Source: a virus | Lineage: Duplodnaviria > Heunggongvirae > Uroviricota > Caudoviricetes | Reading direction: 5' to 3' (one strand) | DNA: 22,417 nt | IMG/VR virus record: IMGVR_UViG_3300000301_000076 | Position numbers and translations under genes: made by a program | Shown: piece after piece, positions 1 to 22,417 of the stretch | How positions within the stretch are numbered: the first letter of the stretch is position 1 | How the letters are laid out: each line of letters begins with the position of its first letter | Notes under the pieces: generated by a model | Told to the model about the DNA's origin: nothing | Seen by the model: the letters and a program-made list of their open reading frames with translations, nothing else | Database searches by the model: none

Positions 1-3000
1 TACAGACTCCATTTAACCTCGGCGCTACAGCAGTAACCCGATTCAATCGTGCGGCACGTATGGGGCTGGCTCCGATCCCCTCTCTTATTTTCGCCATCCG
101 TGGGGCGATTACGGGGCTTAAAGGCGCTTTTGCTGGATTAACGGCGTTCATTGCGGCAAACCCTATAGGGGCAGCATTTACAGTCGCCACTGTAGCTGTT
201 GCTGGCCTAATCACGTACATGACCATGCTCCGCAGCGAAACTTCAAAGGTCGTTGACGAGATTAGGAAAATACCAGAGGCGATGACGGCGGCCAAACGTG
301 CACAAATGGCCGACCGCGCAGAAAAGCTCGAAAAGCAGATTCTTGCTGATCAACGAGCATTAAAAACTGGTGAGGGTGTTAATTACGTATCTAACTCTGC
401 CGGTGTTATTACTCACAAAGAGTCGAAGGCTGACATCGAAGCACGCCTGAAAAAAAATCAGGAAGAGTATCAAAAGATAACCGGCACGATAGCTCTTGGT
501 GACGGCGCTGTAGCAAAGCGTTTGGCTAAAGAGGCTGCCGAATCTCAGATTGAGAAAATTCGAGCGGAAAACCAGATTTTCGCGGCAACATTCGTGAAAG
601 CCCGGCAAGAGGCTCTGGATAAGATCCAGAAAATCAATGATGACGGTTCACTTTCAGATGACGAAAAGAACAAGCTATTGGCACCGTTACGTGAAACGGT
701 AAACAAAAGCTATCTGGAGCCTGCGCAAAAACTGGTTGATTCACTTTCTTCTCGTAAGAATGCGACCGAGAAGCAAATTGCGACTCTTAATGATCAGCTT
801 GAAAAAGCCAAAAAGGATGGAAATACCGAGCAGATCCAGAAACTGCAAGGCAGTATTCGTGGTTATCAGGAGCATTTGGAAGCCGTTGCTCAGGAGCTGA
901 CTCAGGCAGAGTTCGAGAGAGATAACGCGGCCAAAACTGGTAAGGGCGTAATGTCAAACCAGGGGACTGTTCTTGGGTTAGGTACAACTGATAAAGCTGC
1001 TCAGAAGGCGTTGGCGCAATATATGCGAAACCAGATGGATTCTGCGACTTATCAGCGTACTTTGCCTGACGGCACTCCGATGATGGACTTCGAAGGTAAG
1101 CCGATTATTGGGCCTAAACAACTCAAGACGCAGCTTAATTTGCAGAAAGCATCCAGTGCCAGCTCTCTGGAGAAAATGAGCGATGAAGAGCGTGCCGCAG
1201 CCATTGCCGCACTTACTAAAGCTCGTGAACAGGATGCAGCAGCTGCCGAGAAAGCAGCCCAACGATCAGCTAACGCCTCGCAGCGTGCGGCCAAGAAGGA
1301 ACAGGCAGCGCAACAGAAACTGGCAGCCGGATACCAGAAGGCTCTGGACAAAGCTGATCAGCTTATGGGGCAAATGGGTGAAAGCTCTAAGGCTACGGTA
1401 TCGTTTGATCAGTCTCTTCGCGATACAACGAAATCGCTGACAGATTTGGCTAATGCGGTACCTAACGAGTTCATCACTCAAGAGATGATCGACAAGGCGA
1501 AAAAACGTCTTGAAGACCTCAAAAATGCGACACCTGAATATCGCGAGATGTTTAATCGCCGCAATGTTGAGCAGATGATCTCCACTTGGGCACCGGAGGC
1601 GGATTCCATTATTAGTGCTGGCTATACGCCGTCTCGCGAAGAGAAAGTTGCTGATTTCGAAGACACCTACAACCGCAATCTCAAAGCGTTGATAGAACTT
1701 CGTGATAAGGCGTCTGATCCTAAAGTTGTGGCGCTTTATACAAAGAAAATCAATCAACTGATTGCTGCTGGCAATACCGCGCTTATTAAAGAGACGGGGA
1801 CTGCGACGCAGAAGTTGGCACTGGAATACGAAAATCTGGCAGAGCAGATCGAAAGCACCTGGACTGATTTGTTTAGTGGCTTAACTGATGTCCTGACTGA
1901 TTTCGTTATTAACGGGAAGATGAGCTTCTCCAGCCTATCTCAGTCCATTTTGAAAGATATCACCAATATGGTCGTGAAGTCGCAGATCACGCTGCCTCTA
2001 ATGAACATGTTGGGGATGGGAACCACCGCAGCTGGTAGTTCACAGAGTGGTAATTTGCTCACCGGGGTTGCTTCCGCAGTTGCCAATCAAGGTGTGCGCA
2101 TAAGCAACACTGTTAATGGCGACAAGTCGGTAGGAGAAGCCACGAAGGAGACGTCCAGTTCGGTAACTGGATTGGGGCAAACGACACAGCAGACCACCAG
2201 CGCAATTGGCACAGCAACAAATGCGATTGGTAGCTGGGTATCAGGGCTATTTAATAGCACCGAAGCCAAAGATGCTGAGACAAAAGCAGTGAAGGACTCC
2301 ATCTTCTCGATGCAGAACCTCAGCTCTGTTACCGGCGCTCTGTCTGCCGCGTTTGCAATGCTTGGAGCTAATGCTTCCGGCTCTGGTAATAAGTGGTTGA
2401 ATTTCGGCGCGACAGTTGCATCTGGTTTGGTTTCAGTATGGGCTGGTGGTGGATTCGATGGATTGATGTCCGGTTCTTCTGGCTCAACTTCCGGGTTCAA
2501 CAATCTGACCAGTTCTGCTGCCGATGGCACGAATGGTATTCCTGCAATTCCGAAGTTTGCAAATGGTGGCATATTCGGAAAAGACGGCGTGATCCCGCTC
2601 CGGGCATACCAGAAAGGCGGTATCGCCAACTCACCTCAATTGGCGTTGTTTGGGGAAGGCGATATGAATGAGGCGTATGTTCCATTGCCTGATGGTCGNN
2701 NNNNNNNNNNNNNNNNNNNNNNNNNNNNNNNNNNNNNNNNNNNNNNNNNNNNNNNNNNNNNNNNNNNNNNNNNNNNNNNNNNNNCCTGTAACGCTCAGTA
2801 CCGATGGTATGAGTGGAGGAGGAAATGTTCTTTCTCCTGTATCAATTGAGATCAACGTCCATAGTGACGGTAGCACAACTGAATCCGGCGATACAGAAAG
2901 CATATGGAACAATGCCGCTCAACGGATGAAAGCAATCGCGCTTGAGACTATCGCTCAAGAGAAACGCCCTGGCGGATCACTCAACCCAAACACTCAACGT

Positions 3001-3006
3001 AACTAA
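1..3006 (+). CDS. Tail tape measure protein, 5' partial (reading frame is open to the window start; interrupted by N-run 2699-2784)
   Basis: About 1000 codons open in one frame from nt 3 with no upstream stop. The first 60 residues are hydrophobic, which in lambda H sits about 100 residues in, so the true start is probably upstream of the window. The middle is long and Ala/Lys/Glu/Gln-rich (coiled-coil-like) and the C-terminal part is Gly/Ser-rich. It sits immediately upstream of M-L-K-I-J homologues. Stop TAA at 3004-3006 in the frame that resumes after the N-run. Confidence 0.85.
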
Positions 3007-3011
3007 CTATC

Positions 3012-3033
3012 GACTGCCCCGACCGGGGCAGTC
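3012..3033 (+). other. GC-rich hairpin just after the tape measure stop (gactgcccc / gacc / ggggcagtc)
   Basis: Perfect 9-bp inverted repeat with a 4-nt loop, read directly from the sequence; no U-tract follows. Confidence 0.4.
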
Positions 3034-3048
3034 TCACAAGGATGTGAG

Positions 3049-3384
3049 ATGGAAAGACAAACGTTTAATTGGTATCCAGATTACGAATCTGAAAAGAGCG
3101 TAAAACCGAATGTAACGGTACTTAATTTTGGTGATGACTACGAGCAGCGACAGGCTCAAGGTCTTAATCGTATTAAAGAAGAATGGTCGTTAACCTTTAC
3201 CAGATCATACAACGAAATTAATGCAATCGATGACTTCCTGACTGAGCGATCAGGCGTTGAATCGTTCTATTGGGTTAATCCAAGAGGCAAGCAGATTGTA
3301 GTTGTATGTGACAGTCATACGGTCAAGCGATATCAGGGGTACTGTGTCTTAACTGCTACATTCAGACAAGTATTTGAGGCTTAA
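3049..3384 (+). CDS. M: Minor tail protein M homologue
   Basis: 111 aa, the size and position of lambda gpM (directly after the tape measure, before L). I recall similarity to lambda M in the N-terminal third (F-W-Y, then V-x-x-L-x-F-G-D-x-Y-x-Q-R). ATG at 3049. Confidence 0.8.
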   Translation: MERQTFNWYPDYESEKSVKPNVTVLNFGDDYEQRQAQGLNRIKEEWSLTFTRSYNEINAIDDFLTERSGVESFYWVNPRGKQIVVVCDSHTVKRYQGYCVLTATFRQVFEA

Positions 3385-3466
3385 GTATCTGGATAAGTAA
3401 GTACTAATTTACTATCATTGTGGCGCTGACAGGATGTTAGCGCCTACTTATTTCAAGGATGAAACA

Positions 3467-4165
3467 ATGGGAATTAAAGCTGATATTCAGAGCTTATCTC
3501 CCTCTGCACTCATTGAGTTGTTCGTACTGGATATGTCGAACACAACTTCAGGGGGGAAGCTATTCTTCCACGCCGGAACAAACGAACTGATGCAACCGGT
3601 CGTCTGGCAAGGAGTGACATACGAGCCGTGGCCAATCAAAGCATCAGGCTTTGACAAAACTGGCCAGGGAACGTTGCCACGTCCAAAAATTCAGGTATCG
3701 AACTTTGCCGGAACCGTCTCTGCGGAAGTTCAGGCGAACGACGATCTTGTTGGCTGCCGCATTATTCGCAAGATGACGCTGGCTCGCTTCCTCGATGCCG
3801 TTAATTTTAAAGACGGCAACCCAACAGCAGATCCAAATCAACATTTCCCGGATGAAATGTGGTTTATCGAACAGAAAACTCTCGAAACTCATCAGGTTGT
3901 CGAGTTTGAATTGTCCAGTGTGTTCGATTTGATGGGGGTGCAACTGCCGTATCGTCAGATCATTAAAAACACCTGCCCGTGGAAATACCGAGGGCCAGAA
4001 TGCGGCTATACCGGCCCATATTTCGACAAAAATAACCAGCAGACGTCTATGTCTGGTGCTGATTACTGCACAAAACGTTATGACGCCTGTAATGCGCGTC
4101 GGAATTATTTTGCCGACGGTGTGATCCATTTTGGCGGATTTATTGGAGCTACGCGGTATGGGTAA
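3467..4165 (+). CDS. L: Minor tail protein L homologue
   Basis: Recalled similarity to lambda gpL (V-x-W-Q-G-x-x-Y-x-P-x-P-I, R-P-x-x-x-V-S-N, R-F-L-D-A-V-N-F, C-x-W-x-Y-R-G-x-E-C-G-Y-x-G-P, F-G-G-F). ATG 3467 is preferred over the in-frame ATG 3434 because of the AGGA Shine-Dalgarno 8 nt upstream and a better length match. Confidence 0.85.
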   Translation: MGIKADIQSLSPSALIELFVLDMSNTTSGGKLFFHAGTNELMQPVVWQGVTYEPWPIKASGFDKTGQGTLPRPKIQVSNFAGTVSAEVQANDDLVGCRIIRKMTLARFLDAVNFKDGNPTADPNQHFPDEMWFIEQKTLETHQVVEFELSSVFDLMGVQLPYRQIIKNTCPWKYRGPECGYTGPYFDKNNQQTSMSGADYCTKRYDACNARRNYFADGVIHFGGFIGATRYG

Positions 4166-4955
4166 TAAAGCAATCCCTGAGCTTGGCTCTGACGTTATGC
4201 AGCAAATCTATCTCTGCGCCATAAATCGCTACCCTAATGAAGCGTGTGGCTTTCTGGTTAGAACTAATGGCGACAAATATCGCTTTATGGAAGCGCGGAA
4301 TGTATCGGAGAACCCGCAGAACACTTTTGTAATGCACGTTGACGACATTATAGCGGCAGAGGATGCAGGTGACGTAATTGCAATCTGGCATTCACATACT
4401 GATGAATCAGCAGAAGCATCTGATGCCGATCGTGCTGGCTGTGAAGCGACGGAAGTTCCGTGGATGATTCTGGCTATTCGCAAGAATGTTGAGGGAGATG
4501 CCCCTTTCCATTTTAGCGAGATGAATGTGATCACACCTGATGGTTTCGAAATGCCATACTTGGGCAGACCGTATATATTTGGCGTATTCGATTGCTGGAT
4601 GTTGTGTCGGGACTATCTGAAGCGTGAGTTTAACGTCGAGCTTAACCCGAACGCACACCTGCATATCCCATCATGGTACACCGGCGATAACGACATTCTC
4701 GACAAGAACTACCGAAACGAAGGATTGGTACGGCTTGCGCCCGGAACAGAGCCTCAACGTGGGGACGTCTTCTTTATCCAATACGGAAAAATGCCTGACC
4801 ACTGTGCGGTTTATATCGGCGATGGAATGATTCTTCATCACCAGATCGACCGTCTTAGTTGTCGTGCTTATTACGGCGGGATGTATCAGAAACATACGAC
4901 GCATCACTTGCGTCACAGAGACTTGCTCAAGGGAGATGAGACGTGTCTGAGTTAG
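4158..4955 (+). CDS. K: Tail assembly protein K homologue (N-terminal JAMM/MPN-like plus C-terminal NlpC/P60-like)
   Basis: H-S-H-x7-S-x2-D motif (WHSHTDESAEASDAD) typical of JAMM/MPN; a C-terminal region with Cys (DCWMLCRDY) and His (HCAVYIGDGMILHH) consistent with NlpC/P60. ATG 4158 with GGAG upstream, overlapping the L stop. The ORF-track start at 4131 is probably an upstream extension. Confidence 0.85.
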   Translation: MGNKAIPELGSDVMQQIYLCAINRYPNEACGFLVRTNGDKYRFMEARNVSENPQNTFVMHVDDIIAAEDAGDVIAIWHSHTDESAEASDADRAGCEATEVPWMILAIRKNVEGDAPFHFSEMNVITPDGFEMPYLGRPYIFGVFDCWMLCRDYLKREFNVELNPNAHLHIPSWYTGDNDILDKNYRNEGLVRLAPGTEPQRGDVFFIQYGKMPDHCAVYIGDGMILHHQIDRLSCRAYYGGMYQKHTTHHLRHRDLLKGDETCLS

Positions 4956-5704
4956 TTCATGTGCAGCTTGGCGGCCCTATGGCCAAACATTTTGGCCGCC
5001 ACTGGCATCTAAAGGTGCGCAATACAAAACAGGCTCTGGATTTAATTGAGGCCAACAAGCCAGGGTTTAAAGCATGGATGAAGCGCAACATCAAAACCTA
5101 TGACAGATACCACATCCAGATCACCAATAANNNNNNNNNNNNNNNNNNNNNNNNNNNNNNNNNNNNNNNNNNNNNNNNNNNNNNNNNNNNNNNNNNNNNN
5201 NNNNNNNNNNNNNNNNNNNNNNNNNNNNNNNNNNNNNNNNNNNNNNNNNNNNNNNNNNNNNNNNNNNNNNNNNNNNNNNNNNNNNNNNNNNNNNNNNNNN
5301 NNNNNNNNNNNNNNNNNNNNNNNNNNNNNNNNNNNNNNNNCAGACGGTAGTAGGGGCCGCTTTGTTGGTTGTATCGGCGGTAATGATGCCTGCTTTAGCA
5401 CCTCTCGGTTTGTCACTAATGATGGGCGGCATATCACAAATAATATCGCCGCAAGCCACTAACGAAAGTGTGAGACAGGCAGATAACTCGAACTCTTATT
5501 NNNNNNNNNNNNNNNNNNNNNNNNNNNNNNNNNNNNNNNNNNNNNNNNNNNNNNNNNNNNNNNNNNNNNNNNNNNNNNNNNNNNNNNNNNNNCCCTCAAA
5601 ATACAGAAAACCAGGGCAACCCAGTACAACTTATCTATGGCGAGGAAATTCTGGTTGGCTCACAGGTTGTGAGTTCTTCAATCACGATTGACCAGCTAAT
5701 GTAA
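4943..5704 (+). CDS. I: Tail assembly protein I homologue (interrupted by N-runs 5131-5340 and 5501-5592)
   Basis: GTG start at 4943 with GGGAG 7 nt upstream, overlapping the K stop. The hydrophobic Gly/Ala-rich central segment resembles lambda gpI. After the last N-run the frame ending TAA 5702-5704 reads PVQLIYGEEILVGSQVVSSSITIDQLM, which matches the lambda I C-terminus (LPVLYGEMRVGSRVVSQEIS), so I prefer it to the ORF-track frame ending at 5691. Confidence 0.75.
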
Positions 5705-5721
5705 ACAAGGATTTTTTGAAC

Positions 5722-8700
5722 ATGGAACAGTTCAAGAAGAAAAAGCTACCGCTGTTTATTGCCGGTGCGGGTGGTAAAAAAAGCAGCAAAAGATCCAGCC
5801 GTACACCGGTTGAAGCCGACGATACCGTAAATTCTCGTGCAATGGCCGCTATCCTCGATCTTCTTGGGGAAGGGGTAATTGGCGGTTTAGTAAATGGCGC
5901 AAGATCTATTTTTATCGACGATCTGCCGATTGTAAATGAAGACGGTTCCTCCAACTTCAGCGGAATCACATGGGATTTTCGCGACGGTTCGCAAGACCAG
6001 ACTCCAATGTCTGGCTTTGATTTCGTTGAAACGCCTAAATCCGTCAATATCCAGTTAAAAAAAACACATTATGTAACGGTTTCAATCGATAACGATGAAG
6101 CTGATCGGGTTCGTGTCATCATGAAGTTTCCTTCTTTGCGAAGCATAGATAAAAAAACTGGTGACACGAACGGTACGACTGTTGAGTACAAGTTCCAGAT
6201 AGCAAATGGCGACTCAACATTTGTAGATGTGGTCGCTGAAGGTGAAAAAAGCGTTGGCATTAAGCTAACAGCAAAGAAGACCGGCGTTTATTACCGTAGC
6301 TATGAGCTGAAGCTGCCTAAGCCTGGACGAGCATACAAGGTTCGTGTGGTCCGTATTACCGATGATAACAGTAGCCAGTATCTCTATAACGATACATGGG
6401 TGGATTCAATCGGGGAAATTGTCGATACACCGATGAACTATCCAAACTCTGTTTTGGTTGGATTGAAGGTAAACTCTGAGCAATTCGGCAGCACCATGCC
6501 ATCTCGCTCTTATCTGGTGCGTGGCCTAAAAATTCGAGTACCTTCAAACTATAACGAGTCCAGTAACACTTACGCTGGGGTATGGGATGGCACTTTTAAG
6601 CTGTTGTCTTCTTCGAACCCCGCGTGGATTCTCTTTGATTTGCTGACCAATGCTCGATATGGCCTTGGTCAGTATGTGTCGGAATCTATGATTGACCTTG
6701 GCCAGTTGTACCAGATTGGTCGATATTGTGACGAAGAGGTCGATGATGGCTTTGGTGGCAAAGAGAAACGCTTTGCAATCAATACGCAGATCACCAGTCG
6801 ACAGGACGCATACCGGCTAATTCAGGATATTGCCGGAGCATTCCGCGGCATGGTGTTTTGGGCTGGTGGGATGGTTAACATCATGCANNNNNNNNNNNNN
6901 NNNNNNNNNNNNNNNNNNNNNNNNNNNNNNNNNNNNNNNNNNNNNNNNNNNNNNNNNNNNNNNNNNNNNNNNNNNNNNNNAGATCCGGTAATGATGTTTA
7001 CCAACTCTAACGTCAAAGATGGATTGTTTACCTATAAAGGTTCTGCGCGTAAAGATCGCCCATCCGTTGCGCTCGTAACCTACAACAACAAGGAGGACGG
7101 TTATAAGCAAAACATCGAGTACGTCGAAGATCAGGACGCAATGCGCCGTTATGGTGAGCGTAAGACAGAAGTCGTAGCATTTGGCTGTACAAGCCGAGGC
7201 CAGNNNNNNNNNNNNNNNNNNNNNNNNNNNNNNNNNNNNNNNNNNNNNNNNNNNNNNNNNNNNNNNNNNNNNNNNNNNNNNNNNNNNNNNNNNNTTTATG
7301 GCTTTTGTATACAGCCAGAATGGAGTCGGATGTAATTACATTTACTGCCGGCTTAGATGCGTCATTCCTGATGCCTGGTGAAACCGTTCTGATTCAGAAC
7401 AAATATCGCGCAGGCAAACGTAACTCAGGTCGAATTGTGGCGTTTACCAAAAACAGCGTCACACTCGATGCGCCTGTGTCGTTAGCCAAAGGCGGCTGCT
7501 TTATTCGAATACNNNNNNNNNNNNNNNNNNNNNNNNNNNNNNNNNNNNNNNNNNNNNNNNNNNNNNNNNNNNNNNNNNNNNNNNNNNNNNNNNNNNNNNN
7601 NNNCAAAATCGTTGAACGCGATGTTCTTGAAACTGGCGAAAATATAACAAAAGTTACGTTTTCAAAAGCCCTGTCTTCGGCTGAAACGCCTGTTTTGAAC
7701 GGCGTCTGGACTATTACAGAACCAGACCTCGAACCTATGCGCGTTCGCATTGTTAACATAGCACAGGGGGAAACGCCGGGTAGCTTTGACATCACCGCTG
7801 TTGAGAACAATCCGTCTAAATATGAGGCGATCGACAATGGTGCAACGCTTATCCCGCAGAATACGACGGTATTGGACCCGACTTATTCCAAGCCGTCTAA
7901 TTTGCAAATCACTGNNNNNNNNNNNNNNNNNNNNNNNNNNNNNNNNNNNNNNNNNNNNNNNNNNNNNNNNNNNNNNNNNNNNNNNNNNNNNNNNNNNNNN
8001 NNNNNNNNNNNNNNNNNNNNNNNNTGTCAGTAAAACTGACTGCAACATGGGAAGGGAAATCTCCAGAGTATTGGATCAGTTGGCGACGTTCTGATGAAAA
8101 CAATGTATCGAACTGGCAATCGGCGCGTGTAACCGAAGAGCAATACGAAATCGTTAATGTTGCGGAGAATGGACGCTACGACTTCCAGCTGTATGCGGTT
8201 TCATTCAACGGTAAAAAAACAGAGATTATCAGTACCGTTTATCAGGTGCTGGGCACAATGACACCGCCAGATGCCCCAACGTCATTAACGGCCGTTGGAG
8301 ACTATCGTAATGTGATACTGAATTGGGTTAATCCAGATTCGGTAGACCTTGATCACATTAATGTTTACGCATCCCAGACCAACAATCTGGATACAGCGAA
8401 ACTGATCGCAGAGTCTGCAAGCACCACCTTTACACATGCTGGTCTTGGGGATAGCGAAACGTGGTATTACTGGGTTCGTGCGTCAAACAAGCGCGGTATG
8501 TTGAGTCCTCCGAACTCAAACTTGGGTACAGAGGCGACGACTCGCGATGTGCTGTCGTTCCTGACAGGCAAAATTACGTCTTCTGAACTTGGCCAGACTT
8601 TACTTGAGGAAATCGACTCAAAAGTATCTCAGGAGGCGGTGGATTCCATCTATCAACAGATGGAAGAAAGTCTGAAAATCCTCGATGACAAATTTACAGA

Positions 8701-10463
8701 TGCCGATCAGCGGCTTGAAGAAGCTCAAAACAATCTTAAAACGGAAGTTTCCGGTACTGTCAGCAAGGTGGAAGACGCGCTTAAGGAGGTTGCAAACTCT
8801 AACGCTGCCTTAATTCAGTTGCAGGAAANNNNNNNNNNNNNNNNNNNNNNNNNNNNNNNNNNNNNNNNNNNNNNNNNNNNNNNNNNNNNNNNNNNNNNGC
8901 AGGGTAAAGCTGTAGCTGGAGCTGTTGAGGCGGCAAATGCAGCACTTGACAATTCATCGGCTTTAATTGCGGAGGAGCGTGAAGCACGAGTTGAGGGTGA
9001 CTTGGCAAACGCNNNNNNNNNNNNNNNNNNNNNNNNNNNNNNNNNNNNNNNNNNNNNNNNNNNNNNNNNNTCGAGGCGATGAAGTCAACTGTAGATAGCA
9101 GTTTAGCCACCATTGAAGAAATGAAAAAAACCGTGGCTGAAGTTGAACGTTCTAGTGCCGAAGTTACGACAAACATTGAGGCATTGGCTAAAACAAACAT
9201 CGATCTTGCTTTGCGTCAGGATGAAGATCAGCACAAGCAGATGGTGAGTAATGCGAAGATCACCACAACTCAGAAGGCTTTTGCAGACGATATATCTGCA
9301 ATGGCTACGAAAATGGAGGAAATTCGCGCTGAAATAAATGAGGATATCAGAGCTTCAATCACTGAAGAAACAACGGCTCGTGTAGATGCTGATAATGCTA
9401 TTGCAAGCAGAATCACCAAACTTGAATCAAAGATTAACGATGATATTTCTGCCGCAATTGTGAGTGAACAAGAGGCACGAGCTAGTGCCGATGAAGCACT
9501 TTCAAAAGAAATACTATCGTTACAAGCCAAAATTGAAGGCGATATTAGTGCAGCTATATCTGAAGAAAAAATTGCCCGAGCAACTGCTGATGAATCTTTA
9601 GNNNNNNNNNNNNNNNNNNNNNNNNNNNNNNNNNNNNNNNNNNNNNNNNNNNNNNNNNNNNNNNNNNNNNNNNNNNNNNNNNNNNNNNNNNNNNNNNNNN
9701 NNNNNNNNNNNNNNNAGATATTAAGGCGGCTGTAGCAGAAGAGACGAAAGCCAGAACTGACGCTGATTCGGCTTTGGCTTCTAGTATCACTAATCTACAG
9801 GCGCAAACGAGCAAAGATATTAATGCCGCGATTACGTCTGAGGCAACTGTGCGCACAAACGCCGACAATGCTCTAAGTGGACGAATTGACACCTTAAAAG
9901 CATCAGTTGATGGAAATACAGCGACAATTCAAGAGCANNNNNNNNNNNNNNNNNNNNNNNNNNNNNNNNNNNNNNNNNNNNNNNNNNNNNNNNNNNNNNN
10001 NNNNNNNNNNNNNNNGGCAACTGCTATTGCTGATACTAACAAAAAGGTTTCAACCGCGTGGACGTTGAAGATGGAAACGTCAACAAGTGGTGGGCAAAAA
10101 TATGTCGCAGGTATTGCGCTTGGAATTGACACCACGGGGCTTTCCCAGTTTTTGGTGCAAGCAGATCGATTTGGTCTAGTTAACTCAGTTAACGGAAAGA
10201 TCACCACACCATTTGTTATCGAAAACAGCGTTGCATACATGAATGGTGCGTATATTAAGGATGGTACTATCACAAATGCAAAGGTAGGTGACTTGCAATC
10301 AACAAACTTCGTAAGCGGACGAGTCGGATGGCGATTTGGTAAAAATGGAACGCTTGAGATCAACGGCAATAGTGGCGGCAATGGGAGATTGGTTATAAAT
10401 GGTCAGAGGATTGACGTTTATGATGACAATAATGTCCTTCGAGTGAGGATTGGTCAGCTTTGA
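5722..10463 (+). CDS. J: Host-specificity / central tail tip protein J homologue with an internal coiled-coil repeat insertion (many N-runs; frame changes at each)
   Basis: N-terminal 500 aa are collinear with lambda gpJ by recall (GITWDFRDGSQDQTP, YPNSVLVGLKVNSEQFGS, GLKIRVPSNYN, GVWDGTF, DGFGG, AFGCTSRGQ). Fibronectin-III-like segment at about 8027-8540. Near the C-terminus YVAGIALGIDTTGLSQFLVQADRF matches lambda J [28 protein letters not shown]. Coding is continuous across the gaps only if the N-runs are not length-preserving. ATG 5722 with AAGGA 10 nt upstream; stop at 10461-10463. Confidence 0.85.
9280..9938 (+). repeat. At least six tandem copies of a 33-codon (99-nt) repeat inside J (consensus D-I-x-A-A-I-x-x-E-x-x-A-R-x-x-A-D-x-A-L-x-x-x-I-x-x-L-x-A-x-x-x-x)
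   Basis: The periodic units are visible in the translation and the DNA (gatatatctgca, gatatcagagct, gatatttctgccgca, gatattagtgcagct, gatattaaggcggct, gatattaatgccgcg). Interrupted by N-run 9602-9715, so the copy number is a minimum. Confidence 0.8.
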
Positions 10464-10512
10464 TTGTGGAAAAAAATAATCATTTCTGTAAAAATAGGTA
10501 GGTACTAACTTA

Positions 10513-10537
10513 ATGGTGGGCATGGAACGCCCACCAT
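10513..10537 (+). other. Intergenic hairpin between J and the side tail fibre gene (atggtgggc / atggaac / gcccaccat)
   Basis: Perfect 9-bp inverted repeat with a 7-nt loop; no U-tract; followed by the RBS TAGGAG for the next gene. Confidence 0.4.
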
Positions 10538-10556
10538 ATCTAGGAGCAAAGGATAA

Positions 10557-13171
10557 ATGTGGTACAGGGAAGGTACAATAAATCTCACTAAAGGAAATAA
10601 AACTGTAGTGGGAACAGGCACAGCCTGGGGAGTGACGGCGAACGGCGTCCTTCCAGGTATGATATTGATTGGCCCCGATAATAAGTTATATGAAATAAAA
10701 TCAATCGAGAGTGACACTTCGTTAACTCTTGTTGAAGCCTACGGTGGTAGCACCCAAACAAATGTCCCGTGCAGAATAATTACGACCTATGAAGGTGATT
10801 TAACCCAATTTAGTGCTCGTTTTACTGCGCTTATGTCTCGCATGTCAGCCNNNNNNNNNNNNNNNNNNNNNNNNNNNNNNNNNNNNNNNNNNNNNNNNNN
10901 NNNNNNNNNNNNNNNNNNNNNNNNNNNNNNNNNNNNNNNNNNTCAAAAATGATGCGTAGTTGGTTGACTGCCGTGGATGAAATAACAATTGAGCGTGAAG
11001 ATGGCACGGAATTAACCGTAAAATCCCTTACGCAGATCGTTAATGAGCACAATGAGAACCTAGAATGGTATAAAGAAAATACTCCCATAATTAACACCGC
11101 TGCACAAAAAGCTAAAGAGGCGGCAGCGAGCGCAACAGCGGCCAAAAAATCAGAAACTAACTCAAAAGCGAGTGAGACAGCTTCAAAGACTAGCGAAACT
11201 AATGCGAAAAATAGCGAGGTAGCTGCAAAATCGAGTCAGAGTGCTGCCGCAAACTCCGCTACCGCAGCAAAAAACAGCCAGGATGCAGCAGCCGAAAGCG
11301 AGAGTGCTGCAGCTGGTTCTGCGACTTCAGCAGCTGGATCAGCAACTGCTGCGGCTAACAGCCAGAAAGCCGCGAAGACGAGCGAAACTAACGCAAAGTC
11401 CAGCCAGACGGCAGCGAAGACCAGCGAAACAAATGCCAAAGCCAGCGAAACTGCGGCGAAAAACAGTCAGGATGCAGCAGCCCAAAGCGAGAGTGCCGCA
11501 GCTGGTTCTGCAAGTGCGGCGGCTTCTTCTGCCTCTGCATCAGCCAACAGTCAAAAAGCTGCAAAAACCAGTGAAACCAACGCAAAGGCGAGCGAGACTG
11601 AGGCGGCTAACTCAGCGAAAGCATCGGCAGCAAGCCAGACGGCTGCAAAAGCAAGTGAAGACGCAGCCAGAGAGTATGCAAGCCAGGCTGCGGAGCCGTA
11701 TAAACAAGTTTTGCAGCCGCTTCCCGATGTGTGGATACCGTTTAACGATTCACTGGATATGATTACGGGCTTTTCGCCGTCATATAAAAAGATTGTTATT
11801 GGTGATGATGAAATAACGATGCCTGGCGATAAGGTTGTAAAGTTTAAACGCGCATCAACTGCCACATATATCAATAAATCAGGCGTATTTAGTGTTGCTA
11901 AAATTGATGAGCCACGATTTGAAAAAGAAGGTTTATTGATTGAAGGACAGCGCACTAACTATTTTGTTAAATCCAATATCCCCGCTGAATGGACGAGTAC
12001 CAGCAATATCGATAAAACTAATAATGGTGTTGATGAATTTGGTTTTTCATATGCCAAAATGCGAACAAAAGATAATATGACAGGACAATCATCTGCACTT
12101 AGTCTGCATACATGCAGTGCATCCCGGGGGATTGATGTTAGTGGCGATAATAAGTATTGCACTGTTTCATGCAGGGTTAAAGCTCCTGATGGTCTTCGTT
12201 GTCGTTTGCGTTTTGAAAAATACGATGGGTCGGTTTATACATTTTTAGGAGATGCTTATTTAACTTTCGGAACTCTGATAATAGAAAAAACTGGCGGAGC
12301 AGCCAATAGAATAGCAGCTACTGCAACTAAAGATCCGGTTACAGGGTGGATTTTCTATGAGGCAACTATAGAAGCTGTTGAAGGTGAAACCTTAATTGGC
12401 GCAATGATTCAGTATGCGCCGAAAAAAGGTGGTGTAACTGAAGCGGGAGATTATATTTACCTTGCAACACCACAATTTGAAAACGGCGGATGTGCTTCAT
12501 CTTTTGTTATTACGACAACTGTACCCGCAACCCGCTCCAGTGATATGGTGACGATCCCAACTGAAAATAATATCTATAATAGACCGCTTACGTGCCTGGT
12601 CGAGGTTAATAGAAATTGGGGCGATATTCCTCCTAATGTAGCACCGCGTATTTTTGATTTTTCTGGTGTGCCACCTATTGAGTCAATTACATACGCTTTT
12701 AACACAACTGAGAAATATTACGGNNNNNNNNNNNNNNNNNNNNNNNNNNNNNNNNNNNNNNNNNNNNNNNNNNNNNNNNNNNNNNNNNNNNNNNNNNNNN
12801 NNNNNNNNNNNNNNNNNNNNNNNNNNNNCGTCGACAAGTACTTACGTTTCTAGTGTGTTTGCTGGTCGAACTGATGTTCGAAAATTCATTGGTGGTTTTA
12901 ATATTTATTCTGATGGTACTAAACGAGTAGTTTCTAACGGTGAGGCTACTAAAACCATGAAAACGGAGTGGACGGGCGTAAAAACACGGACCTTTATTCG
13001 AATTGGAGGTCAAGCCACATCGGGAACTCGTCATCTATTCGGCCATTNNNNNNNNNNNNNNNNNNNNNNNNNNNNNNNNNNNNNNNNNNNNNNNNNNNNN
13101 NNNNNNNNNNNNNNNNNNNNNNNNNNNNNNNNNNNNNNNNNNNNNNNNNNNNNNNNGGCATAAAGAATTAA
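10557..13171 (+). CDS. Side tail fibre protein (receptor-binding fibre); 3' end uncertain (13171 or 13203 depending on the frame after N-run 13048-13156)
   Basis: ATG 10557 with GGAG upstream. Long Ala/Ser/Thr/Lys/Glu/Asn low-complexity segment with repeated KTSETNAK and NSQDAAA-SESAAAGSA motifs, as in the lambda Stf collar region, followed by a roughly 400-aa globular distal domain. The segments between N-runs are open in only one frame each. Confidence 0.7.
11270..11650 (+). repeat. Two near-identical direct repeats of about 190 nt inside the fibre collar region
   Basis: aaaaacagccaggatgcagcagccgaaagcgagagtgctgcagctggttctgc at about 11271 recurs as aaaaacagtcaggatgcagcagcccaaagcgagagtgccgcagctggttctgc at about 11460; the protein repeats AAKNSQDAAA(E/Q)SESAAAGSA...ANSQKAAKTSETNAK. 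Confidence 0.75.
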
Positions 13172-13199
13172 CTGATGCGCAAATGGGGGAGAGTATTAA

Positions 13200-13481
13200 A
13201 TGAAAGATTTAACGCTCAAATTTGCAGACAGGGCCGACTTTTCGGCCTTTATGGAGAGTATTGGCTATTATGATGACGAGTCGATGCAGGGTGATATTCT
13301 TATTGACGTGATAGGTAACGTGTACAAAGAAACCGGAGAACTGACTGAAGATGGCGAACCGGTATGTGTTAAGGAGGACGGATATTTTGTAAACGTGCGC
13401 ATCATTAATGATGCAAAAAAATCGTCAATATTCGATAAATACGCGATTGTTGTTGAGCATCAACTTCGTGGCTGGATGTGA
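13200..13481 (+). CDS. Hypothetical protein, 93 aa (possible fibre assembly factor by position only)
   Basis: ATG 13200 preceded by GGGGGAG; acidic soluble protein; lies between the fibre gene and the chaperone-domain gene. No family recognised. Confidence 0.45.
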   Translation: MKDLTLKFADRADFSAFMESIGYYDDESMQGDILIDVIGNVYKETGELTEDGEPVCVKEDGYFVNVRIINDAKKSSIFDKYAIVVEHQLRGWM

Positions 13482-13490
13482 GGGAGACAA

Positions 13491-14364
13491 ATGGCTACAT
13501 CGACAGTAATTCCAGGAGACATCACCACGTTAAAGGGAGATGTCAGTAAAGCCAAGGAAGATATTTCCTCAATTAACGGAAAAGTATCAACGCTTCAGAC
13601 TGATATGACCAGTGCAAAGCAGGATATCAGCACCAGATACACAAAAACTGAAGTTGATAATANNNNNNNNNNNNNNNNNNNNNNNNNNNNNNNNNNNNNN
13701 NNNNNNNNNNNNNNNNNNNNNNNNNNNNNNNNNNNNNNNNNNNNNNNNNNNNNNNNNNNAAAGTGGAAGTGAACGATCTGGAAAGTGGTCGTTATGGTGG
13801 AGATTTTTACCCGCTGACTGGTCGTGAAGCGTTTTATTTGTGGGGATTGGGCACGACTACAGCGGCGGCAAACCTTTATCTTAATCCTGACCCCGCAATT
13901 TCGTCTGTACTGCGGTCCACATCGTCTATCCGCTATAAACATTCAGTAGAGACGATAGATTCGGAGCACGCCGATCTCATTTTCAAGATGCGCCCTGTGT
14001 GGTACAGGTCGCAATGCGAAAATGACAGGCGCGATTGGGGATTCTATGGATTGATTGCCGAGGAAGTAGGAGAAATTGCCCCTCAGTTTGTTCACTGGCG
14101 AGCAGCTAACGAGAATNNNNNNNNNNNNNNNNNNNNNNNNNNNNNNNNNNNNNNNNNNNNNNNNNNNNNNNNNNNNNNNNNNNNNNNNNNNNNNNNNNNN
14201 NNNNNNNNNNNNNNNTTTCCAGCAATGGCCTTGTTGCCGAAGGTGTAATGTACGAACGTCTGGTTGTTCCACTGATTCACCATATCCAGAAACTGACTGA
14301 AAGAGTTGATGAACTTGAGTCAGAATTAAAGTTGTTATCAACTTCCCGAAGCGATATCGGATAA
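13491..14364 (+). CDS. Short fibre-like protein with N-terminal coiled coil and C-terminal intramolecular-chaperone (peptidase S74-like) domain; N-runs 13663-13759 and 14117-14215
   Basis: ATG 13491 with GAGGGAG upstream. The N-terminus has heptad-like repeats (TLKGDVSKAKEDISSINGKVSTLQTDMTSAKQDIS). The C-terminal part has the hallmarks I recall from endosialidase and T5 pb1 chaperone domains: a Ser-rich site (RSTSSIRYK), WGFYGLIAEEVGEIAPQFV, and a terminal Y-x-x-L-V-x-x-L-I-x-x-I-Q-K-L-x-x-R-V-x-E-L-E helix. Stop at 14362-14364. Confidence 0.6.
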
Positions 14365-14375
14365 AGGAGGAGTAA

Positions 14376-14739
14376 TGGATATAACACCTTTCCTTCATGC
14401 ACTTTGTGCTGTGGCTGCGCAGGTACTGGTTGGGNNNNNNNNNNNNNNNNNNNNNNNNNNNNNNNNNNNNNNNNNNNNNNNNNNNNNNNNNNNNNNNNNN
14501 NNNNNNNNNNNNNNNNNNNNNNNGGAAACTGGGCTTACGGGGCGATAGCCGGTTGTACGTTCTTCATTGCTCGTGAACATACCCAGGCAGAATATCGCTG
14601 GATTGAAATGTTCGGGCATGGCAAGCGAATGAATATGCCGTGGTGGGGCGGTTTTGATCCGCGCGCGTGGGATGTAGCAAGTCTGATGGATTTTGCGATT
14701 CCACTTTTAGCGTGCACATTATTATATATTTTTATTTAA
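14376..14739 (+). CDS. Small hydrophobic membrane protein, about 120 aa (N-run 14435-14523)
   Basis: ATG 14376 preceded by AGGAGG. Hydrophobic N-terminus (MDITPFLHALCAVAAQVLVG) and hydrophobic C-terminus (FAIPLLACTLLYIFI). Function unknown. Confidence 0.4.
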
Positions 14740-14831
14740 TATAAGATTAACTGAGATATAGCTTACGCAAAGAAGGTAATAAATATAAAGAGAGATGTTC
14801 TGAGGTAATTTATTGTTGGTGTTTAAGGTTA

Positions 14832-14861
14832 TTTACAGATAGGTAAGTGCATACCTATATA
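14832..14861 (+). promoter_or_regulatory. Candidate sigma70-type promoter upstream of the lysis cassette (TTTACA, 18-nt spacer, TATATA)
   Basis: Hexamers read directly from the sequence in the AT-rich 180-nt intergenic region about 60 nt upstream of ATG 14921; not validated. Confidence 0.3.
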
Positions 14862-14920
14862 AAAAAGATAAAATGTGATATAAATCCGCCATCCCGATTT
14901 GACTTTTCATGGAGGAAAAT

Positions 14921-15324
14921 ATGTCGAACGAGATGGCGGGCGTAACAACAGAGCAAGTTGAGCGCATTGCCGCGATCGTTGCTCGGGAGGTTGTCGGCAA
15001 ATTAGGTAAAGAGCTACGTGAAGAAATTGGCCAGGAGGTCAACGATCAGCTGAAAACCTACTTTGGTGATATGACCCCGGCGCAACATAGTATTCAACAC
15101 TCCAACCTGGACAAANNNNNNNNNNNNNNNNNNNNNNNNNNNNNNNNNNNNNNNNNNNNNNNNNNNNNNNNNNNNNNNNNNNNNNNNNNNNNNNNNNNNN
15201 NNNNNNNNNNGATTCCATCTCCAGTGGGTTCTTTGGCGGCATTGTTTCTAAAATAACGTCGTTCATTATTACCGCACTGCTTTTGGGGTTAGCCGCGTAT
15301 GGCGTGAAAAATGGACTGCAATAA
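14921..15324 (+). CDS. Holin-like membrane protein with a single C-terminal transmembrane segment (N-run 15116-15210)
   Basis: ATG 14921 with GGAGG 5 nt upstream. Hydrophilic charged N-terminus; the C-terminus after the gap reads FFGGIVSKITSFIITALLLGLAAYGVKNGLQ. Lies immediately upstream of the endolysin-like gene. The holin assignment is by position and topology only. Confidence 0.4.
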
Positions 15325-15337
15325 CAGGAGATCAAGG

Positions 15338-16111
15338 ATGAAGACTCCGAGAGGCATTCGTAACAATAACCCCGGTAATCTTGATAAAGGATCGCCGTGG
15401 CAAGGTCTGGTTGCTNNNNNNNNNNNNNNNNNNNNNNNNNNNNNNNNNNNNNNNNNNNNNNNNNNNNNNNNNNNNNNNNNNNNNNNNNNNNNNNNNNNNN
15501 NNNNNNNNNNNNNNNNNNNNNNGTTTAAAGACCCTGTTTGGGGGATTCGTGCGCTGGCGGTGACTCTAATTACCTACCACGACAAACGTCGCGCAAAAGA
15601 CGGCTCAAGTATCGATACCATTCGTGAAGTTATTGAACGCTGGGCACCGCCGAACGAAAATAACACTGACGCCTATATTAATGAGGTGTCCAAAGCAGTT
15701 GGTGTAACCGCAGACATGATTATCGATCTGCATGATTACGACATCCTTCGACCTTTAGTTGAGGCAATCATTCGCCACGAGAATGGCCGAGGCCCGCTAA
15801 AAACGCTGAACACCTGGTATGCGGCAGAAGTTATTGAGGAAGGTCTGCGTCGAGCTGGCGTCGTTAAGCCGGTGAAAACGGTGAAGGCTGTTCCTGTAAC
15901 GAAAGAAACCGCAGGCGCAACTGTTACAGCAGGTATTGGTCTGGCGCAGCTTGCCGATGTTATGCCGCAGATTTCCGCTGCTATGGATAAAGCACAAGGT
16001 CATATCTCTAGCGGGGATACAGTACGCATCATCTTCGGTATTGCCACTATTGTTGTGGCAGGATTCATTGCCTGGTCGCAGGTAAGAAAACACCAGAAAG
16101 GGATGGTCTAA
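15338..16111 (+). CDS. Endolysin-like cell-wall hydrolase with a C-terminal hydrophobic anchor (N-run 15416-15522)
   Basis: ATG 15338 with AGGAG upstream. N-terminal motif GIRNNNPGNL, which I associate with phage peptidoglycan-hydrolase-type proteins but cannot assign to a family without a search. C-terminus VRIIFGIATIVVAGFIAWSQV is a predicted transmembrane helix. Sits between the holin-like and spanin genes. Confidence 0.5.
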   Translation: MKTPRGIRNNNPGNLDKGSPWQGLVAXXXXXXXXXXXXXXXXXXXXXXXXXXXXXXXXXXXXFKDPVWGIRALAVTLITYHDKRRAKDGSSIDTIREVIERWAPPNENNTDAYINEVSKAVGVTADMIIDLHDYDILRPLVEAIIRHENGRGPLKTLNTWYAAEVIEEGLRRAGVVKPVKTVKAVPVTKETAGATVTAGIGLAQLADVMPQISAAMDKAQGHISSGDTVRIIFGIATIVVAGFIAWSQVRKHQKGMV

Positions 16112-16112
16112 T

Positions 16113-16577
16113 ATGCTAGGCATCCTGATGACAAAGCTAAAAGTTGCTTTGATTATGCTGGCTGCCGTTCTTTTCGTTCTTGTCGGCGCTTACACGATGG
16201 GCGGAAATGCGGCGCGACGAGCAATGGAAGAGAAGGCAAAACAGGAAGACAGAAAACGACTTCAAAACACAGTGAAAGNNNNNNNNNNNNNNNNNNNNNN
16301 NNNNNNNNNNNNNNNNNNNNNNNNNNNNNNNNNNNNNNNNNNNNNNNNNNNNNNNNNNNNNNNNNNNNNNNNNNNNNNNNNNNNNNNNNAGATGCTTCTG
16401 CCGTTCATCGTGAGTTGTATGATAAGTGGGTGCGTCATTAAACCACAAACAGCCAGCGTGTTGTTCTGCGATGGGGCTGAGCCTATCTATATCAGCAATA
16501 ATGATGTAATGACTGAAGAAACCGAACGCCAAATCCTTTTTCACAATACGATGGGAGAGAGGGTTTGTGGTTGGTGA
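16113..16577 (+). CDS. Spanin locus: i-spanin (N-terminal TMD plus charged coiled coil) and o-spanin-like lipoprotein segment (N-run 16279-16389 hides the junction)
   Basis: MLGILMTKLKVALIMLAAVLFVLVGAYT is a signal-anchor followed by a charged helical region (Rz-like). After the gap, MLLPFIVSCMISGC has a lipobox-like signal and a short Cys-containing periplasmic tail (Rz1-like). Whether the arrangement is embedded, overlapped or separated cannot be seen. Confidence 0.55.
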   Translation: MLGILMTKLKVALIMLAAVLFVLVGAYTMGGNAARRAMEEKAKQEDRKRLQNTVKXXXXXXXXXXXXXXXXXXXXXXXXXXXXXXXXXXXXXXMLLPFIVSCMISGCVIKPQTASVLFCDGAEPIYISNNDVMTEETERQILFHNTMGERVCGW

Positions 16578-16584
16578 TGTCGAA

Positions 16585-16606
16585 GTTCCCCTCAAATGAG
16601 GGGAAC
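16585..16606. terminator. Perfect palindrome gttcccctca-aa-tgaggggaac between convergent operons; possible bidirectional terminator
   Basis: 10-bp arms read directly; lies 8 nt after the spanin stop and near the toxin 3' end on the - strand. No clear U-tract on either side, so terminator function is uncertain. Confidence 0.35.
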
Positions 16607-16714
16607 ACATTATTCTNNNNNNNNNNNNNNNNNNNNNNNNNNNNNNNNNNNNNNNNNNNNNNNNNNNNNNNNNNNNNNNNNNNNNNNNNNNNNNNNNNNN
16701 NNNNNNNNNNNNNN

Positions 16715-17290
16715 AGATTTTGTAGGATAGAACAAAGAACGCTCGTTGTTACCAACCAGCTGGATAAAGCCTAAACTTTTATAAAACGCCTTGGCTTTGT
16801 CATTTAACGCCTCAACGAAAAGTCCATGAATGCCTACAGCAAGAGATGCATTGTACACAACGCGCATTGCATGTGTTACAAGNNNNNNNNNNNNNNNNNN
16901 NNNNNNNNNNNNNNNNNNNNNNNNNNNNNNNNNNNNNNNNNNNNNNNNNNNNNNNNNNNNNATTGAGCCAAATCCTTGACCTTGAAGGGACTTGTCCAAA
17001 GCCAGCCTACCCAAAGTAACACTTGGAACATTCCGATAAGGAACCTTCTTTTGTTTGCTTCTTGAAGGTAAGGACTCCTTTTCAAAACAACTACCTGACA
17101 AAGTGTAATATCCTAACACTTTTGGCCTTTCTTCTTGAGTGCAAAGCACATAAGCACGAAGAATTTTTCCCTCATGCTGCCTTTTTAAGTGGTTGGCTAA
17201 AAAGGCGTTTAGTGACTCTTCGCCGCAATCAAAACCGTTTAGATCATAATCTTTCTCTCCAGAGAAAATCTCTATCGTTGTATTGCTCAC
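16715..17290 (-). CDS. GNAT-family acetyltransferase toxin, AtaT/TacT-like (3' end lies inside N-run 16617-16714; internal N-run 16883-16961)
   Basis: The translation is close to my recollection of E. coli AtaT (YDLxxFDCGEExLNxFL, KILRAYVLC, VLGYYTLSGSCFE, QKKVPYxNVPSVTLGRLAxDxSLQGQGFG, HAMxVVxxASLAVGIHGLFVEALNxKA, FYKSLGFIxLVG, FYPTKS). GTG start at 17290, 5 nt after the antitoxin stop. Confidence 0.85.
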
Positions 17291-17297
17291 GAGTAAA

Positions 17298-17567
17298 CTA
17301 CTCCATGCTTTTCAGACGATCAGCAGCTCGTTTCAGCTTGTCGTTCGGTGCCGGAGGATTGCTTATAGCGTCCATAACCAGATTCCAGGATTCTTCATTC
17401 AGAACTAGTCTACGGTGTTGCTCTATAACTTTCACGGCACGTTCAGATGCACTGCTAACCATAAACTGAGTAATGCTCTGGTTAGACATTGCGGCAGCTT
17501 CCTCGATGATGCTTTTATCGTCATCGGTTAATCTCAAATCGATGCGCTGCTTTTTTAGTGCTGACAT
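17298..17567 (-). CDS. DUF1778 ribbon-helix-helix antitoxin, AtaR/TacA-like
   Basis: MSALKKQRIDLRLTDDDKSIIEEAAAMSNQSITQFMVSSASERAVKVIEQHRRLVLNEESWNLVMDAISNPPAPNDKLKRAADRLKSME matches recalled AtaR almost along its whole length. Start taken at the internal ATG (17567) because AGGAGG precedes it; the ORF-track start at 17606 is rejected. Confidence 0.85.
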   Translation of the reverse strand: MSALKKQRIDLRLTDDDKSIIEEAAAMSNQSITQFMVSSASERAVKVIEQHRRLVLNEESWNLVMDAISNPPAPNDKLKRAADRLKSME

Positions 17568-17577
17568 GTATTCCTCC

Positions 17578-17605
17578 TGATGGCCGTGATGTAGGAAGGC
17601 CATCA
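17578..17605 (-). promoter_or_regulatory. Inverted repeat TGATGGCC-N12-GGCCATCA immediately upstream of the antitoxin RBS; candidate operator of the TA operon
   Basis: 8-bp perfect arms read directly from the sequence. TA operons of this family are autoregulated by the antitoxin-toxin complex binding palindromes at the promoter (established knowledge); the assignment here is inference. Confidence 0.35.
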
Positions 17606-17885
17606 ATCTCCTCTGTTCAAACTGAGTTTTCGACTCAAAAATTACTTTAAAAGGCTATAGCCCATTACGTGTGCATTATCAAATTGTGTACGGCATATCA
17701 CCGTACTTGTAATATAGAGGTCATTGTTACTTTTTTCAACAGACAAATACAAGCTATGATTGCCAATTGTTAACCACAACCTACCATTTAACCTTTACAC
17801 CGCAGCCGTAGGCATTTAGGCTATATCACATATAAGAAAACAAGTTGTTTCAGACGATAATTATATACGCAAAGGGAACTCTCCA

Positions 17886-18628
17886 ATGACCAAGATCTTT
17901 GTGGTTGGCGGCACAAAGGGCGGGCCTGGCAAATCCACCGTTGCCCAGCAAATTGCCGTTTGCCTGAAAGTCAAAAAGAAGAAGAAGGTTTATATTACCG
18001 ATATAGATATNNNNNNNNNNNNNNNNNNNNNNNNNNNNNNNNNNNNNNNNNNNNNNNNNNNNNNNNNNNNNNNNNNNNNNNNNNNNNNNNNNNNNNNNNN
18101 NNNNNNTGTGAAGACCGTCGACAGAACGAAGACCTTGAGCTGATTCCTTTTGCATACGTTCAGGATGACATCATTAAGCACCTAAAATCGCTTCAGGGTA
18201 GAGCTGAGTTTGTAGTGGTAGATGCTGGTGGCTTCGACTCCGAAATTCAGCGACAAGCGATGCTGATGGCTGACGTTATCATTATCCCGCTGCGTCCTAA
18301 GCGTCGTGATTTGAAATCTTTACGTGACATCGATCCTATTATCGACAATGTTCGCAATGTAAACGATAAAGTGAAGGTCCGCGCGGTCATGAACCAGTGC
18401 CCGGCTTTGCCATCACAAGTGTCTCGCATTCTGGCGGCTAAAGAGATTGTTGAGACGTTTGGAATCGAGTCTGCGCCAGTCAATCTATATAACCGCAACG
18501 TCTATGATGATGCGGAAGAGTCTGGTCGTTCTATCTTTGAAATGACCGGTAGCGAGCGCGACAAAAAGGCGGAAGCCGAGTTTGAAGAATTTGTAGATTA
18601 TCTGTTGAGTCTGGAGGAAGAAGAATAA
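17886..18628 (+). CDS. parA: ParA-family partition ATPase, small type Ib-like (N-run 18011-18106)
   Basis: Deviant Walker A at the N-terminus (VGGTKGGPGKST), VVVDAGG motif, about 245 aa. ATG 17886; stop overlaps the next start (TAATG at 18626-18630). Confidence 0.85.
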
Positions 18629-18987
18629 TGTCCATGAAAATGGGTGACCTAGCAAAGCGCAAAGAGCCTGATGCACCGGCTAAGAACACAACTCCTTTGC
18701 GCCAACCAGTCAGACCACAAGGACGCCCGACTCGTGGCAAAGAGAAAATTAAAAGCCGCACTATGTCACTGGAAGACGAATACTTCGAGCTTCTGGAAAT
18801 GATGAAGTTTATCCCTCGTTTCGAGAAGTTCACCCGCTCTGATGTGATTCGTGCTGCTATTTTCCATCTGGCAGAGAAGTCACCGCAGGAAATCGAGGAC
18901 ATCGTAAAGCTGAACGAGGCGATCACAGCTGCCGATGTCACGATGCGTACCGATGAAATTAAACGCGAGTTGATGAAGAAAGGTTAA
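18628..18987 (+). CDS. ParG-like centromere-binding protein (basic disordered N-terminus, C-terminal ribbon-helix-helix-like)
   Basis: 119 aa, Lys/Arg/Pro-rich N-terminal 45 aa, then a predicted strand-helix-helix segment (MSLEDEYFELLEMMKFIPRFEKFTRSDVIRAAIFHLAEKS). Translationally coupled to parA. Classic small ParA plus small partner architecture. Confidence 0.55.
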   Translation: MSMKMGDLAKRKEPDAPAKNTTPLRQPVRPQGRPTRGKEKIKSRTMSLEDEYFELLEMMKFIPRFEKFTRSDVIRAAIFHLAEKSPQEIEDIVKLNEAITAADVTMRTDEIKRELMKKG

Positions 18988-19018
18988 TAATGTGGGCTGT
19001 CTAGCCCACATTATTTTA
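18988..19018 (+). terminator. Rho-independent terminator after the partition operon (aatgtgggct / gtct / agcccacatt, then ATTTTAATT)
   Basis: 10-bp perfect stem, 4-nt loop, T-rich tail, starting 1 nt after the parG-like stop. Confidence 0.65.
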
Positions 19019-19038
19019 ATTAAAGTGGAGTGATAATT

Positions 19039-19869
19039 ATGCATTCGTTAGTATTTGCATTTAAAAACATACTCAAGAATGTTATAAACATACTAGGGAT
19101 GTTAAATATTTTTTTGTCTGTGAGGGTGAGGAGAAAAGATATAAAAGATAAATTAAAGGAACTTAACAAAGAAAAAGAACAATTAAAAAGCGAAGAAATT
19201 ATTATTGATTTATACAAGAAAAAACTCGCATCTAGCAAGGGGAAAGCTAATGATAAAATCAAAGGAAAAATAATTCACTATATTATTGCTAGAGAGTTGG
19301 GGAATGATCCTGATAATGAAGATTTGCGACATAATCTTTTTACAAAGATAAAAGAATCAGAAGAACAGGTTGAAGTTCTGGTTCATCAAAGAGAAGTAAG
19401 TGAGCAGGCGAACAAAAAAGAAACGGTTGTCAATTTGTTTTTATTGTATGAAAAAAATAAATTGTTTAAAGCTAAGGGGTTGGCTGTGTTTCTTATAGTT
19501 ATAAACTTAATTATAGTTGCGACTCTCGATCTTCCAGCTTGGTCATTGATTATAAGTTTTTTTATTCTCTCTTTNNNNNNNNNNNNNNNNNNNNNNNNNN
19601 NNNNNNNNNNNNNNNNNNNNNNNNNNNNNNNNNNNNNNNNNNNNNNNNNNNNNNNNNNNNNNNNNNNNNNNNNNNNNNNNATTCGTGTCTCTAAAGGATA
19701 TTTTGGCACAAGTGCGTATGAAGCGGTTCAATTGCTTAAATTCATCAGAGAAAATTCAGACAAATTTGACTCAGATGATAATGACGGTAGCCCACGACGG
19801 ATATTGAATCCGAAGGGAACAACAAAAAAATCAGACAACCTATTCGATAAAGGGTGGCAAAATGTTTGA
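19039..19869 (+). CDS. Hypothetical membrane-associated protein, AT-rich gene (N-run 19575-19680)
   Basis: ATG 19039 with TGGAG 9 nt upstream. Amphipathic N-terminus, Lys/Glu-rich coiled-coil-like stretch, hydrophobic block (GLAVFLIVINLIIVATLDLPAWSLIISFFILS), soluble C-terminal tail. GC is much lower than the flanks (about 30 percent by eye). No family recognised. Confidence 0.5.
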   Translation: MHSLVFAFKNILKNVINILGMLNIFLSVRVRRKDIKDKLKELNKEKEQLKSEEIIIDLYKKKLASSKGKANDKIKGKIIHYIIARELGNDPDNEDLRHNLFTKIKESEEQVEVLVHQREVSEQANKKETVVNLFLLYEKNKLFKAKGLAVFLIVINLIIVATLDLPAWSLIISFFILSXXXXXXXXXXXXXXXXXXXXXXXXXXXXXXXXXXXXIRVSKGYFGTSAYEAVQLLKFIRENSDKFDSDDNDGSPRRILNPKGTTKKSDNLFDKGWQNV

Positions 19870-20284
19870 CCTTGACGCCATCACTAAGTTCTTAAATCAG
19901 TGTTTTGATCTACTTTTGCTCAAGCAGCCTTTAAGAACTGTTTTCGGAATACTGATTGGTTTCATTATTTTTGTTTTTGTTTACACGTTTAGGTTTGCGA
20001 TAGCTCAAGATTTTTATGAAATAGATGGTGTGCATTACGCTGCATGTTTCGTCATCGGTGTTTTAGTTGTTCACACAAGAACATTTTTTGACGTTATCAA
20101 GGGCACCGCAGTTGATGAAGAAATAGATAGTATGATCAGAGTTATTACGAAGCAGCCACACCTATCTAACCATCAAAAAAACATAATGATTGCTGAAATA
20201 CTTCAAAAAGAAATTGCAGCCATAAGTCAAAAGAGATTGGATAAAGTTGCACAAGAAATAACGGAGAAAAAGACAACTGATTAA
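19862..20284 (+). CDS. Hypothetical small membrane protein (two predicted TM helices), translationally coupled to the upstream gene
   Basis: ATG 19862 overlaps the upstream stop (ATGTTTGA). Hydrophobic segments TVFGILIGFIIFVFVYTF and AACFVIGVLVV, then a charged C-terminal helix. AT-rich. No family recognised. Confidence 0.5.
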   Translation: MFDLDAITKFLNQCFDLLLLKQPLRTVFGILIGFIIFVFVYTFRFAIAQDFYEIDGVHYAACFVIGVLVVHTRTFFDVIKGTAVDEEIDSMIRVITKQPHLSNHQKNIMIAEILQKEIAAISQKRLDKVAQEITEKKTTD

Positions 20285-20464
20285 TTTAATTACCTGTTTC
20301 TGTATATAAATAATAAGTAACTTATTAAATATATATACGGAAGCAGGTCTTTTAAAAGACACCCACCAGAACAACTCCCTTCCGTTTCCACTTCCAAAAA
20401 CTGCCACCAGTCGCTATCATCCGCTCATTGTGATAAGTAAGTAACTACCTACCAGGTGAGCCAC

Positions 20465-21284
20465 ATGAGCCAAATCTTTTTCGATACCATCGACAACAAC
20501 CAGTACGACTTCATGACAGAGTGGAATACCGCTGTTATGGACAAGTGGGTTGCTGAAAACATTGGTTTGTCGCGCTGTAAAGACGAGGCTGAACTCTTCG
20601 AGACGAAGTGGTTTGATTATCGCGACATGCATCCTCTCATGGCCACCTGTCTTTTTACGGAGGCATACAAACGTCAGTACTCAAATATCATGCTGACGCA
20701 CGGTCGCGAACACTTTGAAACAGCTCCGTTCACCACCGGGTTAAAACGTCTGCCTTATCAGGAGTTGTCGACTGCCAACAAAACGTCGCTATGGAAAGCA
20801 CGCCAGTTTGCGGATCGCTATTGCTGCTCATACGACTACTTTATCTCCACCGTTCTTTCCGCAGCTGCACGACGGCTGTGGGACAAGCTGCCGCGCCCAC
20901 AGCATTTGTGGCAGCCAGAACTGATTNNNNNNNNNNNNNNNNNNNNNNNNNNNNNNNNNNNNNNNNNNNNNNNNNNNNNNNNNNNNNNNNNNNNNNNNNN
21001 NNNNNNNNNNNNNTGAAGAGAAATTAGCCAGACGCGCAACAACCCGTCTGGATGACTCTCTTGTTAGCTTTAAGCATATGGGAGACATGCAGTTCAACCC
21101 GATTCAGGAAAGCTATTTTGAGTGGATTCTGGAGCGTTTGCGCACCATCCCTCGCAGCAAGCGCATACGCGCAATTTTCTCCGCTATCTGGCTAATGGAA
21201 ATCGTTCCAGAGCGCCTTATTTCCGCCCACTTTCCAGAAGAACTGGAAGAAGCACGGCGGTTTATTGATCCCCTATCTAATTAA
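20465..21284 (+). CDS. Hypothetical protein upstream of the helicase; possible replication-associated factor (N-run 20927-21013)
   Basis: Open frame either side of the N-run, both halves soluble with protein-like composition; lies directly upstream of a DnaB-like helicase gene. No family recognised. Start could be GTG 20456 or ATG 20465. Confidence 0.4.
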
Positions 21285-21327
21285 CTAATACTAGAAAACA
21301 ATTTGTTTAAAAAACAAAGGAAAGCAC

Positions 21328-22417
21328 ATGACCGAACTTTGCCATACAGGACGCGGGCTGTCCGAAGAGTTTGATGAAGATTTCCAGAACAGACTGACGG
21401 CATATTTTTGTCGTGATCACGAGTTTCTTACTCGTGCGGGAGATCTGGTTGTGCCTAGCCAATTTGCCAATGCGGCCAATGCCATATTGGTTAATATGGT
21501 TTCGGGCTATTACCGTATGTACAAGAGCGCGCCCTCTTCATCTGCAATTCTGGATATGCTTAAGCGTGCGAAACGCGATAAGACTATCCGTGAGGAACTA
21601 TTCGCAGATGTTGTTGCTGCGTTTAAGCGCATTCTTGCAGAAAAATTGTCCGATACCTCGTACATGGTTGACCAGGTATCAACCTTCGCAAAAAGTGTAG
21701 CGTTTGATGATGCTCTGATTAAGGCTGCTGAACTGAAAGAGAAAGGCGACTTTCAGGGGGCGATGGCAATCATGGCCAAGGTTCAGCAGATTGGATCGAA
21801 CGAAGCGACCGGAATCTATGACTACTACACCTCCGCAAGTGAGCGATTGAAAGCGCGTGAATATGAGGCTTCAGAGGAGTATGTACCAAACAGTATTACA
21901 ACTGGACTCCCTCTTCTCGATAGGTTGCTGTACCAAAAAGGCTGGGCAAAGCGCGAAATGGTGCTCTTCATGGGGTTCGCTAAATCCGGTAAATCGACCG
22001 CAATGGGTGAGTTTTCCATAAACGCAACACTTGCTGGCTACAATGTTCTGTATCTCTCGCTGGAGGTTCACACCACCATTTTATCCGACCGTTTTGATGC
22101 AAGATTGTCGGAGACGGAAATGTCCAAGTTGGTGGAACGGCGCGATGAAGTTCATCGCAAGTTGGCAGAGTTGGGAGCTACGAAGGGTATTGGTAGTTTG
22201 TGGGTTGTTGAGCGTCCGTCAGGAAGTATGTCACCGGCAGATCTGGACCGTATGCTTAACAGCATGAAAGCCAACGGCATGGTGCCTGACATGGTTGTTG
22301 TCGACTACGCAGATTTGATGCGTGCCAGTTATGACCTTCGTGATGATCGCGCCAACATTCGTAGTATCTACACCGATTTACGTGCTCTTTATGACAAGCA
22401 TAACGTTGCTGGGATCA
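21328..22417 (+). CDS. DnaB-like replicative helicase, 3' partial (runs off the window end)
   Basis: I translated this frame by hand from ATG 21328: no stop to nt 22417 (363 codons). Walker A GFAKSGKST and Walker B-like MVVVDYADLM in the RecA-like C-terminal half, with a helical N-terminal domain. It is absent from the ORF track only because it has no stop in the window. Confidence 0.75.
   Translation, partial: MTELCHTGRGLSEEFDEDFQNRLTAYFCRDHEFLTRAGDLVVPSQFANAANAILVNMVSGYYRMYKSAPSSSAILDMLKRAKRDKTIREELFADVVAAFKRILAEKLSDTSYMVDQVSTFAKSVAFDDALIKAAELKEKGDFQGAMAIMAKVQQIGSNEATGIYDYYTSASERLKAREYEASEEYVPNSITTGLPLLDRLLYQKGWAKREMVLFMGFAKSGKSTAMGEFSINATLAGYNVLYLSLEVHTTILSDRFDARLSETEMSKLVERRDEVHRKLAELGATKGIGSLWVVERPSGSMSPADLDRMLNSMKANGMVPDMVVVDYADLMRASYDLRDDRANIRSIYTDLRALYDKHNVAGI

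Follow-up and report, generated by a model that had tools for sequence, protein, structure and literature searches.

The energy source by which non-contractile tails breach the cell envelope is an open question, and pyocin work published in 2026 has proposed a coiled-coil-to-beta-prism switch and predicted the same switch in siphophages. The conversion was shown experimentally for the F7 pyocin, together with the motif SxSxxMxxLxS and its role in the switch (PMC12874032), and the pyocin shaft equivalent to the one described below is both a side-fibre docking platform and a metastable fold-switching element (PMC12874032, PMC13455828), two roles that the original prediction for the present locus did not foresee. 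Docking of side fibres on the shaft has been described in PMC13455828, PMC12874032 and 10.64898/2026.02.24.707460. In phage T1, residues 821-1172 of the corresponding protein, gp33, are unresolved and known from AlphaFold3 only (PMC11945409). In the Pseudomonas phage DEV, the short fibre gp56 recruits gp55 and gp54, the latter being the LptD-binding protein, and several Drexlerviridae have been proposed to use LptD via a receptor-binding protein (RBP) encoded by a gene flanking the gpJ homologue (PMC12892993).

We analysed a 22,417-nt stretch of DNA from a tailed virus (Caudoviricetes; IMG/VR record IMGVR_UViG_3300000301_000076), referred to here as the window, in which a lambda J-like protein had been predicted to carry a large repeat insertion. 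The identification of this protein as the central tail fibre of an SSU5-like E. coli phage-plasmid, of an already known design, is well supported; recent work has found this long-shafted design in phage T1 and in F-type pyocins, and the J-like protein is a fairly ordinary member. E. coli, Shigella and Salmonella commonly harbour SSU5-like phage-plasmids, some of which spread antibiotic resistance genes; related fragments occur in Yersinia and Enterobacter.

Gene reconstruction and the lambda-like body

The J-like gene lies after the tape measure, M-, L-, K- and I-like genes, as determined from the annotation of a 99.7%-identical relative (L001) mapped onto the window, and was found where the original prediction had placed it, as a single ORF with its stop codon at window position 10463; position 8580 corresponds to residue ~848, where the shaft begins (Table 1). 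Four runs of N within 8580-10463 (70, 58, 114 and 78 N) correspond to only 10, 8, 37 and 0 bases in L001, and all N-runs checked in the window were padded by 50-89 nt over the homologous gap in that relative, which inflates the apparent length of 8580-10463 by 265 nt. Because the reading frame shifts across the padded runs, the ORF listing breaks the gene into pieces; when the masks were filled from L001, a single continuous ORF of 1386 aa resulted, with eight residues unlike the L001 protein. The original prediction had considered that a stop codon, a separate gene or a lambda-like C-terminal domain might lie beneath the masks of the J-like gene, but none was present after filling. Hidden content under the N-runs was thus rejected, given the 50-89 nt of padding and the restoration of one ORF. 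None of the 120 closest database proteins contained all nine unmasked window segments, the best containing seven, and a second, word-indexed protein search yielded short partial proteins only.

The protein tracks lambda J through the N-terminal body and fibronectin-III (FN3) region, as had been predicted: BLASTP aligned residues 18-860 with lambda J 2-836 (32% identity, E = 1e-116) and residues 1231-1319 with lambda J 841-931. Between the aligned blocks lie ~370 residues in the J-like protein compared to ~4 in lambda J, and the "insertion" is an expansion of a short neck already at the same place in lambda J. Its position between ITSSELG (aa 846-852) and YVAGIALG (aa 1267-1274 of 1386) was correctly anticipated, the two motifs being separated by 414 residues, and the C-terminus is reached 120 residues past the start of YVAGIALG, as against the predicted ~130. 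The Pfam fn3 match for the last fibronectin-III domain scored 24.8 bits, marginally below the 25-bit cut-off. Body colinearity, the first ~90 Phage_Tail_Tip residues and a gene place after K- and I-like genes are common to lambda gpJ (PDB 8iyk, 8k35, 8xcj), which, however, continues into the LamB-binding Ig_GpJ_C domain (PF12421, aa 1001-1132). Pfam found no Ig_GpJ_C in the J-like protein, and the N-runs hide only 0-37 bases each, in agreement with the prediction that a lambda-type receptor-binding domain (RBD) is missing.

The Phage_Tail_Tip match is full-length (profile positions 1-138 of 139), and the protein ends 18 residues beyond it. Although this ending had been singled out as notable, it is the norm in the family, as evidenced by the 129 of 150 family representatives that end at the same point with no extra RBD. 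Some relatives carry an extra domain of 150-200 aa fused in place of the last ~30 residues. A lambda-type RBD was ruled out for one such longer relative (P0117), the extra domain of which had no Pfam match and resembled only a segment of the J-like protein 23gd_D.

Table 1. Features of the central fibre and side fibre region in window coordinates
Feature	Coordinates	Strand	Evidence and remarks
J-like central fibre / tail tip gene	5722..10463	+	1386 aa after N-run resolution; reconstruction against relative L001; lambda J colinearity
FNIII-A_GpJ (aa 102-236) and Phage-tail_3 (aa 358-521), hub/body	6025..7442	+	Pfam E 9e-30, 1e-35
Last fibronectin-III (aa 745-824) and GKITSSELG junction (aa 846-852)	8270..8593	+	Pfam fn3; BLASTP alignment with lambda spans region
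Proximal shaft (aa 848-1032), proline-free, heptad-like, non-repetitive	8579..9243	+	Periodicity, AF2 helix; padded N-runs 8829-8898, 9013-9070
Most conserved shaft block (aa 1004-1036), then predicted helix break (aa 1033-1040)	9157..9267	+	Alignment, AF2
33-residue unit array: partial unit (aa 1051-1076) and five full units (aa 1077-1241)	9298..10025	+	Padded N-runs 9602-9715, 9938-10015
Phage_Tail_Tip (PF09327, aa 1234-1368) and terminal strand ...LRVRIGQL (aa 1369-1386), protein end	9924..10460	+	Pfam E 7e-42
G+C-rich hairpin, 9 base pairs, in 93-nt J/side-fibre spacer	10513..10537	+	RNA fold -21.6 kcal/mol, z = -2.1
Side tail fibre gene	10557..13200	+	794 aa in closest relative; PHROG tail fibre families match
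Beta-barrel adaptor domain, side-fibre residues 1-75	10557-10781	+	Profile match, AF2

The two-part shaft and its possible change of fold

The last FN3 domain is separated from the tip module by ~370-400 extra proline-free helical residues (393 by the family-wide measure), with no proline across 380 shaft residues. The original prediction of several hundred residues of 33-residue repeats was right as to the periodicity but not as to its extent: only the distal ~190 shaft residues (aa ~1051-1241) consist of such units, which show 46% identity at an offset of 33 and six unit-HMM matches at 33-residue spacing, while the proximal ~185 residues have a heptad-like pattern without repeats. No 33-residue period was found in residues 860-1060, and the hydrophobic periodicity of the proximal half peaked at 3.56 residues, above the 95% level of shuffles. 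The array, by comparison, has two peaks side by side, a dominant beta-like one at 2.06 residues and a hendecad-like one at 3.66 residues. Full matches to SxSxxMxxLxS numbered 13 in aa 1060-1266, compared to 3.5 ± 1.8 in shuffles (0 of 2000 shuffles reached 13), and they flip orientation once per unit, at 33-residue spacing; the proximal half was not enriched (five matches versus 3.1 expected).

AlphaFold2 (AF2) predicted helices over aa 848-1032 and aa 1041-1248 of the C-terminal fragment, with a pLDDT of 70-77 over the repeats, a low-pLDDT break at fragment residues 195-202 and a poorly modelled tip module (pLDDT 30-50); this model is a monomer based on an alignment of six sequences (mean pLDDT 59), and for such sequence a long single helix is a default output. 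Homology suggests that the shaft would be a three-stranded coiled coil in a trimer. The shaft block at aa 1004-1036 is 95-100% identical across six diverged variants and can also be aligned to T1 gp33 and to a J protein of 28% identity; together with the break it is a candidate for a hinge or for the site where side fibres dock. A charge scan for the docking site found acidity along the whole shaft (net charge -34) and did not single out the break.

We consider it probable, with some reserve, that the protein is a trimeric central fibre on the T1 gp33/F-type-pyocin plan, with recognition via side fibres and with distal units that switch fold. This reading starts from what was observed directly, namely the gene structure, domain order, two-part periodicity, motif enrichment, homologies and unit-number polymorphism. 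The short lambda J neck would have become a ~400-residue proline-free shaft composed of a ~185-residue stalk, the conserved break and 5-6 distal units, and the fibre would terminate in the Phage_Tail_Tip beta-prism module with no fused RBD. Upon contact with the cell surface, each distal unit would turn from coiled coil into one beta-hairpin of a beta-prism, and this conversion would shorten the fibre and open the tail tip. Such a switch in the J-like protein is suggested by homology to the pyocin fibre; the pyocin authors' statement that lambda and T5 do not use it counts against this reading.

A less likely alternative, which we nevertheless take seriously, is that the shaft is a permanent coiled-coil spacer that undergoes no switch and sets the reach of the tip and side fibres through O-antigen or capsule, the number of units tuning that reach. 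Shaft length in the family is continuous, from ~20 to >3000 residues, and some shafts contain globular inserts, which looks like reach tuning or decoration; in addition, close relatives differ by whole units (4 to 10), the proximal half combines plain heptad periodicity with absence of the switch motif, and AF2 predicts helix only. A permanent spacer would, however, leave unexplained a switch motif that occurs in the distal units far above chance and in alternating orientation, as well as a dominant 2.06-residue period that is needless for a pure coiled coil, and the distal units are homologous to the pyocin segment in which the switch has been demonstrated (PMC12874032). The two readings are compatible, and the proximal half may well act as a static stalk.

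Close relatives of 1353, 1386, 1426, 1509 and 1575 aa have 4, 5, 6, 8 and 10 full units, respectively. The predicted proneness to length variation is therefore borne out by the relatives, but not as slippage: Tandem Repeats Finder called no array in the unit region, and recurrence at 99-nt spacing was limited to 14-26-nt patches of 76-82% identity. Since the units are too diverged at the DNA level, the variation points to recombinational mosaicism rather than a slippage-prone tract, and a contingency locus of the tandem-repeat type was rejected on the lack of near-identical head-to-tail DNA repeats. It is conceivable, though we regard it as doubtful, that the array is a natural "spring" of adjustable length whose 4-10 units, carried by SSU5-like phage-plasmids as interchangeable alleles, would tune stored energy, stroke length or the reach of the tail tip, with the upstream break as a modular docking socket for side fibres that bear the beta-barrel adaptor; the conserved break ahead of the array is single both here and in T1, and one distant relative has it three times. 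With respect to the preferred reading of a fold-switching fibre, SSU5-like phage-plasmids offer a replicating-phage case with countable units, natural 4-10-unit alleles and a recognisable side-fibre adaptor, and these alleles together with the adaptor form a ready allelic series for the switch and docking model.

The side fibre and host recognition

The N-terminal profile of the side fibre matched residues 3-73 of the F2-pyocin side fibre (25ve_A), the OB-like beta-barrel domain by which that fibre binds the pyocin shaft, as its best PDB match (E = 3e-7). The second-best sequence match was a distal-tail-protein decoration (23gd_B); thus, the fold alone is no proof that the adaptor binds the shaft. 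AF2 predicted a six-strand barrel over side-fibre aa 3-75, followed by helices, and Foldseek with this adaptor model returned weak matches (best E = 6e-3; PDB to April 2026, which may lack pyocin entries) to small barrels in phage tailspike N-termini and tube decorations. A tblastn search with the adaptor against phage genomes yielded only seven records, six SSU5-like and one from an Aeromonas phage, which are too few for co-occurrence analysis; a distant relative (L004) has both a long-shafted J protein and a fibre gene with the same N-terminal domain. The remainder of the side fibre comprises an Ala/Ser-rich shaft and a distal domain, the distal part having 95-96% identity to stf cassettes of prophages. 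The J/side-fibre spacer contained no T-run terminator.

By homology, the adaptor is expected to dock on the central-fibre shaft. In the trimeric, fold-switching fibre that we favour, host recognition would be carried out largely by the downstream side fibres, the N-terminal beta-barrel docking on the shaft and the distal half acting as an exchangeable cassette common to lambdoid prophages. A lambdoid side-fibre cassette could then be re-targeted to another attachment point through a swap of the N-terminal adaptor alone, and such swapping would be useful for host-range prediction and fibre engineering.

It is improbable that the Phage_Tail_Tip end recruits a small RBP encoded elsewhere and that this RBP, not the side fibre, makes the decisive contact. 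The same terminal module is a recruiting platform in DEV (PMC12892993), and this role has been predicted for F-pyocins, in which the central fibre would bind PA0642 (PMC12874032; 10.64898/2026.02.24.707460); moreover, genes 3' of the side fibre encode two proteins of ~93 aa and a 234-aa fibre protein that carries a Peptidase_S74 chaperone domain. These 93-, 234- and 94-aa genes, however, accompany the stf cassette in one lambdoid prophage that has a lambda-type J, and they therefore probably belong to the side fibre. Furthermore, no ORF is available from the J stop to the side-fibre start, the 93-nt spacer containing no credible ORF and only one of 22 codons, and relatives with a fused domain of 150-200 aa suggest that the plain ending may work alone. 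Judged by gene order, no homologue of PA0642 or of a PyoF11-12-type distal adhesin lies adjacent to the J-like gene, and no gp55 or gp54 equivalents were found next to it.

The original prediction was that receptor recognition is probably delegated to the side fibre, which the pyocin-like adaptor makes plausible, or to the repeat region. That the 33-residue repeats are themselves the receptor-binding surface is very improbable: an exposed, repetitive shaft whose unit number differs from relative to relative, and the lack of a fused RBD or adjacent adhesin gene, speak for it, yet the residues that units have in common are small or hydrophobic and belong to the structural core rather than a surface patch, units of this type are found both in T1 and in Pseudomonas pyocins, which differ in hosts and receptors, and the gene directly downstream encodes a dedicated side fibre whose distal domain is exchangeable.

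Comparison with pyocins, DEV and T1

The F2-pyocin central fibre (25vf_A) aligned over aa 1135-1358 at E = 1.8e-27, including ~100 pyocin coiled-coil residues. A J-like body, a long helical shaft and a Phage_Tail_Tip beta-prism end are common to the F-type pyocins (F2 25vf, F7 CFP and PAO1 PA0641), whose central fibres also lack the lambda RBD, carry the SxSxxMxxLxS motif and are partnered by a side fibre with a homologous N-terminal beta-barrel. The shaft of ~400 residues is longer than the 163-178 residues in F-type pyocins and, unlike theirs, is in two parts, clean 33-residue units being confined to the distal half; no PA0642/PyoF11-12-type gene follows the J-like gene, and the distal half of the side fibre is an enterobacterial stf-type cassette, whereas in pyocins it is an R-pyocin-like RBD. 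Pyocins are tailocins, whereas the J-like protein belongs to a DNA-carrying phage-plasmid and is known here from sequence, its switch and docking being proposed by homology.

DEV gp56 (PDB 9ze4 chain N; E = 1.6e-19) matches as far as residue 427 of its 429 and has two coil units in common with the J-like protein, as well as the tip module and terminal strand, but this podovirus protein lacks the J body. T1 gp33 (PDB 9l9p chain S, 1172 aa) matched at E = 8e-29 with coil segments in the alignment. The gpJ-flanking RBP gene proposed for Drexlerviridae is absent beside the J-like gene, and the T1 gp33 shaft is approximately half as long as the one described here. T1 gp33 nevertheless agrees with the J-like protein in domain order, in the conserved block that precedes the units, in the type of 33-residue unit (REVIATETEALSREIDQLKAQIGDDIQASLTDI in T1 gp33 versus SEQEARASADEALSKEILSLQAKIEGDISAAI here) and, with its C-terminal ...LRVQIGRL, in the ending.

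Reconstruction and domain order of the J-like gene

Matches to the region came from SSU5-like phage-plasmids of ~106-110 kb in Escherichia and Shigella, and all E. coli matches were plasmid-borne; the best (CP100028.1 and a group of plasmids of 106,011 bp) were 99.6-99.7% identical, and phage SSU5 itself was 87% identical to the J-like protein across the C-terminal 556 residues. The window span exceeds the matched span in these relatives by 265 nt. In a segment-wise alignment of the unmasked window with the 99.7%-identical reference relative (L001), the four N-runs in the shaft and tip part of the gene (70, 58, 114 and 78 N) corresponded to 10, 8, 37 and 0 bases. Because every run checked is too long by 50-89 nt against the corresponding gap in this plasmid, the N-runs are padded masks; the padding shifts the frame, so that mechanical ORF lists break up every gene in the window and split the J-like gene into five pieces. 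Each of the nine unmasked segments of this gene is open in one frame, and filling the gaps from L001 yielded a single 1386-aa ORF, with 8 residue differences between its product and the protein of L001. The masks thus filled hide neither a stop codon nor a separate gene nor a lambda-like domain, so that the refuting conditions named in the original prediction did not arise. L001, the closest relative, also carries an ISApl1 (IS30-like) insertion between its L-like and K-like tail genes (L001 4327-5402), absent from the window at 4162-4163; downstream of the tail genes its annotation places a gene pair, one for a GNAT-family acetyltransferase and the other for a DUF1778 protein (L001 16354-17152; ~window 16600-17290, minus strand), which resembles a toxin-antitoxin pair.

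By BLASTP, residues 18-860 of the J-like protein aligned with lambda J 2-836 (32% identity, E 1e-116) and residues 1231-1319 with lambda J 841-931; straight after the conserved GKITSSELG junction, lambda J has ~4 residues where the J-like protein has ~370. Pfam identified FNIII-A_GpJ and Phage-tail_3, fn3 at the borderline, and the Phage_Tail_Tip module in full, 18 residues past which the protein stops. The Ig_GpJ_C receptor-binding domain, located at 1001-1132 in lambda J, was not found by Pfam in the J-like protein. We judged the original observation, a 33-residue repeat insertion together with a missing lambda-type receptor-binding domain, to be correct and useful.

Coordinates of the J-like gene, its shaft and the downstream side-fibre region
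Feature	Window (nt)	Protein (aa)	Description
N-runs	e.g. 5131-5340, 8829-8898, 9938-10015		25 across the window
J-like gene	5722-10463 (+)	1-1386	central fibre / tail tip protein
ITSSELG motif		846-852
Proximal shaft		~848-1043	heptad-like, without 33-residue period
Conserved block		1004-1036
Distal shaft		~1051-1241	five complete 33-residue units plus a partial one; 46% identity at an offset of 33 residues
SxSxxMxxLxS, reverse		1069, 1102, 1135, 1168, 1201
SxSxxMxxLxS, forward		1084, 1117, 1150, 1183, 1216
Phage_Tail_Tip		1234-1368
YVAGIALG motif		1267-1274
G+C-rich hairpin	10513-10537		9 bp, AUGGUGGGC...GCCCACCAU; between central-fibre and side-fibre genes; fold z-score -2.1
Side fibre gene	10557-13200	794 residues	directly downstream of J-like gene
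Fibre cassette	11131-14300		distal two-thirds of side fibre (from ~11131) and next three genes
Three genes after side fibre		93; 234; 94 residues	second with Peptidase_S74 chaperone domain

The two-part shaft and its length alleles

The inserted shaft (0 proline and 8 glycines in 380 residues; 17% alanine) is two-part rather than uniform. The hydrophobicity of the proximal half is heptad-like, its 3.56-residue period exceeding the 95% level of shuffles, and 33-residue periodicity, absent there, belongs to the distal half. Tandem Repeats Finder called no array in the DNA, where the units have diverged too far, and short patches of 76-82% identity are all that recurs every 99 nt. An AF2 model of the C-terminal fragment (a monomer from a shallow alignment; mean pLDDT 59, 70-77 across the units) had two helices, aa 848-1032 and aa 1041-1248, separated at aa 1033-1040 by a break of low confidence. 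Preceding this break is the best-conserved block of the shaft, 95-100% identical in six diverged variants, which also aligns with phage T1 gp33 and with a J protein only 28% identical overall.

Every beta-prism strand of the F7 pyocin is marked by the pattern SxSxxMxxLxS (PMC12874032), which we scored in both orientations against 2000 shuffles. Residues 1060-1266 contained 13 full matches against 3.5 ± 1.8 in shuffled sequences, a count reached by 0 of the 2000, while the proximal half was not enriched (5 matches vs 3.1 expected). Every unit holds one forward and one reverse match, the arrangement to be expected of units able to form one beta-hairpin apiece. The dominant hydrophobic period of the unit array was 2.06 residues (power 157 vs a 95% null of 75), accompanied by a hendecad-like period of 3.66 residues; both are harmonics of the 33-residue repeat and fit a sequence amphipathic as both strand and helix.

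A search with the tip module of 1.84 billion cluster representatives returned 1177 clusters at E <= 1e-3. Among the best 150 of these, 129 representatives stop, like the J-like protein, at most a few residues past the tip module, and ~16 carry an extra domain of 150-200 residues instead of the last ~30. Some SSU5-like alleles are of this build; one close relative (P0117, 1526 aa) has a ~170-aa domain of this kind at residues ~1355-1526, for which there was no Pfam match and similarity only to a segment of the J-like protein 23gd_D. For 44 of these representatives, which match the last-FN3/junction region as well, the last FN3 domain and the tip module are 19 to 3231 residues apart (393 in the J-like protein). 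The giant J-like proteins P0155 (4233 aa), P0149 (3930 aa), P0150 (3176 aa) and P0177 (2040 aa) have the body and tip module of the window's protein; shafts in this group are up to 3231 residues long and combine coil of 44-residue periodicity with globular inserts that lie between the coil segments, and that of P0177 consists of coil alone, 1045 residues long and with a period of 32 residues. Unit number is polymorphic among close relatives, proteins of 1353, 1386, 1426, 1509 and 1575 aa containing 4, 5, 6, 8 and 10 full units, respectively; the 1426-aa form also has a 7-residue insertion in its proximal part, and the largest cluster, which has 1980 member sequences, is represented by the form of 1575 aa. 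Most plasmid relatives match the window's shaft allele at megablast level only over the conserved central block and first units, and the shaft is therefore mosaic.

A distant relative (Logan ERR10961001_128, 2534-10630) has its J gene in two ORFs with a ~440-residue shaft in which, judged by eye, a block resembling the conserved block (ALAKTNIDLALRQDEDQHKQ...TTQK) appears three times.

The side fibre and its adaptor

The best PDB match of the side-fibre N-terminal profile was the F2-pyocin side fibre (25ve_A, E 3e-7, residues 2-75 vs 3-73). The second-best was a distal-tail-protein decoration domain (23gd_B, E 1.4e-5), in agreement with the published likeness of the pyocin side-fibre domain to the T5 distal-tail-protein decoration (PMC13455828). 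AF2 modeled a six-strand barrel at aa 3-75 followed by helices, and the most invariant stretch of this N-terminal region, IITTYEGDLTQFSA(R/K)F, lies just past the barrel; Foldseek with the model gave weak matches only, from a PDB copy that may predate the pyocin entries. Partial adaptor homologues with 75-77% identity were annotated in Enterobacter kobei, Enterobacter hormaechei and Yersinia pestis (P0129, P0132 and P0133), so that relatives of the tail module reach beyond Escherichia, Shigella and Salmonella. In the distant relative ERR10961001_128, the J gene is followed by a DUF6453 gene and lom, then by genes for a Collar-domain fibre, a Caudo_TAP-family tail fibre assembly protein and a protein of 209 aa; this last carries the beta-barrel adaptor found on the window's side fibre.

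The fibre cassette is 95-96% identical to one in chromosomal lambdoid prophages (NZ_CP117013.1, 2501-5331), where the fibre has a PF08400 N-terminal domain and is placed after a lambda-type gpJ gene and lom. The difference between the two copies is confined to the N-terminal adaptor, beta-barrel vs PF08400, and looks like an adaptor swap re-targeting one fibre to a different attachment point.

Proposed mechanism and comparison with known systems

Sequence searches of the shaft and tip against solved structures matched the T1 central fibre gp33 (9l9p_S, E 8e-29), which shares its 33-residue unit type and its ending (...LRVQIGRL) with the J-like protein; the F2-pyocin central fibre (25vf_A, E 1.8e-27) over aa 1135-1358, including ~100 residues of pyocin coiled coil; and the short fibre gp56 of Pseudomonas phage DEV (9ze4_N, E 1.6e-19) over two coil units, tip module and terminal strand. 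For T1, AlphaFold3 is the sole source on residues 821-1172, which went unresolved (PMC11945409). In pyocins the fibre shaft is a trimeric coiled coil, and three trimeric side fibres bind its kinked acidic segment via their N-terminal domains (PMC13455828; 10.64898/2026.02.24.707460; PMC12874032; all 2026). In the F7 pyocin, cell contact turns a 163-residue coil into a beta-prism, the tip opens and the tape measure protein is ejected, and of the 24 central fibres of siphophages examined, 21 were predicted to have similar switches (PMC12874032).

By homology, the shaft of the J-like protein would likewise be a trimeric coiled coil on which the side fibres dock through the beta-barrel adaptor, and the distal unit array would be a metastable element collapsing into a beta-prism upon surface contact. 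The best candidate for the docking site is aa 1004-1040, with the conserved block and the break; a charge scan of the shaft did not single out this stretch. The side fibre is the most plausible carrier of host recognition. SSU5 is described as core-lipopolysaccharide-specific in the title of Kim et al. 2014 (cited in PMC4690856).

The shaft may instead serve just as a static stalk, with reach tuned through its length. The plain heptad of the proximal half and the continuous range of family shaft lengths fit this reading, but it leaves the SxSxxMxxLxS motif and the beta-type periodicity of the units unexplained. The tip module may also recruit a separate adhesin encoded elsewhere, as DEV gp56 is a platform recruiting the receptor-binding proteins gp55 and gp54 (PMC12892993); at the pyocin position of such a gene, here the 93-nt spacer that separates the J stop codon from the start of the side-fibre gene, there is no PA0642 / PyoF11-12-type adhesin gene, the spacer containing only a 22-codon ORF and the hairpin, after which there is no T-run. 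Binding of the receptor by the 33-residue repeats themselves found no support.

The J-like protein belongs to the kind described in 2025-2026 for T1 gp33 and the F-pyocin central fibres and has no novelty of its own. What it offers in particular is a shaft that is long, falls cleanly into two parts and occurs in natural alleles of differing unit number, together with its pairing to a recognisable side-fibre adaptor.

Follow-up and report, generated by a model that had tools for sequence, protein, structure and literature searches.

Is the side tail fibre gene of this virus a gene with a single history, or was its receptor-binding part brought in by recombination, and if so, from where and over what length? 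The gene lies at positions 10557..13203 of IMG/VR record IMGVR_UViG_3300000301_000076, a stretch of 22,417 nucleotides that was analysed in full and is called the window here. A first-pass annotation had proposed a mosaic on the basis of repeats and an AT-rich distal part. We therefore compared the fibre with related phages, plasmids and prophages, reconstructed its domain layout and recomputed its base composition.

A phage-plasmid tail module interrupted by N runs

The window covers the tail and partition genes of an Escherichia coli phage-plasmid of the SSU5/pLF82-like group, and its side tail fibre gene (stf, plus strand) occupies 10557..13203. The window aligns over its full length with PhiR41_1, a circular 108-kb record carrying ParA and a primase; no paper describing the PhiR phages turned up in a literature search on their names. 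Positions 9700-11130 are 98-100% identical to IncFIB-typed plasmids of 105-110 kb, and from 14524 on the identity to such plasmids is 91-100%, mostly 97-100%. IncFIB is the replicon typing of SSU5-type phage-plasmids (10.1101/2025.09.12.675607). The tail module context was confirmed by genes L, K, I and J upstream of stf, with the PF09327 J C-terminus at 9774-10463, and by partition genes nearby, including a ParA-like gene at 17960-18628. Moreover, SSU5/pLF82-like phage-plasmids share the gene order J, stf, a 93-aa ORF, an S74 fibre and a 95-aa ORF.

Alignment to the annotated Stf or phage tail protein genes of relatives, with which it is collinear, identifies 10557-13203 as one gene. Three N runs interrupt it (10851-10942, 12724-12828 and 13048-13156) and stand for just 3, 26 and 18 nt in relatives; being wrongly sized, they cause frameshifts, and the gene appears in the ORF list as 10557-10952, 10949-12853 and further fragments. 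The raw 634-aa ORF gave no Pfam match. Because the raw ORF ends are N-run artefacts, the protein was reconstructed with the gaps rebuilt from relatives, yielding 795 aa, of which residues 2-794 align to positions 16-793 of the 793-position phrog_1419 "tail protein" profile (1120 bits). This end-to-end profile match is shared with the Stf proteins of the phage-plasmids pAVS0747-B, pMTY12368_pLF82, Esc11 plasmid 2 and PhiR41_1, whose N-terminal ~300 aa are 98-100% identical to those of the window. The window has 25 N runs in all, which look like scaffold gaps of the wrong length. It may thus come from a draft assembly, where chimeric joins can occur; the runs distort both ORF calls and composition profiles, which should be read with caution.

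Modular architecture of the fibre

The fibre begins with an N-terminal domain of phage-plasmid type (10557..11095, plus strand; aa 1-150) that is 98-100% identical to those of pLF82/SSU5-like phage-plasmids and missing from lambdoid prophages. It has no Pfam match, and PF08400 (lambda StfN) matched neither the window ORFs nor the N-terminal 177 aa of Stf. Its position suggests that it attaches the fibre to the tail.

A shaft rich in Ala and Ser follows (11096..11695, plus strand; aa 151-350), recognized by its layout of 28 uninterrupted heptads, its composition (Ala 36%, Ser 21%) and a DNA periodicity of 21/42 nt; AF2 predicted long helices there at low confidence. This shaft is a homologue of the proximal coiled coil of the Ur-lambda Stf. 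In Ur-lambda, a trimeric coiled coil extends over residues 102-393, the Ala/Ser heptads constitute the proximal coiled-coil shaft, and the term "collar" denotes the N-terminal domain, residues 1-91 (PMC12617516). The repeats that had been assigned to a collar thus exist, but the region that holds them is the shaft. Self-comparison resolved them into two tandem units of 189 nt (63 codons, 9 heptads) at 11261..11449 and 11450..11638 on the plus strand. The period is exactly 189 nt, as the best 150-nt identity reaches 78% at this offset and at most 63% at all others. Their description as near-identical 190-nt repeats was too strong, given that the units are 71% identical over their full length and 78.5% over the best 149 nt, with 46 of 63 residues identical at the protein level. 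The longest exact run is 15 nt, so the units are too diverged to be good recombination substrates in this copy. Relatives show clean gain or loss of exactly one 63-aa unit, and the shaft is a patchwork in every one of them. KTSETNAK, previously called a lambda Stf-type motif, occurs four times (aa 181, 244, 258 and 307), whereas the reference lambda orf-401 contains only the shorter KTSETNA, twice. The orf-401 protein is ~41% identical to the shaft region over 239 aa, with no nucleotide match at E<=1e-5.

Behind the shaft, invariant and near-invariant alignment columns cluster in a conserved adaptor, PLPDVWIPFNDSL ... DEPRFEKEGLLIEGQRTN (11717..11935, plus strand). The (Q)PLPDVW motif at its start marks a module boundary across unrelated fibres: the same distal module is found behind lambda-type, PF03406-type and Mtd_N-like N-terminal parts, always with the junction at (Q)PLPDVW, and in P0033 and P0098 it is joined straight after other shafts at this motif. 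The adaptor leads into a variable domain (11936..12538, plus strand; aa 431-631) that matches the NCBIfam model for the GTA head spike fibre, NF048003, at 54.3 bits, above the curated cut-off of 36, over profile positions 1-181 of 182. The AF2 models of the whole chain were of low quality (mean pLDDT 56.7 and 61.6), and the middle domain alone was interpretable; it has the β-sandwich jelly-roll fold of ConA-like lectins and LamG domains. A sequence search of the PDB returned one marginal match, the RcGTA head spike fibre Rcc01080 (PDB 6TB9; E = 0.15), a protein that binds capsular polysaccharide (PMC10218006). Rcc01080 sits on the capsid, not on the tail, and is a distant relative at the domain level, absent among the top structural matches listed.

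The C-terminal domain (12539..13203, plus strand) contains two N gaps and ends in IRIGGQ..G.RHLFGH.RNLRLWHKELTD. It is probably LamG-like: Pfam Laminin_G_3 (PF13385) scored 18.7 bits, below its gathering threshold of 27.6, over the C-terminal 63 residues only. The AF2 model of this domain is β-rich but not confidently folded (block-mean pLDDT ~40-71). In P0037, the C-terminal domain alone is of the window's type, so it is exchanged separately from the middle domain.

The fold prediction that had been suggested to distinguish a lectin from a depolymerase favoured the former; as modelled, the distal module is lectin-like, with a ConA-type β-sandwich, and not a depolymerase. A tailspike depolymerase was rejected in view of the lack of a β-helix in either AF2 model, of any depolymerase match in Pfam or NCBIfam, and of structural neighbours other than β-sandwiches. 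Enzymatic activity of the distal module is nevertheless conceivable, because PL7 and GH16 enzymes have the same sandwich fold. A lambda-type OmpC-binding tip was likewise rejected, as no homology was found. Judging from domain homology and fold, the two β-sandwich domains most likely bind surface polysaccharide. As read from the sequence, Stf is probably a trimer with an N-terminal tail-tip domain, a coiled-coil shaft of ~200 aa, the PLPDVW adaptor and two β-sandwiches.

This layout resembles that of the Ur-lambda Stf (PDB 9E7M; PMC12617516), which also lies beside J, has an Ala/Ser heptad shaft with KTSETNA (41% amino acid identity) and combines an anchor, a coiled coil and a distal receptor-binding part in modular fashion. 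Unlike the Ur-lambda fibre, the window fibre lacks the PF08400 anchor, the gp37-like distal coiled coil and the OmpC-binding tip, and its distal part is a lectin-type β-sandwich. A tfa gene was absent among the genes downstream (phrog_1361, the S74-domain fibre and the 95-aa ORF).

Breakpoints and probable origin of the exchanged cassette

The decisive evidence for a mosaic comes from a three-way comparison of informative sites among the Esc11 phage-plasmid, the window and the lambdoid prophage L009, where Esc11 and L009, as the nearest relatives found, stand in for the actual parents. Up to 11446, the window has the phage-plasmid state at 54 of the 56 informative sites; on the left side, all those counted at 11463-11896 are lambdoid, as are 5/5 right-side sites in 14526-14682, and from 14697 on the window is of phage-plasmid type again. 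The left switch is highly significant (Fisher p = 2e-18). The sites that break the pattern are 11251 and 11437, which are donor-like; additionally, 11191 and 11601 match neither Esc11 nor L009, and 11431 differs from both and is not an informative site. The comparison with related phages that had been proposed for the breakpoints thereby places two unstranded crossover intervals. The left one spans 16 nt (11447..11462), between the last recipient site at 11446 and an unbroken donor run from 11463, and falls at the border of the two 189-nt units within the N-free piece 10943-12723. The right one spans 14 nt (14683..14696), with donor sites to 14682 and recipient sites from 14697, inside the N-free piece 14524-15115.

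Esc11 was preferred as the phage-plasmid reference for its cleaner left breakpoint; with pAVS, pMTY, PhiR41_1 or YF8 in its place, the left breakpoint is diffuse, from 11290 to 11730. MLI114 had been considered as the donor, with a 1.5-kb identical tract (11678-13213) that extends to the stop codon of stf, and was superseded by the closer IMG/VR prophage L009, whose tract runs to 14696. The crossover intervals are shorter than the stretches that RecA-type recombination normally favours, so one must invoke patches of mismatch repair or parents that differ slightly from these two.

Between the two switches lies a host-range cassette (11463..14682, plus strand) of ~2.8 kb of real sequence, corresponding to L009 10300-13130, to which it is nearly identical: across 11602-14696, there are 5 mismatches in ~2,600 determined bases (99.8% identity). 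Positions 11700-12723 are 100% identical to chromosomal prophages of CFT073, IAI39, CE10 and MLI114. This succession of phage-plasmid, lambdoid and phage-plasmid sites indicates that ~2.8 kb were exchanged by homologous recombination, with phage-plasmid backbone on either side. A swap of the receptor-binding domain had thus been anticipated correctly, although it exceeds the ~1 kb first assumed and runs from the 3' half of the shaft through the remainder of stf into three genes behind it. The first of these genes is the 93-aa ORF (13200..13481, plus strand; phrog_1361), conserved in position in both element classes. The second (13491..14248, plus strand; ~234 aa in relatives, where it is annotated "tail fiber domain-containing protein") is another fibre gene, whose product starts with a coiled coil and has an intramolecular chaperone domain of the Peptidase_S74 family; the gene contains N runs at 13663-13759 and 14117-14215, and both its fragment in the window and the MLI114 orthologue match PF13884. 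The third is a small conserved ORF of ~95 aa (14375..14739, plus strand; coordinates mapped from relatives) with an N run at 14435-14523. Its 3' part is the right homology arm, and the lambdoid homology stops inside it, at 14696.

The two parental classes are well separated. The phage-plasmids examined lack the window's allele from ~11463 and carry other middle and C-terminal domains at ~65-70% nucleotide identity or beyond alignment; phage-plasmid relatives drop out of the alignment at ~11857-11970. Conversely, lambdoid Stfs annotated as "prophage tail fiber N-terminal domain-containing" (MLI114 WP_097511355, PhiR49_1, CFT073/IAI39/CE10 and UViG_2512047041) are 100% identical in the distal 446 aa, and these prophages share the block 11602-14696, three downstream genes included, at 99.8% DNA identity. 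However, their Stfs start with lambda StfN/PF08400 (in L009, MAAVKISGVLKDG, of lambda StfN type) and lie downstream of lom in integrated elements, while the window has an unrelated N-terminus on a plasmid-prophage backbone. Collinearity of the whole gene with a single relative, which would have argued against a mosaic, was found at the DNA level in none of the phages, plasmids and complete E. coli genomes searched.

A separate search of the distal domain, as recommended in the first-pass annotation, placed its allele on E. coli chromosomes: at least 80% of the query is covered in 226/5,426 complete genomes. The allele is absent from PLSDB (72,556 plasmids), where no plasmid exceeds ~70% identity over it. 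A junction-spanning signature matched the window itself and nothing else in IMG/VR, JGI metagenomes and GTDB genomes; this signature (gap 460-470 nt) demands 94 exact bases, so that one SNP would hide a relative. The allele combination is new, since no record in any collection searched carries it.

The best explanation, with a probability of about 0.78, is a phage-plasmid stf that gained a lambdoid-type block of ~2.8 kb by recombination with a prophage. The double crossover or long gene conversion would have taken place in a cell that harboured both a phage-plasmid and a lambdoid prophage. One homology arm would have been the nucleotide-conserved shaft (11267-11856), in which the lineages are ~97% identical, and the other the small downstream ORF; the crossover would have relied on homology between the elements and not on the intragenic 189-nt repeat. 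Given the heptad periodicity of the shaft, a crossover at any point of it should yield a functional fibre if in register and a length variant if out of register. The proposal that recombination in the conserved Ala/Ser repeats supplied the receptor-binding part is therefore borne out by the site comparison, not by GC content.

Among the alternatives, an assembly chimera is improbable but has the most to commend it. The source would then have held a phage-plasmid with its own cassette together with a lambdoid prophage, and the assembler or scaffolder would have switched between them in shared stretches. Such an error is compatible with the 25 N runs, each ~80-90 nt longer than the relatives' stretch as is typical of a short-read scaffold, with the location of both switches in sequence common to the two element classes, and with an allele combination found nowhere else. 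Nevertheless, both switches lie inside N-free pieces (10943-12723 and 14524-15115) instead of across gaps, and the sequence exactly shared there by Esc11- and L009-like parents measures 16 and 14 nt, below usual assembly k-mers, while far longer identical stretches, such as 140 nt at 11630-11769, were left unused. Two independent errors restoring a collinear backbone would also be needed.

If the exchange by recombination is genuine, its direction was likely from prophage to phage-plasmid, judged solely by allele frequency. An opposite direction or older history, in which the block originated in a phage-plasmid lineage not yet sampled and moved from there to lambdoids, or both classes took it separately from a common pool, is slightly less probable still than a chimera. 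The 99.8% identity by itself says nothing about direction, the same four-gene cassette architecture occurs with many alleles in all phage-plasmid and lambdoid relatives, and the patchwork of the shaft extends to each of them. Against this history stand the presence of the allele in 226 complete chromosomes and its absence from the plasmid collection, as well as the prophage block, which in lambdoids runs unbroken into lambdoid-specific shaft sequence 5' of 11266.

Base composition and implications of the probable exchange

Base composition was recomputed without N, given that counting N in the denominator produced spurious troughs, such as 24% at 12650-12949. The distal kilobase had been described as AT-rich, ~38% GC by eye, and this impression was accurate: GC is 39.5% at 11750-12720, compared with 45.3% for the whole window and 54.6% for the heptad region 11130-11700. 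Composition is thus uneven, and the uniform GC that would have argued against a mosaic was not found. Only 9.3% of 971-nt windows have a GC content of <=39.5%, and since all the others lie at 18.4-19.8 kb, 11750-12720 is the sole low-GC kilobase of the tail module. The contrast also holds at synonymous sites, with a GC3 of 28.7% for the distal part and 40-50% for other tail genes. In the shaft, high GC arises at codon position 2 (68%, from Ala and Ser codons), with an ordinary shaft GC3 of 43%. However, all distal-module alleles in phage-plasmids and lambdoids alike are low (GC 40-44%, GC3 28-38%), with the proximal part at 49-55% GC, and a GC step beside the GC-rich shaft is present in 6/6 relatives examined. 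Since every allele of the module is low in GC, the step is not diagnostic of a swap, and its earlier interpretation as a sign of one does not hold; it should be treated with caution as a property of the module family and no marker of recent exchange. A recent import of the distal domain from a low-GC organism into this phage is accordingly very improbable, despite the low distal GC and GC3 relative to neighbouring tail genes, because the alleles are equally low throughout, the resident Esc11 allele included (GC 40.1%, GC3 28.6%), the step recurs in all six relatives, and part of the contrast comes from the Ala/Ser codon composition of the shaft.

Tail-fibre mosaicism is textbook phage biology, and unrelated phages, P2, lambda and Mu among them, exchange tail fibres; the mechanism is therefore not new. 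What the locus presents is an ordinary, well-known mechanism of host-range switching in a new allele combination. T-even phages swap gp37/gp38 adhesins through recombination between conserved motifs, according to the passage of PMC10879196 that cites Tetart et al. 1998. As in the T-even, P2, lambda and Mu cases, a hypervariable receptor-binding segment is bordered by conserved sequence in which crossovers occur. Unlike in those cases, the partners here are an extrachromosomal phage-plasmid and an integrated lambdoid prophage, and the left arm is a heptad-repeat coiled coil rather than a His-box or Gly-rich motif.

The locus thus offers a natural exchange between a phage-plasmid and an integrated prophage with both crossovers mapped to <=16 nt, and a concrete instance of the gene flow between phages and phage-plasmids hitherto described statistically (PMC10879196). 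Furthermore, it points to natural, register-safe fusion points in this fibre family, namely the heptad shaft, the (Q)PLPDVW boundary and the ATR(S/A)SDMVTIP linker, which are useful to engineers of chimeric Stf for delivery particles (PMC11338833). By acquiring the block, the phage-plasmid would take on the adsorption specificity of the donor prophage family, with a change of host range as a plausible consequence. A broader idea, which we put forward tentatively and regard as rather doubtful, is that the conserved heptad shaft serves as a "universal joint" between integrated lambdoid prophages and SSU5-type phage-plasmids, temperate phage classes with no other relationship, and that adsorption of the CFT073/IAI39/CE10 type was a recent gain. 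If this were true, whole cassettes of the distal Stf and accessory fibre genes would pass between chromosomal and plasmid elements with the register kept, and the phage-plasmid would have come to adsorb like the prophages often carried by extraintestinal pathogenic E. coli.

Element and reconstruction of the fibre gene

The window contains 25 runs of N (58–210 nt each, 2,463 bases in total; for example, 2699–2784 and 5131–5340), every one of which is longer, by approximately 80–90 nt, than the sequence it stands for in close relatives (3–124 nt). Within the side tail fibre gene (stf), alignment equates the 92 N at 10851–10942 with 3 nt in relatives, the 105 N at 12724–12828 with 26 nt, and the 109 N at 13048–13156 with 18 nt. 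These runs look like mis-sized scaffold gaps. Because the length mismatches shift the reading frame, the ORF list splits stf into 10557–10952, 10949–12853 and further fragments; in annotated relatives, 10557–13203 is exactly one side tail fibre or "phage tail protein" gene. Filling the three gaps from the closest relatives yielded a product of 795 aa, residues 2–794 of which match PHROG 1419 ("tail protein"). A J-like central fibre gene (PF09327 at 9774–10463) lies immediately before stf.

The window is collinear overall with PhiR41_1, a 108-kb circular record carrying ParA and a primase, and with IncFIB-typed E. coli plasmids of 105–110 kb, such as pMTY12368_pLF82. Given that SSU5 replicons are typed as IncFIB (10.1101/2025.09.12.675607), this collinearity assigns the window, by sequence comparison, to the SSU5/pLF82-type phage-plasmids. 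Elsewhere in the element, the distal part of the J-like gene (8618–10020) is 99–100% identical to that of the phage-plasmid relatives pAVS0747-B, pMTY12368 and YF8, but only 68–82% identical to PhiR41_1 or unaligned with it, and the gene measures 4608 nt in PhiR41_1 versus 4161 nt. Among these phage-plasmids, mosaicism thus extends to a second host-range determinant, the central fibre. Additionally, a TacA-like antitoxin gene (PF08681; 17298–17606, minus strand) adjoins a minus-strand ORF (16610–17290) occupying the place of an annotated GNAT-family acetyltransferase toxin in relatives; the pair (16610–17606) is missing from PhiR41_1 at the corresponding place.

Mapping of the exchanged fibre cassette

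No record covering the whole stf gene was found among 50,697 phage records, 72,556 plasmids and 5,426 complete E. coli genomes. Three collections agreed that 10557–11130 matches phage-plasmids only, and 11131–13203 matches lambdoid phages and chromosomal prophages (PhiR49_1, 94.6%; E. coli MLI114, 96.6%). A 100-nt identity scan gave 98–100% identity to phage-plasmids up to approximately 11200, a patchwork of 93–99% to both element classes over the heptads, and 100% identity to MLI114 from 11700; phage-plasmids drop out at approximately 11860–11970 and resume at 14524.

Over the shaft, the phage-plasmid that served best as a reference was Esc11 plasmid 2, from E. coli (98.2% over 10943–11720), which shows a single difference from the window over 11630–11856, at 11770, and complete divergence from 11857. 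A pattern scan of IMG/VR retrieved lambdoid prophages nearer to the window than MLI114; the nearest, L009, whose Stf N-terminus is the lambda StfN sequence, differs over 11602–14696 at five positions in approximately 2,600 determined bases. The window was then scored at informative sites, defined as positions where Esc11 and L009 differ. Up to 11446, 54 of 56 sites are of phage-plasmid type; every site counted over 11463–11896 and all five over 14526–14682 are of lambdoid type; and every site from 14697 is again of phage-plasmid type. The left switch (11447–11462; Fisher p = 2e-18) falls within the heptad shaft, at the border of two 189-nt units, where a homology arm of approximately 97% identity between Esc11 and L009 is available (11267–11856). 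The right switch (14683–14696) falls at the very end of homology between both element classes. The first-pass annotation had proposed a fibre made mosaic by recombination at its collar, which corresponds to this shaft, and the informative sites bear this out. The exchanged block comprises approximately 2.8 kb of real sequence (L009 10300–13130) and takes in the shaft's 3' half, all of distal stf, a 93-aa ORF (phrog_1361), a Peptidase_S74 fibre gene and most of a 95-aa ORF.

The main alternative to recombination is an assembly chimera, which the gap-like N runs would favor and which we nevertheless consider unlikely. Both switches lie within contiguous sequence, and exact sharing by the nearest parents spans only 16 and 14 nt there, less than the usual assembly k-mers, while much longer identical stretches nearby were left unused. 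Moreover, a chimera would need two errors that restore the collinear backbone.

Regarding the direction of the recombination, several chromosomes, including those of CFT073, IAI39, CE10 and MLI114, carry the distal allele (11700–12723) at 100% identity, and it occurs at 80% or more query coverage in 226 of 5,426 complete genomes; no PLSDB plasmid exceeded approximately 70% identity over it. Since the allele is common on chromosomes and plasmids reach such low identity, transfer from prophage to phage-plasmid would be the parsimonious direction, as judged from frequency. Identity alone is also compatible with the opposite direction or with independent draws from a common pool, which we regard as quite unlikely. 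A search signature reaching from the phage-plasmid-type shaft into allele-specific distal sequence detects the window and had zero matches in IMG/VR, JGI metagenomes and GTDB representative genomes, which is weak negative evidence because the scan strictly required 94 exact bases.

Two further observations concern the cassette and its surroundings. The second small fibre gene within it (13491–14248) encodes a coiled coil at the N-terminus and, after it, a Peptidase_S74 intramolecular chaperone domain; approximately 115 aa would remain once the product is self-cleaved. In MLI114, directly downstream of the donor-type cassette (9301–11200 of the chromosomal locus), a reverse transcriptase gene and a SLATT-domain gene resemble a retron or another type of defence system at the prophage's moron position.

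Shaft repeats and base composition

The shaft (aa 151–350; 11096–11695) is built of 28 uninterrupted heptads patterned as A-A-K-x-S-E/Q-T (Ala, 36%; Ser, 21%), an array that explains the 21- and 42-nt periodicities returned by repeat finders. A 189-nt (63-codon) duplication (11261–11449 and 11450–11638) rises above that background, the best 150-nt window at offset 189 reaching 78% identity versus at most 63% at other offsets. The near-identical 190-nt repeats noted at first pass thus correspond to a real duplication, but their near-identity was overstated: the units share 71% identity in full and 78.5% over the best 149 nt, with a longest exact run of 15 nt and 46 of 63 amino acids identical. 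In lambdoid relatives, the units are more alike (85%, exact run of 29 nt). The reported lambda Stf-type KTSETNAK motifs were essentially right, with four in the window's Stf and KTSETNA twice in the reference lambda orf-401, which is approximately 41% identical in amino acids to the heptad region.

Sequence evidence also supports the suggestion that the repeats are recombinogenic, at the population level. In identity scans, every relative shows a shaft pieced together from short tracts, and homology is lost at recurrent positions across different relatives. A length difference of exactly one 63-aa unit (736 versus 799 aa, a single 63-residue gap) separates alleles that share an identical distal module over the 446 aa compared. 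Comparing the related fibre proteins P0006 and P0002 with the MLI114 Stf showed, in addition to this clean 63-aa (9-heptad) indel, a different allele with 44 aa deleted from the shaft; as 44 is not a multiple of seven, the heptad register would move by two residues.

GC content was recomputed without N, as a profile that counts N in the denominator depresses it. The distal part (11750–12720), estimated by eye at approximately 38%, is indeed AT-rich, at 39.5% versus 45.3% for the window and 54.6% for the heptad region. It is the only tail-module stretch that low, the remaining low windows all lying at 18.4–19.8 kb, and its GC3 is 28.7%, compared with 40–50% for other tail genes. In the heptad region, codon position 2 (68%) accounts for the high GC, and GC3 is ordinary (43%). 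However, this pattern does not indicate a swap, since the step is expected here with or without one. In all six relatives compared, the distal module, taken from PLPDVW through the stop codon, has 40–44% GC and 28–38% GC3 beside a proximal part of 49–55% GC, independently of allele and carrier element, and the resident allele of Esc11 is as low as the window's (40.1% GC, 28.6% GC3). The step is, on these sequences, a family trait arising partly from Ala and Ser codons in the shaft. Recent import into this phage from a low-GC organism is contradicted by the family-wide pattern. The sole other low-GC stretch (18426–20300), in which 971-nt windows fall as low as 32%, probably represents a variable accessory insert; 18992–20291 is without a match in PhiR41_1, and ORFs 19030–19869 and 19862–20284 are without a Pfam match.

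Distal module, putative receptor and precedents

In Ur-lambda Stf, residues 1–91 form the collar on the tail and residues 102–393 a trimeric proximal coiled coil (PMC12617516). By analogy, aa 1–150 of the window's Stf may serve as the anchor and the 28 heptads as the shaft, for which AlphaFold2 predicted long helices at low confidence. The first 150 residues have no Pfam match and are unrelated in sequence to lambda StfN. Residues 431–631 pass NCBIfam NF048003 ("GTA head spike fibre domain") and are the only well-modelled part (block-mean pLDDT mostly 83–93). With regard to the lectin-like or depolymerase fold raised at first pass, a LamG-like signature closes the C-terminal 160 aa, with a Pfam score below threshold and a weak model, and neither a β-helix nor a depolymerase family match was found in the distal module. 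Capsular polysaccharide is the ligand of the RcGTA head spike fibre (PMC10218006), so a surface glycan would be the most likely receptor class.

In the related fibre protein P0098, the same module comes after a PF03406-type shaft; in P0033, it comes after an N-terminal part that is Mtd_N-like and has a different coiled coil. The join lies directly before (Q)PLPDVW in both. This downstream boundary is used equally with the shaft. P0037, a phage-plasmid Stf, shares with the window's Stf only the type of C-terminal domain, which is attached at a conserved ATR(S/A)SDMVTIP linker.

The window's Stf belongs to the phage-plasmid Stf family (phrog_1419) and has a shaft homologous to that of lambda Stf, but it lacks the anchor domain of the lambda family as well as its distal part with the Tfa gene. 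N-terminal chimeras of lambda Stf have been engineered and are functional (PMC11338833), and there is statistical evidence that genes flow between phage-plasmids and phages (PMC10879196). Fibre-segment exchange at conserved motifs is described as classical (Tetart et al. 1998, as cited in PMC10879196). The exchange in this window is a real case of this known process, cleanly resolved, and its product is an allele combination that none of the collections searched contains.

Follow-up and report, generated by a model that had tools for sequence, protein, structure and literature searches.

A gene in the 22,417-nt stretch of tailed-phage DNA analyzed here (the window) encodes a short protein, hereafter the S74 protein, that ends in an S74 intramolecular-chaperone (IMC) domain. 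On balance, we consider it probable that this protein is a minimal self-maturing tail-fibre subunit, which may dock as a branch of the side fibre. The S74 protein is a common, catalogued, and uncharacterised member of the IMC-terminated fibre proteins and represents no new kind of system; what sets it apart is chiefly how small it is and that it travels in a mobile set of three genes. The features discussed below are listed in Table 1.

Table 1. Positions of the side-fibre genes and of the parts of the S74 protein in the window.
Feature	Position	Strand	Basis or remark
Side tail fibre gene, stf	10949-13203	+	Start uncertain; N-runs 12724-12828 and 13048-13156
81-aa neck of Stf (LQPLPDVWIPF...LLIEGQR)	11711-11953	+	Column identity across cassettes
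93-aa gene between stf and the S74 protein gene (phrog_1361)	13200-13481	+	ORF read
S74 protein gene (predicted short fibre protein with C-terminal S74 intramolecular chaperone)	13491-14364	+	ORF read and relatives
Residues 1-57: N-terminal anchor motif, heptad coiled coil, YTKTEVD fibre-repeat motif	13491-13662	+	Cassette alignment, heptads, AF2
Residues 62-115: conserved tip before the predicted cleavage site (...GTTTAAANLYLNPDPAISSVLRST), ending at Thr115	13760-13921	+	Homologue conservation
Predicted autocleavage/catalytic motif, S116-S-I-R-Y-K121	13922-13939	+	Conservation, T5 pb1 spacing
IMC domain, residues 116-234	13922-14361	+	Pfam, AF2 model, fold matches; N-run 14117-14215 inside

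Gene boundaries, chaperone domain, and mature part

The ATG at position 13491 is preceded by GGGAG and lies 9 nt past the stop of the preceding ORF, and the gene, its stop codon included, ends with TAA at 14362-14364. Two N-runs, at 13663-13759 (97 nt) and 14117-14215 (99 nt), interrupt the gene, and a clean translation of its three readable segments requires frames 0, 2, and 1, respectively. The counterparts of the two runs are 11 and 16 nt long in the lambdoid PhiR49_1, the closest unmasked relative (93-97% nucleotide identity over the readable pieces). The frames and these lengths indicate that the runs are not length-faithful, and a straight reading of the ORF through them is ruled out. 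Elsewhere in the window, all N-runs checked greatly exceed in length what they replace in p108_MLI108-3, a 108-kb SSU5-like phage-plasmid colinear with the window. In unmasked relatives with 92-97% nucleotide identity, the gene is a separate one of 705 nt encoding 234 residues, and it is also annotated as such in PhiR49_1, the SSU5-like phage-plasmid, and RefSeq chromosomes. Since the runs are overlong, the protein has about 234 residues (26.1 kDa, the length guided by the relatives) instead of 291, of which 115 precede the chaperone. The initial annotation had rightly suspected the length on account of the N-runs, but its figure of about 150 residues ahead of the chaperone was too high. A database cluster representative (P0001, 2928 member sequences) is 97% identical to the protein and likewise has 234 residues. 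As first proposed, the S74 protein is encoded by a gene of its own, with its own ATG and stop, and not by the 3' end of a longer gene.

The Pfam family PF13884 (Peptidase_S74) matches the readable fragment 13760-14116 with 27.9 bits (E 2.9e-6) and a full-length relative with 27.3 bits at residues 116-172, against a curated cut-off of 22 bits. The match spans 13922-14092 of the window, and the codons for the C-terminal helix (about residues 198-232) start near 14250. The predicted scissile bond lies between Thr115 and Ser116 (...VLRST/SSIRYK). Both Ser116 (codon TCG, 13922-13924) and Lys121 (codon AAA, 13937-13939) are invariant across 28 homologues with 29-97% identity, which bears out the Ser/Lys dyad that the initial annotation had placed around RSTSSIRYK. 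In T5 pb1, the bond between T1263 and S1264 is cleaved, K1269 is situated at +5, and the substitution S1264A blocks autoproteolysis (PMC4690869). Cleavage of the S74 protein at the predicted bond would yield a 115-residue mature part of 12.4 kDa and a 119-residue chaperone of 13.7 kDa, neither of which is the product of about 15 kDa expected earlier.

We also inspected an AF2 monomer model of P0001, built on 28 homologues, in which residues 116-234 reach a pLDDT of 80-96 and end in a long helix (residues 198-232). The best PDB fold match to the model is the MyRF ICA domain (7dc3, E 2.5e-5, probability 1.0), followed by the IMCs of the K1F endosialidase (3gw6) and the GA-1 neck appendage (3gud), the three Foldseek matches ranging from E 2.5e-5 to 0.1 and from probability 0.8 to 1.0. 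Among predicted viral structures (BFVD), there are 129 matches at E<=1e-3, and among the matches listed, almost all are S74/IMC or fibre proteins. T-cell receptor alpha chains also gave weak PDB sequence matches (E 0.02-0.4), which were judged to be chance similarity over NPDPA...LR.S.SS. The S74-like domain of the initial annotation is genuine, as shown by the profile, the catalytic pair, and the predicted fold; on these three grounds the S74 protein belongs to the S74 family, with the autocleavage itself predicted.

The mature part begins with an anchor motif of about 25 residues (MATSTVIPxDIxxLKxDVS) that is 48-88% identical in 7 cassettes (see below), an otherwise unrelated allele included. 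A strong coiled coil overlaps with it: 11 of the 12 a/d positions in residues 8-50 are hydrophobic (I, L, M, V, or A), and residues 10-47 are helical in the AF2 model of P0001. This coiled coil gives weak matches to the P22 gp26 needle and to tail-needle and "minor head protein" families, and the head/needle matches span generic coiled coil only. The region had been described as coiled coil and linker; the coiled coil holds, but in place of a linker we found about 50 conserved residues that run up to the cleavage site. In this tip, Asn99 is invariant and Thr94 and Arg113 are nearly invariant among the 28 homologues, and residues 62-115 share homology with the stretch that ends the mature part of long S74-terminated fibres. 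The pLDDT of the monomer model falls below 50 at residues 59-111, as would be expected of a segment that folds only as a trimer. Because the mature part is so small, with a tip of about 50 residues per chain, a receptor-binding role of the 234-residue allele is doubtful. A Pfam scan found no match in the protein to PF08400, the N-terminal domain of lambda Stf, and Pfam, NCBIfam, and PHROG scans found no assembly-chaperone family of the Tfa/gpU type (Caudo_TAP) in either this protein or the 93-aa protein encoded upstream.

A full HMMER scan of 1.84 billion representatives returned 3506 proteins at E<=1e-3. In the best 150 of these 3506, which are 69-1284 residues long, nearly all alignments lie at the C-terminal end of the match, the exceptions being a few short fragments. 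The closest non-orthologous proteins among the matches listed are fibres of 539-1243 residues, whose C-terminal ends are 57-61% identical to residues 45-234. Two of the long fibres (P0065, 735 residues; P0066, 958 residues) combine an N-terminal PF08400 domain, fibre repeats, and a C-terminal S74 domain (PF13884), and another (P0072) has a P2-type tail-collar N-terminus. As the tip and chaperone are carried in cis by the long fibres of other prophages, two of them with PF08400, they represent a genuine distal fibre end. The initial annotation had asked whether the ORF might be the C-terminus of a much longer fibre gene; in the window it is not, and the same module ends long Stf proteins in other prophages. 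The gene is under purifying selection, with a dN/dS of 0.09-0.16 between close relatives; constraint on the mature part (0.06-0.14) is no weaker than that on the chaperone (0.17-0.21).

The three-gene cassette

The S74 protein gene is the last of three genes that occur together in the order fibre, ~92-aa protein, and a protein composed of an N-terminal anchor, a variable part, and an S74 domain. We found this cassette in the lambdoid PhiR49_1; the N15-like PhiR46_1; the SSU5-like phage-plasmid that is colinear with the window; the T1-like PeterMerian (Bas05) and KarlJaspers (Bas06); the T5-like HMD-P4, where it follows the collar protein gene in the pb1 locus; and the 9g-like JenP2. The three genes overlap or are spaced by 2-12 nt. 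In six of eight cassettes, the 93-aa ORF and the S74 protein gene share a frame and are separated by one stop and 9 nt, and in KarlJaspers, a 2-nt spacer sets the third gene in another frame; the intervening stops are TGA or TAA. That the S74 protein constantly accompanies one fibre type would also suit a dedicated assembly factor.

The first gene of the cassette in the window, stf, encodes an Ala-rich coiled-coil shaft followed by a distal globular domain with a GTA_spike_fiber-like part, and its product has no S74 domain of its own. The orthologue in PhiR49_1 matches NF048003 (54 bits, residues 448-648) and carries PF08400 at its N-terminus. The stf gene of this window is a mosaic. The neck of Stf shows 89-99% column identity in the 7 cassettes, compared with 41-59% for the distal domain, which makes it a candidate docking site; alternatively, such high conservation may mark a joint for recombination or stem from a structural constraint.

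The S74 protein gene had been described as lying downstream of the side-fibre gene. The order is correct, but the two are not directly adjacent, as the 93-aa gene, whose ATG overlaps the stf stop (ATGA), is located between them. A protein of about 92 residues is found in every cassette, with 41-95% identity among the 7 cassettes (the three temperate elements share 86-95% and the four virulent phages 49-66%), and it follows neither of the variable modules, the Stf distal domain and the third-gene allele. The 93-aa protein belongs to no Pfam or NCBIfam family, its profile found nothing among PDB sequences, and a PDB fold search with its AF2 model, which is of moderate quality (pLDDT 70.5), gave nothing significant (best E 0.97). 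Another gene, encoding a 97-aa hydrophobic (membrane) protein, starts 10 nt downstream of the S74 protein gene. We rejected it as a part of the system, being missing in both T1-like cassettes examined and occurring in lambda-type phages that lack the cassette.

The third gene exists in two allele classes of 221-234 and 333-348 residues, which share only the first ~25 residues, with the motif M-[AV]-T-x-T-x-IP-x-DI-x-x-LK, and are 15-20% identical elsewhere. Each class has its own S74 domain, that of a 346-residue allele scoring 52 bits. Only these two classes were seen in the phage tblastn search and one E. coli locus, and a database search for other cargo with the N-terminal 57 residues returned only 26 short fragments. 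In fibre proteins, the end that attaches is usually conserved and the distal end variable. The conserved N-terminus of ~25 residues and the variable distal part of the third protein match this layout in sequence. Furthermore, the allele is uncoupled from the distal domain of Stf, as indicated by discordant identities in pairs of cassettes (the third protein taken over residues 26 to the end): the SSU5-like element and HMD-P4 are 68% identical in the Stf distal domain and 20% in the third protein, which is of different classes; KarlJaspers and JenP2 are 53% and 16% identical; and PhiR49_1 and the SSU5-like element are 49% and 98% identical. The argument for independent assortment draws on seven cassettes.

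The gene is widespread. Of 5426 complete E. coli genomes, 740, or about one in seven, have a full-length copy (at least 80% of the gene covered), and among the copies listed all are named "tail fiber domain-containing protein". Approximately 47 phage records also contain full-length copies, and the protein is 54-58% identical between temperate and virulent phages.

Proposed maturation and alternative explanations

In the explanation that we favour, the C-terminal S74 domain would bring three chains together and act as the folding template both for the short tip of the trimer (residues about 62-115) and for the coiled coil at the N-terminus. Lys121 would activate Ser116, which would cut the Thr115-Ser116 bond and free the chaperone, leaving a trimer of the mature part. 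This stub would become a component of the virion. Its conserved N-terminal ~25 residues would attach it, most probably to the invariant Stf neck, with or without the ~92-aa protein, which is perhaps an adaptor or assembly factor. The side fibre would thereby be branched and gain a second distal end that can be exchanged. That the protein trimerises, is cleaved, enters the virion, docks at this site, or binds a receptor is in each case inferred. The initial annotation had offered a short additional fibre or whisker, a decoration protein, and a chaperone acting in trans without ranking them; the sequence evidence favours the short fibre or whisker and weakens the chaperone in trans. The short fibre is the best reading of the shared N-terminal anchor, the homology to fibre ends, the conserved catalytic pair and tip, the purifying selection, and the independent allele. 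More tentatively, the cassette as a whole may be a widely mobile, uncharacterised branched side-fibre system, in which an IMC-capped branch can be exchanged on a conserved neck, with the ~92-aa protein as the adaptor.

The S74 module might instead work, alone or with the 93-aa protein, on the neighbouring fibre, trimerising its distal domain while staying outside the virion, and the N-terminal coiled coil would merely keep the chaperone trimeric. We regard this as unlikely, although the gene always directly follows this fibre type and its ~92-aa partner, the cassette fibre comes with neither its own S74 domain nor its own Tfa gene, the S74 protein has a tiny mature part, and annotators have guessed at a "lateral tail fiber chaperone". 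A chaperone acting in trans should be coupled to the Stf distal domain that needs folding, whereas the allele class is not; it would need neither the cleavage pair nor the tip, yet both are conserved and under purifying selection; and it would account poorly for N-terminal residues conserved over unrelated alleles, as expected of an attachment end. In the cited solved structures, the IMC acts on its own chain (PMC4690869), and the domains ahead of it are unlike the GTA-spike-fibre-like distal domain of Stf. It is distinctly unlikely that a coiled-coil-trimerised S74 module with a 93-aa helper templates the Stf distal domain as a stand-alone, intermolecular form of the intramolecular chaperone, and the branched side-fibre cassette is more likely than this version. 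An independent short fibre, whisker, or decoration attached elsewhere (to the tail tip, collar, or head) shares the arguments for a structural protein with the short-fibre branch, and the weak coiled-coil matches to tail-needle and "minor head protein" families could be taken as a hint of it. However, these matches are to generic coiled coil, and the cassette moves as a unit among six lineages with differing tails and heads. As the neck, the ~92-aa protein, and the N-terminal anchor are conserved together while the tails and heads differ, the docking partner would be expected inside the cassette, and we consider attachment elsewhere quite unlikely.

Two further explanations would deprive the gene of a role of its own. 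It is very improbable that the gene is a non-functional remnant of an older S74-terminated stf, left behind after the insertion of a distal domain upstream; the resemblance of residues 45-234 to the ends of long Stf proteins and the mosaic stf gene of the window would fit such a history, but the gene has an unbroken frame and a ribosome-binding site of its own, full-length copies exist in the 740 complete E. coli genomes and about 47 phage records, and the identity kept between temperate and virulent phages, the dN/dS, and the invariant catalytic residues all speak against it. Barely credible is an artefact of masking, in which a longer fibre gene would end in this ORF, or read-through would join the ORF to the 93-aa one. 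The N-runs do conceal part of the sequence, and the two ORFs are in frame in six of eight cassettes, one stop and 9 nt apart, but the stop of the upstream gene lies in readable sequence and the unmasked relatives have the same separate 705-nt gene. The read-through fusion is dismissed because the intervening stop is TGA or an efficient TAA and because KarlJaspers is out of frame.

If the S74 protein does provide a second exchangeable distal end on side fibres, it would be an overlooked host-range determinant in lambdoid, SSU5-, N15-, T1-, T5-, and 9g-like coliphages, and the neck, the ~92-aa protein, and the N-terminal anchor would offer the engineering of receptor-binding proteins a docking system ready for use. 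The mature part of 115 residues would rank among the smallest natural substrates of an S74 chaperone, and the small size would make the protein a convenient model of S74-driven trimer folding and self-cleavage. The interest would grow if the protein were a trans-acting S74 chaperone or if the cassette were a general docking system for branched fibres.

Comparison with known S74-terminated fibres

The S74 protein has a C-terminal S74 domain, a Thr-Ser bond with Lys at +5, and a C-terminal helix in common with T5 pb1, the chaperone of which is removed once the trimer has folded (PMC4690869). In contrast, pb1 has 1396 residues with a bullet-shaped receptor-binding domain of ~290 residues ahead of the cleavage site, whereas the whole mature part of the S74 protein has 115 residues, with a tip of ~50, and is encoded separately from the long fibre. 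The K1F/NF endosialidase (3gw6), GA-1 (3gud), and MyRF (7dc3) share PF13884 and the fold of residues 116-234 with the S74 protein; there, the chaperone serves a large tailspike, an appendage, or a eukaryotic transcription factor, but the S74 protein has no enzymatic or beta-helical passenger domain. The lambdoid Stf proteins P0065 and P0066 carry the same tip and S74 module as the distal end of one long polypeptide. The S74 protein is instead a separate 234-residue protein with its own N-terminal anchor, and it is not a Stf of the lambda type.

In databases, members of the family with 54-100% identity appear as "tail fiber domain-containing protein" (RefSeq) or "chaperone of endosialidase", and the tentative name in the BASEL phages Bas05 and Bas06 is "putative lateral tail fiber chaperone"; these names are automatic or tentative. 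Our literature search for virion proteomics, functional tests, and accession numbers found no paper testing the protein. Lateral fibres made of at least two proteins, branched ones included, are documented for T5-like phages and have been noted for small siphoviruses (PMC4728585, PMC10713586, PMC8594841).

The best PDB sequence match of the S74 protein is the C-terminus of DT57C LtfA (8hqz_d, E 7.4e-7). According to the passages on the fibres of DT57C and DT571/2, LtfB is the branch of a branched lateral tail fibre, and its attachment to the main fibre was inferred genetically and not seen (PMC4728585, PMC10713586). As described there, LtfB is, like the S74 protein, a shorter second S74-terminated fibre protein encoded beside the main lateral fibre, and in the 7 cassettes, a third gene with its own S74 end likewise lies beside the main lateral fibre gene. 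There are also differences. By the same descriptions, both LtfA and LtfB of DT57C carry S74, while the main fibre here has none; the S74 protein is much smaller than LtfB; and a conserved ~92-aa gene separates it from the fibre, whereas the passages searched on the DT57C fibres mention no such intervening gene. By analogy, the S74 protein would in function most resemble DT57C LtfB.

The 93-aa protein and its junction with the S74 gene

The 93-aa protein (phrog_1361) retains 23 invariant residues among its lambdoid, T1- and T5-like versions and is predicted to adopt a small α/β fold; searches of Pfam, NCBIfam, and PDB found no relatives. We compared its junction with the S74 gene in the window and at the equivalent site in seven related loci (L001–L007). 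In six of the eight cassettes, the 93-aa ORF and the S74 ORF share a frame, with a single stop and 9 nt of spacer between them. The stop is TGA or TAA and the shared-frame pattern is broken in one phage; the junction therefore seems to be a side effect of conserved ribosome-binding-site spacing rather than programmed read-through.

Coordinates of the features, in the window unless a related locus is named
Feature	Locus	Position	Remark
93-aa protein gene	window	13200-13481	between fibre and S74 gene, always present
93-aa/S74 junction	window	13479-13493	
97-aa protein gene	window	14375-14739	directly 3' of S74 gene
Longer third-gene allele	L002	4335-5375	333-348 aa
Longer third-gene allele	L006	6001-7002	333-348 aa
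Longer third-gene allele	L007	5001-6047	333-348 aa
Longer third-gene allele	L008	4001-5041	333-348 aa
Stf 81-aa segment	window	11711-11953	LQPLPDVWIPF...LLIEGQR
stf distal half	window	11923-13047	
N-runs (examples)	window	2699-2784, 5131-5340, 13663-13759, 14117-14215, 14435-14523	compared with near-identical relatives

Two classes of the third gene and the downstream protein

The third gene of the cassette also occurs as a longer allele, which has only the first ~25 residues in common with the 234-aa class and contains a central ~190-aa domain without an assigned fold, as well as an S74 domain of its own that is stronger than that of the 234-aa class. Another ~240 E. coli genomes match the 234-aa gene over less than 80% of its length; all three sampled match just its first 44 nt, and the single genome inspected carries the longer allele. 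The 97-aa hydrophobic protein (phrog_1443) is missing from both T1-like cassettes examined and is also found in lambda-type phages lacking the cassette. It probably represents an independent membrane moron, perhaps with a role in exclusion.

Each of the 25 N-runs of the window exceeds in length the sequence that near-identical relatives have in its place: 86 N stand for ~10 nt in one case, 97 N for 11 nt in another, and 99 N for 16 nt in a third. The runs also shift the reading frames, and neither length nor frame can be read across any of them.

The mosaic fibre gene and the type of element

The 81-aa Stf segment is 89–99% identical among cassettes of six siphophage lineages, whereas the distal domain beyond it shows 41–59% identity; the segment may serve for docking or may mark a recombination joint. 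Over the distal half of stf, the match to the lambdoid phage PhiR49_1 is 94.6–99%, and no match of at least 150 nt was found in the otherwise colinear phage-plasmid p108_MLI108-3, which places a mosaic joint within the fibre gene. This 108-kb E. coli plasmid (L005) is colinear with positions 1008-22417 at 94–100% nucleotide identity. Its genes for tape measure, tail, J-like, and fibre proteins are followed by those for a GNAT/DUF1778 toxin-antitoxin pair, a MipZ/ParA-like ATPase, a DnaB-like helicase, and a primase. We read the element as an SSU5-like phage-plasmid rather than a lambdoid prophage.

Follow-up and report, generated by a model that had tools for sequence, protein, structure and literature searches.

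The architecture of an endolysin that ends in a C-terminal transmembrane domain (TMD) was reported from in-silico analysis of phage Siskin, together with a proposed 'class IV holin' (2019; PMC6498227), and has also been published for M4Lys of Salmonella phage BSPM4 (2020; PMC7143992) and for ORF39 of Enc34, the crystal structure of which is available (7Q47) and the release mechanism of which is called unknown in the corresponding paper (2022; PMC8943055). M4Lys, the sole member of the family for which in vivo lysis data exist, lyses E. coli on its own and does so despite the Sec inhibitor azide; it requires its C-terminal TMD, as removal of the TM abolishes lysis (PMC7143992). Taken together, these studies indicate that the catalytic domain degrades peptidoglycan, that the full-length protein is by itself enough to lyse or poison E. 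coli, and that the TM alone is bacteriostatic (PMC7143992, PMC8943055). By what route, then, does a signal-less endolysin anchored at its C-terminus reach the peptidoglycan? This is acknowledged to be an open question, there being no known pathway by which a C-terminal TM would export an N-terminal domain of 150-200 residues (PMC8943055). In chi-like phages the gene preceding the endolysin gene, ORF_37, showed no toxicity and caused a slight delay of lysis (PMC7143992). LysAP of Acidovorax phage AP1, which has a small membrane partner, HolAP, likewise depends on a C-terminal TM for both localisation and lysis (PMC8879335), and tethered endolysins that permit lysis without a large-hole holin are familiar from the SAR endolysin/pinholin systems (phage 21, P1 Lyz), whose anchor is, by contrast, N-terminal and Sec-dependent. 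Our search of the literature on tail-anchored holins and on the lysis genes of SSU5 returned nothing relevant.

The window analysed here is a stretch of 22,417 nt of viral DNA, of which positions 14921-16577 are identified by their matches as the lysis module of an SSU5-like phage-plasmid. The module is 97-100% identical at the nucleotide level to Escherichia phage Cyrano/pLF82 and to SSU5-like plasmids, in the records of which the four genes are labelled holin, endolysin, Rz and Rz1; what follows thus describes, in silico, genes that already bear annotations, holin and endolysin among them. That the region is a lysis cassette, as the first-pass annotation had proposed, is borne out both by these labels and by the matches of genes 2-4 to phrog_873, phrog_1026 and phrog_1275 (endolysin and Rz-like spanins), whereas Pfam and NCBIfam scans of five proteins (those of the cassette and an upstream membrane protein) gave nothing above threshold. 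The window contains 25 runs of N, three of which fall inside cassette genes (Table 1) and, when aligned to the nearest relatives, preserve neither length nor reading frame. Consequently, the mechanical list of open reading frames ends gene 1 falsely at 15256 and fuses Rz with Rz1, and the frames were therefore rebuilt from gap-free relatives (Cyrano and another). As ORFs are indeed wrongly ended or fused at such runs, could the odd topologies described below be an artefact of wrong frames? The chance of this is negligible, because the same proteins, C-terminal TMs included, are encoded by relatives that have no gaps and are 97-100% identical, and distant homologues keep these TMs as well; the artefact reading is thereby refuted, and both atypical topologies, that of gene 1 and that of gene 2, are real.

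Table 1. Features of the lysis cassette and runs of N that interrupt it
Feature	Coordinates	Strand	Remarks
Gene 1 (X)	14921..15324	+	107 aa in relatives; predicted tail-anchored membrane protein, holin position
Gene 2, Enc34/M4Lys-type endolysin	15338..16111	+	230 aa in relatives
Rz-type i-spanin	16113..16441	+	83 aa in relatives; N-terminal TM 11-29; phrog_1026 E=7e-25
Rz1-type o-spanin, visible part	16392..16577	+	phrog_1275 E=4e-23
Terminator-like hairpin GTTCCCCTCAAATGAGGGGAAC	16585..16606	+	between cassette end and convergent GNAT toxin gene
N-run in gene 1	15116-15210		95 N for 15 real bases in nearest relatives
N-run in endolysin gene	15416-15522		107-108 N for 27 real bases in nearest relatives
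N-run in Rz gene	16279-16389		111 N for 34 real bases in nearest relatives

In the endolysin, a PHA02564-type catalytic domain (residues ~1-150) is joined through a conserved linker, which contains a weakly hydrophobic helix, to a C-terminal TM and a basic tail. The motif GIRNNNPGNL stands at its N-terminus. Residues 3-151 match the Enc34 structure 7Q47 (E=6.8e-54); the protein further matches phrog_873 'endolysin' (E=3e-88) and shows 55% identity to chi gp38 across 99% of its length. Residues E121, W75 and Y86, all of which lie in unmasked window sequence, align with the proposed catalytic Glu131, Trp79 and Tyr95 of Enc34 and are invariant in 30 homologues. The one strong TM spans residues 201-219 (Kyte-Doolittle hydropathy, KD, 2.0) and is followed by the tail SQVRKHQKGMV with its three positive charges, in keeping with the family values (TM KD 2.16, tail net charge +2.1). 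At the other end, the N-terminal KD is at most 0.12 across the family, so that the endolysin has neither a signal nor a SAR sequence; a weakly hydrophobic N-terminus of the SAR type was not found in the protein itself, the start of which (MKTPRGIRNNNPGN) is hydrophilic. Since the C-terminal TM is kept in 30 homologues (55-87% identity), it is not a chance feature, and conservation of the C-terminal domain as a whole extends to individual residues (PVTKET, G174, Q177, P183, S198, Q221). The earlier claim that this endolysin ends in a TM helix, unlike lambda R-type or N-terminal SAR endolysins, therefore stands, but the architecture is not new, having been published for the full-length homologues in Siskin, M4Lys and Enc34. 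It is, however, not confined to chi-like phages: of the 1,930 homologues found at E<=1e-10, the best 120 are 56-100% identical and mostly full-length (~226-240 aa), many of them are carried by ~100-110 kb phage-plasmids, and the hosts include Escherichia, Klebsiella, Salmonella, Cronobacter, Xenorhabdus, Photorhabdus and Providencia.

The closest resemblances are thus to Enc34 ORF39, with which the endolysin shares the PHA02564 catalytic family, the Glu/Trp/Tyr residues, the lack of an N-terminal signal, the C-terminal membrane domain and the overlapped Rz/Rz1 genes that come next (~55-60% identity, in a ~100-110 kb phage-plasmid here as against a chi-related siphovirus), and to M4Lys and chi gp38, whose homology extends over the full length and takes in the PVTKET-like linker as well as the TM and basic tail. 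Siskin and chi in addition share the gene order (single-TM protein, TMD endolysin, Rz, Rz1) and the Chi family of the o-spanin. LysAP, by contrast, has an unrelated GH24 catalytic domain, no spanins were found in AP1, and HolAP is, as far as testable, unrelated to gene 1 of the present cassette. In an AlphaFold model of the full endolysin the catalytic domain is confidently predicted, whereas residues 156-199 (the linker and helix 1) fall below 50, and the model therefore does not settle on which side of the membrane, cytoplasmic or periplasmic, the catalytic domain starts.

It is the gene upstream of the endolysin gene that sets this cassette apart. Gene 1, hereafter X, is preceded by the Shine-Dalgarno sequence GGAGGA (14912-14917), and its two ends can be read directly from the window (14921-15115, MSNEMAGV...HSNLDK; 15211-15324, DSISSGFFGGIVSKITSFIITALLLGLAAYGVKNGLQ and stop), giving a protein of 107 residues once 15 Cyrano bases fill its run of N. 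The description of X as a hydrophilic, charged protein with a single C-terminal TM is confirmed by the hydropathy of the Cyrano protein, in which the sole hydrophobic segment (residues 81-99, KD 2.0) is followed by just 8 residues, and by the retention of this TM in 36 homologues at 24-69% identity, which shows that the feature did not arise by chance. Across the family, 67-115 residues, 30% of them charged, form an N-terminal domain ahead of the TM, and the tails behind it measure only 1-14 residues with a mean net charge of +0.9; a charged hydrophilic C-terminal tail of the holin kind is, by these hydropathy and charge figures, absent. The family alignment reveals a G/H/H (+D) motif, in which G49, H56 and H60 are invariant and D71 is nearly so, and it gave no support to a dual-start motif (M1/M5), which is not kept across the family and was rejected. 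A structural model of X consists simply of two long helices and found zero matches among PDB entries with Foldseek.

X matches phrog_5093, of 'unknown function' (E=7e-69), has no family in Pfam or NCBIfam, and its 36 relatives produced against Pfam only single, sub-threshold matches at chance level, no holin family being among them. A profile search collected 62 cluster representatives, all of ~100-140 aa and identical layout, so that X is, by these searches, a member of an uncharacterised and rare family. Importantly, it differs from the genes that occupy the same slot in the related cassettes. The first gene of the Enc34 cassette is unrelated to it and its product, ORF38, has an N-terminal TM, as do ORF_37 and chi gp37, the upstream partners of M4Lys and chi gp38; between X and this latter group (phrog_7686) no homology was detectable with hhalign (probability 0.5%). 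The predicted topology of X, with a cytoplasmic domain followed by a TM, is the mirror image of the N-out/C-in arrangement in Siskin and chi, where the TM precedes the cytoplasmic domain, and the conserved G/H/H (+D) motif likewise distinguishes X from their first genes.

What might X do? In all 15 distinct contexts examined (15/15) it is the first gene of the lysis cassette, and in most of those with upstream sequence present it lies directly 3' of tail genes. It adjoins at least five types of endolysin (Enc34-type, Peptidase_M15, Amidase_2, GH108 and SLT-like) and frequently overlaps the following gene by 1-4 nt. X-bearing contigs, however, all look like members of a single broad SSU5-like lineage with PhoH and DnaB downstream, so the conserved position may in part reflect shared ancestry; narrower searches with the X alignment for related loci returned SSU5-like contigs almost exclusively, and tblastn of distant members against isolate phages returned SSU5-likes only. 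These circumstances, together with the tail genes that always precede X too and the lack of any functional annotation in Pfam, NCBIfam or PHROG, are what could be expected if X had nothing to do with lysis and, being for instance a membrane-anchored accessory of the tail-fibre/late region or an exclusion protein, were kept in place merely by synteny. We consider this unlikely, as X stays joined to the first lysis gene, often with a stop/start overlap, while the upstream tail genes and the type of endolysin change, and as, in the window, the gap between X and the endolysin gene is only 13 nt, compared with an AT-rich spacer of ~180 nt towards the tail-fibre module.

A further regularity of the neighbourhoods bears on the division of labour within the cassette. 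In the four lineages whose Enc34-type endolysin has its own TM domain, no other small holin-like protein is present (4/4), whereas among the nine lineages with an endolysin lacking a TM domain, counting only those whose contig extends far enough, a separate holin-like protein is clear in eight and ambiguous in one, and one such protein is a member of Pfam Holin_2-3 (Fisher's exact p ~0.001, taken as 4 versus 9 lineages, which are related to one another). These extra membrane proteins are known from sequence alone. A search of the Cyrano cassette for hidden holin ORFs produced none with a convincing TM. It is this pattern, with an extra holin-like protein absent where the endolysin has a TM domain and present where it does not, that leads us to suggest a membrane-lesion role for the C-terminal domain of the endolysin, which may replace the separate small holin-like protein of the related cassettes. 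The notion that this domain arose as a fusion of the two-TM family found in other X cassettes is unsupported, as it shows no homology to those two-TM proteins (hhalign probability 0.1%); none was seen to the holin families of Pfam and PHROG either.

The explanation that suits the data best as a whole, and to which we would give an even chance, is therefore a four-gene late operon for bursting the host cell that combines an Enc34-type anchored endolysin, X as its lysis-timing partner, and spanins. The endolysin would be a wall hydrolase of the Enc34 type, resembling beta-N-acetylglucosaminidases; its C-terminal domain would hold it at the inner membrane, and its basic C-terminus would lie on the cytoplasmic side. 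X would be tail-anchored, with ~80 charged helical residues, the G/H/H (+D) motif among them, on the cytoplasmic side of the membrane and 5-10 residues on the other, and would act in the membrane on the timing of lysis, more probably as a regulator of the membrane element (antiholin-like or a co-holin) than as the only hole-former. Rz and Rz1, to judge from their homologues, would then fuse the inner with the outer membrane. The role of X is in this scheme read from sequence and context, and the ORF_37 result might be carried over to it by analogy of position and topology only.

It is also conceivable, if less probable, that X is itself a holin, presumably a depolariser of the pinholin type whose tail-anchored topology would be new, and whose timed triggering would collapse the membrane potential and thereby release or activate a TM-tethered, inactive endolysin, as in the SAR/pinholin systems. 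X does share with holins its small size, a TM (here one) and, in the canonical slot, a tight coupling with the lysis gene that follows; besides the endolysin, no other non-spanin membrane protein is encoded in the SSU5 cassette, and X is annotated as holin in SSU5, Cyrano and pJN2-26. Moreover, a model of the pinholin type was proposed by the Enc34 authors for their own, unrelated first gene (PMC8943055), and in phage AP1 an endolysin with a C-terminal TMD cooperates with a growth-arresting holin (PMC8879335). However, X cassettes whose endolysin lacks a membrane domain carry another holin-like protein, one of them a recognised Holin_2-3, and X itself matches no holin family, lacks the charged C-terminal tail and has a long N-terminal domain with invariant histidines, unlike known holins; M4Lys, in addition, lyses cells with no holin at all (PMC7143992).

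How far can the preferred reading, with X as timing partner of an anchored endolysin, be taken? In its boldest form, which we advance as speculative and rather doubtful, X would found a new topological class of lysis-timing proteins, the C-terminal domain of Enc34-type endolysins would be the equivalent of a built-in holin, and the SSU5 cassette would amount to a natural holin-endolysin fusion governed by X. Were X such a new class, it could provide a handle on how a C-terminally anchored endolysin reaches the wall. The features that this extended version assigns to X are an N-in/C-out orientation, a helical domain on the cytoplasmic side and, beside the membrane, an invariant His-x3-His pair. 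X as a different, conserved partner gene and the pattern of accompanying membrane proteins yield a hypothesis that can be tested by genetics, and SSU5-like elements, which often carry resistance genes, are inducible and genetically tractable in E. coli.

An alternative candidate for the holin, also raised by the first-pass annotation, is the small membrane protein encoded upstream at 14375-14739 (the ORF starts at 14375, not 14376), which is likewise cut by a run of N and measures 94 aa in the relative ESBL242. Its small size, its two to three hydrophobic segments, reminiscent of a class I holin, and its location ~180 nt upstream of X lend this idea some appeal. Nevertheless, the proposal is unsupported and very improbable: the gene is missing from Cyrano, SSU5 and most SSU5-like plasmids, all of which still have the X-endolysin-Rz-Rz1 block (the Cyrano and SSU5 matches begin only at position 638-641 of the query, excluding the 94-aa gene), and it travels with tail-fibre genes. 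More specifically, it ends a four-gene tail-fibre block (with genes of 282 nt, 705 nt and 285-288 nt) that recurs at 96-98% nucleotide identity in lambda-like phages. The lambda-derived phages sharing this block presumably carry lambda's own S/R/Rz. The 94-aa protein falls into phrog_1443 (unknown function); on these comparisons it is not the holin but part of a mobile tail-fibre module.

At the downstream end, the hairpin listed in Table 1 is the sole terminator-like site in 14300-16900, but shuffled sequences contain a mean of 1.9, so it represents no more than chance and a match to the consensus only. Genes 3 and 4 are, by their matches and layout, two-component spanins of the overlapped architecture. 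In the window, the true start of Rz1 is hidden within the N-run of the Rz gene; in Cyrano, the Rz1 ORF (4288-4503, 71 aa) overlaps the end of Rz (4116-4367) in a different frame, and its product begins with MRRAVKYVRKMLLPFIVSCMISG followed by C, a lipobox being present. Rz1 is, on inspection by eye, clearly similar to chi gp40, and Rz resembles chi gp39. In the spanin database, the SSU5 pair is listed as overlapped and its o-spanin is placed in the Chi family (PMC6139136).

The lysis cassette that the first-pass annotation had placed at 14921-16577 is real and correctly located; taken as a whole, it represents a chi/Enc34-type variant with a non-homologous, mirror-topology partner. A nucleotide search matched 14200-16800 to Escherichia phage Cyrano (= plasmid pLF82), whose annotation names the genes Holin, Endolysin, Rz spanin and Rz1 spanin, as well as to Salmonella phage SSU5 and to 725 plasmid records, the majority of them non-mobilizable and from Enterobacterales (best matches 97-98% identical). 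These matches, together with the KacT-type toxin/antitoxin pair (convergent) and then ParA that come 3' of the lysis genes in Cyrano, identify the window as an SSU5-like phage-plasmid; here, too, plasmid-maintenance genes lie directly beside the lysis module. Its 25 N-runs (e.g. 15116-15210 and 16883-16961) are gaps of the wrong size that disrupt reading frames throughout the window, making frame and length across them meaningless: compared with relatives at 97-100% identity, runs of 58-210 N correspond to just 1-34 real bases, and piecewise alignments with Cyrano and plasmid ESBL242 gave 1-34 bases for each run of 79-111 N. These gaps account for the apparent stop of gene 1 at 15256, the apparent 257-aa endolysin and the apparent Rz-Rz1 fusion in the ORF list. 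The cassette proteins were rebuilt from unmasked pieces of the window and gap-free relatives.

Features of the lysis region and its flanks in the window
Feature	Coordinates	Strand	Length	Remarks
Tail-fibre block	13200-14739			282-nt, 705-nt and 285-288-nt genes
Membrane protein	14375-14739		94 aa	phrog_1443, unknown function; two to three hydrophobic segments
X (gene 1, holin position)	14921-15324		107 aa	GGAGGA Shine-Dalgarno just upstream
Endolysin	15338-16111		230 aa	starts thirteen bases after X
Rz	16113-16441		83 aa	starts one base after endolysin; TM at 11-29
Rz1	end 16577			true start masked; other frame, overlaps Rz end
Terminator-like hairpin	16585-16606			3' of Rz1
GNAT (KacT-type) toxin and DUF1778 antitoxin	16610-17606	-		convergent with lysis cassette
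ParA	17960-18628			beyond toxin/antitoxin pair

No Pfam or NCBIfam family matched the endolysin, but its residues 1-151 match PDB 7Q47 (E=6.8e-54), which is the catalytic domain of ORF39 from Hafnia phage Enc34. That fold has GH73 and GH23 as distant relatives, with Glu131 as the proposed catalytic residue and Trp79 and Tyr95 also conserved (PMC8943055); the equivalents E121, W75 and Y86 are invariant in an alignment of 30 homologues. Chi gp38 and its relatives share 55% identity with the entire protein, including its C-terminal domain. That it ends in a transmembrane (TM) helix had been noticed correctly, yet this is not new. The Siskin announcement already named the architecture a potential new class of endolysins (PMC6498227), and in phage AP1 an endolysin of the unrelated GH24 type also has a C-terminal TM (PMC8879335). 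In the chi-like homologue M4Lys, the catalytic domain degrades peptidoglycan and the full-length protein alone lyses E. coli, with azide having no blocking effect; TM truncation abolishes lysis, and the TM alone is bacteriostatic (Bai et al., PMC7143992). The window endolysin is a new representative of a known type, already published and mechanistically unsolved. Its architecture is far more widespread than 'Chivirus and relatives': a protein search returned 1,930 homologues at E<=1e-10, and the best 120 of these are mostly full-length (about 226-240 aa), many on contigs of roughly 100-110 kb from Escherichia, Klebsiella, Salmonella, Cronobacter, Xenorhabdus, Photorhabdus and Providencia.

The C-terminal 80 residues keep specific polar positions (PVTKET, G174, Q177, P183, S198 and Q221), not just hydrophobicity. 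The final helix is a genuine TM (Kyte-Doolittle hydropathy, KD, 2.16), helix 1 is only weakly hydrophobic (best 19-mer KD 1.23), and the N-terminus is hydrophilic; the basic tail (net +2.1) favours a cytoplasmic location of the C-terminus. In the AlphaFold model the catalytic domain is confident and residues 156-199 score below 50; the candidate topologies are a hairpin with the catalytic domain inside and a single span with it outside. On contig L091, the Enc34-type endolysin (4368-5063) reads GICINNPGLL in place of the otherwise invariant GIRNNNPGN, and IVMYNG instead of IRHENG at the catalytic Glu; this enzyme, which may be inactive or divergent, still retains the C-terminal membrane domain.

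X was rightly described as largely hydrophilic with one C-terminal TM: after about 80 charged residues come one hydrophobic segment (81-99, KD 2.0) and 8 further residues. It matched no Pfam or NCBIfam family, only phrog_5093 of unknown function. A word-indexed search found SSU5-like relatives only (at least 59% identity), and a profile search gave 62 matches among 1.84 billion cluster representatives. Among isolate phages, X occurs only in SSU5-likes. All 62 (about 100-140 aa) share one layout: an N-terminus that is variable, charged and helical; the motif [YH]FG[DE]M..x.H.x.QH.R...LL...D..S.NFWG (G49, H56 and H60 invariant, D71 nearly so); and a single C-terminal TM with 1-14 residues after it. 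The AlphaFold model (mean pLDDT 84) has two long helices, 10-48 and 53-104, joined by a GDMT turn, and no fold match in PDB. Since 67-115 charged residues, with no signal sequence, precede the TM, N-in/C-out (tail-anchored) would be the only plausible topology. X is unrelated to chi gp37, which takes this slot in chi-like cassettes and has its TM at the N-terminus. In topology each mirrors the other, both combining one TM with a helical domain in the cytoplasm of about 70-80 residues. Annotations of chi gp37 (1650-1988 of the chi locus, L003) conflict: 'Rz-like spanin' in RefSeq and PHROG (phrog_7686), putative class IV holin for the equivalent gene in the Siskin paper (PMC6498227), and non-toxic as the BSPM4 equivalent, ORF_37 (PMC7143992).

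In all 15 distinct contexts collected from metagenome and IMG/VR contigs, X is the first lysis-cassette gene, directly 3' of tail genes in most contexts with upstream sequence, its stop codon often overlapping the next start. What follows varies: an Enc34-type endolysin with its own TM domain (the window and contigs L019, L100 and L091), a Peptidase_M15_3 or M15-like peptidase (L086, L088, L177 and L178), Amidase_2 (L094), GH108 (L092), or an SLT-like enzyme with an N-terminal hydrophobic segment (L093, L099 and L175). None of the four Enc34-type cassettes has another small holin-like membrane protein, whereas a separate one is clear in eight of the nine cassettes whose endolysin has no such C-terminal TM domain and which extend far enough to judge, the ninth (L176) being ambiguous. 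This split (4 versus 9; Fisher p about 0.001) is suggestive only, because the lineages are related. The eight separate proteins (58-120 aa, 1-4 TMs) include one Pfam Holin_2-3 and a recurrent 2-TM family, a candidate class II holin. The latter lies just 3' of soluble endolysins (L086 5905-6123, L088 5791-6066 and L094 4800-5057), with the motif RP[FY][VL]T...N...G...D[YF][IV]...GP.N..I...WF.ER, no Pfam family and only weak phrog_6637 matches.

The first-pass annotation had offered the small membrane protein at 14376-14739 as the real holin. Its absence from Cyrano and SSU5 and its place as last gene of the tail-fibre block speak against this; the protein is part of a tail-fibre module that has been exchanged, and lies outside the lysis cassette proper. 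The whole block is 96-98% identical in nucleotide sequence to lambda-like phages (IdasGreatGrand, PhiR49_1 and lambda hybrids) and missing from Cyrano and SSU5, which points to a recent host-range module exchange between phage-plasmid and lambdoid phages.

We propose that X would be a constant cassette component acting together with another element in the membrane, which would be either a small protein encoded separately or the C-terminal domain of the endolysin itself. Such a role is consistent with the necessary, and alone bacteriostatic, TM of M4Lys and with the mild lysis delay reported for ORF_37, the slot equivalent of X (PMC7143992). Given this fit and the neighbourhood pattern, a role as regulator or antiholin-like partner seems somewhat more likely for this uncharacterised tail-anchored family than one as sole holin. 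The endolysin C-terminal domain has no sequence homology to the 2-TM proteins or any holin family, and we infer an equivalence with the separate membrane proteins on functional grounds only.

The window spanins match phrog_1026 and phrog_1275; the spanin database lists the SSU5 pair as overlapped, with its o-spanin in the Chi family (PMC6139136). Cyrano's annotated 39-aa Rz1 (GTG start) begins too late, since a 71-aa ORF starting 96 nt upstream and overlapping Rz (4288-4503 of the Cyrano locus, L001; OV696614 27942-28157) carries a proper lipoprotein signal with lipobox, MRRAVKYVRKMLLPFIVSCMISG followed by C. In RefSeq plasmid records such as ESBL242, Rz1 is unannotated. Unrelated genes, including signal-peptide lipoproteins, sit between endolysin and Rz in L019 (5064-6377) and L100 (4613-5875); the SSU5-like lysis cassette thus tolerates moron-like inserts.

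Follow-up and report, generated by a model that had tools for sequence, protein, structure and literature searches.

Relationship to described phage-plasmids

Temperate phages that persist as low-copy plasmids with par, addiction, and replication modules include P1 and N15, and the largest phage-plasmid supergroup is that of SSU5 (PMC7969092). [quoted passage not shown] For Cyrano, which is pLF82 of Escherichia coli LF82, 5.5 plasmid copies were measured per cell; it produces virions, and ciprofloxacin induces it 39-fold (PMC9928086). Elements of this kind are already described and well known among E. coli viruses, and the window analyzed here (the whole stretch of 22,417 nucleotides) is very probably a 22-kb piece of an SSU5/pHCM2-like phage-plasmid of Escherichia or a close relative, matching pLF82/Cyrano and pO104-type "plasmids" of ~110 kb; this assignment is made at the level of the SSU5 supergroup, above the subtypes pSLy3 and SSU5_pHCM2.

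The closest systems are Cyrano, pMTY18780-3 (NZ_AP023200.1), p108_MLI108-3 (NZ_CP117002.1), and the 109-kb plasmid of O104:H4 strain 2009EL-2050 (NC_018651.1). The unmasked window is 97 to 100% identical to circular E. coli plasmids of 106 to 113 kb and to Cyrano (97.7%), and the near-identical records are all circular plasmids of 100 to 115 kb or phage genomes. Cyrano and the ~110-kb E. coli plasmids share with the window the gene order, ParA and its partner, a 246-aa protein, and the helicase. The window is nonetheless a mosaic, in that the best single record covers at most 78% of it: its J and side-fiber region resembles that of p108_MLI108-3 and not that of Cyrano, both of these carry an AtaRT/KacAT-type cassette like that of the window, and pMTY18780-3 matches the cassette after the par operon but carries a different pair of genes where the window has the toxin-antitoxin (TA) cassette. 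Salmonella phage SSU5 is more distant (~81% DNA identity, over parts of the window only), although its ParA and partner are ~92% and ~98% identical to those of the window, and SSU5 and pHCM2, of the SSU5 supergroup (PMC7969092), have the same lambda-like tail, lysis, parA-partner, 240-aa gene, dnaB, and primase modules. SSU5 lacks a GNAT/DUF1778 cassette at the TA position, and the accessory genes that separate its partner and 240-aa genes differ from those of the window. P1 and N15 follow the same lifestyle logic (PMC7969092). Their components are unrelated: P1 is a myovirus that uses ParAB-parS of type Ia together with Phd/Doc and RepA/RepL, and N15 is linear, with a protelomerase and SopAB.

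The data are 22 kb of one gapped scaffold, with circularity, repA, and head genes known from the relatives. The closest complete relatives are circular (106 to 113 kb) and code for head, terminase, and portal proteins and a RepA of the IncFIB(pHCM2) type; this plasmid initiator gene lies outside the window, ~33 kb past its right end. pMTY18780-3, for example, is a circle of 112,965 bp with repA, head, terminase, and portal genes, and a repressor with an adjoining tyrosine recombinase.

Table 1. Features of the window, with positions and supporting matches
Feature	Position	Strand	Support
Tail tape-measure gene, 3' part	1..3006	+	phrog_1292, E=0, profile positions 573-1446 of 1523
Tail tip genes, lambda M-, L-, K-, and I-like (3049-3384, 3434-4165, 4158-4955, and 4943 to about 5704)	3049..5704	+	phrog_14, phrog_18, phrog_30, phrog_32, E 1e-36 to 5e-119
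Central tail fiber, J-like	5722..10463	+	phrog_31/phrog_2589, E=0
Side tail fiber and three small accessory/fiber-domain genes	10608..14739	+	phrog_1419, E=0
Lysis cassette	14921..16577	+	PHROG matches; SSU5, Cyrano, and pJN2-26 annotations
Holin-like gene	about 14921-15324	+	Single C-terminal TM segment (translation)
Endolysin	about 15338-16111	+	phrog_873, 3e-88
Rz	about 16113-16441	+	phrog_1026, 9e-25
Rz1	about 16458-16577	+	
GNAT acetyltransferase toxin, AtaT/KacT type	16610..17290	-	AtaT 6GTS 1.4e-79; KacT 5XUN 1.4e-74; phrog_1758 3e-45
DUF1778/TacA-family antitoxin, 89 aa	17298..17567	-	PF08681 8.6e-26; KacA 5ZGN 1.7e-41; AtaR 6AJM_C 3.3e-40
Divergent intergenic region, TA operon to parA	17568..17885	.	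Alignment with relatives
Small ParA ATPase, 222 aa, type Ib, ParF-like	17886..18628	+	phrog_164 4e-51; MipZ, AAA_31, CbiA families
ParA partner, 119 aa	18628..18987	+	phrog_5111 4.5e-80
Perfect 13-bp hairpin, then T run	18986..19015	+	RNA fold -18.5 kcal/mol, z = -4.2
Two low-GC genes, predicted membrane proteins (250 aa, 140 aa)	19039..20284	+	phrog_22270, phrog_17322, neither with assigned function
Conserved AT-rich palindrome, arms CCTGYTTCYGTATAT	20293..20347	.	Hairpin -26.1 kcal/mol, z = -6.8
Conserved all-alpha protein, 246 aa	20465..21284	+	Directly upstream of helicase
DnaB-like replicative helicase	21328..22417	+	PF03796 3.6e-13, phrog_19 5.5e-88 (run on 100%-identical relative)

Tail and lysis genes

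The distal tail genes, from tape measure to side tail fiber, and the lysis cassette end at ~16577, with the TA pair directly after. An initial reading of the sequence alone (the sequence-only reading) described a complete lambda-like tail and lysis set; the lysis set is there, but the window opens inside the tape-measure gene, which maps onto CDS 350-4915 of p108_MLI108-3 and starts upstream of the window, where the genes for the major tail protein, the chaperone, and the terminator are also located. The tail tip assignments are also backed by the annotation of Cyrano and p108_MLI108-3, and the side tail fiber genes form a mosaic host-range module.

There are 25 N runs in the window (2463 nt in total), five of them inside 16715-22417, and gap-length analysis shows each to be ~80 nt longer than the 0 to 124 nt that it replaces in relatives. 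Nine N runs alone account for the apparent splitting of the J-like gene into five ORFs, and a run at 2699-2784 shifts the apparent tape-measure frame. Over-long runs likewise give a frameshifted appearance to parA (18011-18106, hiding 22 nt), to the toxin gene (16617-16714 and 16883-16961, hiding 18 nt), and to the gene for the 246-aa protein (20927-21013, hiding 8 nt), and outside these runs the three genes are 99.6 to 100% identical to relatives, with no gaps.

It is unlikely, though conceivable, that the element is a defective derivative, kept as a plasmid with phage genes and yielding no infectious particles. An SSU5-type element in E. coli 166F4 gave no packaged DNA after mitomycin C, the SSU5-type p2 of Klebsiella pneumoniae was packaged in membrane vesicles and not in virions, and the 25 short stretches hidden by gaps place the intactness of J and the fiber genes beyond proof. 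However, all visible tail, lysis, par, and replication segments are 92 to 100% identical to relatives without indels, the apparent frameshifts all fall at the over-long N runs, and Cyrano, a near-identical element, is a virion producer.

Toxin-antitoxin cassette

The AtaRT-like module of the sequence-only reading is present, as a putative addiction system. AtaRT of E. coli O157:H7, KacAT of K. pneumoniae, and TacAT of Salmonella are GNAT/DUF1778 type II systems resembling the window pair, and AtaT (6GTS/6AJM) and KacT (5XUN) are the closest solved structures to the toxin, with AtaR and KacA those closest to the antitoxin; TacT is far more distant (E 2e-11). The toxin, whose real length is 173 aa once inflation by the two N runs is discounted, keeps the acetyl-CoA loop (QGQGFG) and the Tyr-containing FYKSLGF motif in alignment with AtaT and KacT. 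As in AtaRT, KacAT, and TacAT, the antitoxin gene comes first, with 7 nt between it and the toxin gene, and it is preceded by an AGGAGG ribosome-binding site. Those systems are chromosomal, whereas the window pair is a swappable cassette on a phage-plasmid: identity to relatives without TA genes resumes at ~17779, marking its right edge. Promoter-like sites in 17568-17885 are no commoner than chance.

Partition genes

The closest described partition system is ParF-ParG-parH of plasmid TP228, and ParF (4DZZ, 5U1G) is the best solved match to the window ParA, albeit a distant one (E 1.2e-10). Both ATPases are small, lack an N-terminal DNA-binding domain, and have a Walker A motif of the deviant type, which reads GGTKGGPGKST in the window. 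The small ParA of the sequence-only reading stands, with its PHROG 164 and ParF matches. Close ParA relatives in Kluyvera and Buttiauxella are on contigs of 58 to 109 kb. The partner gene overlaps the parA stop by 1 nt, and the pair is translationally coupled in a canonical type Ib layout.

The partner is probably a centromere-binding protein, small and encoded downstream as ParG is, with a flexible, basic, disordered N-terminus followed by a probable ribbon-helix-helix (RHH) core. The RHH fold, which was also part of the initial proposal, is weakly supported: an AF2 monomer model (pLDDT 63) has helices at 48-60 and 70-84, and two homologues have sub-threshold RHH_1 matches at the helix position (E 0.005 and 0.11). 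Searches of Pfam and PDB with the partner gave no significant match, RHH and ParG entries included, and no sequence similarity to ParG is detectable. Both genes are under strong purifying selection (dN/dS of 0.03 to 0.06 for parA and 0.01 to 0.04 for the partner) and are not the inactive remnants that the sequence-only reading had considered as a possible refutation.

We consider it improbable that the ATPase and its partner have another role, such as positioning or regulation in the lytic cycle, with segregation left to other genes of the element. Candidates for segregation elsewhere in the element are a pair of ParB/Srx-domain genes and another, MinD-like, ATPase; relatives have genes with ParB N-terminal domains close to the terminase, and Cyrano has a "septum site-determining protein." No centromere-like repeat array of the parH kind was found beside the par operon, including upstream in 17568-17885, the partner belongs to a very small family without annotation (18 of 1.84 billion representatives), and it has been argued that ParA homologues of virulent Bacillus phages do not imply a plasmid state (PMC7969092). 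Against these points, the best solved match is a bona fide plasmid partition ATPase, the gene layout is that of type Ib systems, and the pair is kept throughout an always-extrachromosomal family. Among published work on SSU5-type elements, we found no experiment that addressed this par system or this TA pair.

Variable cassette and replication module

The hairpin that closes the par operon is likely its terminator and marks the left edge of a second variable cassette, at which the Cyrano and p108_MLI108-3 alignments stop (18990/18991). The two predicted membrane proteins encoded here have no Pfam or PADLOC match of note, and the content differs in other relatives, where GIY-YIG, P-loop NTPase, DUF2971, or IS genes are found instead. 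The palindrome bounds the cassette on the right, just upstream of the replication module, and its position is likewise occupied in Cyrano, p108_MLI108-3, pMTY18780-3, and SSU5; the palindrome arm pattern has two matches against 0.02 expected by chance.

The 246-aa protein is possibly a helicase loader or initiator. The DnaB-like helicase reported earlier is present, with its Walker A motif visible (GFAKSGKST); the first 363 of its 446 aa are in the window, and in relatives the next genes are those for primase and ligase, and dnaE. TA modules and DnaB-like helicases are common on both integrating and virulent phages, and the helicase here is a phage replisome gene rather than a plasmid marker. 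Of the phage-plasmid signature first proposed, it is the ParA-partner pair that holds as a plasmid-type signal, and not the TA genes or the helicase.

Probable extrachromosomal maintenance

The contiguity of tail and lysis genes with TA, partition, and replication genes is confirmed, with all of the named genes in place, and the order of tail tip, lysis, TA, parA/partner, and DnaB genes is a conserved family architecture that extends to infectious SSU5. SSU5 and Klebsiella phage pJN2-26 have lysis genes, a cassette, parA-partner, a second cassette, the 246-aa gene, dnaB, and primase in this same order.

We propose that in lysogeny the element would be a low-copy circular plasmid replicating from a RepA (IncFIB-pHCM2 type) origin outside the window, its copies segregated by the type Ib system. 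The partner would dimerize through its RHH core and bind a putative centromere, and its basic N-terminal tail may stimulate the ParF-like ATPase, which would move plasmids apart over the nucleoid. The labile DUF1778 antitoxin would hold the AtaT/KacT-like acetyltransferase in check, a putative addiction in which cells losing the element are killed or arrested by acetylation of charged tRNA. Together with the primase, ligase, and PolIII-alpha encoded downstream of it, the helicase would form the phage's own replisome, probably mainly for lytic replication. Upon DNA damage, siphovirus particles with a lambda-like tail would be made, and cells presumably lysed by the holin-like protein, endolysin, and spanins.

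The reading of the window as a phage maintained as a free circular plasmid, without chromosomal insertion, is supported, and the earlier claim of an extrachromosomal replicon is borne out by the circular relatives, by the plasmid copies of Cyrano, and by the distribution of the par-to-helicase block. Relatives have repA and no protelomerase, pMTY18780-3 among them, and also a tyrosine recombinase annotated as an integrase next to the repressor, so the integrase part of the refutation test first suggested does not discriminate; like Cre of P1, this recombinase presumably resolves multimers. That integrase annotation, the ~93% identity of the tail fiber region (about 11261-14696) to integrative lambdoid E. 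coli phages, the 5280 chromosomal places found through tail genes in a whole-window search, and a chromosomally integrated plasmid in S. Agona with the SSU5 repB/parA region and no phage structural genes (bioRxiv 10.1101/2025.09.12.675607) could suggest an integrated lambdoid prophage with relic partition and TA genes, but this is close to refuted by the selection on the par genes, by near-identical records that are all circular plasmids or phage genomes, and by the par-to-helicase block, which is exclusively plasmid-borne in E. coli: 264 of 5426 complete genomes contain it, and each of its 486 locations is in a plasmid record, with none chromosomal.

Relationship to SSU5-type phage-plasmids

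Searches with the window and with the range 16715-22417 bring up hundreds of enterobacterial "plasmids" together with a few phage records, and all of the scanned window proteins match SSU5-family PHROGs. Nucleotide identity is 97-100% to circular 106-113 kb Escherichia coli plasmids, 97.7% to Escherichia phage Cyrano (OV696614.1; pLF82), and about 81% to Salmonella phage SSU5. The E. coli plasmid NZ_AP023200.1 (pMTY18780-3; AP023200) is 100% identical from 17779 through the window end, and the best overall coverage of the window, 78%, is by NZ_CP117002.1 (p108_MLI108-3; CP117002); no single record spans the whole window, which is thus a mosaic of known variants. Exact searches with a 63-mer of the spacer between the toxin-antitoxin (TA) and par genes recovered 17 IMG/VR contigs, 92.5-99.4% identical to the window and free of N runs, and gave no match in genome_contigs.

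Both relatedness (sequence and gene repertoire) and synteny are those of the SSU5 supergroup. The arrangement is identical in SSU5 and Klebsiella phage pJN2-26, running from the lysis genes through a variable cassette, parA-partner, a second variable cassette, the ~240-aa gene, and dnaB to primase; the tail/lysis and par/replisome synteny is also kept in Cyrano, AP023200, and CP117002. The supergroup is characterised by extrachromosomal replicons of about 85-134 kb with a plasmid initiator repA of the IncFIB-pHCM2 type; the relatives of the window element are circular, 106-113 kb, and carry repA. The complete AP023200 genome is circular with a repA typed as IncFIB (pHCM2 replicon), a tyrosine recombinase adjoining an HTH repressor, and a full head, portal, and terminase block; it also codes for dnaE, ligase, primase, nrdAB, thyA, and folA, and no protelomerase was found in it. 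The sequence-only reading had proposed a phage-plasmid signature, and the search for related families bears this out, E. coli members being 97-100% identical: the element adds a new mosaic to a family that has been extensively described, and the phage-plasmid finding is correct and already known.

Among phage-plasmids, the supergroup made up of SSU5 and its relatives is the largest (PMC7969092). Its members turn up commonly in E. coli, Salmonella (pHCM2 of S. Typhi), Shigella, and Klebsiella; they can bear resistance genes and are frequently taken, wrongly, for ordinary plasmids. Spotting such an element in a gapped 22-kb scaffold helps annotation and adds nothing new.

Gene content and apparent frameshifts

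Tail, lysis, TA, partition, and replication genes are contiguous, as had been read from the sequence, and the genes named there were all identified in the window (see the table). The description of the tail set as complete was overstated, as the tape-measure gene is truncated at the window start and the set is partial within the window. Of the head, packaging, and tail complement of such a phage, the window covers the distal tail genes alone, together with the lysis genes. No Rfam families and no tRNAs were found in a search of the window for RNA genes. The endolysin has a hydrophobic C-terminal segment, IIFGIATIVVAGFIAWSQV, and RefSeq relatives label it a "membrane protein"; endolysins do not usually have a membrane anchor at the C-terminus.

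Features of the window and the matches that identify them
Feature	Coordinates	Strand	Evidence or description
Tape-measure gene, 3' two-thirds	left end of window		PHROG match (tail-gene matches, E from 1e-36 to 0)
Lambda M-, L-, K-, I-, and J-like tail-tip genes	right of tape-measure gene		PHROG matches
Side tail fibre and small accessory genes	right of tail-tip genes		PHROG matches
Holin-like gene	after tail genes		one C-terminal TM segment
Endolysin gene	15338-16111		phrog_873
Rz and Rz1 spanin genes	after endolysin gene
GNAT toxin gene	16610-17290	-	AtaT 1.4e-79, KacT 1.4e-74
DUF1778/TacA antitoxin gene	17298-17567	-	PF08681 8.6e-26; just upstream of toxin gene
Divergent spacer	17568-17885		318 nt, between TA pair and parA
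parA	17886-18628	+	222 aa; deviant Walker A; phrog_164 4e-51; ParF of TP228 1.2e-10
Partner gene	18628-18987	+	119-aa ORF; 1-nt overlap with parA stop
Hairpin terminator	18986-19015		perfect, 13 bp; 3' of partner gene
Two low-GC genes	within 18991-20289		predicted membrane proteins, no assigned function
AT-rich palindrome	20293-20347		arms CCTGYTTCYGTATAT; ahead of replication module
246-aa gene	20465-21284	+	no assigned function; between palindrome and helicase gene
DnaB-like helicase gene	from 21328		363 of 446 codons before window end

The window contains 25 N runs (2463 nt altogether, from 2699 to 21013; e.g., 16883-16961, 18011-18106, and 20927-21013). When their flanks are aligned to three close relatives, the true length behind each run is 0-124 nt and most runs are ~80 nt too long (range, 50-89); given the relatives' shorter sequence, the runs are over-estimated scaffold gaps and not length-preserving masks. 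Outside the gaps the alignment shows 92-100% identity and no indels. Because the runs are over-long, J, parA, the toxin gene (with 1 nt and 17 nt hidden behind gaps), and the 246-aa gene are split across frames in a mechanical ORF list. The J-gene "frameshifts" are accordingly no sign of decay, as each frame change falls on an N run ~80 nt too long. The endolysin gene and Rz likewise seem frameshifted or fused in ORF lists owing to N runs, and the GC profile of the window has artificial dips at these positions.

Evidence for extrachromosomal maintenance

Of 5426 complete E. coli genomes, 264 contain the par-to-helicase block (17607-22417); its 486 places are without exception in plasmid records, with none chromosomal. 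The whole window matches 5280 chromosomal places because its tail and fibre genes are common to lambdoid prophages. In other genera, close relatives of ParA lie on contigs of 58-109 kb. The proposal that the element is maintained as an extrachromosomal replicon is thus supported by the location of the block and by relatives that are circular plasmids with repA, and integration of the window element is very unlikely. Across thousands of complete genomes, phage-plasmids of these types were found only outside the chromosome (PMC9600943). The relatives do carry a tyrosine recombinase annotated as an "integrase," which, since chromosomal copies are completely absent, most likely resolves multimers by analogy with Cre of P1. 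We note that ParA homologues of about 40% identity are found in Colwellia, Thalassotalea, and related Alteromonadales on large contigs that seem to be chromosomal, one of them on the complete chromosome CP186339.1 (genome_contigs matches L030-L060).

Not all of the genes put forward as a plasmid signature contribute equally. The ParA pair stands, and the DnaB-like helicase and the TA genes are not in themselves plasmid signatures; the helicase is part of a phage-type replisome and TA modules are also present on integrated prophages, leaving the ParA pair as the window's only truly plasmid-type signal. In lysogeny, the element would replicate from the RepA origin, about 33 kb past the window's right end, and would be segregated by a type Ib system, with an AtaRT/KacAT-type addiction module presumably guarding against loss and the DnaB-like helicase belonging to a phage-type replisome (helicase, primase, ligase, and PolIII alpha). 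Cyrano has a copy number of 5.5 per cell and produces virions, and ciprofloxacin induces it 39-fold (PMC9928086). Virion formation has been demonstrated for Cyrano (PMC9928086) and SSU5 (PMC7969092) only, and some relatives are not inducible. No experimental test of partition or replication in the SSU5-type family was found in the literature.

The partition operon and its partner protein

ParA has the features of a type Ib protein, with a length within about 200-230 aa, a deviant Walker A motif (GGTKGGPGKST), and no N-terminal HTH; its best PDB matches are ParF structures 4DZZ and 5U1G, and type Ib TP228 ParF is its best solved match. The partner gene is directly downstream in the same operon, as shown by the overlap, the terminator hairpin, and conservation of the pair together. 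Neither repeat nor k-mer searches found iterons around the operon, and there is no centromere repeat array in 17568-17885 or 18988-19040, which hold only scattered 7- to 8-mers and the terminator hairpin (short or degenerate sites could escape); a hallmark of classical type Ib loci was therefore not found here. Scans for promoters and terminators turned up no more sites than shuffled sequence did.

When the E. coli, Salmonella, and Klebsiella versions are compared, parA has a dN/dS of 0.03-0.06, the partner gene one of 0.01-0.04, and the 246-aa gene one of 0.03-0.05; in most of these cross-genus pairs dS is about 0.5 to 2. Because of these low ratios, the par genes, judged from their divergence, are not relics, contrary to the possibility that they are inactive remnants.

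The partner had been read as an RHH protein. ParA and the 119-aa product are indeed both present; the RHH class was assumed, and the support for it is sub-threshold. The partner has no significant match to ParG or any annotated family: phmmer and profile searches of the PDB found no match at E up to 10, Pfam returned nothing at E up to 10 for the window protein, and a Pfam scan of 12 homologues at that cutoff likewise failed to reveal an RHH fold. The family is narrow, with 18 representatives at E <= 0.001 among 1.84 billion proteins. A low-confidence AF2 monomer model (pLDDT 63) has no secondary structure in residues 1-46, with very low confidence for 1-25, followed by helices at 48-60 and 70-84 plus two more, and Foldseek found no match for it in the PDB. 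One conserved stretch, KSRTMSLEDE-helix-TRSDVIRAAI, follows the strand-helix-helix pattern known from CopG/Arc proteins, and two divergent homologues have sub-threshold RHH_1 matches exactly at this stretch (E 0.005 and 0.11). An RHH fold is thus probable but unproven. From its location, its coupling to parA, and its sequence pattern, the partner is a candidate centromere-binding protein. Its annotation in Cyrano as a "RelE/ParE putative toxin" (CYRAN_29, OV696614.1) is backed by no family or structure search.

The palindrome and the replication module

The AT-rich palindrome sits exactly on the right border of the cassette downstream of the par operon, just upstream of the replication module, and Cyrano, CP117002, AP023200, and SSU5 all have it in this place. 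It recurs at two further intergenic sites of AP023200 (coordinates in that record, L005, are 9555-9609 and 39118-39172) and is also found in records L001 (20946-20998) and L007 (9459-9473). Its hairpin has a folding energy of -26 kcal/mol (z = -6.8), and its candidate roles are those of a terminator or insulator, or of an operator.

We raise tentatively, as a possibility we regard as somewhat doubtful, that the maintenance module of SSU5-type phage-plasmids holds three uncharacterised parts: the narrow-family partner, acting on a centromere other than a classical repeat array next to the operon; a new helicase loader, encoded by the 246-aa gene upstream of dnaB; and the palindrome as an operator or module insulator. 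The 246-aa protein is conserved and all-alpha, and the palindrome has at least three copies per genome.

Toxin-antitoxin genes and variable cassettes

AtaT and KacT are the closest solved relatives of the toxin, which aligns with them at QGQGFG and FYKSLGF and has the acetyl-CoA-binding and catalytic Tyr motifs of GNAT toxins. The antitoxin, a DUF1778 (RHH) protein, matches KacA and AtaR at about 1e-41, and its gene is 7 nt from that of the toxin on the same minus strand. The pair shares toxin and antitoxin homology and gene order with AtaRT/KacAT/TacAT, and the same activity is predicted: the toxin would acetylate aminoacyl-tRNA, and the antitoxin would neutralise its toxicity.

On either side of the par operon lies a swappable cassette, the left one at about 16580-17778 and the right one at 18991-20289. 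The left cassette holds the TA pair in the window and in Cyrano, and two unrelated genes in AP023200; the right holds the two membrane-protein genes in the window, and GIY-YIG, P-loop NTPase, DUF2971, or IS genes in other relatives. This turnover suggests a hotspot for defence or accessory genes. A defence role for the two membrane-protein genes themselves was rejected, as PADLOC matches are at chance level only.

In its side tail fibre and accessory genes (about 11261-14696), the window shares about 89-93% identity with the integrative lambdoid E. coli phages PhiR49_1, IdasGreatGrand, and 2G7b, and here it differs from Cyrano. The likeness to lambdoid phages indicates a host-range module exchanged between phage-plasmids and ordinary prophages.

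Follow-up and report, generated by a model that had tools for sequence, protein, structure and literature searches.

The 22,417-nt stretch of DNA analysed here (the window) is an SSU5-group phage-plasmid of E. coli and is 99.9% identical to phage Cyrano/pLF82. Matching records (139 PLSDB plasmids together with phage Cyrano and pLF82) share 99.9-100% DNA identity, and in them the gene pair examined here is annotated as a GNAT acetyltransferase and a DUF1778 protein. Genes for tail, holin, endolysin and Rz/Rz1 are followed by this toxin-antitoxin pair on the opposite strand and then by parA. The slot is a variable cargo position, with other genes there in SSU5 and PhiR41_1. The features of the locus are as follows.

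16585-16606, no strand assigned: GC-rich hairpin of 9 bp, lying where the Rz1 and toxin genes converge.
16610-17290, minus strand: GNAT toxin gene, GTG start at 17290, stop codon at 16612-16610.
17298-17567, minus strand: antitoxin gene, 89 aa, ATG at 17567, stop codon at 17300-17298.
17573-17578, minus strand: Shine-Dalgarno sequence AGGAGG, 5 nt ahead of the antitoxin ATG, read directly from the sequence.
17568-17704, minus strand: predicted 5' untranslated leader, about 135 nt long and comprising three stem-loops, its start placed from promoter geometry.
17578-17605, minus strand: leader stem-loop c, TGATGGCC-N12-GGCCATCA, sequence confirmed, RNA fold predicted.
17622-17638, minus strand: leader stem-loop b, TTGAGT-CGAAA-ACTCAG, predicted fold.
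17653-17663, minus strand: leader stem-loop a, GGGC-TATA-GCC, extendable, predicted fold.
17688-17706, no strand assigned: predicted operator, inverted repeat GTACGG-N7-CCGTAC, extended AGTACGGTGATATGCCGTACA on the minus strand.
17711-17739, minus strand: sigma-70-type promoter candidate, -35 TTGAAA at 17739-17734, 17-nt spacer, -10 TATATT at 17716-17711.

The gene pair itself is already known from GenBank and RefSeq annotation and from a 2023 paper that names CYRAN_26 and CYRAN_27 a KacT-type toxin and its antitoxin and reports them transcribed 35x and 60x above prophage background, respectively, in an LF82 lysogen (PMC9928086). 'KacT', as used for Cyrano, denotes the family, and RefSeq calls the toxin only 'GNAT family N-acetyltransferase'. 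The antitoxin gene comes before the toxin gene, with 7 nt between them. The hairpin at 16585-16606 lies 4 nt past the toxin stop on the minus strand; it gives a terminator-like match on the plus strand, has a good T-run on that strand only, and is likely a terminator common to the Rz1 and toxin genes. A 'RelE/ParE toxin' label for a neighbouring 119-aa ORF was rejected, as no support for it was found.

Two runs of N lie in or beside the toxin gene, at 16617-16714 (98 N) and 16883-16961 (79 N). In records matching the unmasked flanks at 100% identity, these places contain 17 nt and 1 nt, and the masks of the window are overlong by 74-86 nt in all 15 mappable cases. Because the masks do not carry true length, the real toxin, resolved from the identical records, has 173 aa (522 nt) and not the 226 aa of the window ORF. 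Direct translation across the masks yields a false 226-aa protein with sub-threshold GNAT scores. We replaced it with the reconstruction, and with that sequence only, not with the masked ORF, do the GNAT Pfam models clear their cut-offs (Acetyltransf_7, 33.6 against 27; Acetyltransf_1, 33.0 against 20.7). The boundary at 16715 set by the first-pass annotation is merely the edge of a mask, and the gene runs on to 16610. That annotation had also named loss of the acetyl-CoA-binding residues from the unmasked sequence as an argument against the pair; these residues are intact, as are the catalytic ones. The acetyl-CoA motif Q-x-x-G-x-G is present as LQGQGFG at residues 102-108, with G108 kept, and the catalytic tyrosine is Y144 (Y144 in AtaT, Y145 in KacT). 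The toxin is identical to AtaT at 14 of 18 mutationally tested residues, including G108 and Y144 (PMC7595197), and differs by A26S, R40E, R71K and K77R, the last two being conservative. Position 40 is acidic in KacT as well as here. Judging from the sequence, R40E and A26S could shift the tRNA preference of the toxin. Its translation signals are the GTG start and a poorly spaced GGAG.

The earlier view of the locus as an AtaRT-like GNAT/DUF1778 type II pair on a phage-plasmid is borne out by comparison with PDB entries: the toxin matches the AtaT (1.4e-79) and KacT (1.4e-74) structures over its full length, and the antitoxin matches KacA (6.6e-42) and AtaR (1.3e-40). The antitoxin is assigned to Pfam PF08681 (TacA1/DUF1778) at 5.7e-26 and has the corresponding layout, an RHH DNA-binding N-terminus followed by a toxin-neutralising C-terminus (DUF1778/TacA1). 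Identity of the toxin is 69.4% to AtaT and 67.6% to KacT, which are themselves 67.4% identical to each other; that of the antitoxin is 79.5% to KacA and 76.1% to AtaR. As the toxin stands as far from KacT as AtaT does, the pair represents a third lineage of the AtaT/KacT clade. The sequence features of clade A (AtaT/KacT/AcaT) are found here: the acetyl-CoA motif, the catalytic Tyr, most tRNA-contact residues, a DUF1778 antitoxin and the operator motif. Orthology was rejected both with E. coli AtaT/AtaR proper (the proteins are 69% and 76% identical and the DNA 66%, and the replicon is another) and with K. pneumoniae KacT/KacA proper (67.6% and 79.5% identity). NCBIfam has no AtaT- or KacT-specific HMM, hence it gave no subfamily call for the toxin. 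The clade A toxins AtaT, KacT and AcaT have one target profile in common (PMC9177977), and for the present toxin the clade A pattern, Gly plus Trp, Tyr, Phe and Met, would be expected.

The promoter candidate at 17711-17739, with 10 of 12 matches, is the best promoter-like site within 16500-17950, and related loci have -35 and -10 blocks that align with it, immediately ahead of their operators. No second promoter was found in the interval from the operator to the hairpin at 17578-17605. The inverted repeat GTACGG-N7-CCGTAC begins 5 nt past the -10 element, so it covers the expected transcription start. It is the sole match to this motif in the window (0 expected in shuffles), and 88 of 91 related antitoxin genes have the motif upstream, as does the chromosomal O157 ataRT. 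The half-sites are those of the crystallised 27-bp KacAT operator, AAATGTACGGTTATTAACCGTACATGA, which covers the kacAT start site (PMC6698736), and R8, D10 and R12 of the antitoxin are identical to the KacA residues that read operator DNA. By homology to KacAT, 17688-17706 would be the true repressor-binding site of the operon.

The first-pass annotation had looked for the operator elsewhere, some 100 bases downstream of that site, in the palindrome TGATGGCC-N12-GGCCATCA. The palindrome exists as described, with two 8-nt arms (17578-17585 and 17598-17605) that are 100% complementary across a 12-nt spacer. It is statistically unremarkable alone; its significance comes from its position and its conservation. 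The corresponding RNA folds into a stem of 9 bp closed by a loop of 12 nt, and the 3' end of this stem-loop takes in the first base of the Shine-Dalgarno sequence. The predicted fold has an energy of -13.1 kcal/mol (z = -2.8). A covariance model built without the present sequence finds this stem-loop at E about 1e-4. In the correct alignment given by a hairpin-only covariance model (R1), from which the pair counts are taken, 90.8% of cells are paired among 21 distinct relatives and 8 of 10 pairs are changed on both sides. Covariation is 0.477, compared with 0.259 +/- 0.025 in shuffled and 0.02-0.18 in slid controls, in an alignment of related sequences fitted by the covariance model, so that these numbers overstate independence. 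The position is occupied more widely still. In most of 57 distinct leaders, hairpins of differing sequence end no more than about 2 nt from the Shine-Dalgarno sequence. Their mean z is -2.0, 40 of the 57 fold at -9 kcal/mol or below, and in 23 leaders, against 5.7 expected, the segment adjoining the ribosome-binding site ranks among the most stable 10% of the locus. The flagged palindrome most likely exists at the RNA level, as a hairpin within a conserved leader.

Is there nevertheless a case for an operator? A perfect inverted repeat just ahead of an antitoxin gene, unaltered in close phage-plasmid relatives (L058-L085), could serve as an operator or second operator through which the antitoxin or the toxin-antitoxin complex autoregulates the operon, and palindromes are bound by RHH antitoxins. 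Yet the arms are unlike the GTACGG/CCGTAC half-sites read by KacA R8, D10 and R12, residues identical here, and a repeat with these half-sites is already present nearby, at the promoter. The placement of the palindrome right at the 5' end of the operon, as had been claimed, is apt insofar as it touches the Shine-Dalgarno sequence beside the ribosome-binding site, but the best promoter match is about 100 nt further upstream. Moreover, relatives with near-identical RHH domains have unrelated arms at this place that are still complementary. Arms that turn over with pairing kept, while the DNA-reading residues are invariant, are the signature of an RNA stem and not of a site for the present repressor. 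The palindrome is therefore probably not an operator, and we give the operator or second-operator reading very little credence.

Hardly more probable is a chance repeat without function. Perfect 8-nt inverted repeats with spacers of 3-20 nt are indeed common in this DNA (19 in the window, spread over about 11 places; shuffles give 6.0 +/- 2.9), but chance would not readily place a hairpin ending at the Shine-Dalgarno sequence at a like position in most related leaders despite sequence turnover, nor make it detectable by a model trained on other sequences. The region might also be coding, if the antitoxin began at the upstream ATG 17603, which would lengthen its N-terminus by 12 residues and give the 101-aa form of the Cyrano record. 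That ATG is in frame, has GAGGAG ahead of it and is the start used in the Cyrano annotation; it is out of frame, however, in relatives of 89-97% identity, which have a 13-nt loop. The downstream ATG at 17567 has the ideally spaced AGGAGG, corresponds to residue 1 of both KacA and AtaR, and is the start in RefSeq (89 aa). A start at 17603 is the most improbable of these readings. Two roles for the hairpin itself were rejected: an H-type pseudoknot between its pyrimidine-rich loop (CCUUCCU) and the Shine-Dalgarno sequence on geometry, there being no linker across the 9-bp stem, and an intrinsic terminator or attenuator because no U-run follows the stem.

The hairpin beside the ribosome-binding site is one of three in a leader that, reckoned from the promoter, would be about 135 nt long. 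Leaders from Enterobacter, Lelliottia, Huaxiibacter, Salmonella, Morganella and metagenomes share its architecture and spacing. Folding each relative independently to minimum energy recovers stem-loop a, at -100 to -84 from the ATG, with stems that differ among them (for example TAGGC/GCCTA, CAGGC/GCCTG, TAGGT/ACCTA); stem-loop b is predicted in independent folds of relatives at about -75 to -55, again with differing stems (for example GAGCC/GGCTC, TAAGC/GCTTA, AAGCC/GGCTT, GGTC/GACC). The local hairpins are significantly more stable than shuffles, but the whole 152-nt leader is not (z = -1.4). MAFFT alignments of 20 and 11 leaders analysed with RNAalifold gave no helix or a mere fragment at the palindrome, which we attribute to stems of unequal length falling out of register; the full-leader covariance model (R2), with 78.8% of cells paired, inherited this misregistration and understates the structure. 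Rfam covariance models gave no family match to the leader, only sub-threshold chance matches, and nothing relevant emerged when the literature was searched for stem-loops in the leaders of GNAT/DUF1778 operons. It is an evenly balanced proposition that a subset of AtaRT/KacAT-family operons, the present copy included, has an undescribed conserved leader of about 135 nt with three stem-loops that adds post-transcriptional control. If so, the leader would be a layer acting on antitoxin mRNA stability or translation atop operator-based conditional cooperativity.

Taken together, we consider it highly probable that the locus holds a complete type II toxin-antitoxin operon belonging to the AtaRT/KacAT clade, carried as accessory cargo of an SSU5-group phage-plasmid between the lysis cassette and parA, with its operator at 17688-17706 and with the palindrome as a leader stem-loop. 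Toxicity, neutralisation, tRNA target and DNA binding of the present pair are ascribed here by homology to AtaRT/KacAT. The free toxin dimer would acetylate the amino group of charged tRNAs with acetyl-CoA and so stop translation, and the antitoxin C-terminus would block both toxin dimerisation and acetyl-CoA binding. A complex of four antitoxins and two toxins on the 17688-17706 palindrome, overlapping the transcription start, would repress the operon. The most likely role of stem-loop c would be to set the stability of the antitoxin mRNA, its translation, or both. It may shield the 5' end of the message once processing has occurred in the AU-rich stretch ahead of it, and may also be an insulator that leaves the strong AGGAGG site exposed.

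By analogy, the pair may serve in plasmid addiction, and post-segregational killing would be the natural expectation from GmvAT-type plasmid systems. Many toxin-antitoxin systems protect against phages, and the variable cargo slot would suit a main role in anti-phage abortive infection instead of plasmid maintenance. Expression of the pair in the lysogen (PMC9928086) also fits that role. We nevertheless regard it as unlikely: the location beside parA and the precedent of GmvAT on Shigella pINV (cited in PMC6698736) suit maintenance, and no anti-phage role is reported for the AtaT/KacT clade in the literature searched. Neither protein matches a defence model in PADLOC (2023 database), an absence that is weak evidence.

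These assignments bear on what to do with the locus. An EMSA on the flagged palindrome would use the wrong DNA, the relevant site being 17688-17706. Since operator half-sites and DNA-reading residues are common to this pair and chromosomal ataRT, cross-repression between resident and incoming copies, or anti-addiction, becomes a concrete and testable question; a search of 5426 complete E. coli genomes matched chromosomal ataRT in about 1600.

Among known systems, GmvAT (Shigella pINV) and other plasmid GNAT systems resemble the present one in setting, as GNAT/RHH pairs beside partition genes on a low-copy extrachromosomal replicon. The leader recalls the ompA-type 5' UTR stabilisers, in which a leader of about 130 nt has stem-loops, one of them immediately 5' of the ribosome-binding site; this is an analogy only, with no sequence relationship. 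AtaR-AtaT of E. coli O157:H7 (PDB 6AJM and 6GTS, among others) is like the present pair in gene order, the 6-7 nt gap and protein lengths, and shares G108, Y144, most tRNA-contact residues and the GTACGG-N7-CCGTAC half-sites, yet the loci are only about 66% identical in nucleotides, ataRT lies on the chromosome between livJ and panM, and the present toxin has a GTG start and the R40E, A26S, R71K and K77R changes. KacA-KacT of Klebsiella pneumoniae (PDB 5XUN; 5ZGN with operator DNA) is like it in antitoxin residues R8, D10 and R12, in interface residues M65 and I68, and in operator half-sites and their position at the transcription start (predicted here). K77 and N70 of the present antitoxin are as in AtaR, whereas KacA has R77 and Q70. 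In the left operator half-site the outermost base is A here against T in KacAT, and the central 7 nt also differ. In O157 ataRT (about 45 nt) and kacAT, the members studied best, the leaders are short and without a hairpin, unlike the long, three-hairpin leader described here, so the hairpin is dispensable for the basic system. The structured leader conserved in many other family members may explain differences in antitoxin:toxin expression.

The first-pass annotation recognised an AtaRT-like pair of GNAT toxin and DUF1778 antitoxin at 16715-17605, and at the level of the clade this assignment is right. The two reading frames are separated by 7 nt between the antitoxin stop and the toxin GTG:

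17567 to stop 17300-17298, minus strand: antitoxin ORF, ATG start, 89 aa
17290 to stop 16612-16610, minus strand: toxin ORF, GTG start, 173 aa as reconstructed

The antitoxin matches Pfam TacA1/DUF1778 (5.7e-26) and, in the PDB, KacA (5ZGN, 6.6e-42) and AtaR (6AJM, 1.3e-40); the toxin matches AtaT (6GTS, 1.4e-79) and KacT (5XUN, 1.4e-74) over its full length. Because in global alignment the toxin is 69.4% identical to AtaT and 67.6% to KacT (AtaT and KacT themselves share 67.4%), and the antitoxin 76.1% to AtaR and 79.5% to KacA, the pair forms a lineage of its own, the third in the AtaT/KacT clade, orthologous to neither. The window's runs of N differ in length from the DNA they mask: 15 of the 15 masks that could be mapped on 95-100% identical records are 74-86 nt longer than the DNA they replace (the mask at 16617-16714 is 17 nt in reality, that at 16883-16961 one base), which inflates any ORF length or coordinate that crosses a mask. 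Translated straight from the window, the toxin comes to 226 aa, against a real length of 173 aa rebuilt from an identical record; the reconstructed protein clears the Pfam gathering thresholds for GNAT, which the masked translation fails.

The acetyl-CoA-binding residues, on whose presence in unmasked sequence the AtaT-like reading leaned, are intact. Gly108, needed by AtaT for acetyl-CoA binding, and the catalytic Tyr144 are both present; AtaT loses its toxicity wholly or in part when they are replaced (G108D, Y144F; PMC7595197). The toxin also keeps L27, F30, H34, R37, S76, S78, K79, K81, K82, Y85, R95 and L136, with conservative changes at R71K and K77R and differences from AtaT at A26S and R40E; position 40 is acidic in KacT too. 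The clade A toxins AtaT, KacT and AcaT have very similar aminoacyl-tRNA targets, carrying Gly and hydrophobic amino acids (PMC9177977), and our best prediction is that the present toxin would share this profile. The antitoxin shares with KacA the operator-reading residues R8, D10 and R12 (PMC6698736) and the interface residues M65 and I68, and its positions 70 and 77 are of the AtaR type (N, K).

The window comes from a phage-plasmid of the SSU5 group. Escherichia phage Cyrano (OV696614) and pLF82 match positions 16400-17900 at 99.9% identity, and pPK8276-110kb at 100%; 139 plasmids in PLSDB cover at least 80% of this interval, and the plasmid matches overall are mostly rated non-mobilizable. 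With the Cyrano annotation mapped on, the gene order runs from tape-measure through tail genes, holin, endolysin and Rz/Rz1 to the two opposite-strand genes of the pair, then parA, a 119-aa ORF, helicase and primase. In place of the operon, SSU5 and PhiR41_1 have two unrelated forward-strand hypothetical genes between Rz/Rz1 and parA, which makes the operon accessory cargo of a variable slot (16610-17885). Two hairpins are probable terminators:

16585-16606: 9-bp GC-rich hairpin where the Rz1 and toxin genes converge
18986-19015: 10-bp perfect hairpin directly after the 119-aa ORF

The 119-aa ORF (18628-18987, plus strand) overlaps the end of parA and carries the Cyrano label 'RelE/ParE putative toxin'. 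Its only match is phrog_5111 (unknown function), with none in Pfam or the PDB, and by its position it is more likely a ParA partner (centromere-binding protein) than a RelE/ParE toxin.

As an annotated toxin-antitoxin module the pair is not new. The Cyrano record gives the name 'KacT Acetyltransferase-type toxin' to CYRAN_26 and 'putative antitoxin' to CYRAN_27, expressed 35-fold and 60-fold above prophage background in an LF82 lysogen (PMC9928086); RefSeq uses 'GNAT family N-acetyltransferase' and 'DUF1778 domain-containing protein'. No functional study of this pair turned up in the literature searched, and no PADLOC defence model matched either protein. A maintenance (addiction) role is putative, as is one in abortive infection; adjacency to the partition genes and expression in the lysogen fit maintenance.

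The palindrome that had been proposed as operator, TGATGGCC-N12-GGCCATCA at 17578-17605, is indeed present, but the operator of this family lies elsewhere. KacA4-KacT2 was crystallised on the 27-bp duplex AAATGTACGGTTATTAACCGTACATGA, and the palindrome it represents spans the kacAT transcription start (PMC6698736). The window has the KacAT half-sites, GTACGG-N7-CCGTAC, just once (17688-17706; 0 expected by chance), and the site starts 5 nt downstream of the -10 in the region's best promoter-like match:

17739-17711, minus strand: TTGAAA-17-TATATT, 10/12

The same motif stands upstream of the antitoxin ATG in 42/42 related loci from bacterial genomes and 46/49 from viral contigs, as well as in O157 chromosomal ataRT and two further plasmid variants, at -34 to -242 from the ATG; promoter blocks and operator can be aligned among closer relatives. 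On sequence grounds we take this motif to be the operator. Two related viral contigs (L095, L096) have, about 140-175 nt before the antitoxin ATG, a degenerate operator copy (GTACAAAAGCAGGCCGTAC) in the usual place and an intact one ~33 nt further upstream.

A perfect 8-nt inverted repeat with a short spacer is no rarity here: the window holds 19 (at ~11 places; 6.0 +/- 2.9 in shuffles). On the coding strand the palindrome reads UGAUGGCC-(12 nt)-GGCCAUCA. The arm shares its last base with the Shine-Dalgarno AGGAGG that comes next, and a gap of 5 nt leads to the ATG. The fold of the palindrome as RNA has an energy of -13.1 kcal/mol (z = -2.8). Close phage-plasmid relatives keep the arms, with a loop of 12 or 13 nt, while more distant loci carry other hairpins in the same place (GACCGCCC/GGGTGGTC, UGACCAUUU/AAAUGGUCA, CAGCAGGA/UCCUGCUG, GCUAUCA/UGAUAGC, GGCCUCGCC/GGGAUGAGGCC). 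A hairpin of -9 kcal/mol or lower lies within 40 nt before the Shine-Dalgarno in 40 of 57 distinct leaders, mostly ending within ~2 nt of it (mean z -2.0, dinucleotide shuffles); in 23 of the 57 this 40-nt stretch belongs to the most stable 10% of windows at its own locus (5.7 expected), the leaders being related and any p-value inexact. A covariance model from nine relatives, with the window lineage left out, detects the window hairpin (E ~1e-4). Across 21 distinct sequences, whose alignment is fitted to this model and so biased towards structure, 90.8% of cells are paired, 8/10 pairs show changes on both sides, and the covariation score is 0.477 (shuffles 0.259 +/- 0.025, 0/500 reaching it; slid partners 0.02-0.18). 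The arms vary freely in the same loci in which the DNA-reading residues of the antitoxin are invariant, and the palindrome therefore behaves like an RNA stem, not like a site of this repressor.

The Cyrano record starts a 101-aa antitoxin at an in-frame ATG in the 5' arm (17568-17606, minus strand). We rejected this start as unlikely because the 13-nt loop of some close relatives throws it out of frame; KacA and AtaR begin at the Met matching the downstream ATG.

The hairpin is the last of three in one leader architecture, operator to ATG, shared by the window lineage, Enterobacter soli, Huaxiibacter, Lelliottia, Salmonella, Morganella and several metagenomes, with stem-loops at about -100..-84, -75..-55 and -43..-10. 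In the window these are:

17653-17663, minus strand: first leader stem-loop
17622-17638, minus strand: second leader stem-loop
17578-17605, minus strand: third leader stem-loop

Each is recovered by independent minimum-energy folding, the stems varying among lineages; shorter leaders have the last one or two only. No Rfam family matches the leader and a literature search found no description of one like it; it is the sole element of the locus that may be new. By analogy with 5' UTR stabilisers, our preferred reading is that the hairpin beside the ribosome-binding site would protect the mRNA of the antitoxin, perhaps once it has been cleaved in the preceding AU-rich stretch, and may keep a strong ribosome-binding site free, favouring the antitoxin over the GTG-initiated toxin.

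The experimentally studied O157 ataRT and kacAT differ in this respect, as their leaders of 45-50 nt have no stem-loops. Chromosomal ataRT is found in ~1600 E. coli chromosomes (1616 places) among 5426 complete genomes; in this search some genomes held both it and the phage-plasmid copy (up to 2 places per genome). The two share only ~66% DNA identity. The O157 ataRT has the same operator half-sites and RHH DNA-reading residues as the phage-plasmid copy, and cross-repression or anti-addiction between them is conceivable.

What the first reader, a model, noticed from the sequence alone, without database searches (positions are those of the whole stretch)
19039..20284. AT-rich two-gene membrane-protein cassette of unknown function between the partition and replication modules
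Two translationally coupled genes (about 275 aa and 140 aa) with a conspicuously lower GC content than the flanking DNA (about 30 percent versus about 50 percent, estimated by eye). Both encode predicted membrane proteins with no motif I can place in a family. The larger has an amphipathic N-terminus, a Lys/Glu-rich coiled coil, a hydrophobic block and a soluble tail; the smaller has two TM helices and a charged tail. Small, compositionally foreign cassettes of membrane proteins in phage or plasmid accessory positions are typical of superinfection-exclusion or abortive-infection modules. This is my best candidate in the window for an undescribed system.
Basis: partly seen in the sequence, partly recalled or inferred. 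Interest (0 to 1): 0.7.

Follow-up and report, generated by a model that had tools for sequence, protein, structure and literature searches.

The report
Uncharacterised two-gene membrane cassette, mobile-element cargo
An AT-rich pair of overlapping membrane-protein genes sits in a swappable cargo slot of an E. coli phage-plasmid; it belongs to a large, unnamed two-gene family found only in accessory or defence slots of phages, satellites and conjugative elements, so it is a good but unproven candidate for a new anti-phage or exclusion system.

Summary
Window 19039-20284 carries two overlapping genes: A, 250 aa once a padded masked stretch is removed, and B, 140 aa. Their GC is 31-35%, against 45-50% for every neighbour. 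The window is an SSU5/pHCM2-like phage-plasmid.

The pair fills a cargo slot between the parB-like gene and the replication genes. Related plasmids carry a KAP NTPase (PADLOC PDC-S49) or a DUF2971 protein (PDC-S31) in that slot instead.

The pair is not an orphan. A belongs to a family of 362 cluster representatives, with a variable N-terminal region (coiled coil, extra TM helices, EAD1 or FecR-N domains). Its C-terminal part is constant: a TM hairpin plus a 60-aa tail with invariant R190 and E202. In all 33 loci examined, an overlapping B-type gene follows A. These loci include P2-like prophages (once directly after the CI repressor), a P4-like element, an ICE, and islands next to OLD/Gabija-like, PDC-S57 and TIR genes.

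Neither protein matches Pfam, NCBIfam, PADLOC or the PDB, and fold searches gave nothing specific.

The best reading is a lysogen-expressed membrane defence or exclusion module that works like RexAB but is not related to it. The function is inferred and was not tested.

The parts
17886..18628 (+). parA (small Walker-type partition ATPase, 222 aa; contains a masked stretch). It is the first gene of the operon that the cargo slot ends.
   Evidence: ORF. Annotated 'AAA family ATPase' / ParA. CbiA/ParA Pfam hits on the homologue.
18628..18987 (+). Small ParB-like gene (117-119 aa). Its stop codon is the left border of the variable cargo slot.
   Evidence: phrog_5111. Sequence identity between cargo variants ends exactly at its stop codon.
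18986..19015 (+). 13-bp-stem hairpin immediately after the parB-like stop codon. It is specific to this cargo allele and may act as a leaky terminator or attenuator.
   Evidence: -18.5 kcal/mol, z -3.7. Each cargo type carries a different hairpin at this place.
19039..19869 (+). Gene A (250 aa in reality; 19575-19680 is a padded mask replacing 28 nt). aa 1-125 form the variable coiled-coil region. aa 126-145 form a conserved pre-TM helix (NKKETVVNLFLL.EK). aa 146-182 form the TM hairpin. aa 188-232 form the conserved tail, with R190, G194, G197 and E202.
19039..19413 (+). Variable N-terminal cytoplasmic region of A (helical, Lys/Glu-rich).
   Evidence: It diverges faster than the core at every distance: 64.8% vs 81.3% identity, and 25.6% vs 57.0%. 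Other alleles replace it with TM helices, EAD1 or DUF4880.
19414..19812 (+). Constant module of A: pre-TM helix, TM hairpin (partly under the mask) and conserved cytoplasmic tail.
   Evidence: HMM matches of 362 cluster representatives centre on profile positions 116-238. AF2 pLDDT is above 90 for aa 130-220.
19862..20284 (+). Gene B (140 aa): a short N-terminal helix, two TM helices carrying the P23-x2-T26-x2-G29-x3-G33 motif, and a cytoplasmic helical tail. Its start overlaps the end of A by 8 nt.
20292..20353 (+). Long hairpin followed by UCUUUU. It is conserved in all cargo variants and forms the right border of the slot; it is probably a terminator.
   Evidence: -26.1 kcal/mol, z -7.9. 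Sequence identity between variants resumes here.
20465..21284 (+). Conserved 246-aa gene (phrog_2500) that precedes the DnaB-like helicase. It is the first core gene to the right of the slot.

Best explanation
The cassette is horizontally acquired cargo in a swap-in, swap-out slot at the 3' end of the parAB operon of an SSU5-like phage-plasmid. It is therefore probably expressed while the element is carried as a plasmid prophage.

It is one allele of a widespread, unnamed two-gene membrane module. Protein A has a fast-evolving, exchangeable cytoplasmic N-terminal head. This is followed by a constant TM hairpin and a 60-aa cytoplasmic tail. Protein B is a 2-TM protein with a cytoplasmic helical tail, and its gene is always translationally coupled to A.

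The most likely function is protection of the carrier cell and element against other phages or mobile elements by acting on the inner membrane. In this reading the A head senses or is recruited by an infection cue. The A/B transmembrane bundle is the effector: it oligomerises and causes leak or depolarisation, giving an abortive-infection-like outcome. It would work like lambda RexAB without being related to it.

Shown: cargo status, foreign composition, the conserved pair, the modular head, and the mobile-element hotspot and defence-gene neighbourhoods. Inferred: the expression route, the A-B complex, the membrane effector role and the anti-phage phenotype.
For: 1. The slot is a hotspot. Identity between related plasmids stops at the parB-like stop codon and resumes at a conserved hairpin. 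Alternative cargo genes are a KAP NTPase matching PADLOC PDC-S49 (3.7e-22) and a DUF2971 protein matching PDC-S31 (3e-41). By tblastn, PLSDB holds 74 plasmids with the pair, 116 with the KAP NTPase and 236 with the DUF2971 protein. SSU5 itself stacks the pair with a DUF2971 gene.
2. The composition is foreign: GC 31.5% and 34.8%, GC3 30% and 32%.
3. The family is large: 362 cluster representatives at E<=1e-3, with a constant C-terminal module.
5. The contexts are accessory or defence positions of unrelated mobile elements:
- directly after the CI repressor of a P2-like prophage, the same layout as lambda cI-rexA-rexB;
- between the tail-completion and baseplate genes of a P2-like phage;
- in a P4-like element next to a PDC-S57 gene;
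- next to an OLD/GajA-like ATPase and an integrase;
- in ICE cargo, on the strand opposite the tra genes;
- in front of a TIR_2 protein.
6. The head is modular. It diverges faster than the core. One member carries EAD1, an adaptor domain that PMC7159879 describes as linking effector domains to conflict-system NTPases. That places the 2-TM module in the effector position.
7. In SSU5-type alleles, A starts 1-5 nt after the parB-like stop codon, which implies one operon.
8. A whole SSU5-like plasmid lowered plating of three lytic Klebsiella phages 10- to 100-fold (PMC8969562). The responsible gene was not mapped, and I did not check which cargo that plasmid carries.
Against: There is no phenotype for this pair or for any relative. 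No paper describing it was found in four full-text searches. There is no similarity to any known defence protein or pore former.

Guilt by association is weak evidence, because toxin-antitoxin genes, exclusion genes and other morons share the same slots. Five members carry a FecR-N (DUF4880) head, which fits a regulatory membrane tether as well as an effector. No promoter-like site lies between the parB-like gene and A, and a stable hairpin separates them in this allele, so expression is unproven. The A-B interaction could not be modelled.
Confidence: 0.5

Rival explanations
1. Superinfection exclusion at the entry step. The A/B membrane complex blocks DNA injection by incoming phage (or entry of conjugative DNA) at the inner membrane, without harming the cell, as P22 SieA, T4 Imm or HK97 gp15 do.
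For: Both proteins are integral inner-membrane proteins. The gene layout implies expression in lysogeny: after parAB in SXT-unrelated SSU5-type plasmids and after the CI repressor in a P2-like prophage. The pair occurs in temperate phages, satellites and an ICE. The Kp1604 SSU5-like plasmid reduced both phage plating and transformation (PMC8969562).
Against: Almost all non-membrane mass is predicted to be cytoplasmic, with periplasmic loops of only about 7 and 12 residues. The exchangeable part is the cytoplasmic head, and EAD1 and FecR-N heads point to cytoplasmic partners. There is no match to known Sie or Imm families in Pfam.
Confidence: 0.17
2. Addiction (toxin-antitoxin-like) module. One membrane protein is toxic and the other neutralises it, which stabilises the plasmid prophage and other elements by post-segregational killing. 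Any anti-phage effect would be secondary.
For: The two small genes are translationally coupled and conserved as a pair. The cassette lies directly beside the partition genes of a low-copy plasmid prophage. It occurs in elements that typically carry such modules, for example an ICE that also holds ParDE.
Against: The window already carries a GNAT/DUF1778 toxin-antitoxin pair beside parA. Neither protein has a DNA-binding or known antitoxin domain. The exchangeable EAD1, FecR-N or coiled-coil head on A is not a toxin-antitoxin feature. The unrelated single genes that replace the pair (KAP NTPase, DUF2971) are not addiction modules.
Confidence: 0.13
3. A non-defence membrane function that serves the element or the host. 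Possibilities are a membrane tether or regulator (anti-sigma-like signalling), an envelope-stress modulator, or a lysis-timing factor.
For: Five family members carry the FecR N-terminal anti-sigma-type domain DUF4880. The fold is a plain helical membrane hairpin with no enzymatic features. The function of the family is entirely unknown.
Against: The pair is present patchily and can be replaced by unrelated genes in the same slot. No ECF sigma gene was seen next to the DUF4880 members examined, although those contigs are short. The lysis cassette (holin-like gene, endolysin, Rz) is complete and lies elsewhere. PHROGs does not place either protein in a lysis family.
Confidence: 0.15

Closest known systems
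Lambda RexA/RexB and RexAB-type systems (e.g. P. putida RexABpp, PMC12894663)
   Same: It is a two-gene, AT-rich accessory cassette of a temperate element with similar protein sizes (250+140 aa, against 279+144 aa for lambda RexA/RexB from my own knowledge). It is placed so as to be expressed in the lysogen. In one relative the pair sits directly after the CI repressor, as rexAB does. The proposed logic is also the same: a sensor part and a membrane effector that compromises the membrane.
SLATT-type 2-TM effector domains of nucleotide-signalling and NTPase conflict systems (Burroughs 2015; Kaur 2020, PMC7159879)
   Same: It is a two-TM helical module placed where effector domains sit, fused to exchangeable N-terminal adaptor domains (EAD1 in one member), and found in conflict-system neighbourhoods.
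   Different: No SLATT Pfam model matches gene A, gene B or any of the 117 A-family members scanned. This family has an obligatory second 2-TM partner and a distinctive post-TM tail motif (YR-x2-G-x-FG-x3-EA). No cyclic-nucleotide synthase or sensor gene was seen alongside it.
Other cargo genes of the same SSU5 slot: PDC-S49 (KAP NTPase) and PDC-S31 (DUF2971). A KAP P-loop single-gene system from a P4 hotspot, 'Reve', protected against phages (PMC13586616).
   Same: They occupy the same genomic slot with the same flanks (a hairpin after the parB-like stop codon and a shared closing hairpin), and are mutually exchangeable or stackable with the pair.
   Different: These are unrelated soluble proteins. 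PDC-S31 and PDC-S49 are themselves only candidates in PADLOC. Whether Reve is homologous to the SSU5-slot KAP protein was not tested.
Prophage membrane exclusion proteins (P22 SieA, T4 Imm, HK97 gp15; mycobacteriophage Butters gp30/gp31)
   Same: They are small inner-membrane proteins encoded by temperate elements and made in the lysogen. Butters gp30/gp31 is also a two-gene system with a membrane partner (as summarised in PMC12894663).
   Different: No homology was detected. The bulk of A and B is cytoplasmic. The family has a modular head that is not described for those proteins.

Membership tests
Cargo ('moron') of a mobile-element hotspot in SSU5-like phage-plasmids | Conserved core flanks with sharp identity breaks at both borders | tested here: met
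   Alignments of four slot variants: identity ends at the parB-like stop codon and resumes at the conserved hairpin about 8 nt after the stop codon of B.
Cargo ('moron') of a mobile-element hotspot in SSU5-like phage-plasmids | Alternative, unrelated gene content at the same position in related elements | tested here: met
   A KAP NTPase in p09EL50, a DUF2971 protein in phage Cyrano, and the pair plus DUF2971 in SSU5. tblastn counts in PLSDB are 116, 236 and 74 records.
Cargo ('moron') of a mobile-element hotspot in SSU5-like phage-plasmids | Deviant base composition relative to the backbone | tested here: met
   GC 31.5% and 34.8%, against 45-50% for the neighbours. It is the lowest-GC stretch of the window.
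Known or candidate anti-phage systems in PADLOC-DB v2.0 | Significant match of either protein to a system HMM | tested here: not met
   The best hits are coiled-coil noise: PDC-M02B at E 1.2e-3, LeoBC at 8.8e-3 and JetC at 1e-2. The Pseudomonas relatives have no hits.
Lambda RexAB-type exclusion | RexA-like cytoplasmic DNA-binding sensor protein | tested here: not met
Lambda RexAB-type exclusion | RexB-like 4-TM membrane effector | tested here: not met
   B has two hydrophobic segments and no Pfam or PDB match.
Lambda RexAB-type exclusion | Encoded in the lysogenic operon of a temperate element | tested here: inconclusive
   Gene layout fits: the pair lies after parAB here and directly after the CI repressor in L020. 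No transcript data were available, and a hairpin separates the parB-like gene from A in this allele.
SLATT 2-TM effector domain | Match to Pfam SLATT_1 to SLATT_5 models | tested here: not met
   No SLATT family appears for A or B at E<=1. None is among the 25 most-matched families shown for the 117 A-family members (31 families matched at E<=0.01), nor among the B-family hits. A profile-profile test against SLATT was not possible.
Type II toxin-antitoxin / addiction module | One product toxic, neutralised by the other; antitoxin with a DNA-binding domain | not testable with these tools
   No DNA-binding or known toxin or antitoxin domain is present. Toxicity requires an experiment.
Holin/antiholin lysis genes | Membership of a lysis family and location in the lysis cassette | tested here: not met
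   PHROGs places both proteins in 'unknown function' families. The lysis genes (endolysin, Rz) lie about 3 kb upstream, with a toxin-antitoxin pair and parAB in between. The pair also occurs in an ICE and in a P4-like element.
Functional anti-phage defence or exclusion system (any kind) | Reduces phage propagation when expressed | not testable with these tools
   Only indirect evidence exists: the neighbourhoods and a whole-plasmid phenotype for one SSU5-like plasmid whose cargo I did not check (PMC8969562).

The most novel reading that the evidence does not exclude
The pair is the founding example of an undescribed, widespread two-component membrane immune module of mobile elements. It would have a constant heteromeric 4-TM effector (the A hairpin plus the B hairpin), driven by an exchangeable cytoplasmic head on A (coiled coil, extra TM helices, EAD1, FecR-N) that sets what is sensed or which upstream system recruits it. 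On this reading the same membrane 'warhead' acts either as a stand-alone system in phages and plasmids or as a plug-in effector of larger conflict systems.
Probability: 0.35. Interest if true: 0.72.

Novelty: new variant of a known kind. Interest (0 to 1): 0.58.

Why it matters
If the pair protects against phages or other mobile elements, it adds a new, compact and easily testable system (about 1.2 kb). Its carriers are clinically relevant Enterobacteriaceae phage-plasmids, P2-like phages, a P4-like element and an ICE.

Its architecture is a constant two-protein membrane core with a swappable head. That offers a tractable model for how membrane effectors are coupled to different triggers.

The analysis also marks the position between the parB-like gene and the replication genes of SSU5-like elements as a defined cargo hotspot with clean borders. 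The borders could be used to mine further candidates. If the pair has no such phenotype, a family of several hundred clusters still lacks any functional assignment.

Tried and rejected
- Single-sequence and shallow-alignment structure prediction of A was too poor to use (pLDDT 55.6). With 117 homologues the constant core became confident (pLDDT above 90).
- Pfam, NCBIfam and PADLOC searches of A and B gave no family. PHROGs gave only 'unknown function' families.
- PDB sequence searches with profiles of both families gave nothing.
- B is not a paralogue of the A core (hhalign probability 0.7%).
- Rfam found no RNA element in or around the cassette; the best hits were below gathering scores.
- No sigma-70-like promoter lies between the parB-like gene and A.
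- The search for related loci on genome contigs failed twice because the alignments were too divergent. As a result there is no systematic taxonomic census.
- Literature searches found no paper on this pair. The P. putida RexABpp system and the new P4-hotspot systems (Bandua, Aernus, Toga, Reve, Crouga, Hailong) are different proteins.
- An EF-hand or DxDxDG reading of the acidic, glycine-rich loop in the A tail was considered by eye and dropped, because the spacing does not fit.
- A role in partition or replication was considered and rejected, because the pair is replaced by unrelated genes in most relatives and occurs in elements without parAB.
Full report
**1. What is in the sequence**

The window is part of an SSU5/pHCM2-like phage-plasmid of E. 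coli. The stretch 17800-21500 matches E. coli plasmids at 98.7-100% identity. The flanks match phages Cyrano, CMS-2020a and SSU5. The window contains 25 runs of N whose lengths differ from the real sequence. I therefore used the identical, unmasked copy in pMTY18780-3 (NZ_AP023200.1, locus L001).

Two same-strand genes are present at the reported coordinates:
- Gene A lies at 19039-19869. It is 250 aa in reality, because the 106-N run at 19575-19680 replaces 28 nt.
- Gene B lies at 19862-20284 and is 140 aa.
- The two overlap by 8 nt.

GC is 31.5% for A and 34.8% for B, and GC3 is 30% and 32%. All ten neighbouring genes have GC of 45-50% and GC3 of 42-56%. The six lowest-GC 600-nt windows of the whole 22.4 kb fall on the cassette.

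A has a helical Lys/Glu-rich N-terminal half, a 37-residue hydrophobic block (aa 146-182) that forms a TM hairpin, and a soluble tail. B has two TM segments and a charged helical tail. Charge distribution around the TM segments suggests that both proteins are N-in and C-in, with periplasmic loops of only about 7 and 12 residues. This topology is an inference from the sequence.

**2. The position is a cargo hotspot**

The local gene order is:
- a lysis cassette;
- a GNAT/DUF1778 toxin-antitoxin pair on the minus strand;
- parA and a small parB-like gene;
- the A-B cassette;
- a conserved 246-aa gene, a DnaB-like helicase and a primase.

I aligned four related elements across the slot. Identity ends exactly at the parB-like stop codon and resumes about 8 nt after the stop codon of B. 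In the same slot, p09EL50-type plasmids carry a 564-aa KAP-family NTPase and phage Cyrano carries a 267-aa DUF2971 protein. These match the PADLOC candidate-defence models PDC-S49 (E 3.7e-22) and PDC-S31 (E 3.1e-41).

By tblastn, PLSDB holds 74 plasmids with a gene A relative, all of them non-mobilizable. It holds 116 with the KAP protein and 236 with the DUF2971 protein. SSU5 itself carries an A-B pair (SSU5_035/036) followed by a DUF2971 gene. The exact allele of this window occurs in 7 of 5,426 complete E. coli genomes, always on a plasmid.

Each cargo type brings its own stable hairpin directly after the parB-like stop codon, at -18 to -23 kcal/mol. A conserved long hairpin followed by UCUUUU closes the slot at window 20292-20353 (-26.1 kcal/mol, z -7.9). 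In SSU5-type alleles there is no hairpin, and A starts 1-5 nt after the parB-like stop codon. No promoter-like site lies between the parB-like gene and A. I infer that the cargo is transcribed from the parAB promoter, that is, in the plasmid-prophage state. No transcript data were available to confirm this.

**3. The pair belongs to a large, unnamed two-gene family**

A word-indexed search found only 8 close clusters for A and 4 for B, all on contigs of about 100-110 kb. A full HMM scan with an A profile found 362 cluster representatives at E<=1e-3. The matches centre on profile positions 116-238.

The constant part of A consists of:
- a pre-TM helix (NKxETVVNLFLL.EK);
- the TM hairpin;
- a tail in which the invariant arginine always lies 56-69 residues from the C-terminus (57-62 in most members).

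R190 and E202 are invariant, and G194 and G197 are nearly invariant, giving the motif YR[VI]xKG[YF]FGxNxxEAxQLxxFI.

The N-terminal part of A varies. It can be a coiled coil, one or two extra TM helices, the FecR-N domain DUF4880 in five members, or EAD1 in one member. At least three head types exist within SSU5-like elements alone. The head also diverges faster than the core at every distance: 64.8% vs 81.3% identity, and 25.6% vs 57.0%.

A is followed by an overlapping gene of 135-152 aa in all 33 loci examined. These comprise 22 SSU5-like loci and 11 other contexts. These partners are homologous to B. hhalign between the SSU5-type and Pseudomonas-type partners gives probability 96.2% and E 2.2e-9. 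An HMM recovers partners that were not used to build it at E<=9e-13 with Z set to 1e6. The shared motif is D5, P23, T26, G29, G33 and G66. B is not a paralogue of the A core. Named members come from Escherichia, Enterobacter, Klebsiella, Salmonella, Cronobacter, Citrobacter, Pantoea, Pseudomonas and Candidatus Electrothrix.

**4. Where the family sits outside SSU5-like elements**

- A Pseudomonas integrative element with an Ogr/Delta-family protein, a Toprim primase and an integrase (P4-like). The pair lies next to a T5orf172 protein that matches PDC-S57 at E 7.6e-21.
- An island with an integrase, directly upstream of an OLD/GajA-like ATPase (E 9.6e-24).
- An ICE, between tra genes and on the opposite strand.
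- A small integrative element with Prim-Pol and an integrase; this is the EAD1-fused member.
- A P2-like prophage, where the pair starts at the last base of the CI-repressor gene and is followed further on by the integrase. This is the layout of lambda cI-rexA-rexB.
- A P2-like phage, between the tail-completion and baseplate genes.
- A contig where a DUF4880-fused pair is followed by a TIR_2 plus FGE-sulfatase protein.

All of these are accessory positions of mobile elements, and several lie beside known or candidate defence genes.

**5. What could not be learned from homology**

Neither protein matches Pfam, NCBIfam or PADLOC. PHROGs places them in two 'unknown function' families, phrog_22270 and phrog_17322. 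Profiles of both families find nothing among PDB sequences.

**6. Most likely mechanism**

*Shown:*
- The cassette is foreign cargo in a hotspot.
- The two genes form an obligatory, translationally coupled membrane pair.
- The head is modular and fast-evolving on a constant 2-TM core.
- The family recurs in lysogeny-linked or accessory slots of unrelated mobile elements, next to defence genes.

*Inferred:*
- The pair is made in the lysogen.
- A and B form a four-helix membrane unit.
- The head of A receives the cue.
- The membrane unit is the effector, causing leak or depolarisation and so growth arrest or death of the infected cell.

The EAD1 fusion supports the effector reading. PMC7159879 describes EADs as adaptors that couple effector domains to conflict-system NTPases, and describes 2-TM SLATT modules as predicted pore-forming effectors. 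Functionally the closest analogue is RexAB, whose membrane component RexB damages the membrane when triggered (PMC12894663). The membership tests for Rex fail.

I put about 0.5 on a defence or exclusion role overall, with abortive-infection-like membrane action as the leading version.

Rivals:
- Entry-level superinfection exclusion (0.17). It is disfavoured by the almost entirely cytoplasmic exposure and the cytoplasmic heads.
- A membrane toxin-antitoxin or addiction module (0.13). The window already has a toxin-antitoxin pair, and the pair shows no toxin-antitoxin domains.
- A non-defence regulatory or envelope function (0.15). The FecR-N heads favour it; the patchy, replaceable distribution argues against it.

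One experimental paper shows that a whole SSU5-like Klebsiella plasmid lowers plating of three lytic phages 10- to 100-fold and lowers transformation (PMC8969562). The gene responsible is unmapped, and I did not check that plasmid's cargo.

**7. Novelty and verdict**

It is not an isolated curiosity. It is one allele of a several-hundred-cluster two-gene family that no curated library names. The kind of system it most resembles is known: a prophage- or plasmid-borne two-gene membrane exclusion or abortive-infection cassette. The proteins, the obligatory 2-TM plus 2-TM pairing and the swappable head are not described. I rate it a new variant of a known kind, with interest 0.58. It is a well-delimited, cheap-to-test candidate with good contextual support, but without any phenotype and among many competing candidate systems.

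Noticed in passing
window, 25 N runs (e.g. 18011-18106, 19575-19680, 20927-21013): The masked stretches do not keep the real length. Three runs totalling 289 N stand for 58 real bases, so ORF lengths read from the window are inflated (gene A appears as 276-279 aa instead of 250-253). The composition tool also counts N in its denominator, which produces spurious low-GC dips elsewhere in the window.
   Followed up: yes
window 16610-17606 (minus strand): A GNAT-family toxin (16610-17290) and a DUF1778 antitoxin (17298-17606), of the TacAT/KacAT type, lie between Rz and parA. This is a second variable slot. The otherwise identical plasmid pMTY18780-3 has two other genes there (127 and 250 aa), a Cronobacter relative has a HEPN-domain protein, and a Klebsiella relative has a helix-hairpin-helix protein.
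   Followed up: partly
window 20292-20353: A long inverted repeat (CCTGTTTCTGTATATA ... TATATACGGAAGCAGG) followed by TCTTTT is conserved in all slot variants (-26.1 kcal/mol, z -7.9). It is probably the terminator that closes the cargo slot, but it could also be an operator or a recombination landmark for cargo exchange.
   Followed up: partly
window 18986-19015; L002 2609-2663; L003 2609-2663; L004 4759-4834: Every cargo type carries its own, unrelated but equally stable hairpin immediately after the parB-like stop codon. SSU5-type alleles of the pair have none and are fused to the parB-like gene by a 1-5 nt gap. It is unclear why each cargo brings a hairpin.
   Followed up: partly
L005 (SSU5) 3345-5257; L039-L041: In SSU5 and three IMG/VR contigs the A-B pair and a DUF2971 (PDC-S31-like) gene are stacked in the same slot, so the slot can hold more than one cargo unit.
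   Followed up: partly
contig of P0105 (JGI 3300041965), genes at 40-2556: A DUF4880-fused A-B pair is followed 46 nt later, on the same strand, by a 451-aa TIR_2 plus FGE-sulfatase protein. This may be a three-gene system.
   Followed up: no
L017 7001-9796: The EAD1-fused A-B pair is followed by a 231-aa protein without a family and a 296-aa pentapeptide-repeat protein, on a small element with Prim-Pol, AAA_25 and an integrase. No second EAD1 protein was looked for.
   Followed up: no
P0005, P0170, P0207: Some sources give family members names that look like annotation errors: 'DNA gyrase/topoisomerase IV subunit A', 'amino acid permease' and 'uncharacterized spore protein YtfJ'.
   Followed up: no
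H114/H115, NZ_JBWQDP010000003.1 and NZ_JBWGHW010000003.1 (155,864 bp): Two E. coli records of 155.9 kb carry the cassette, much larger than the usual 108-113 kb SSU5-like plasmids. They may be cointegrates or carry large insertions.
   Followed up: no
L006 (pKPHS1) 3331-4500: In the older GenBank-style annotation of K. pneumoniae pKPHS1 the A-B region is called as three short ORFs (61, 144 and 53 aa). This may be mis-annotation or a disrupted copy.
   Followed up: no
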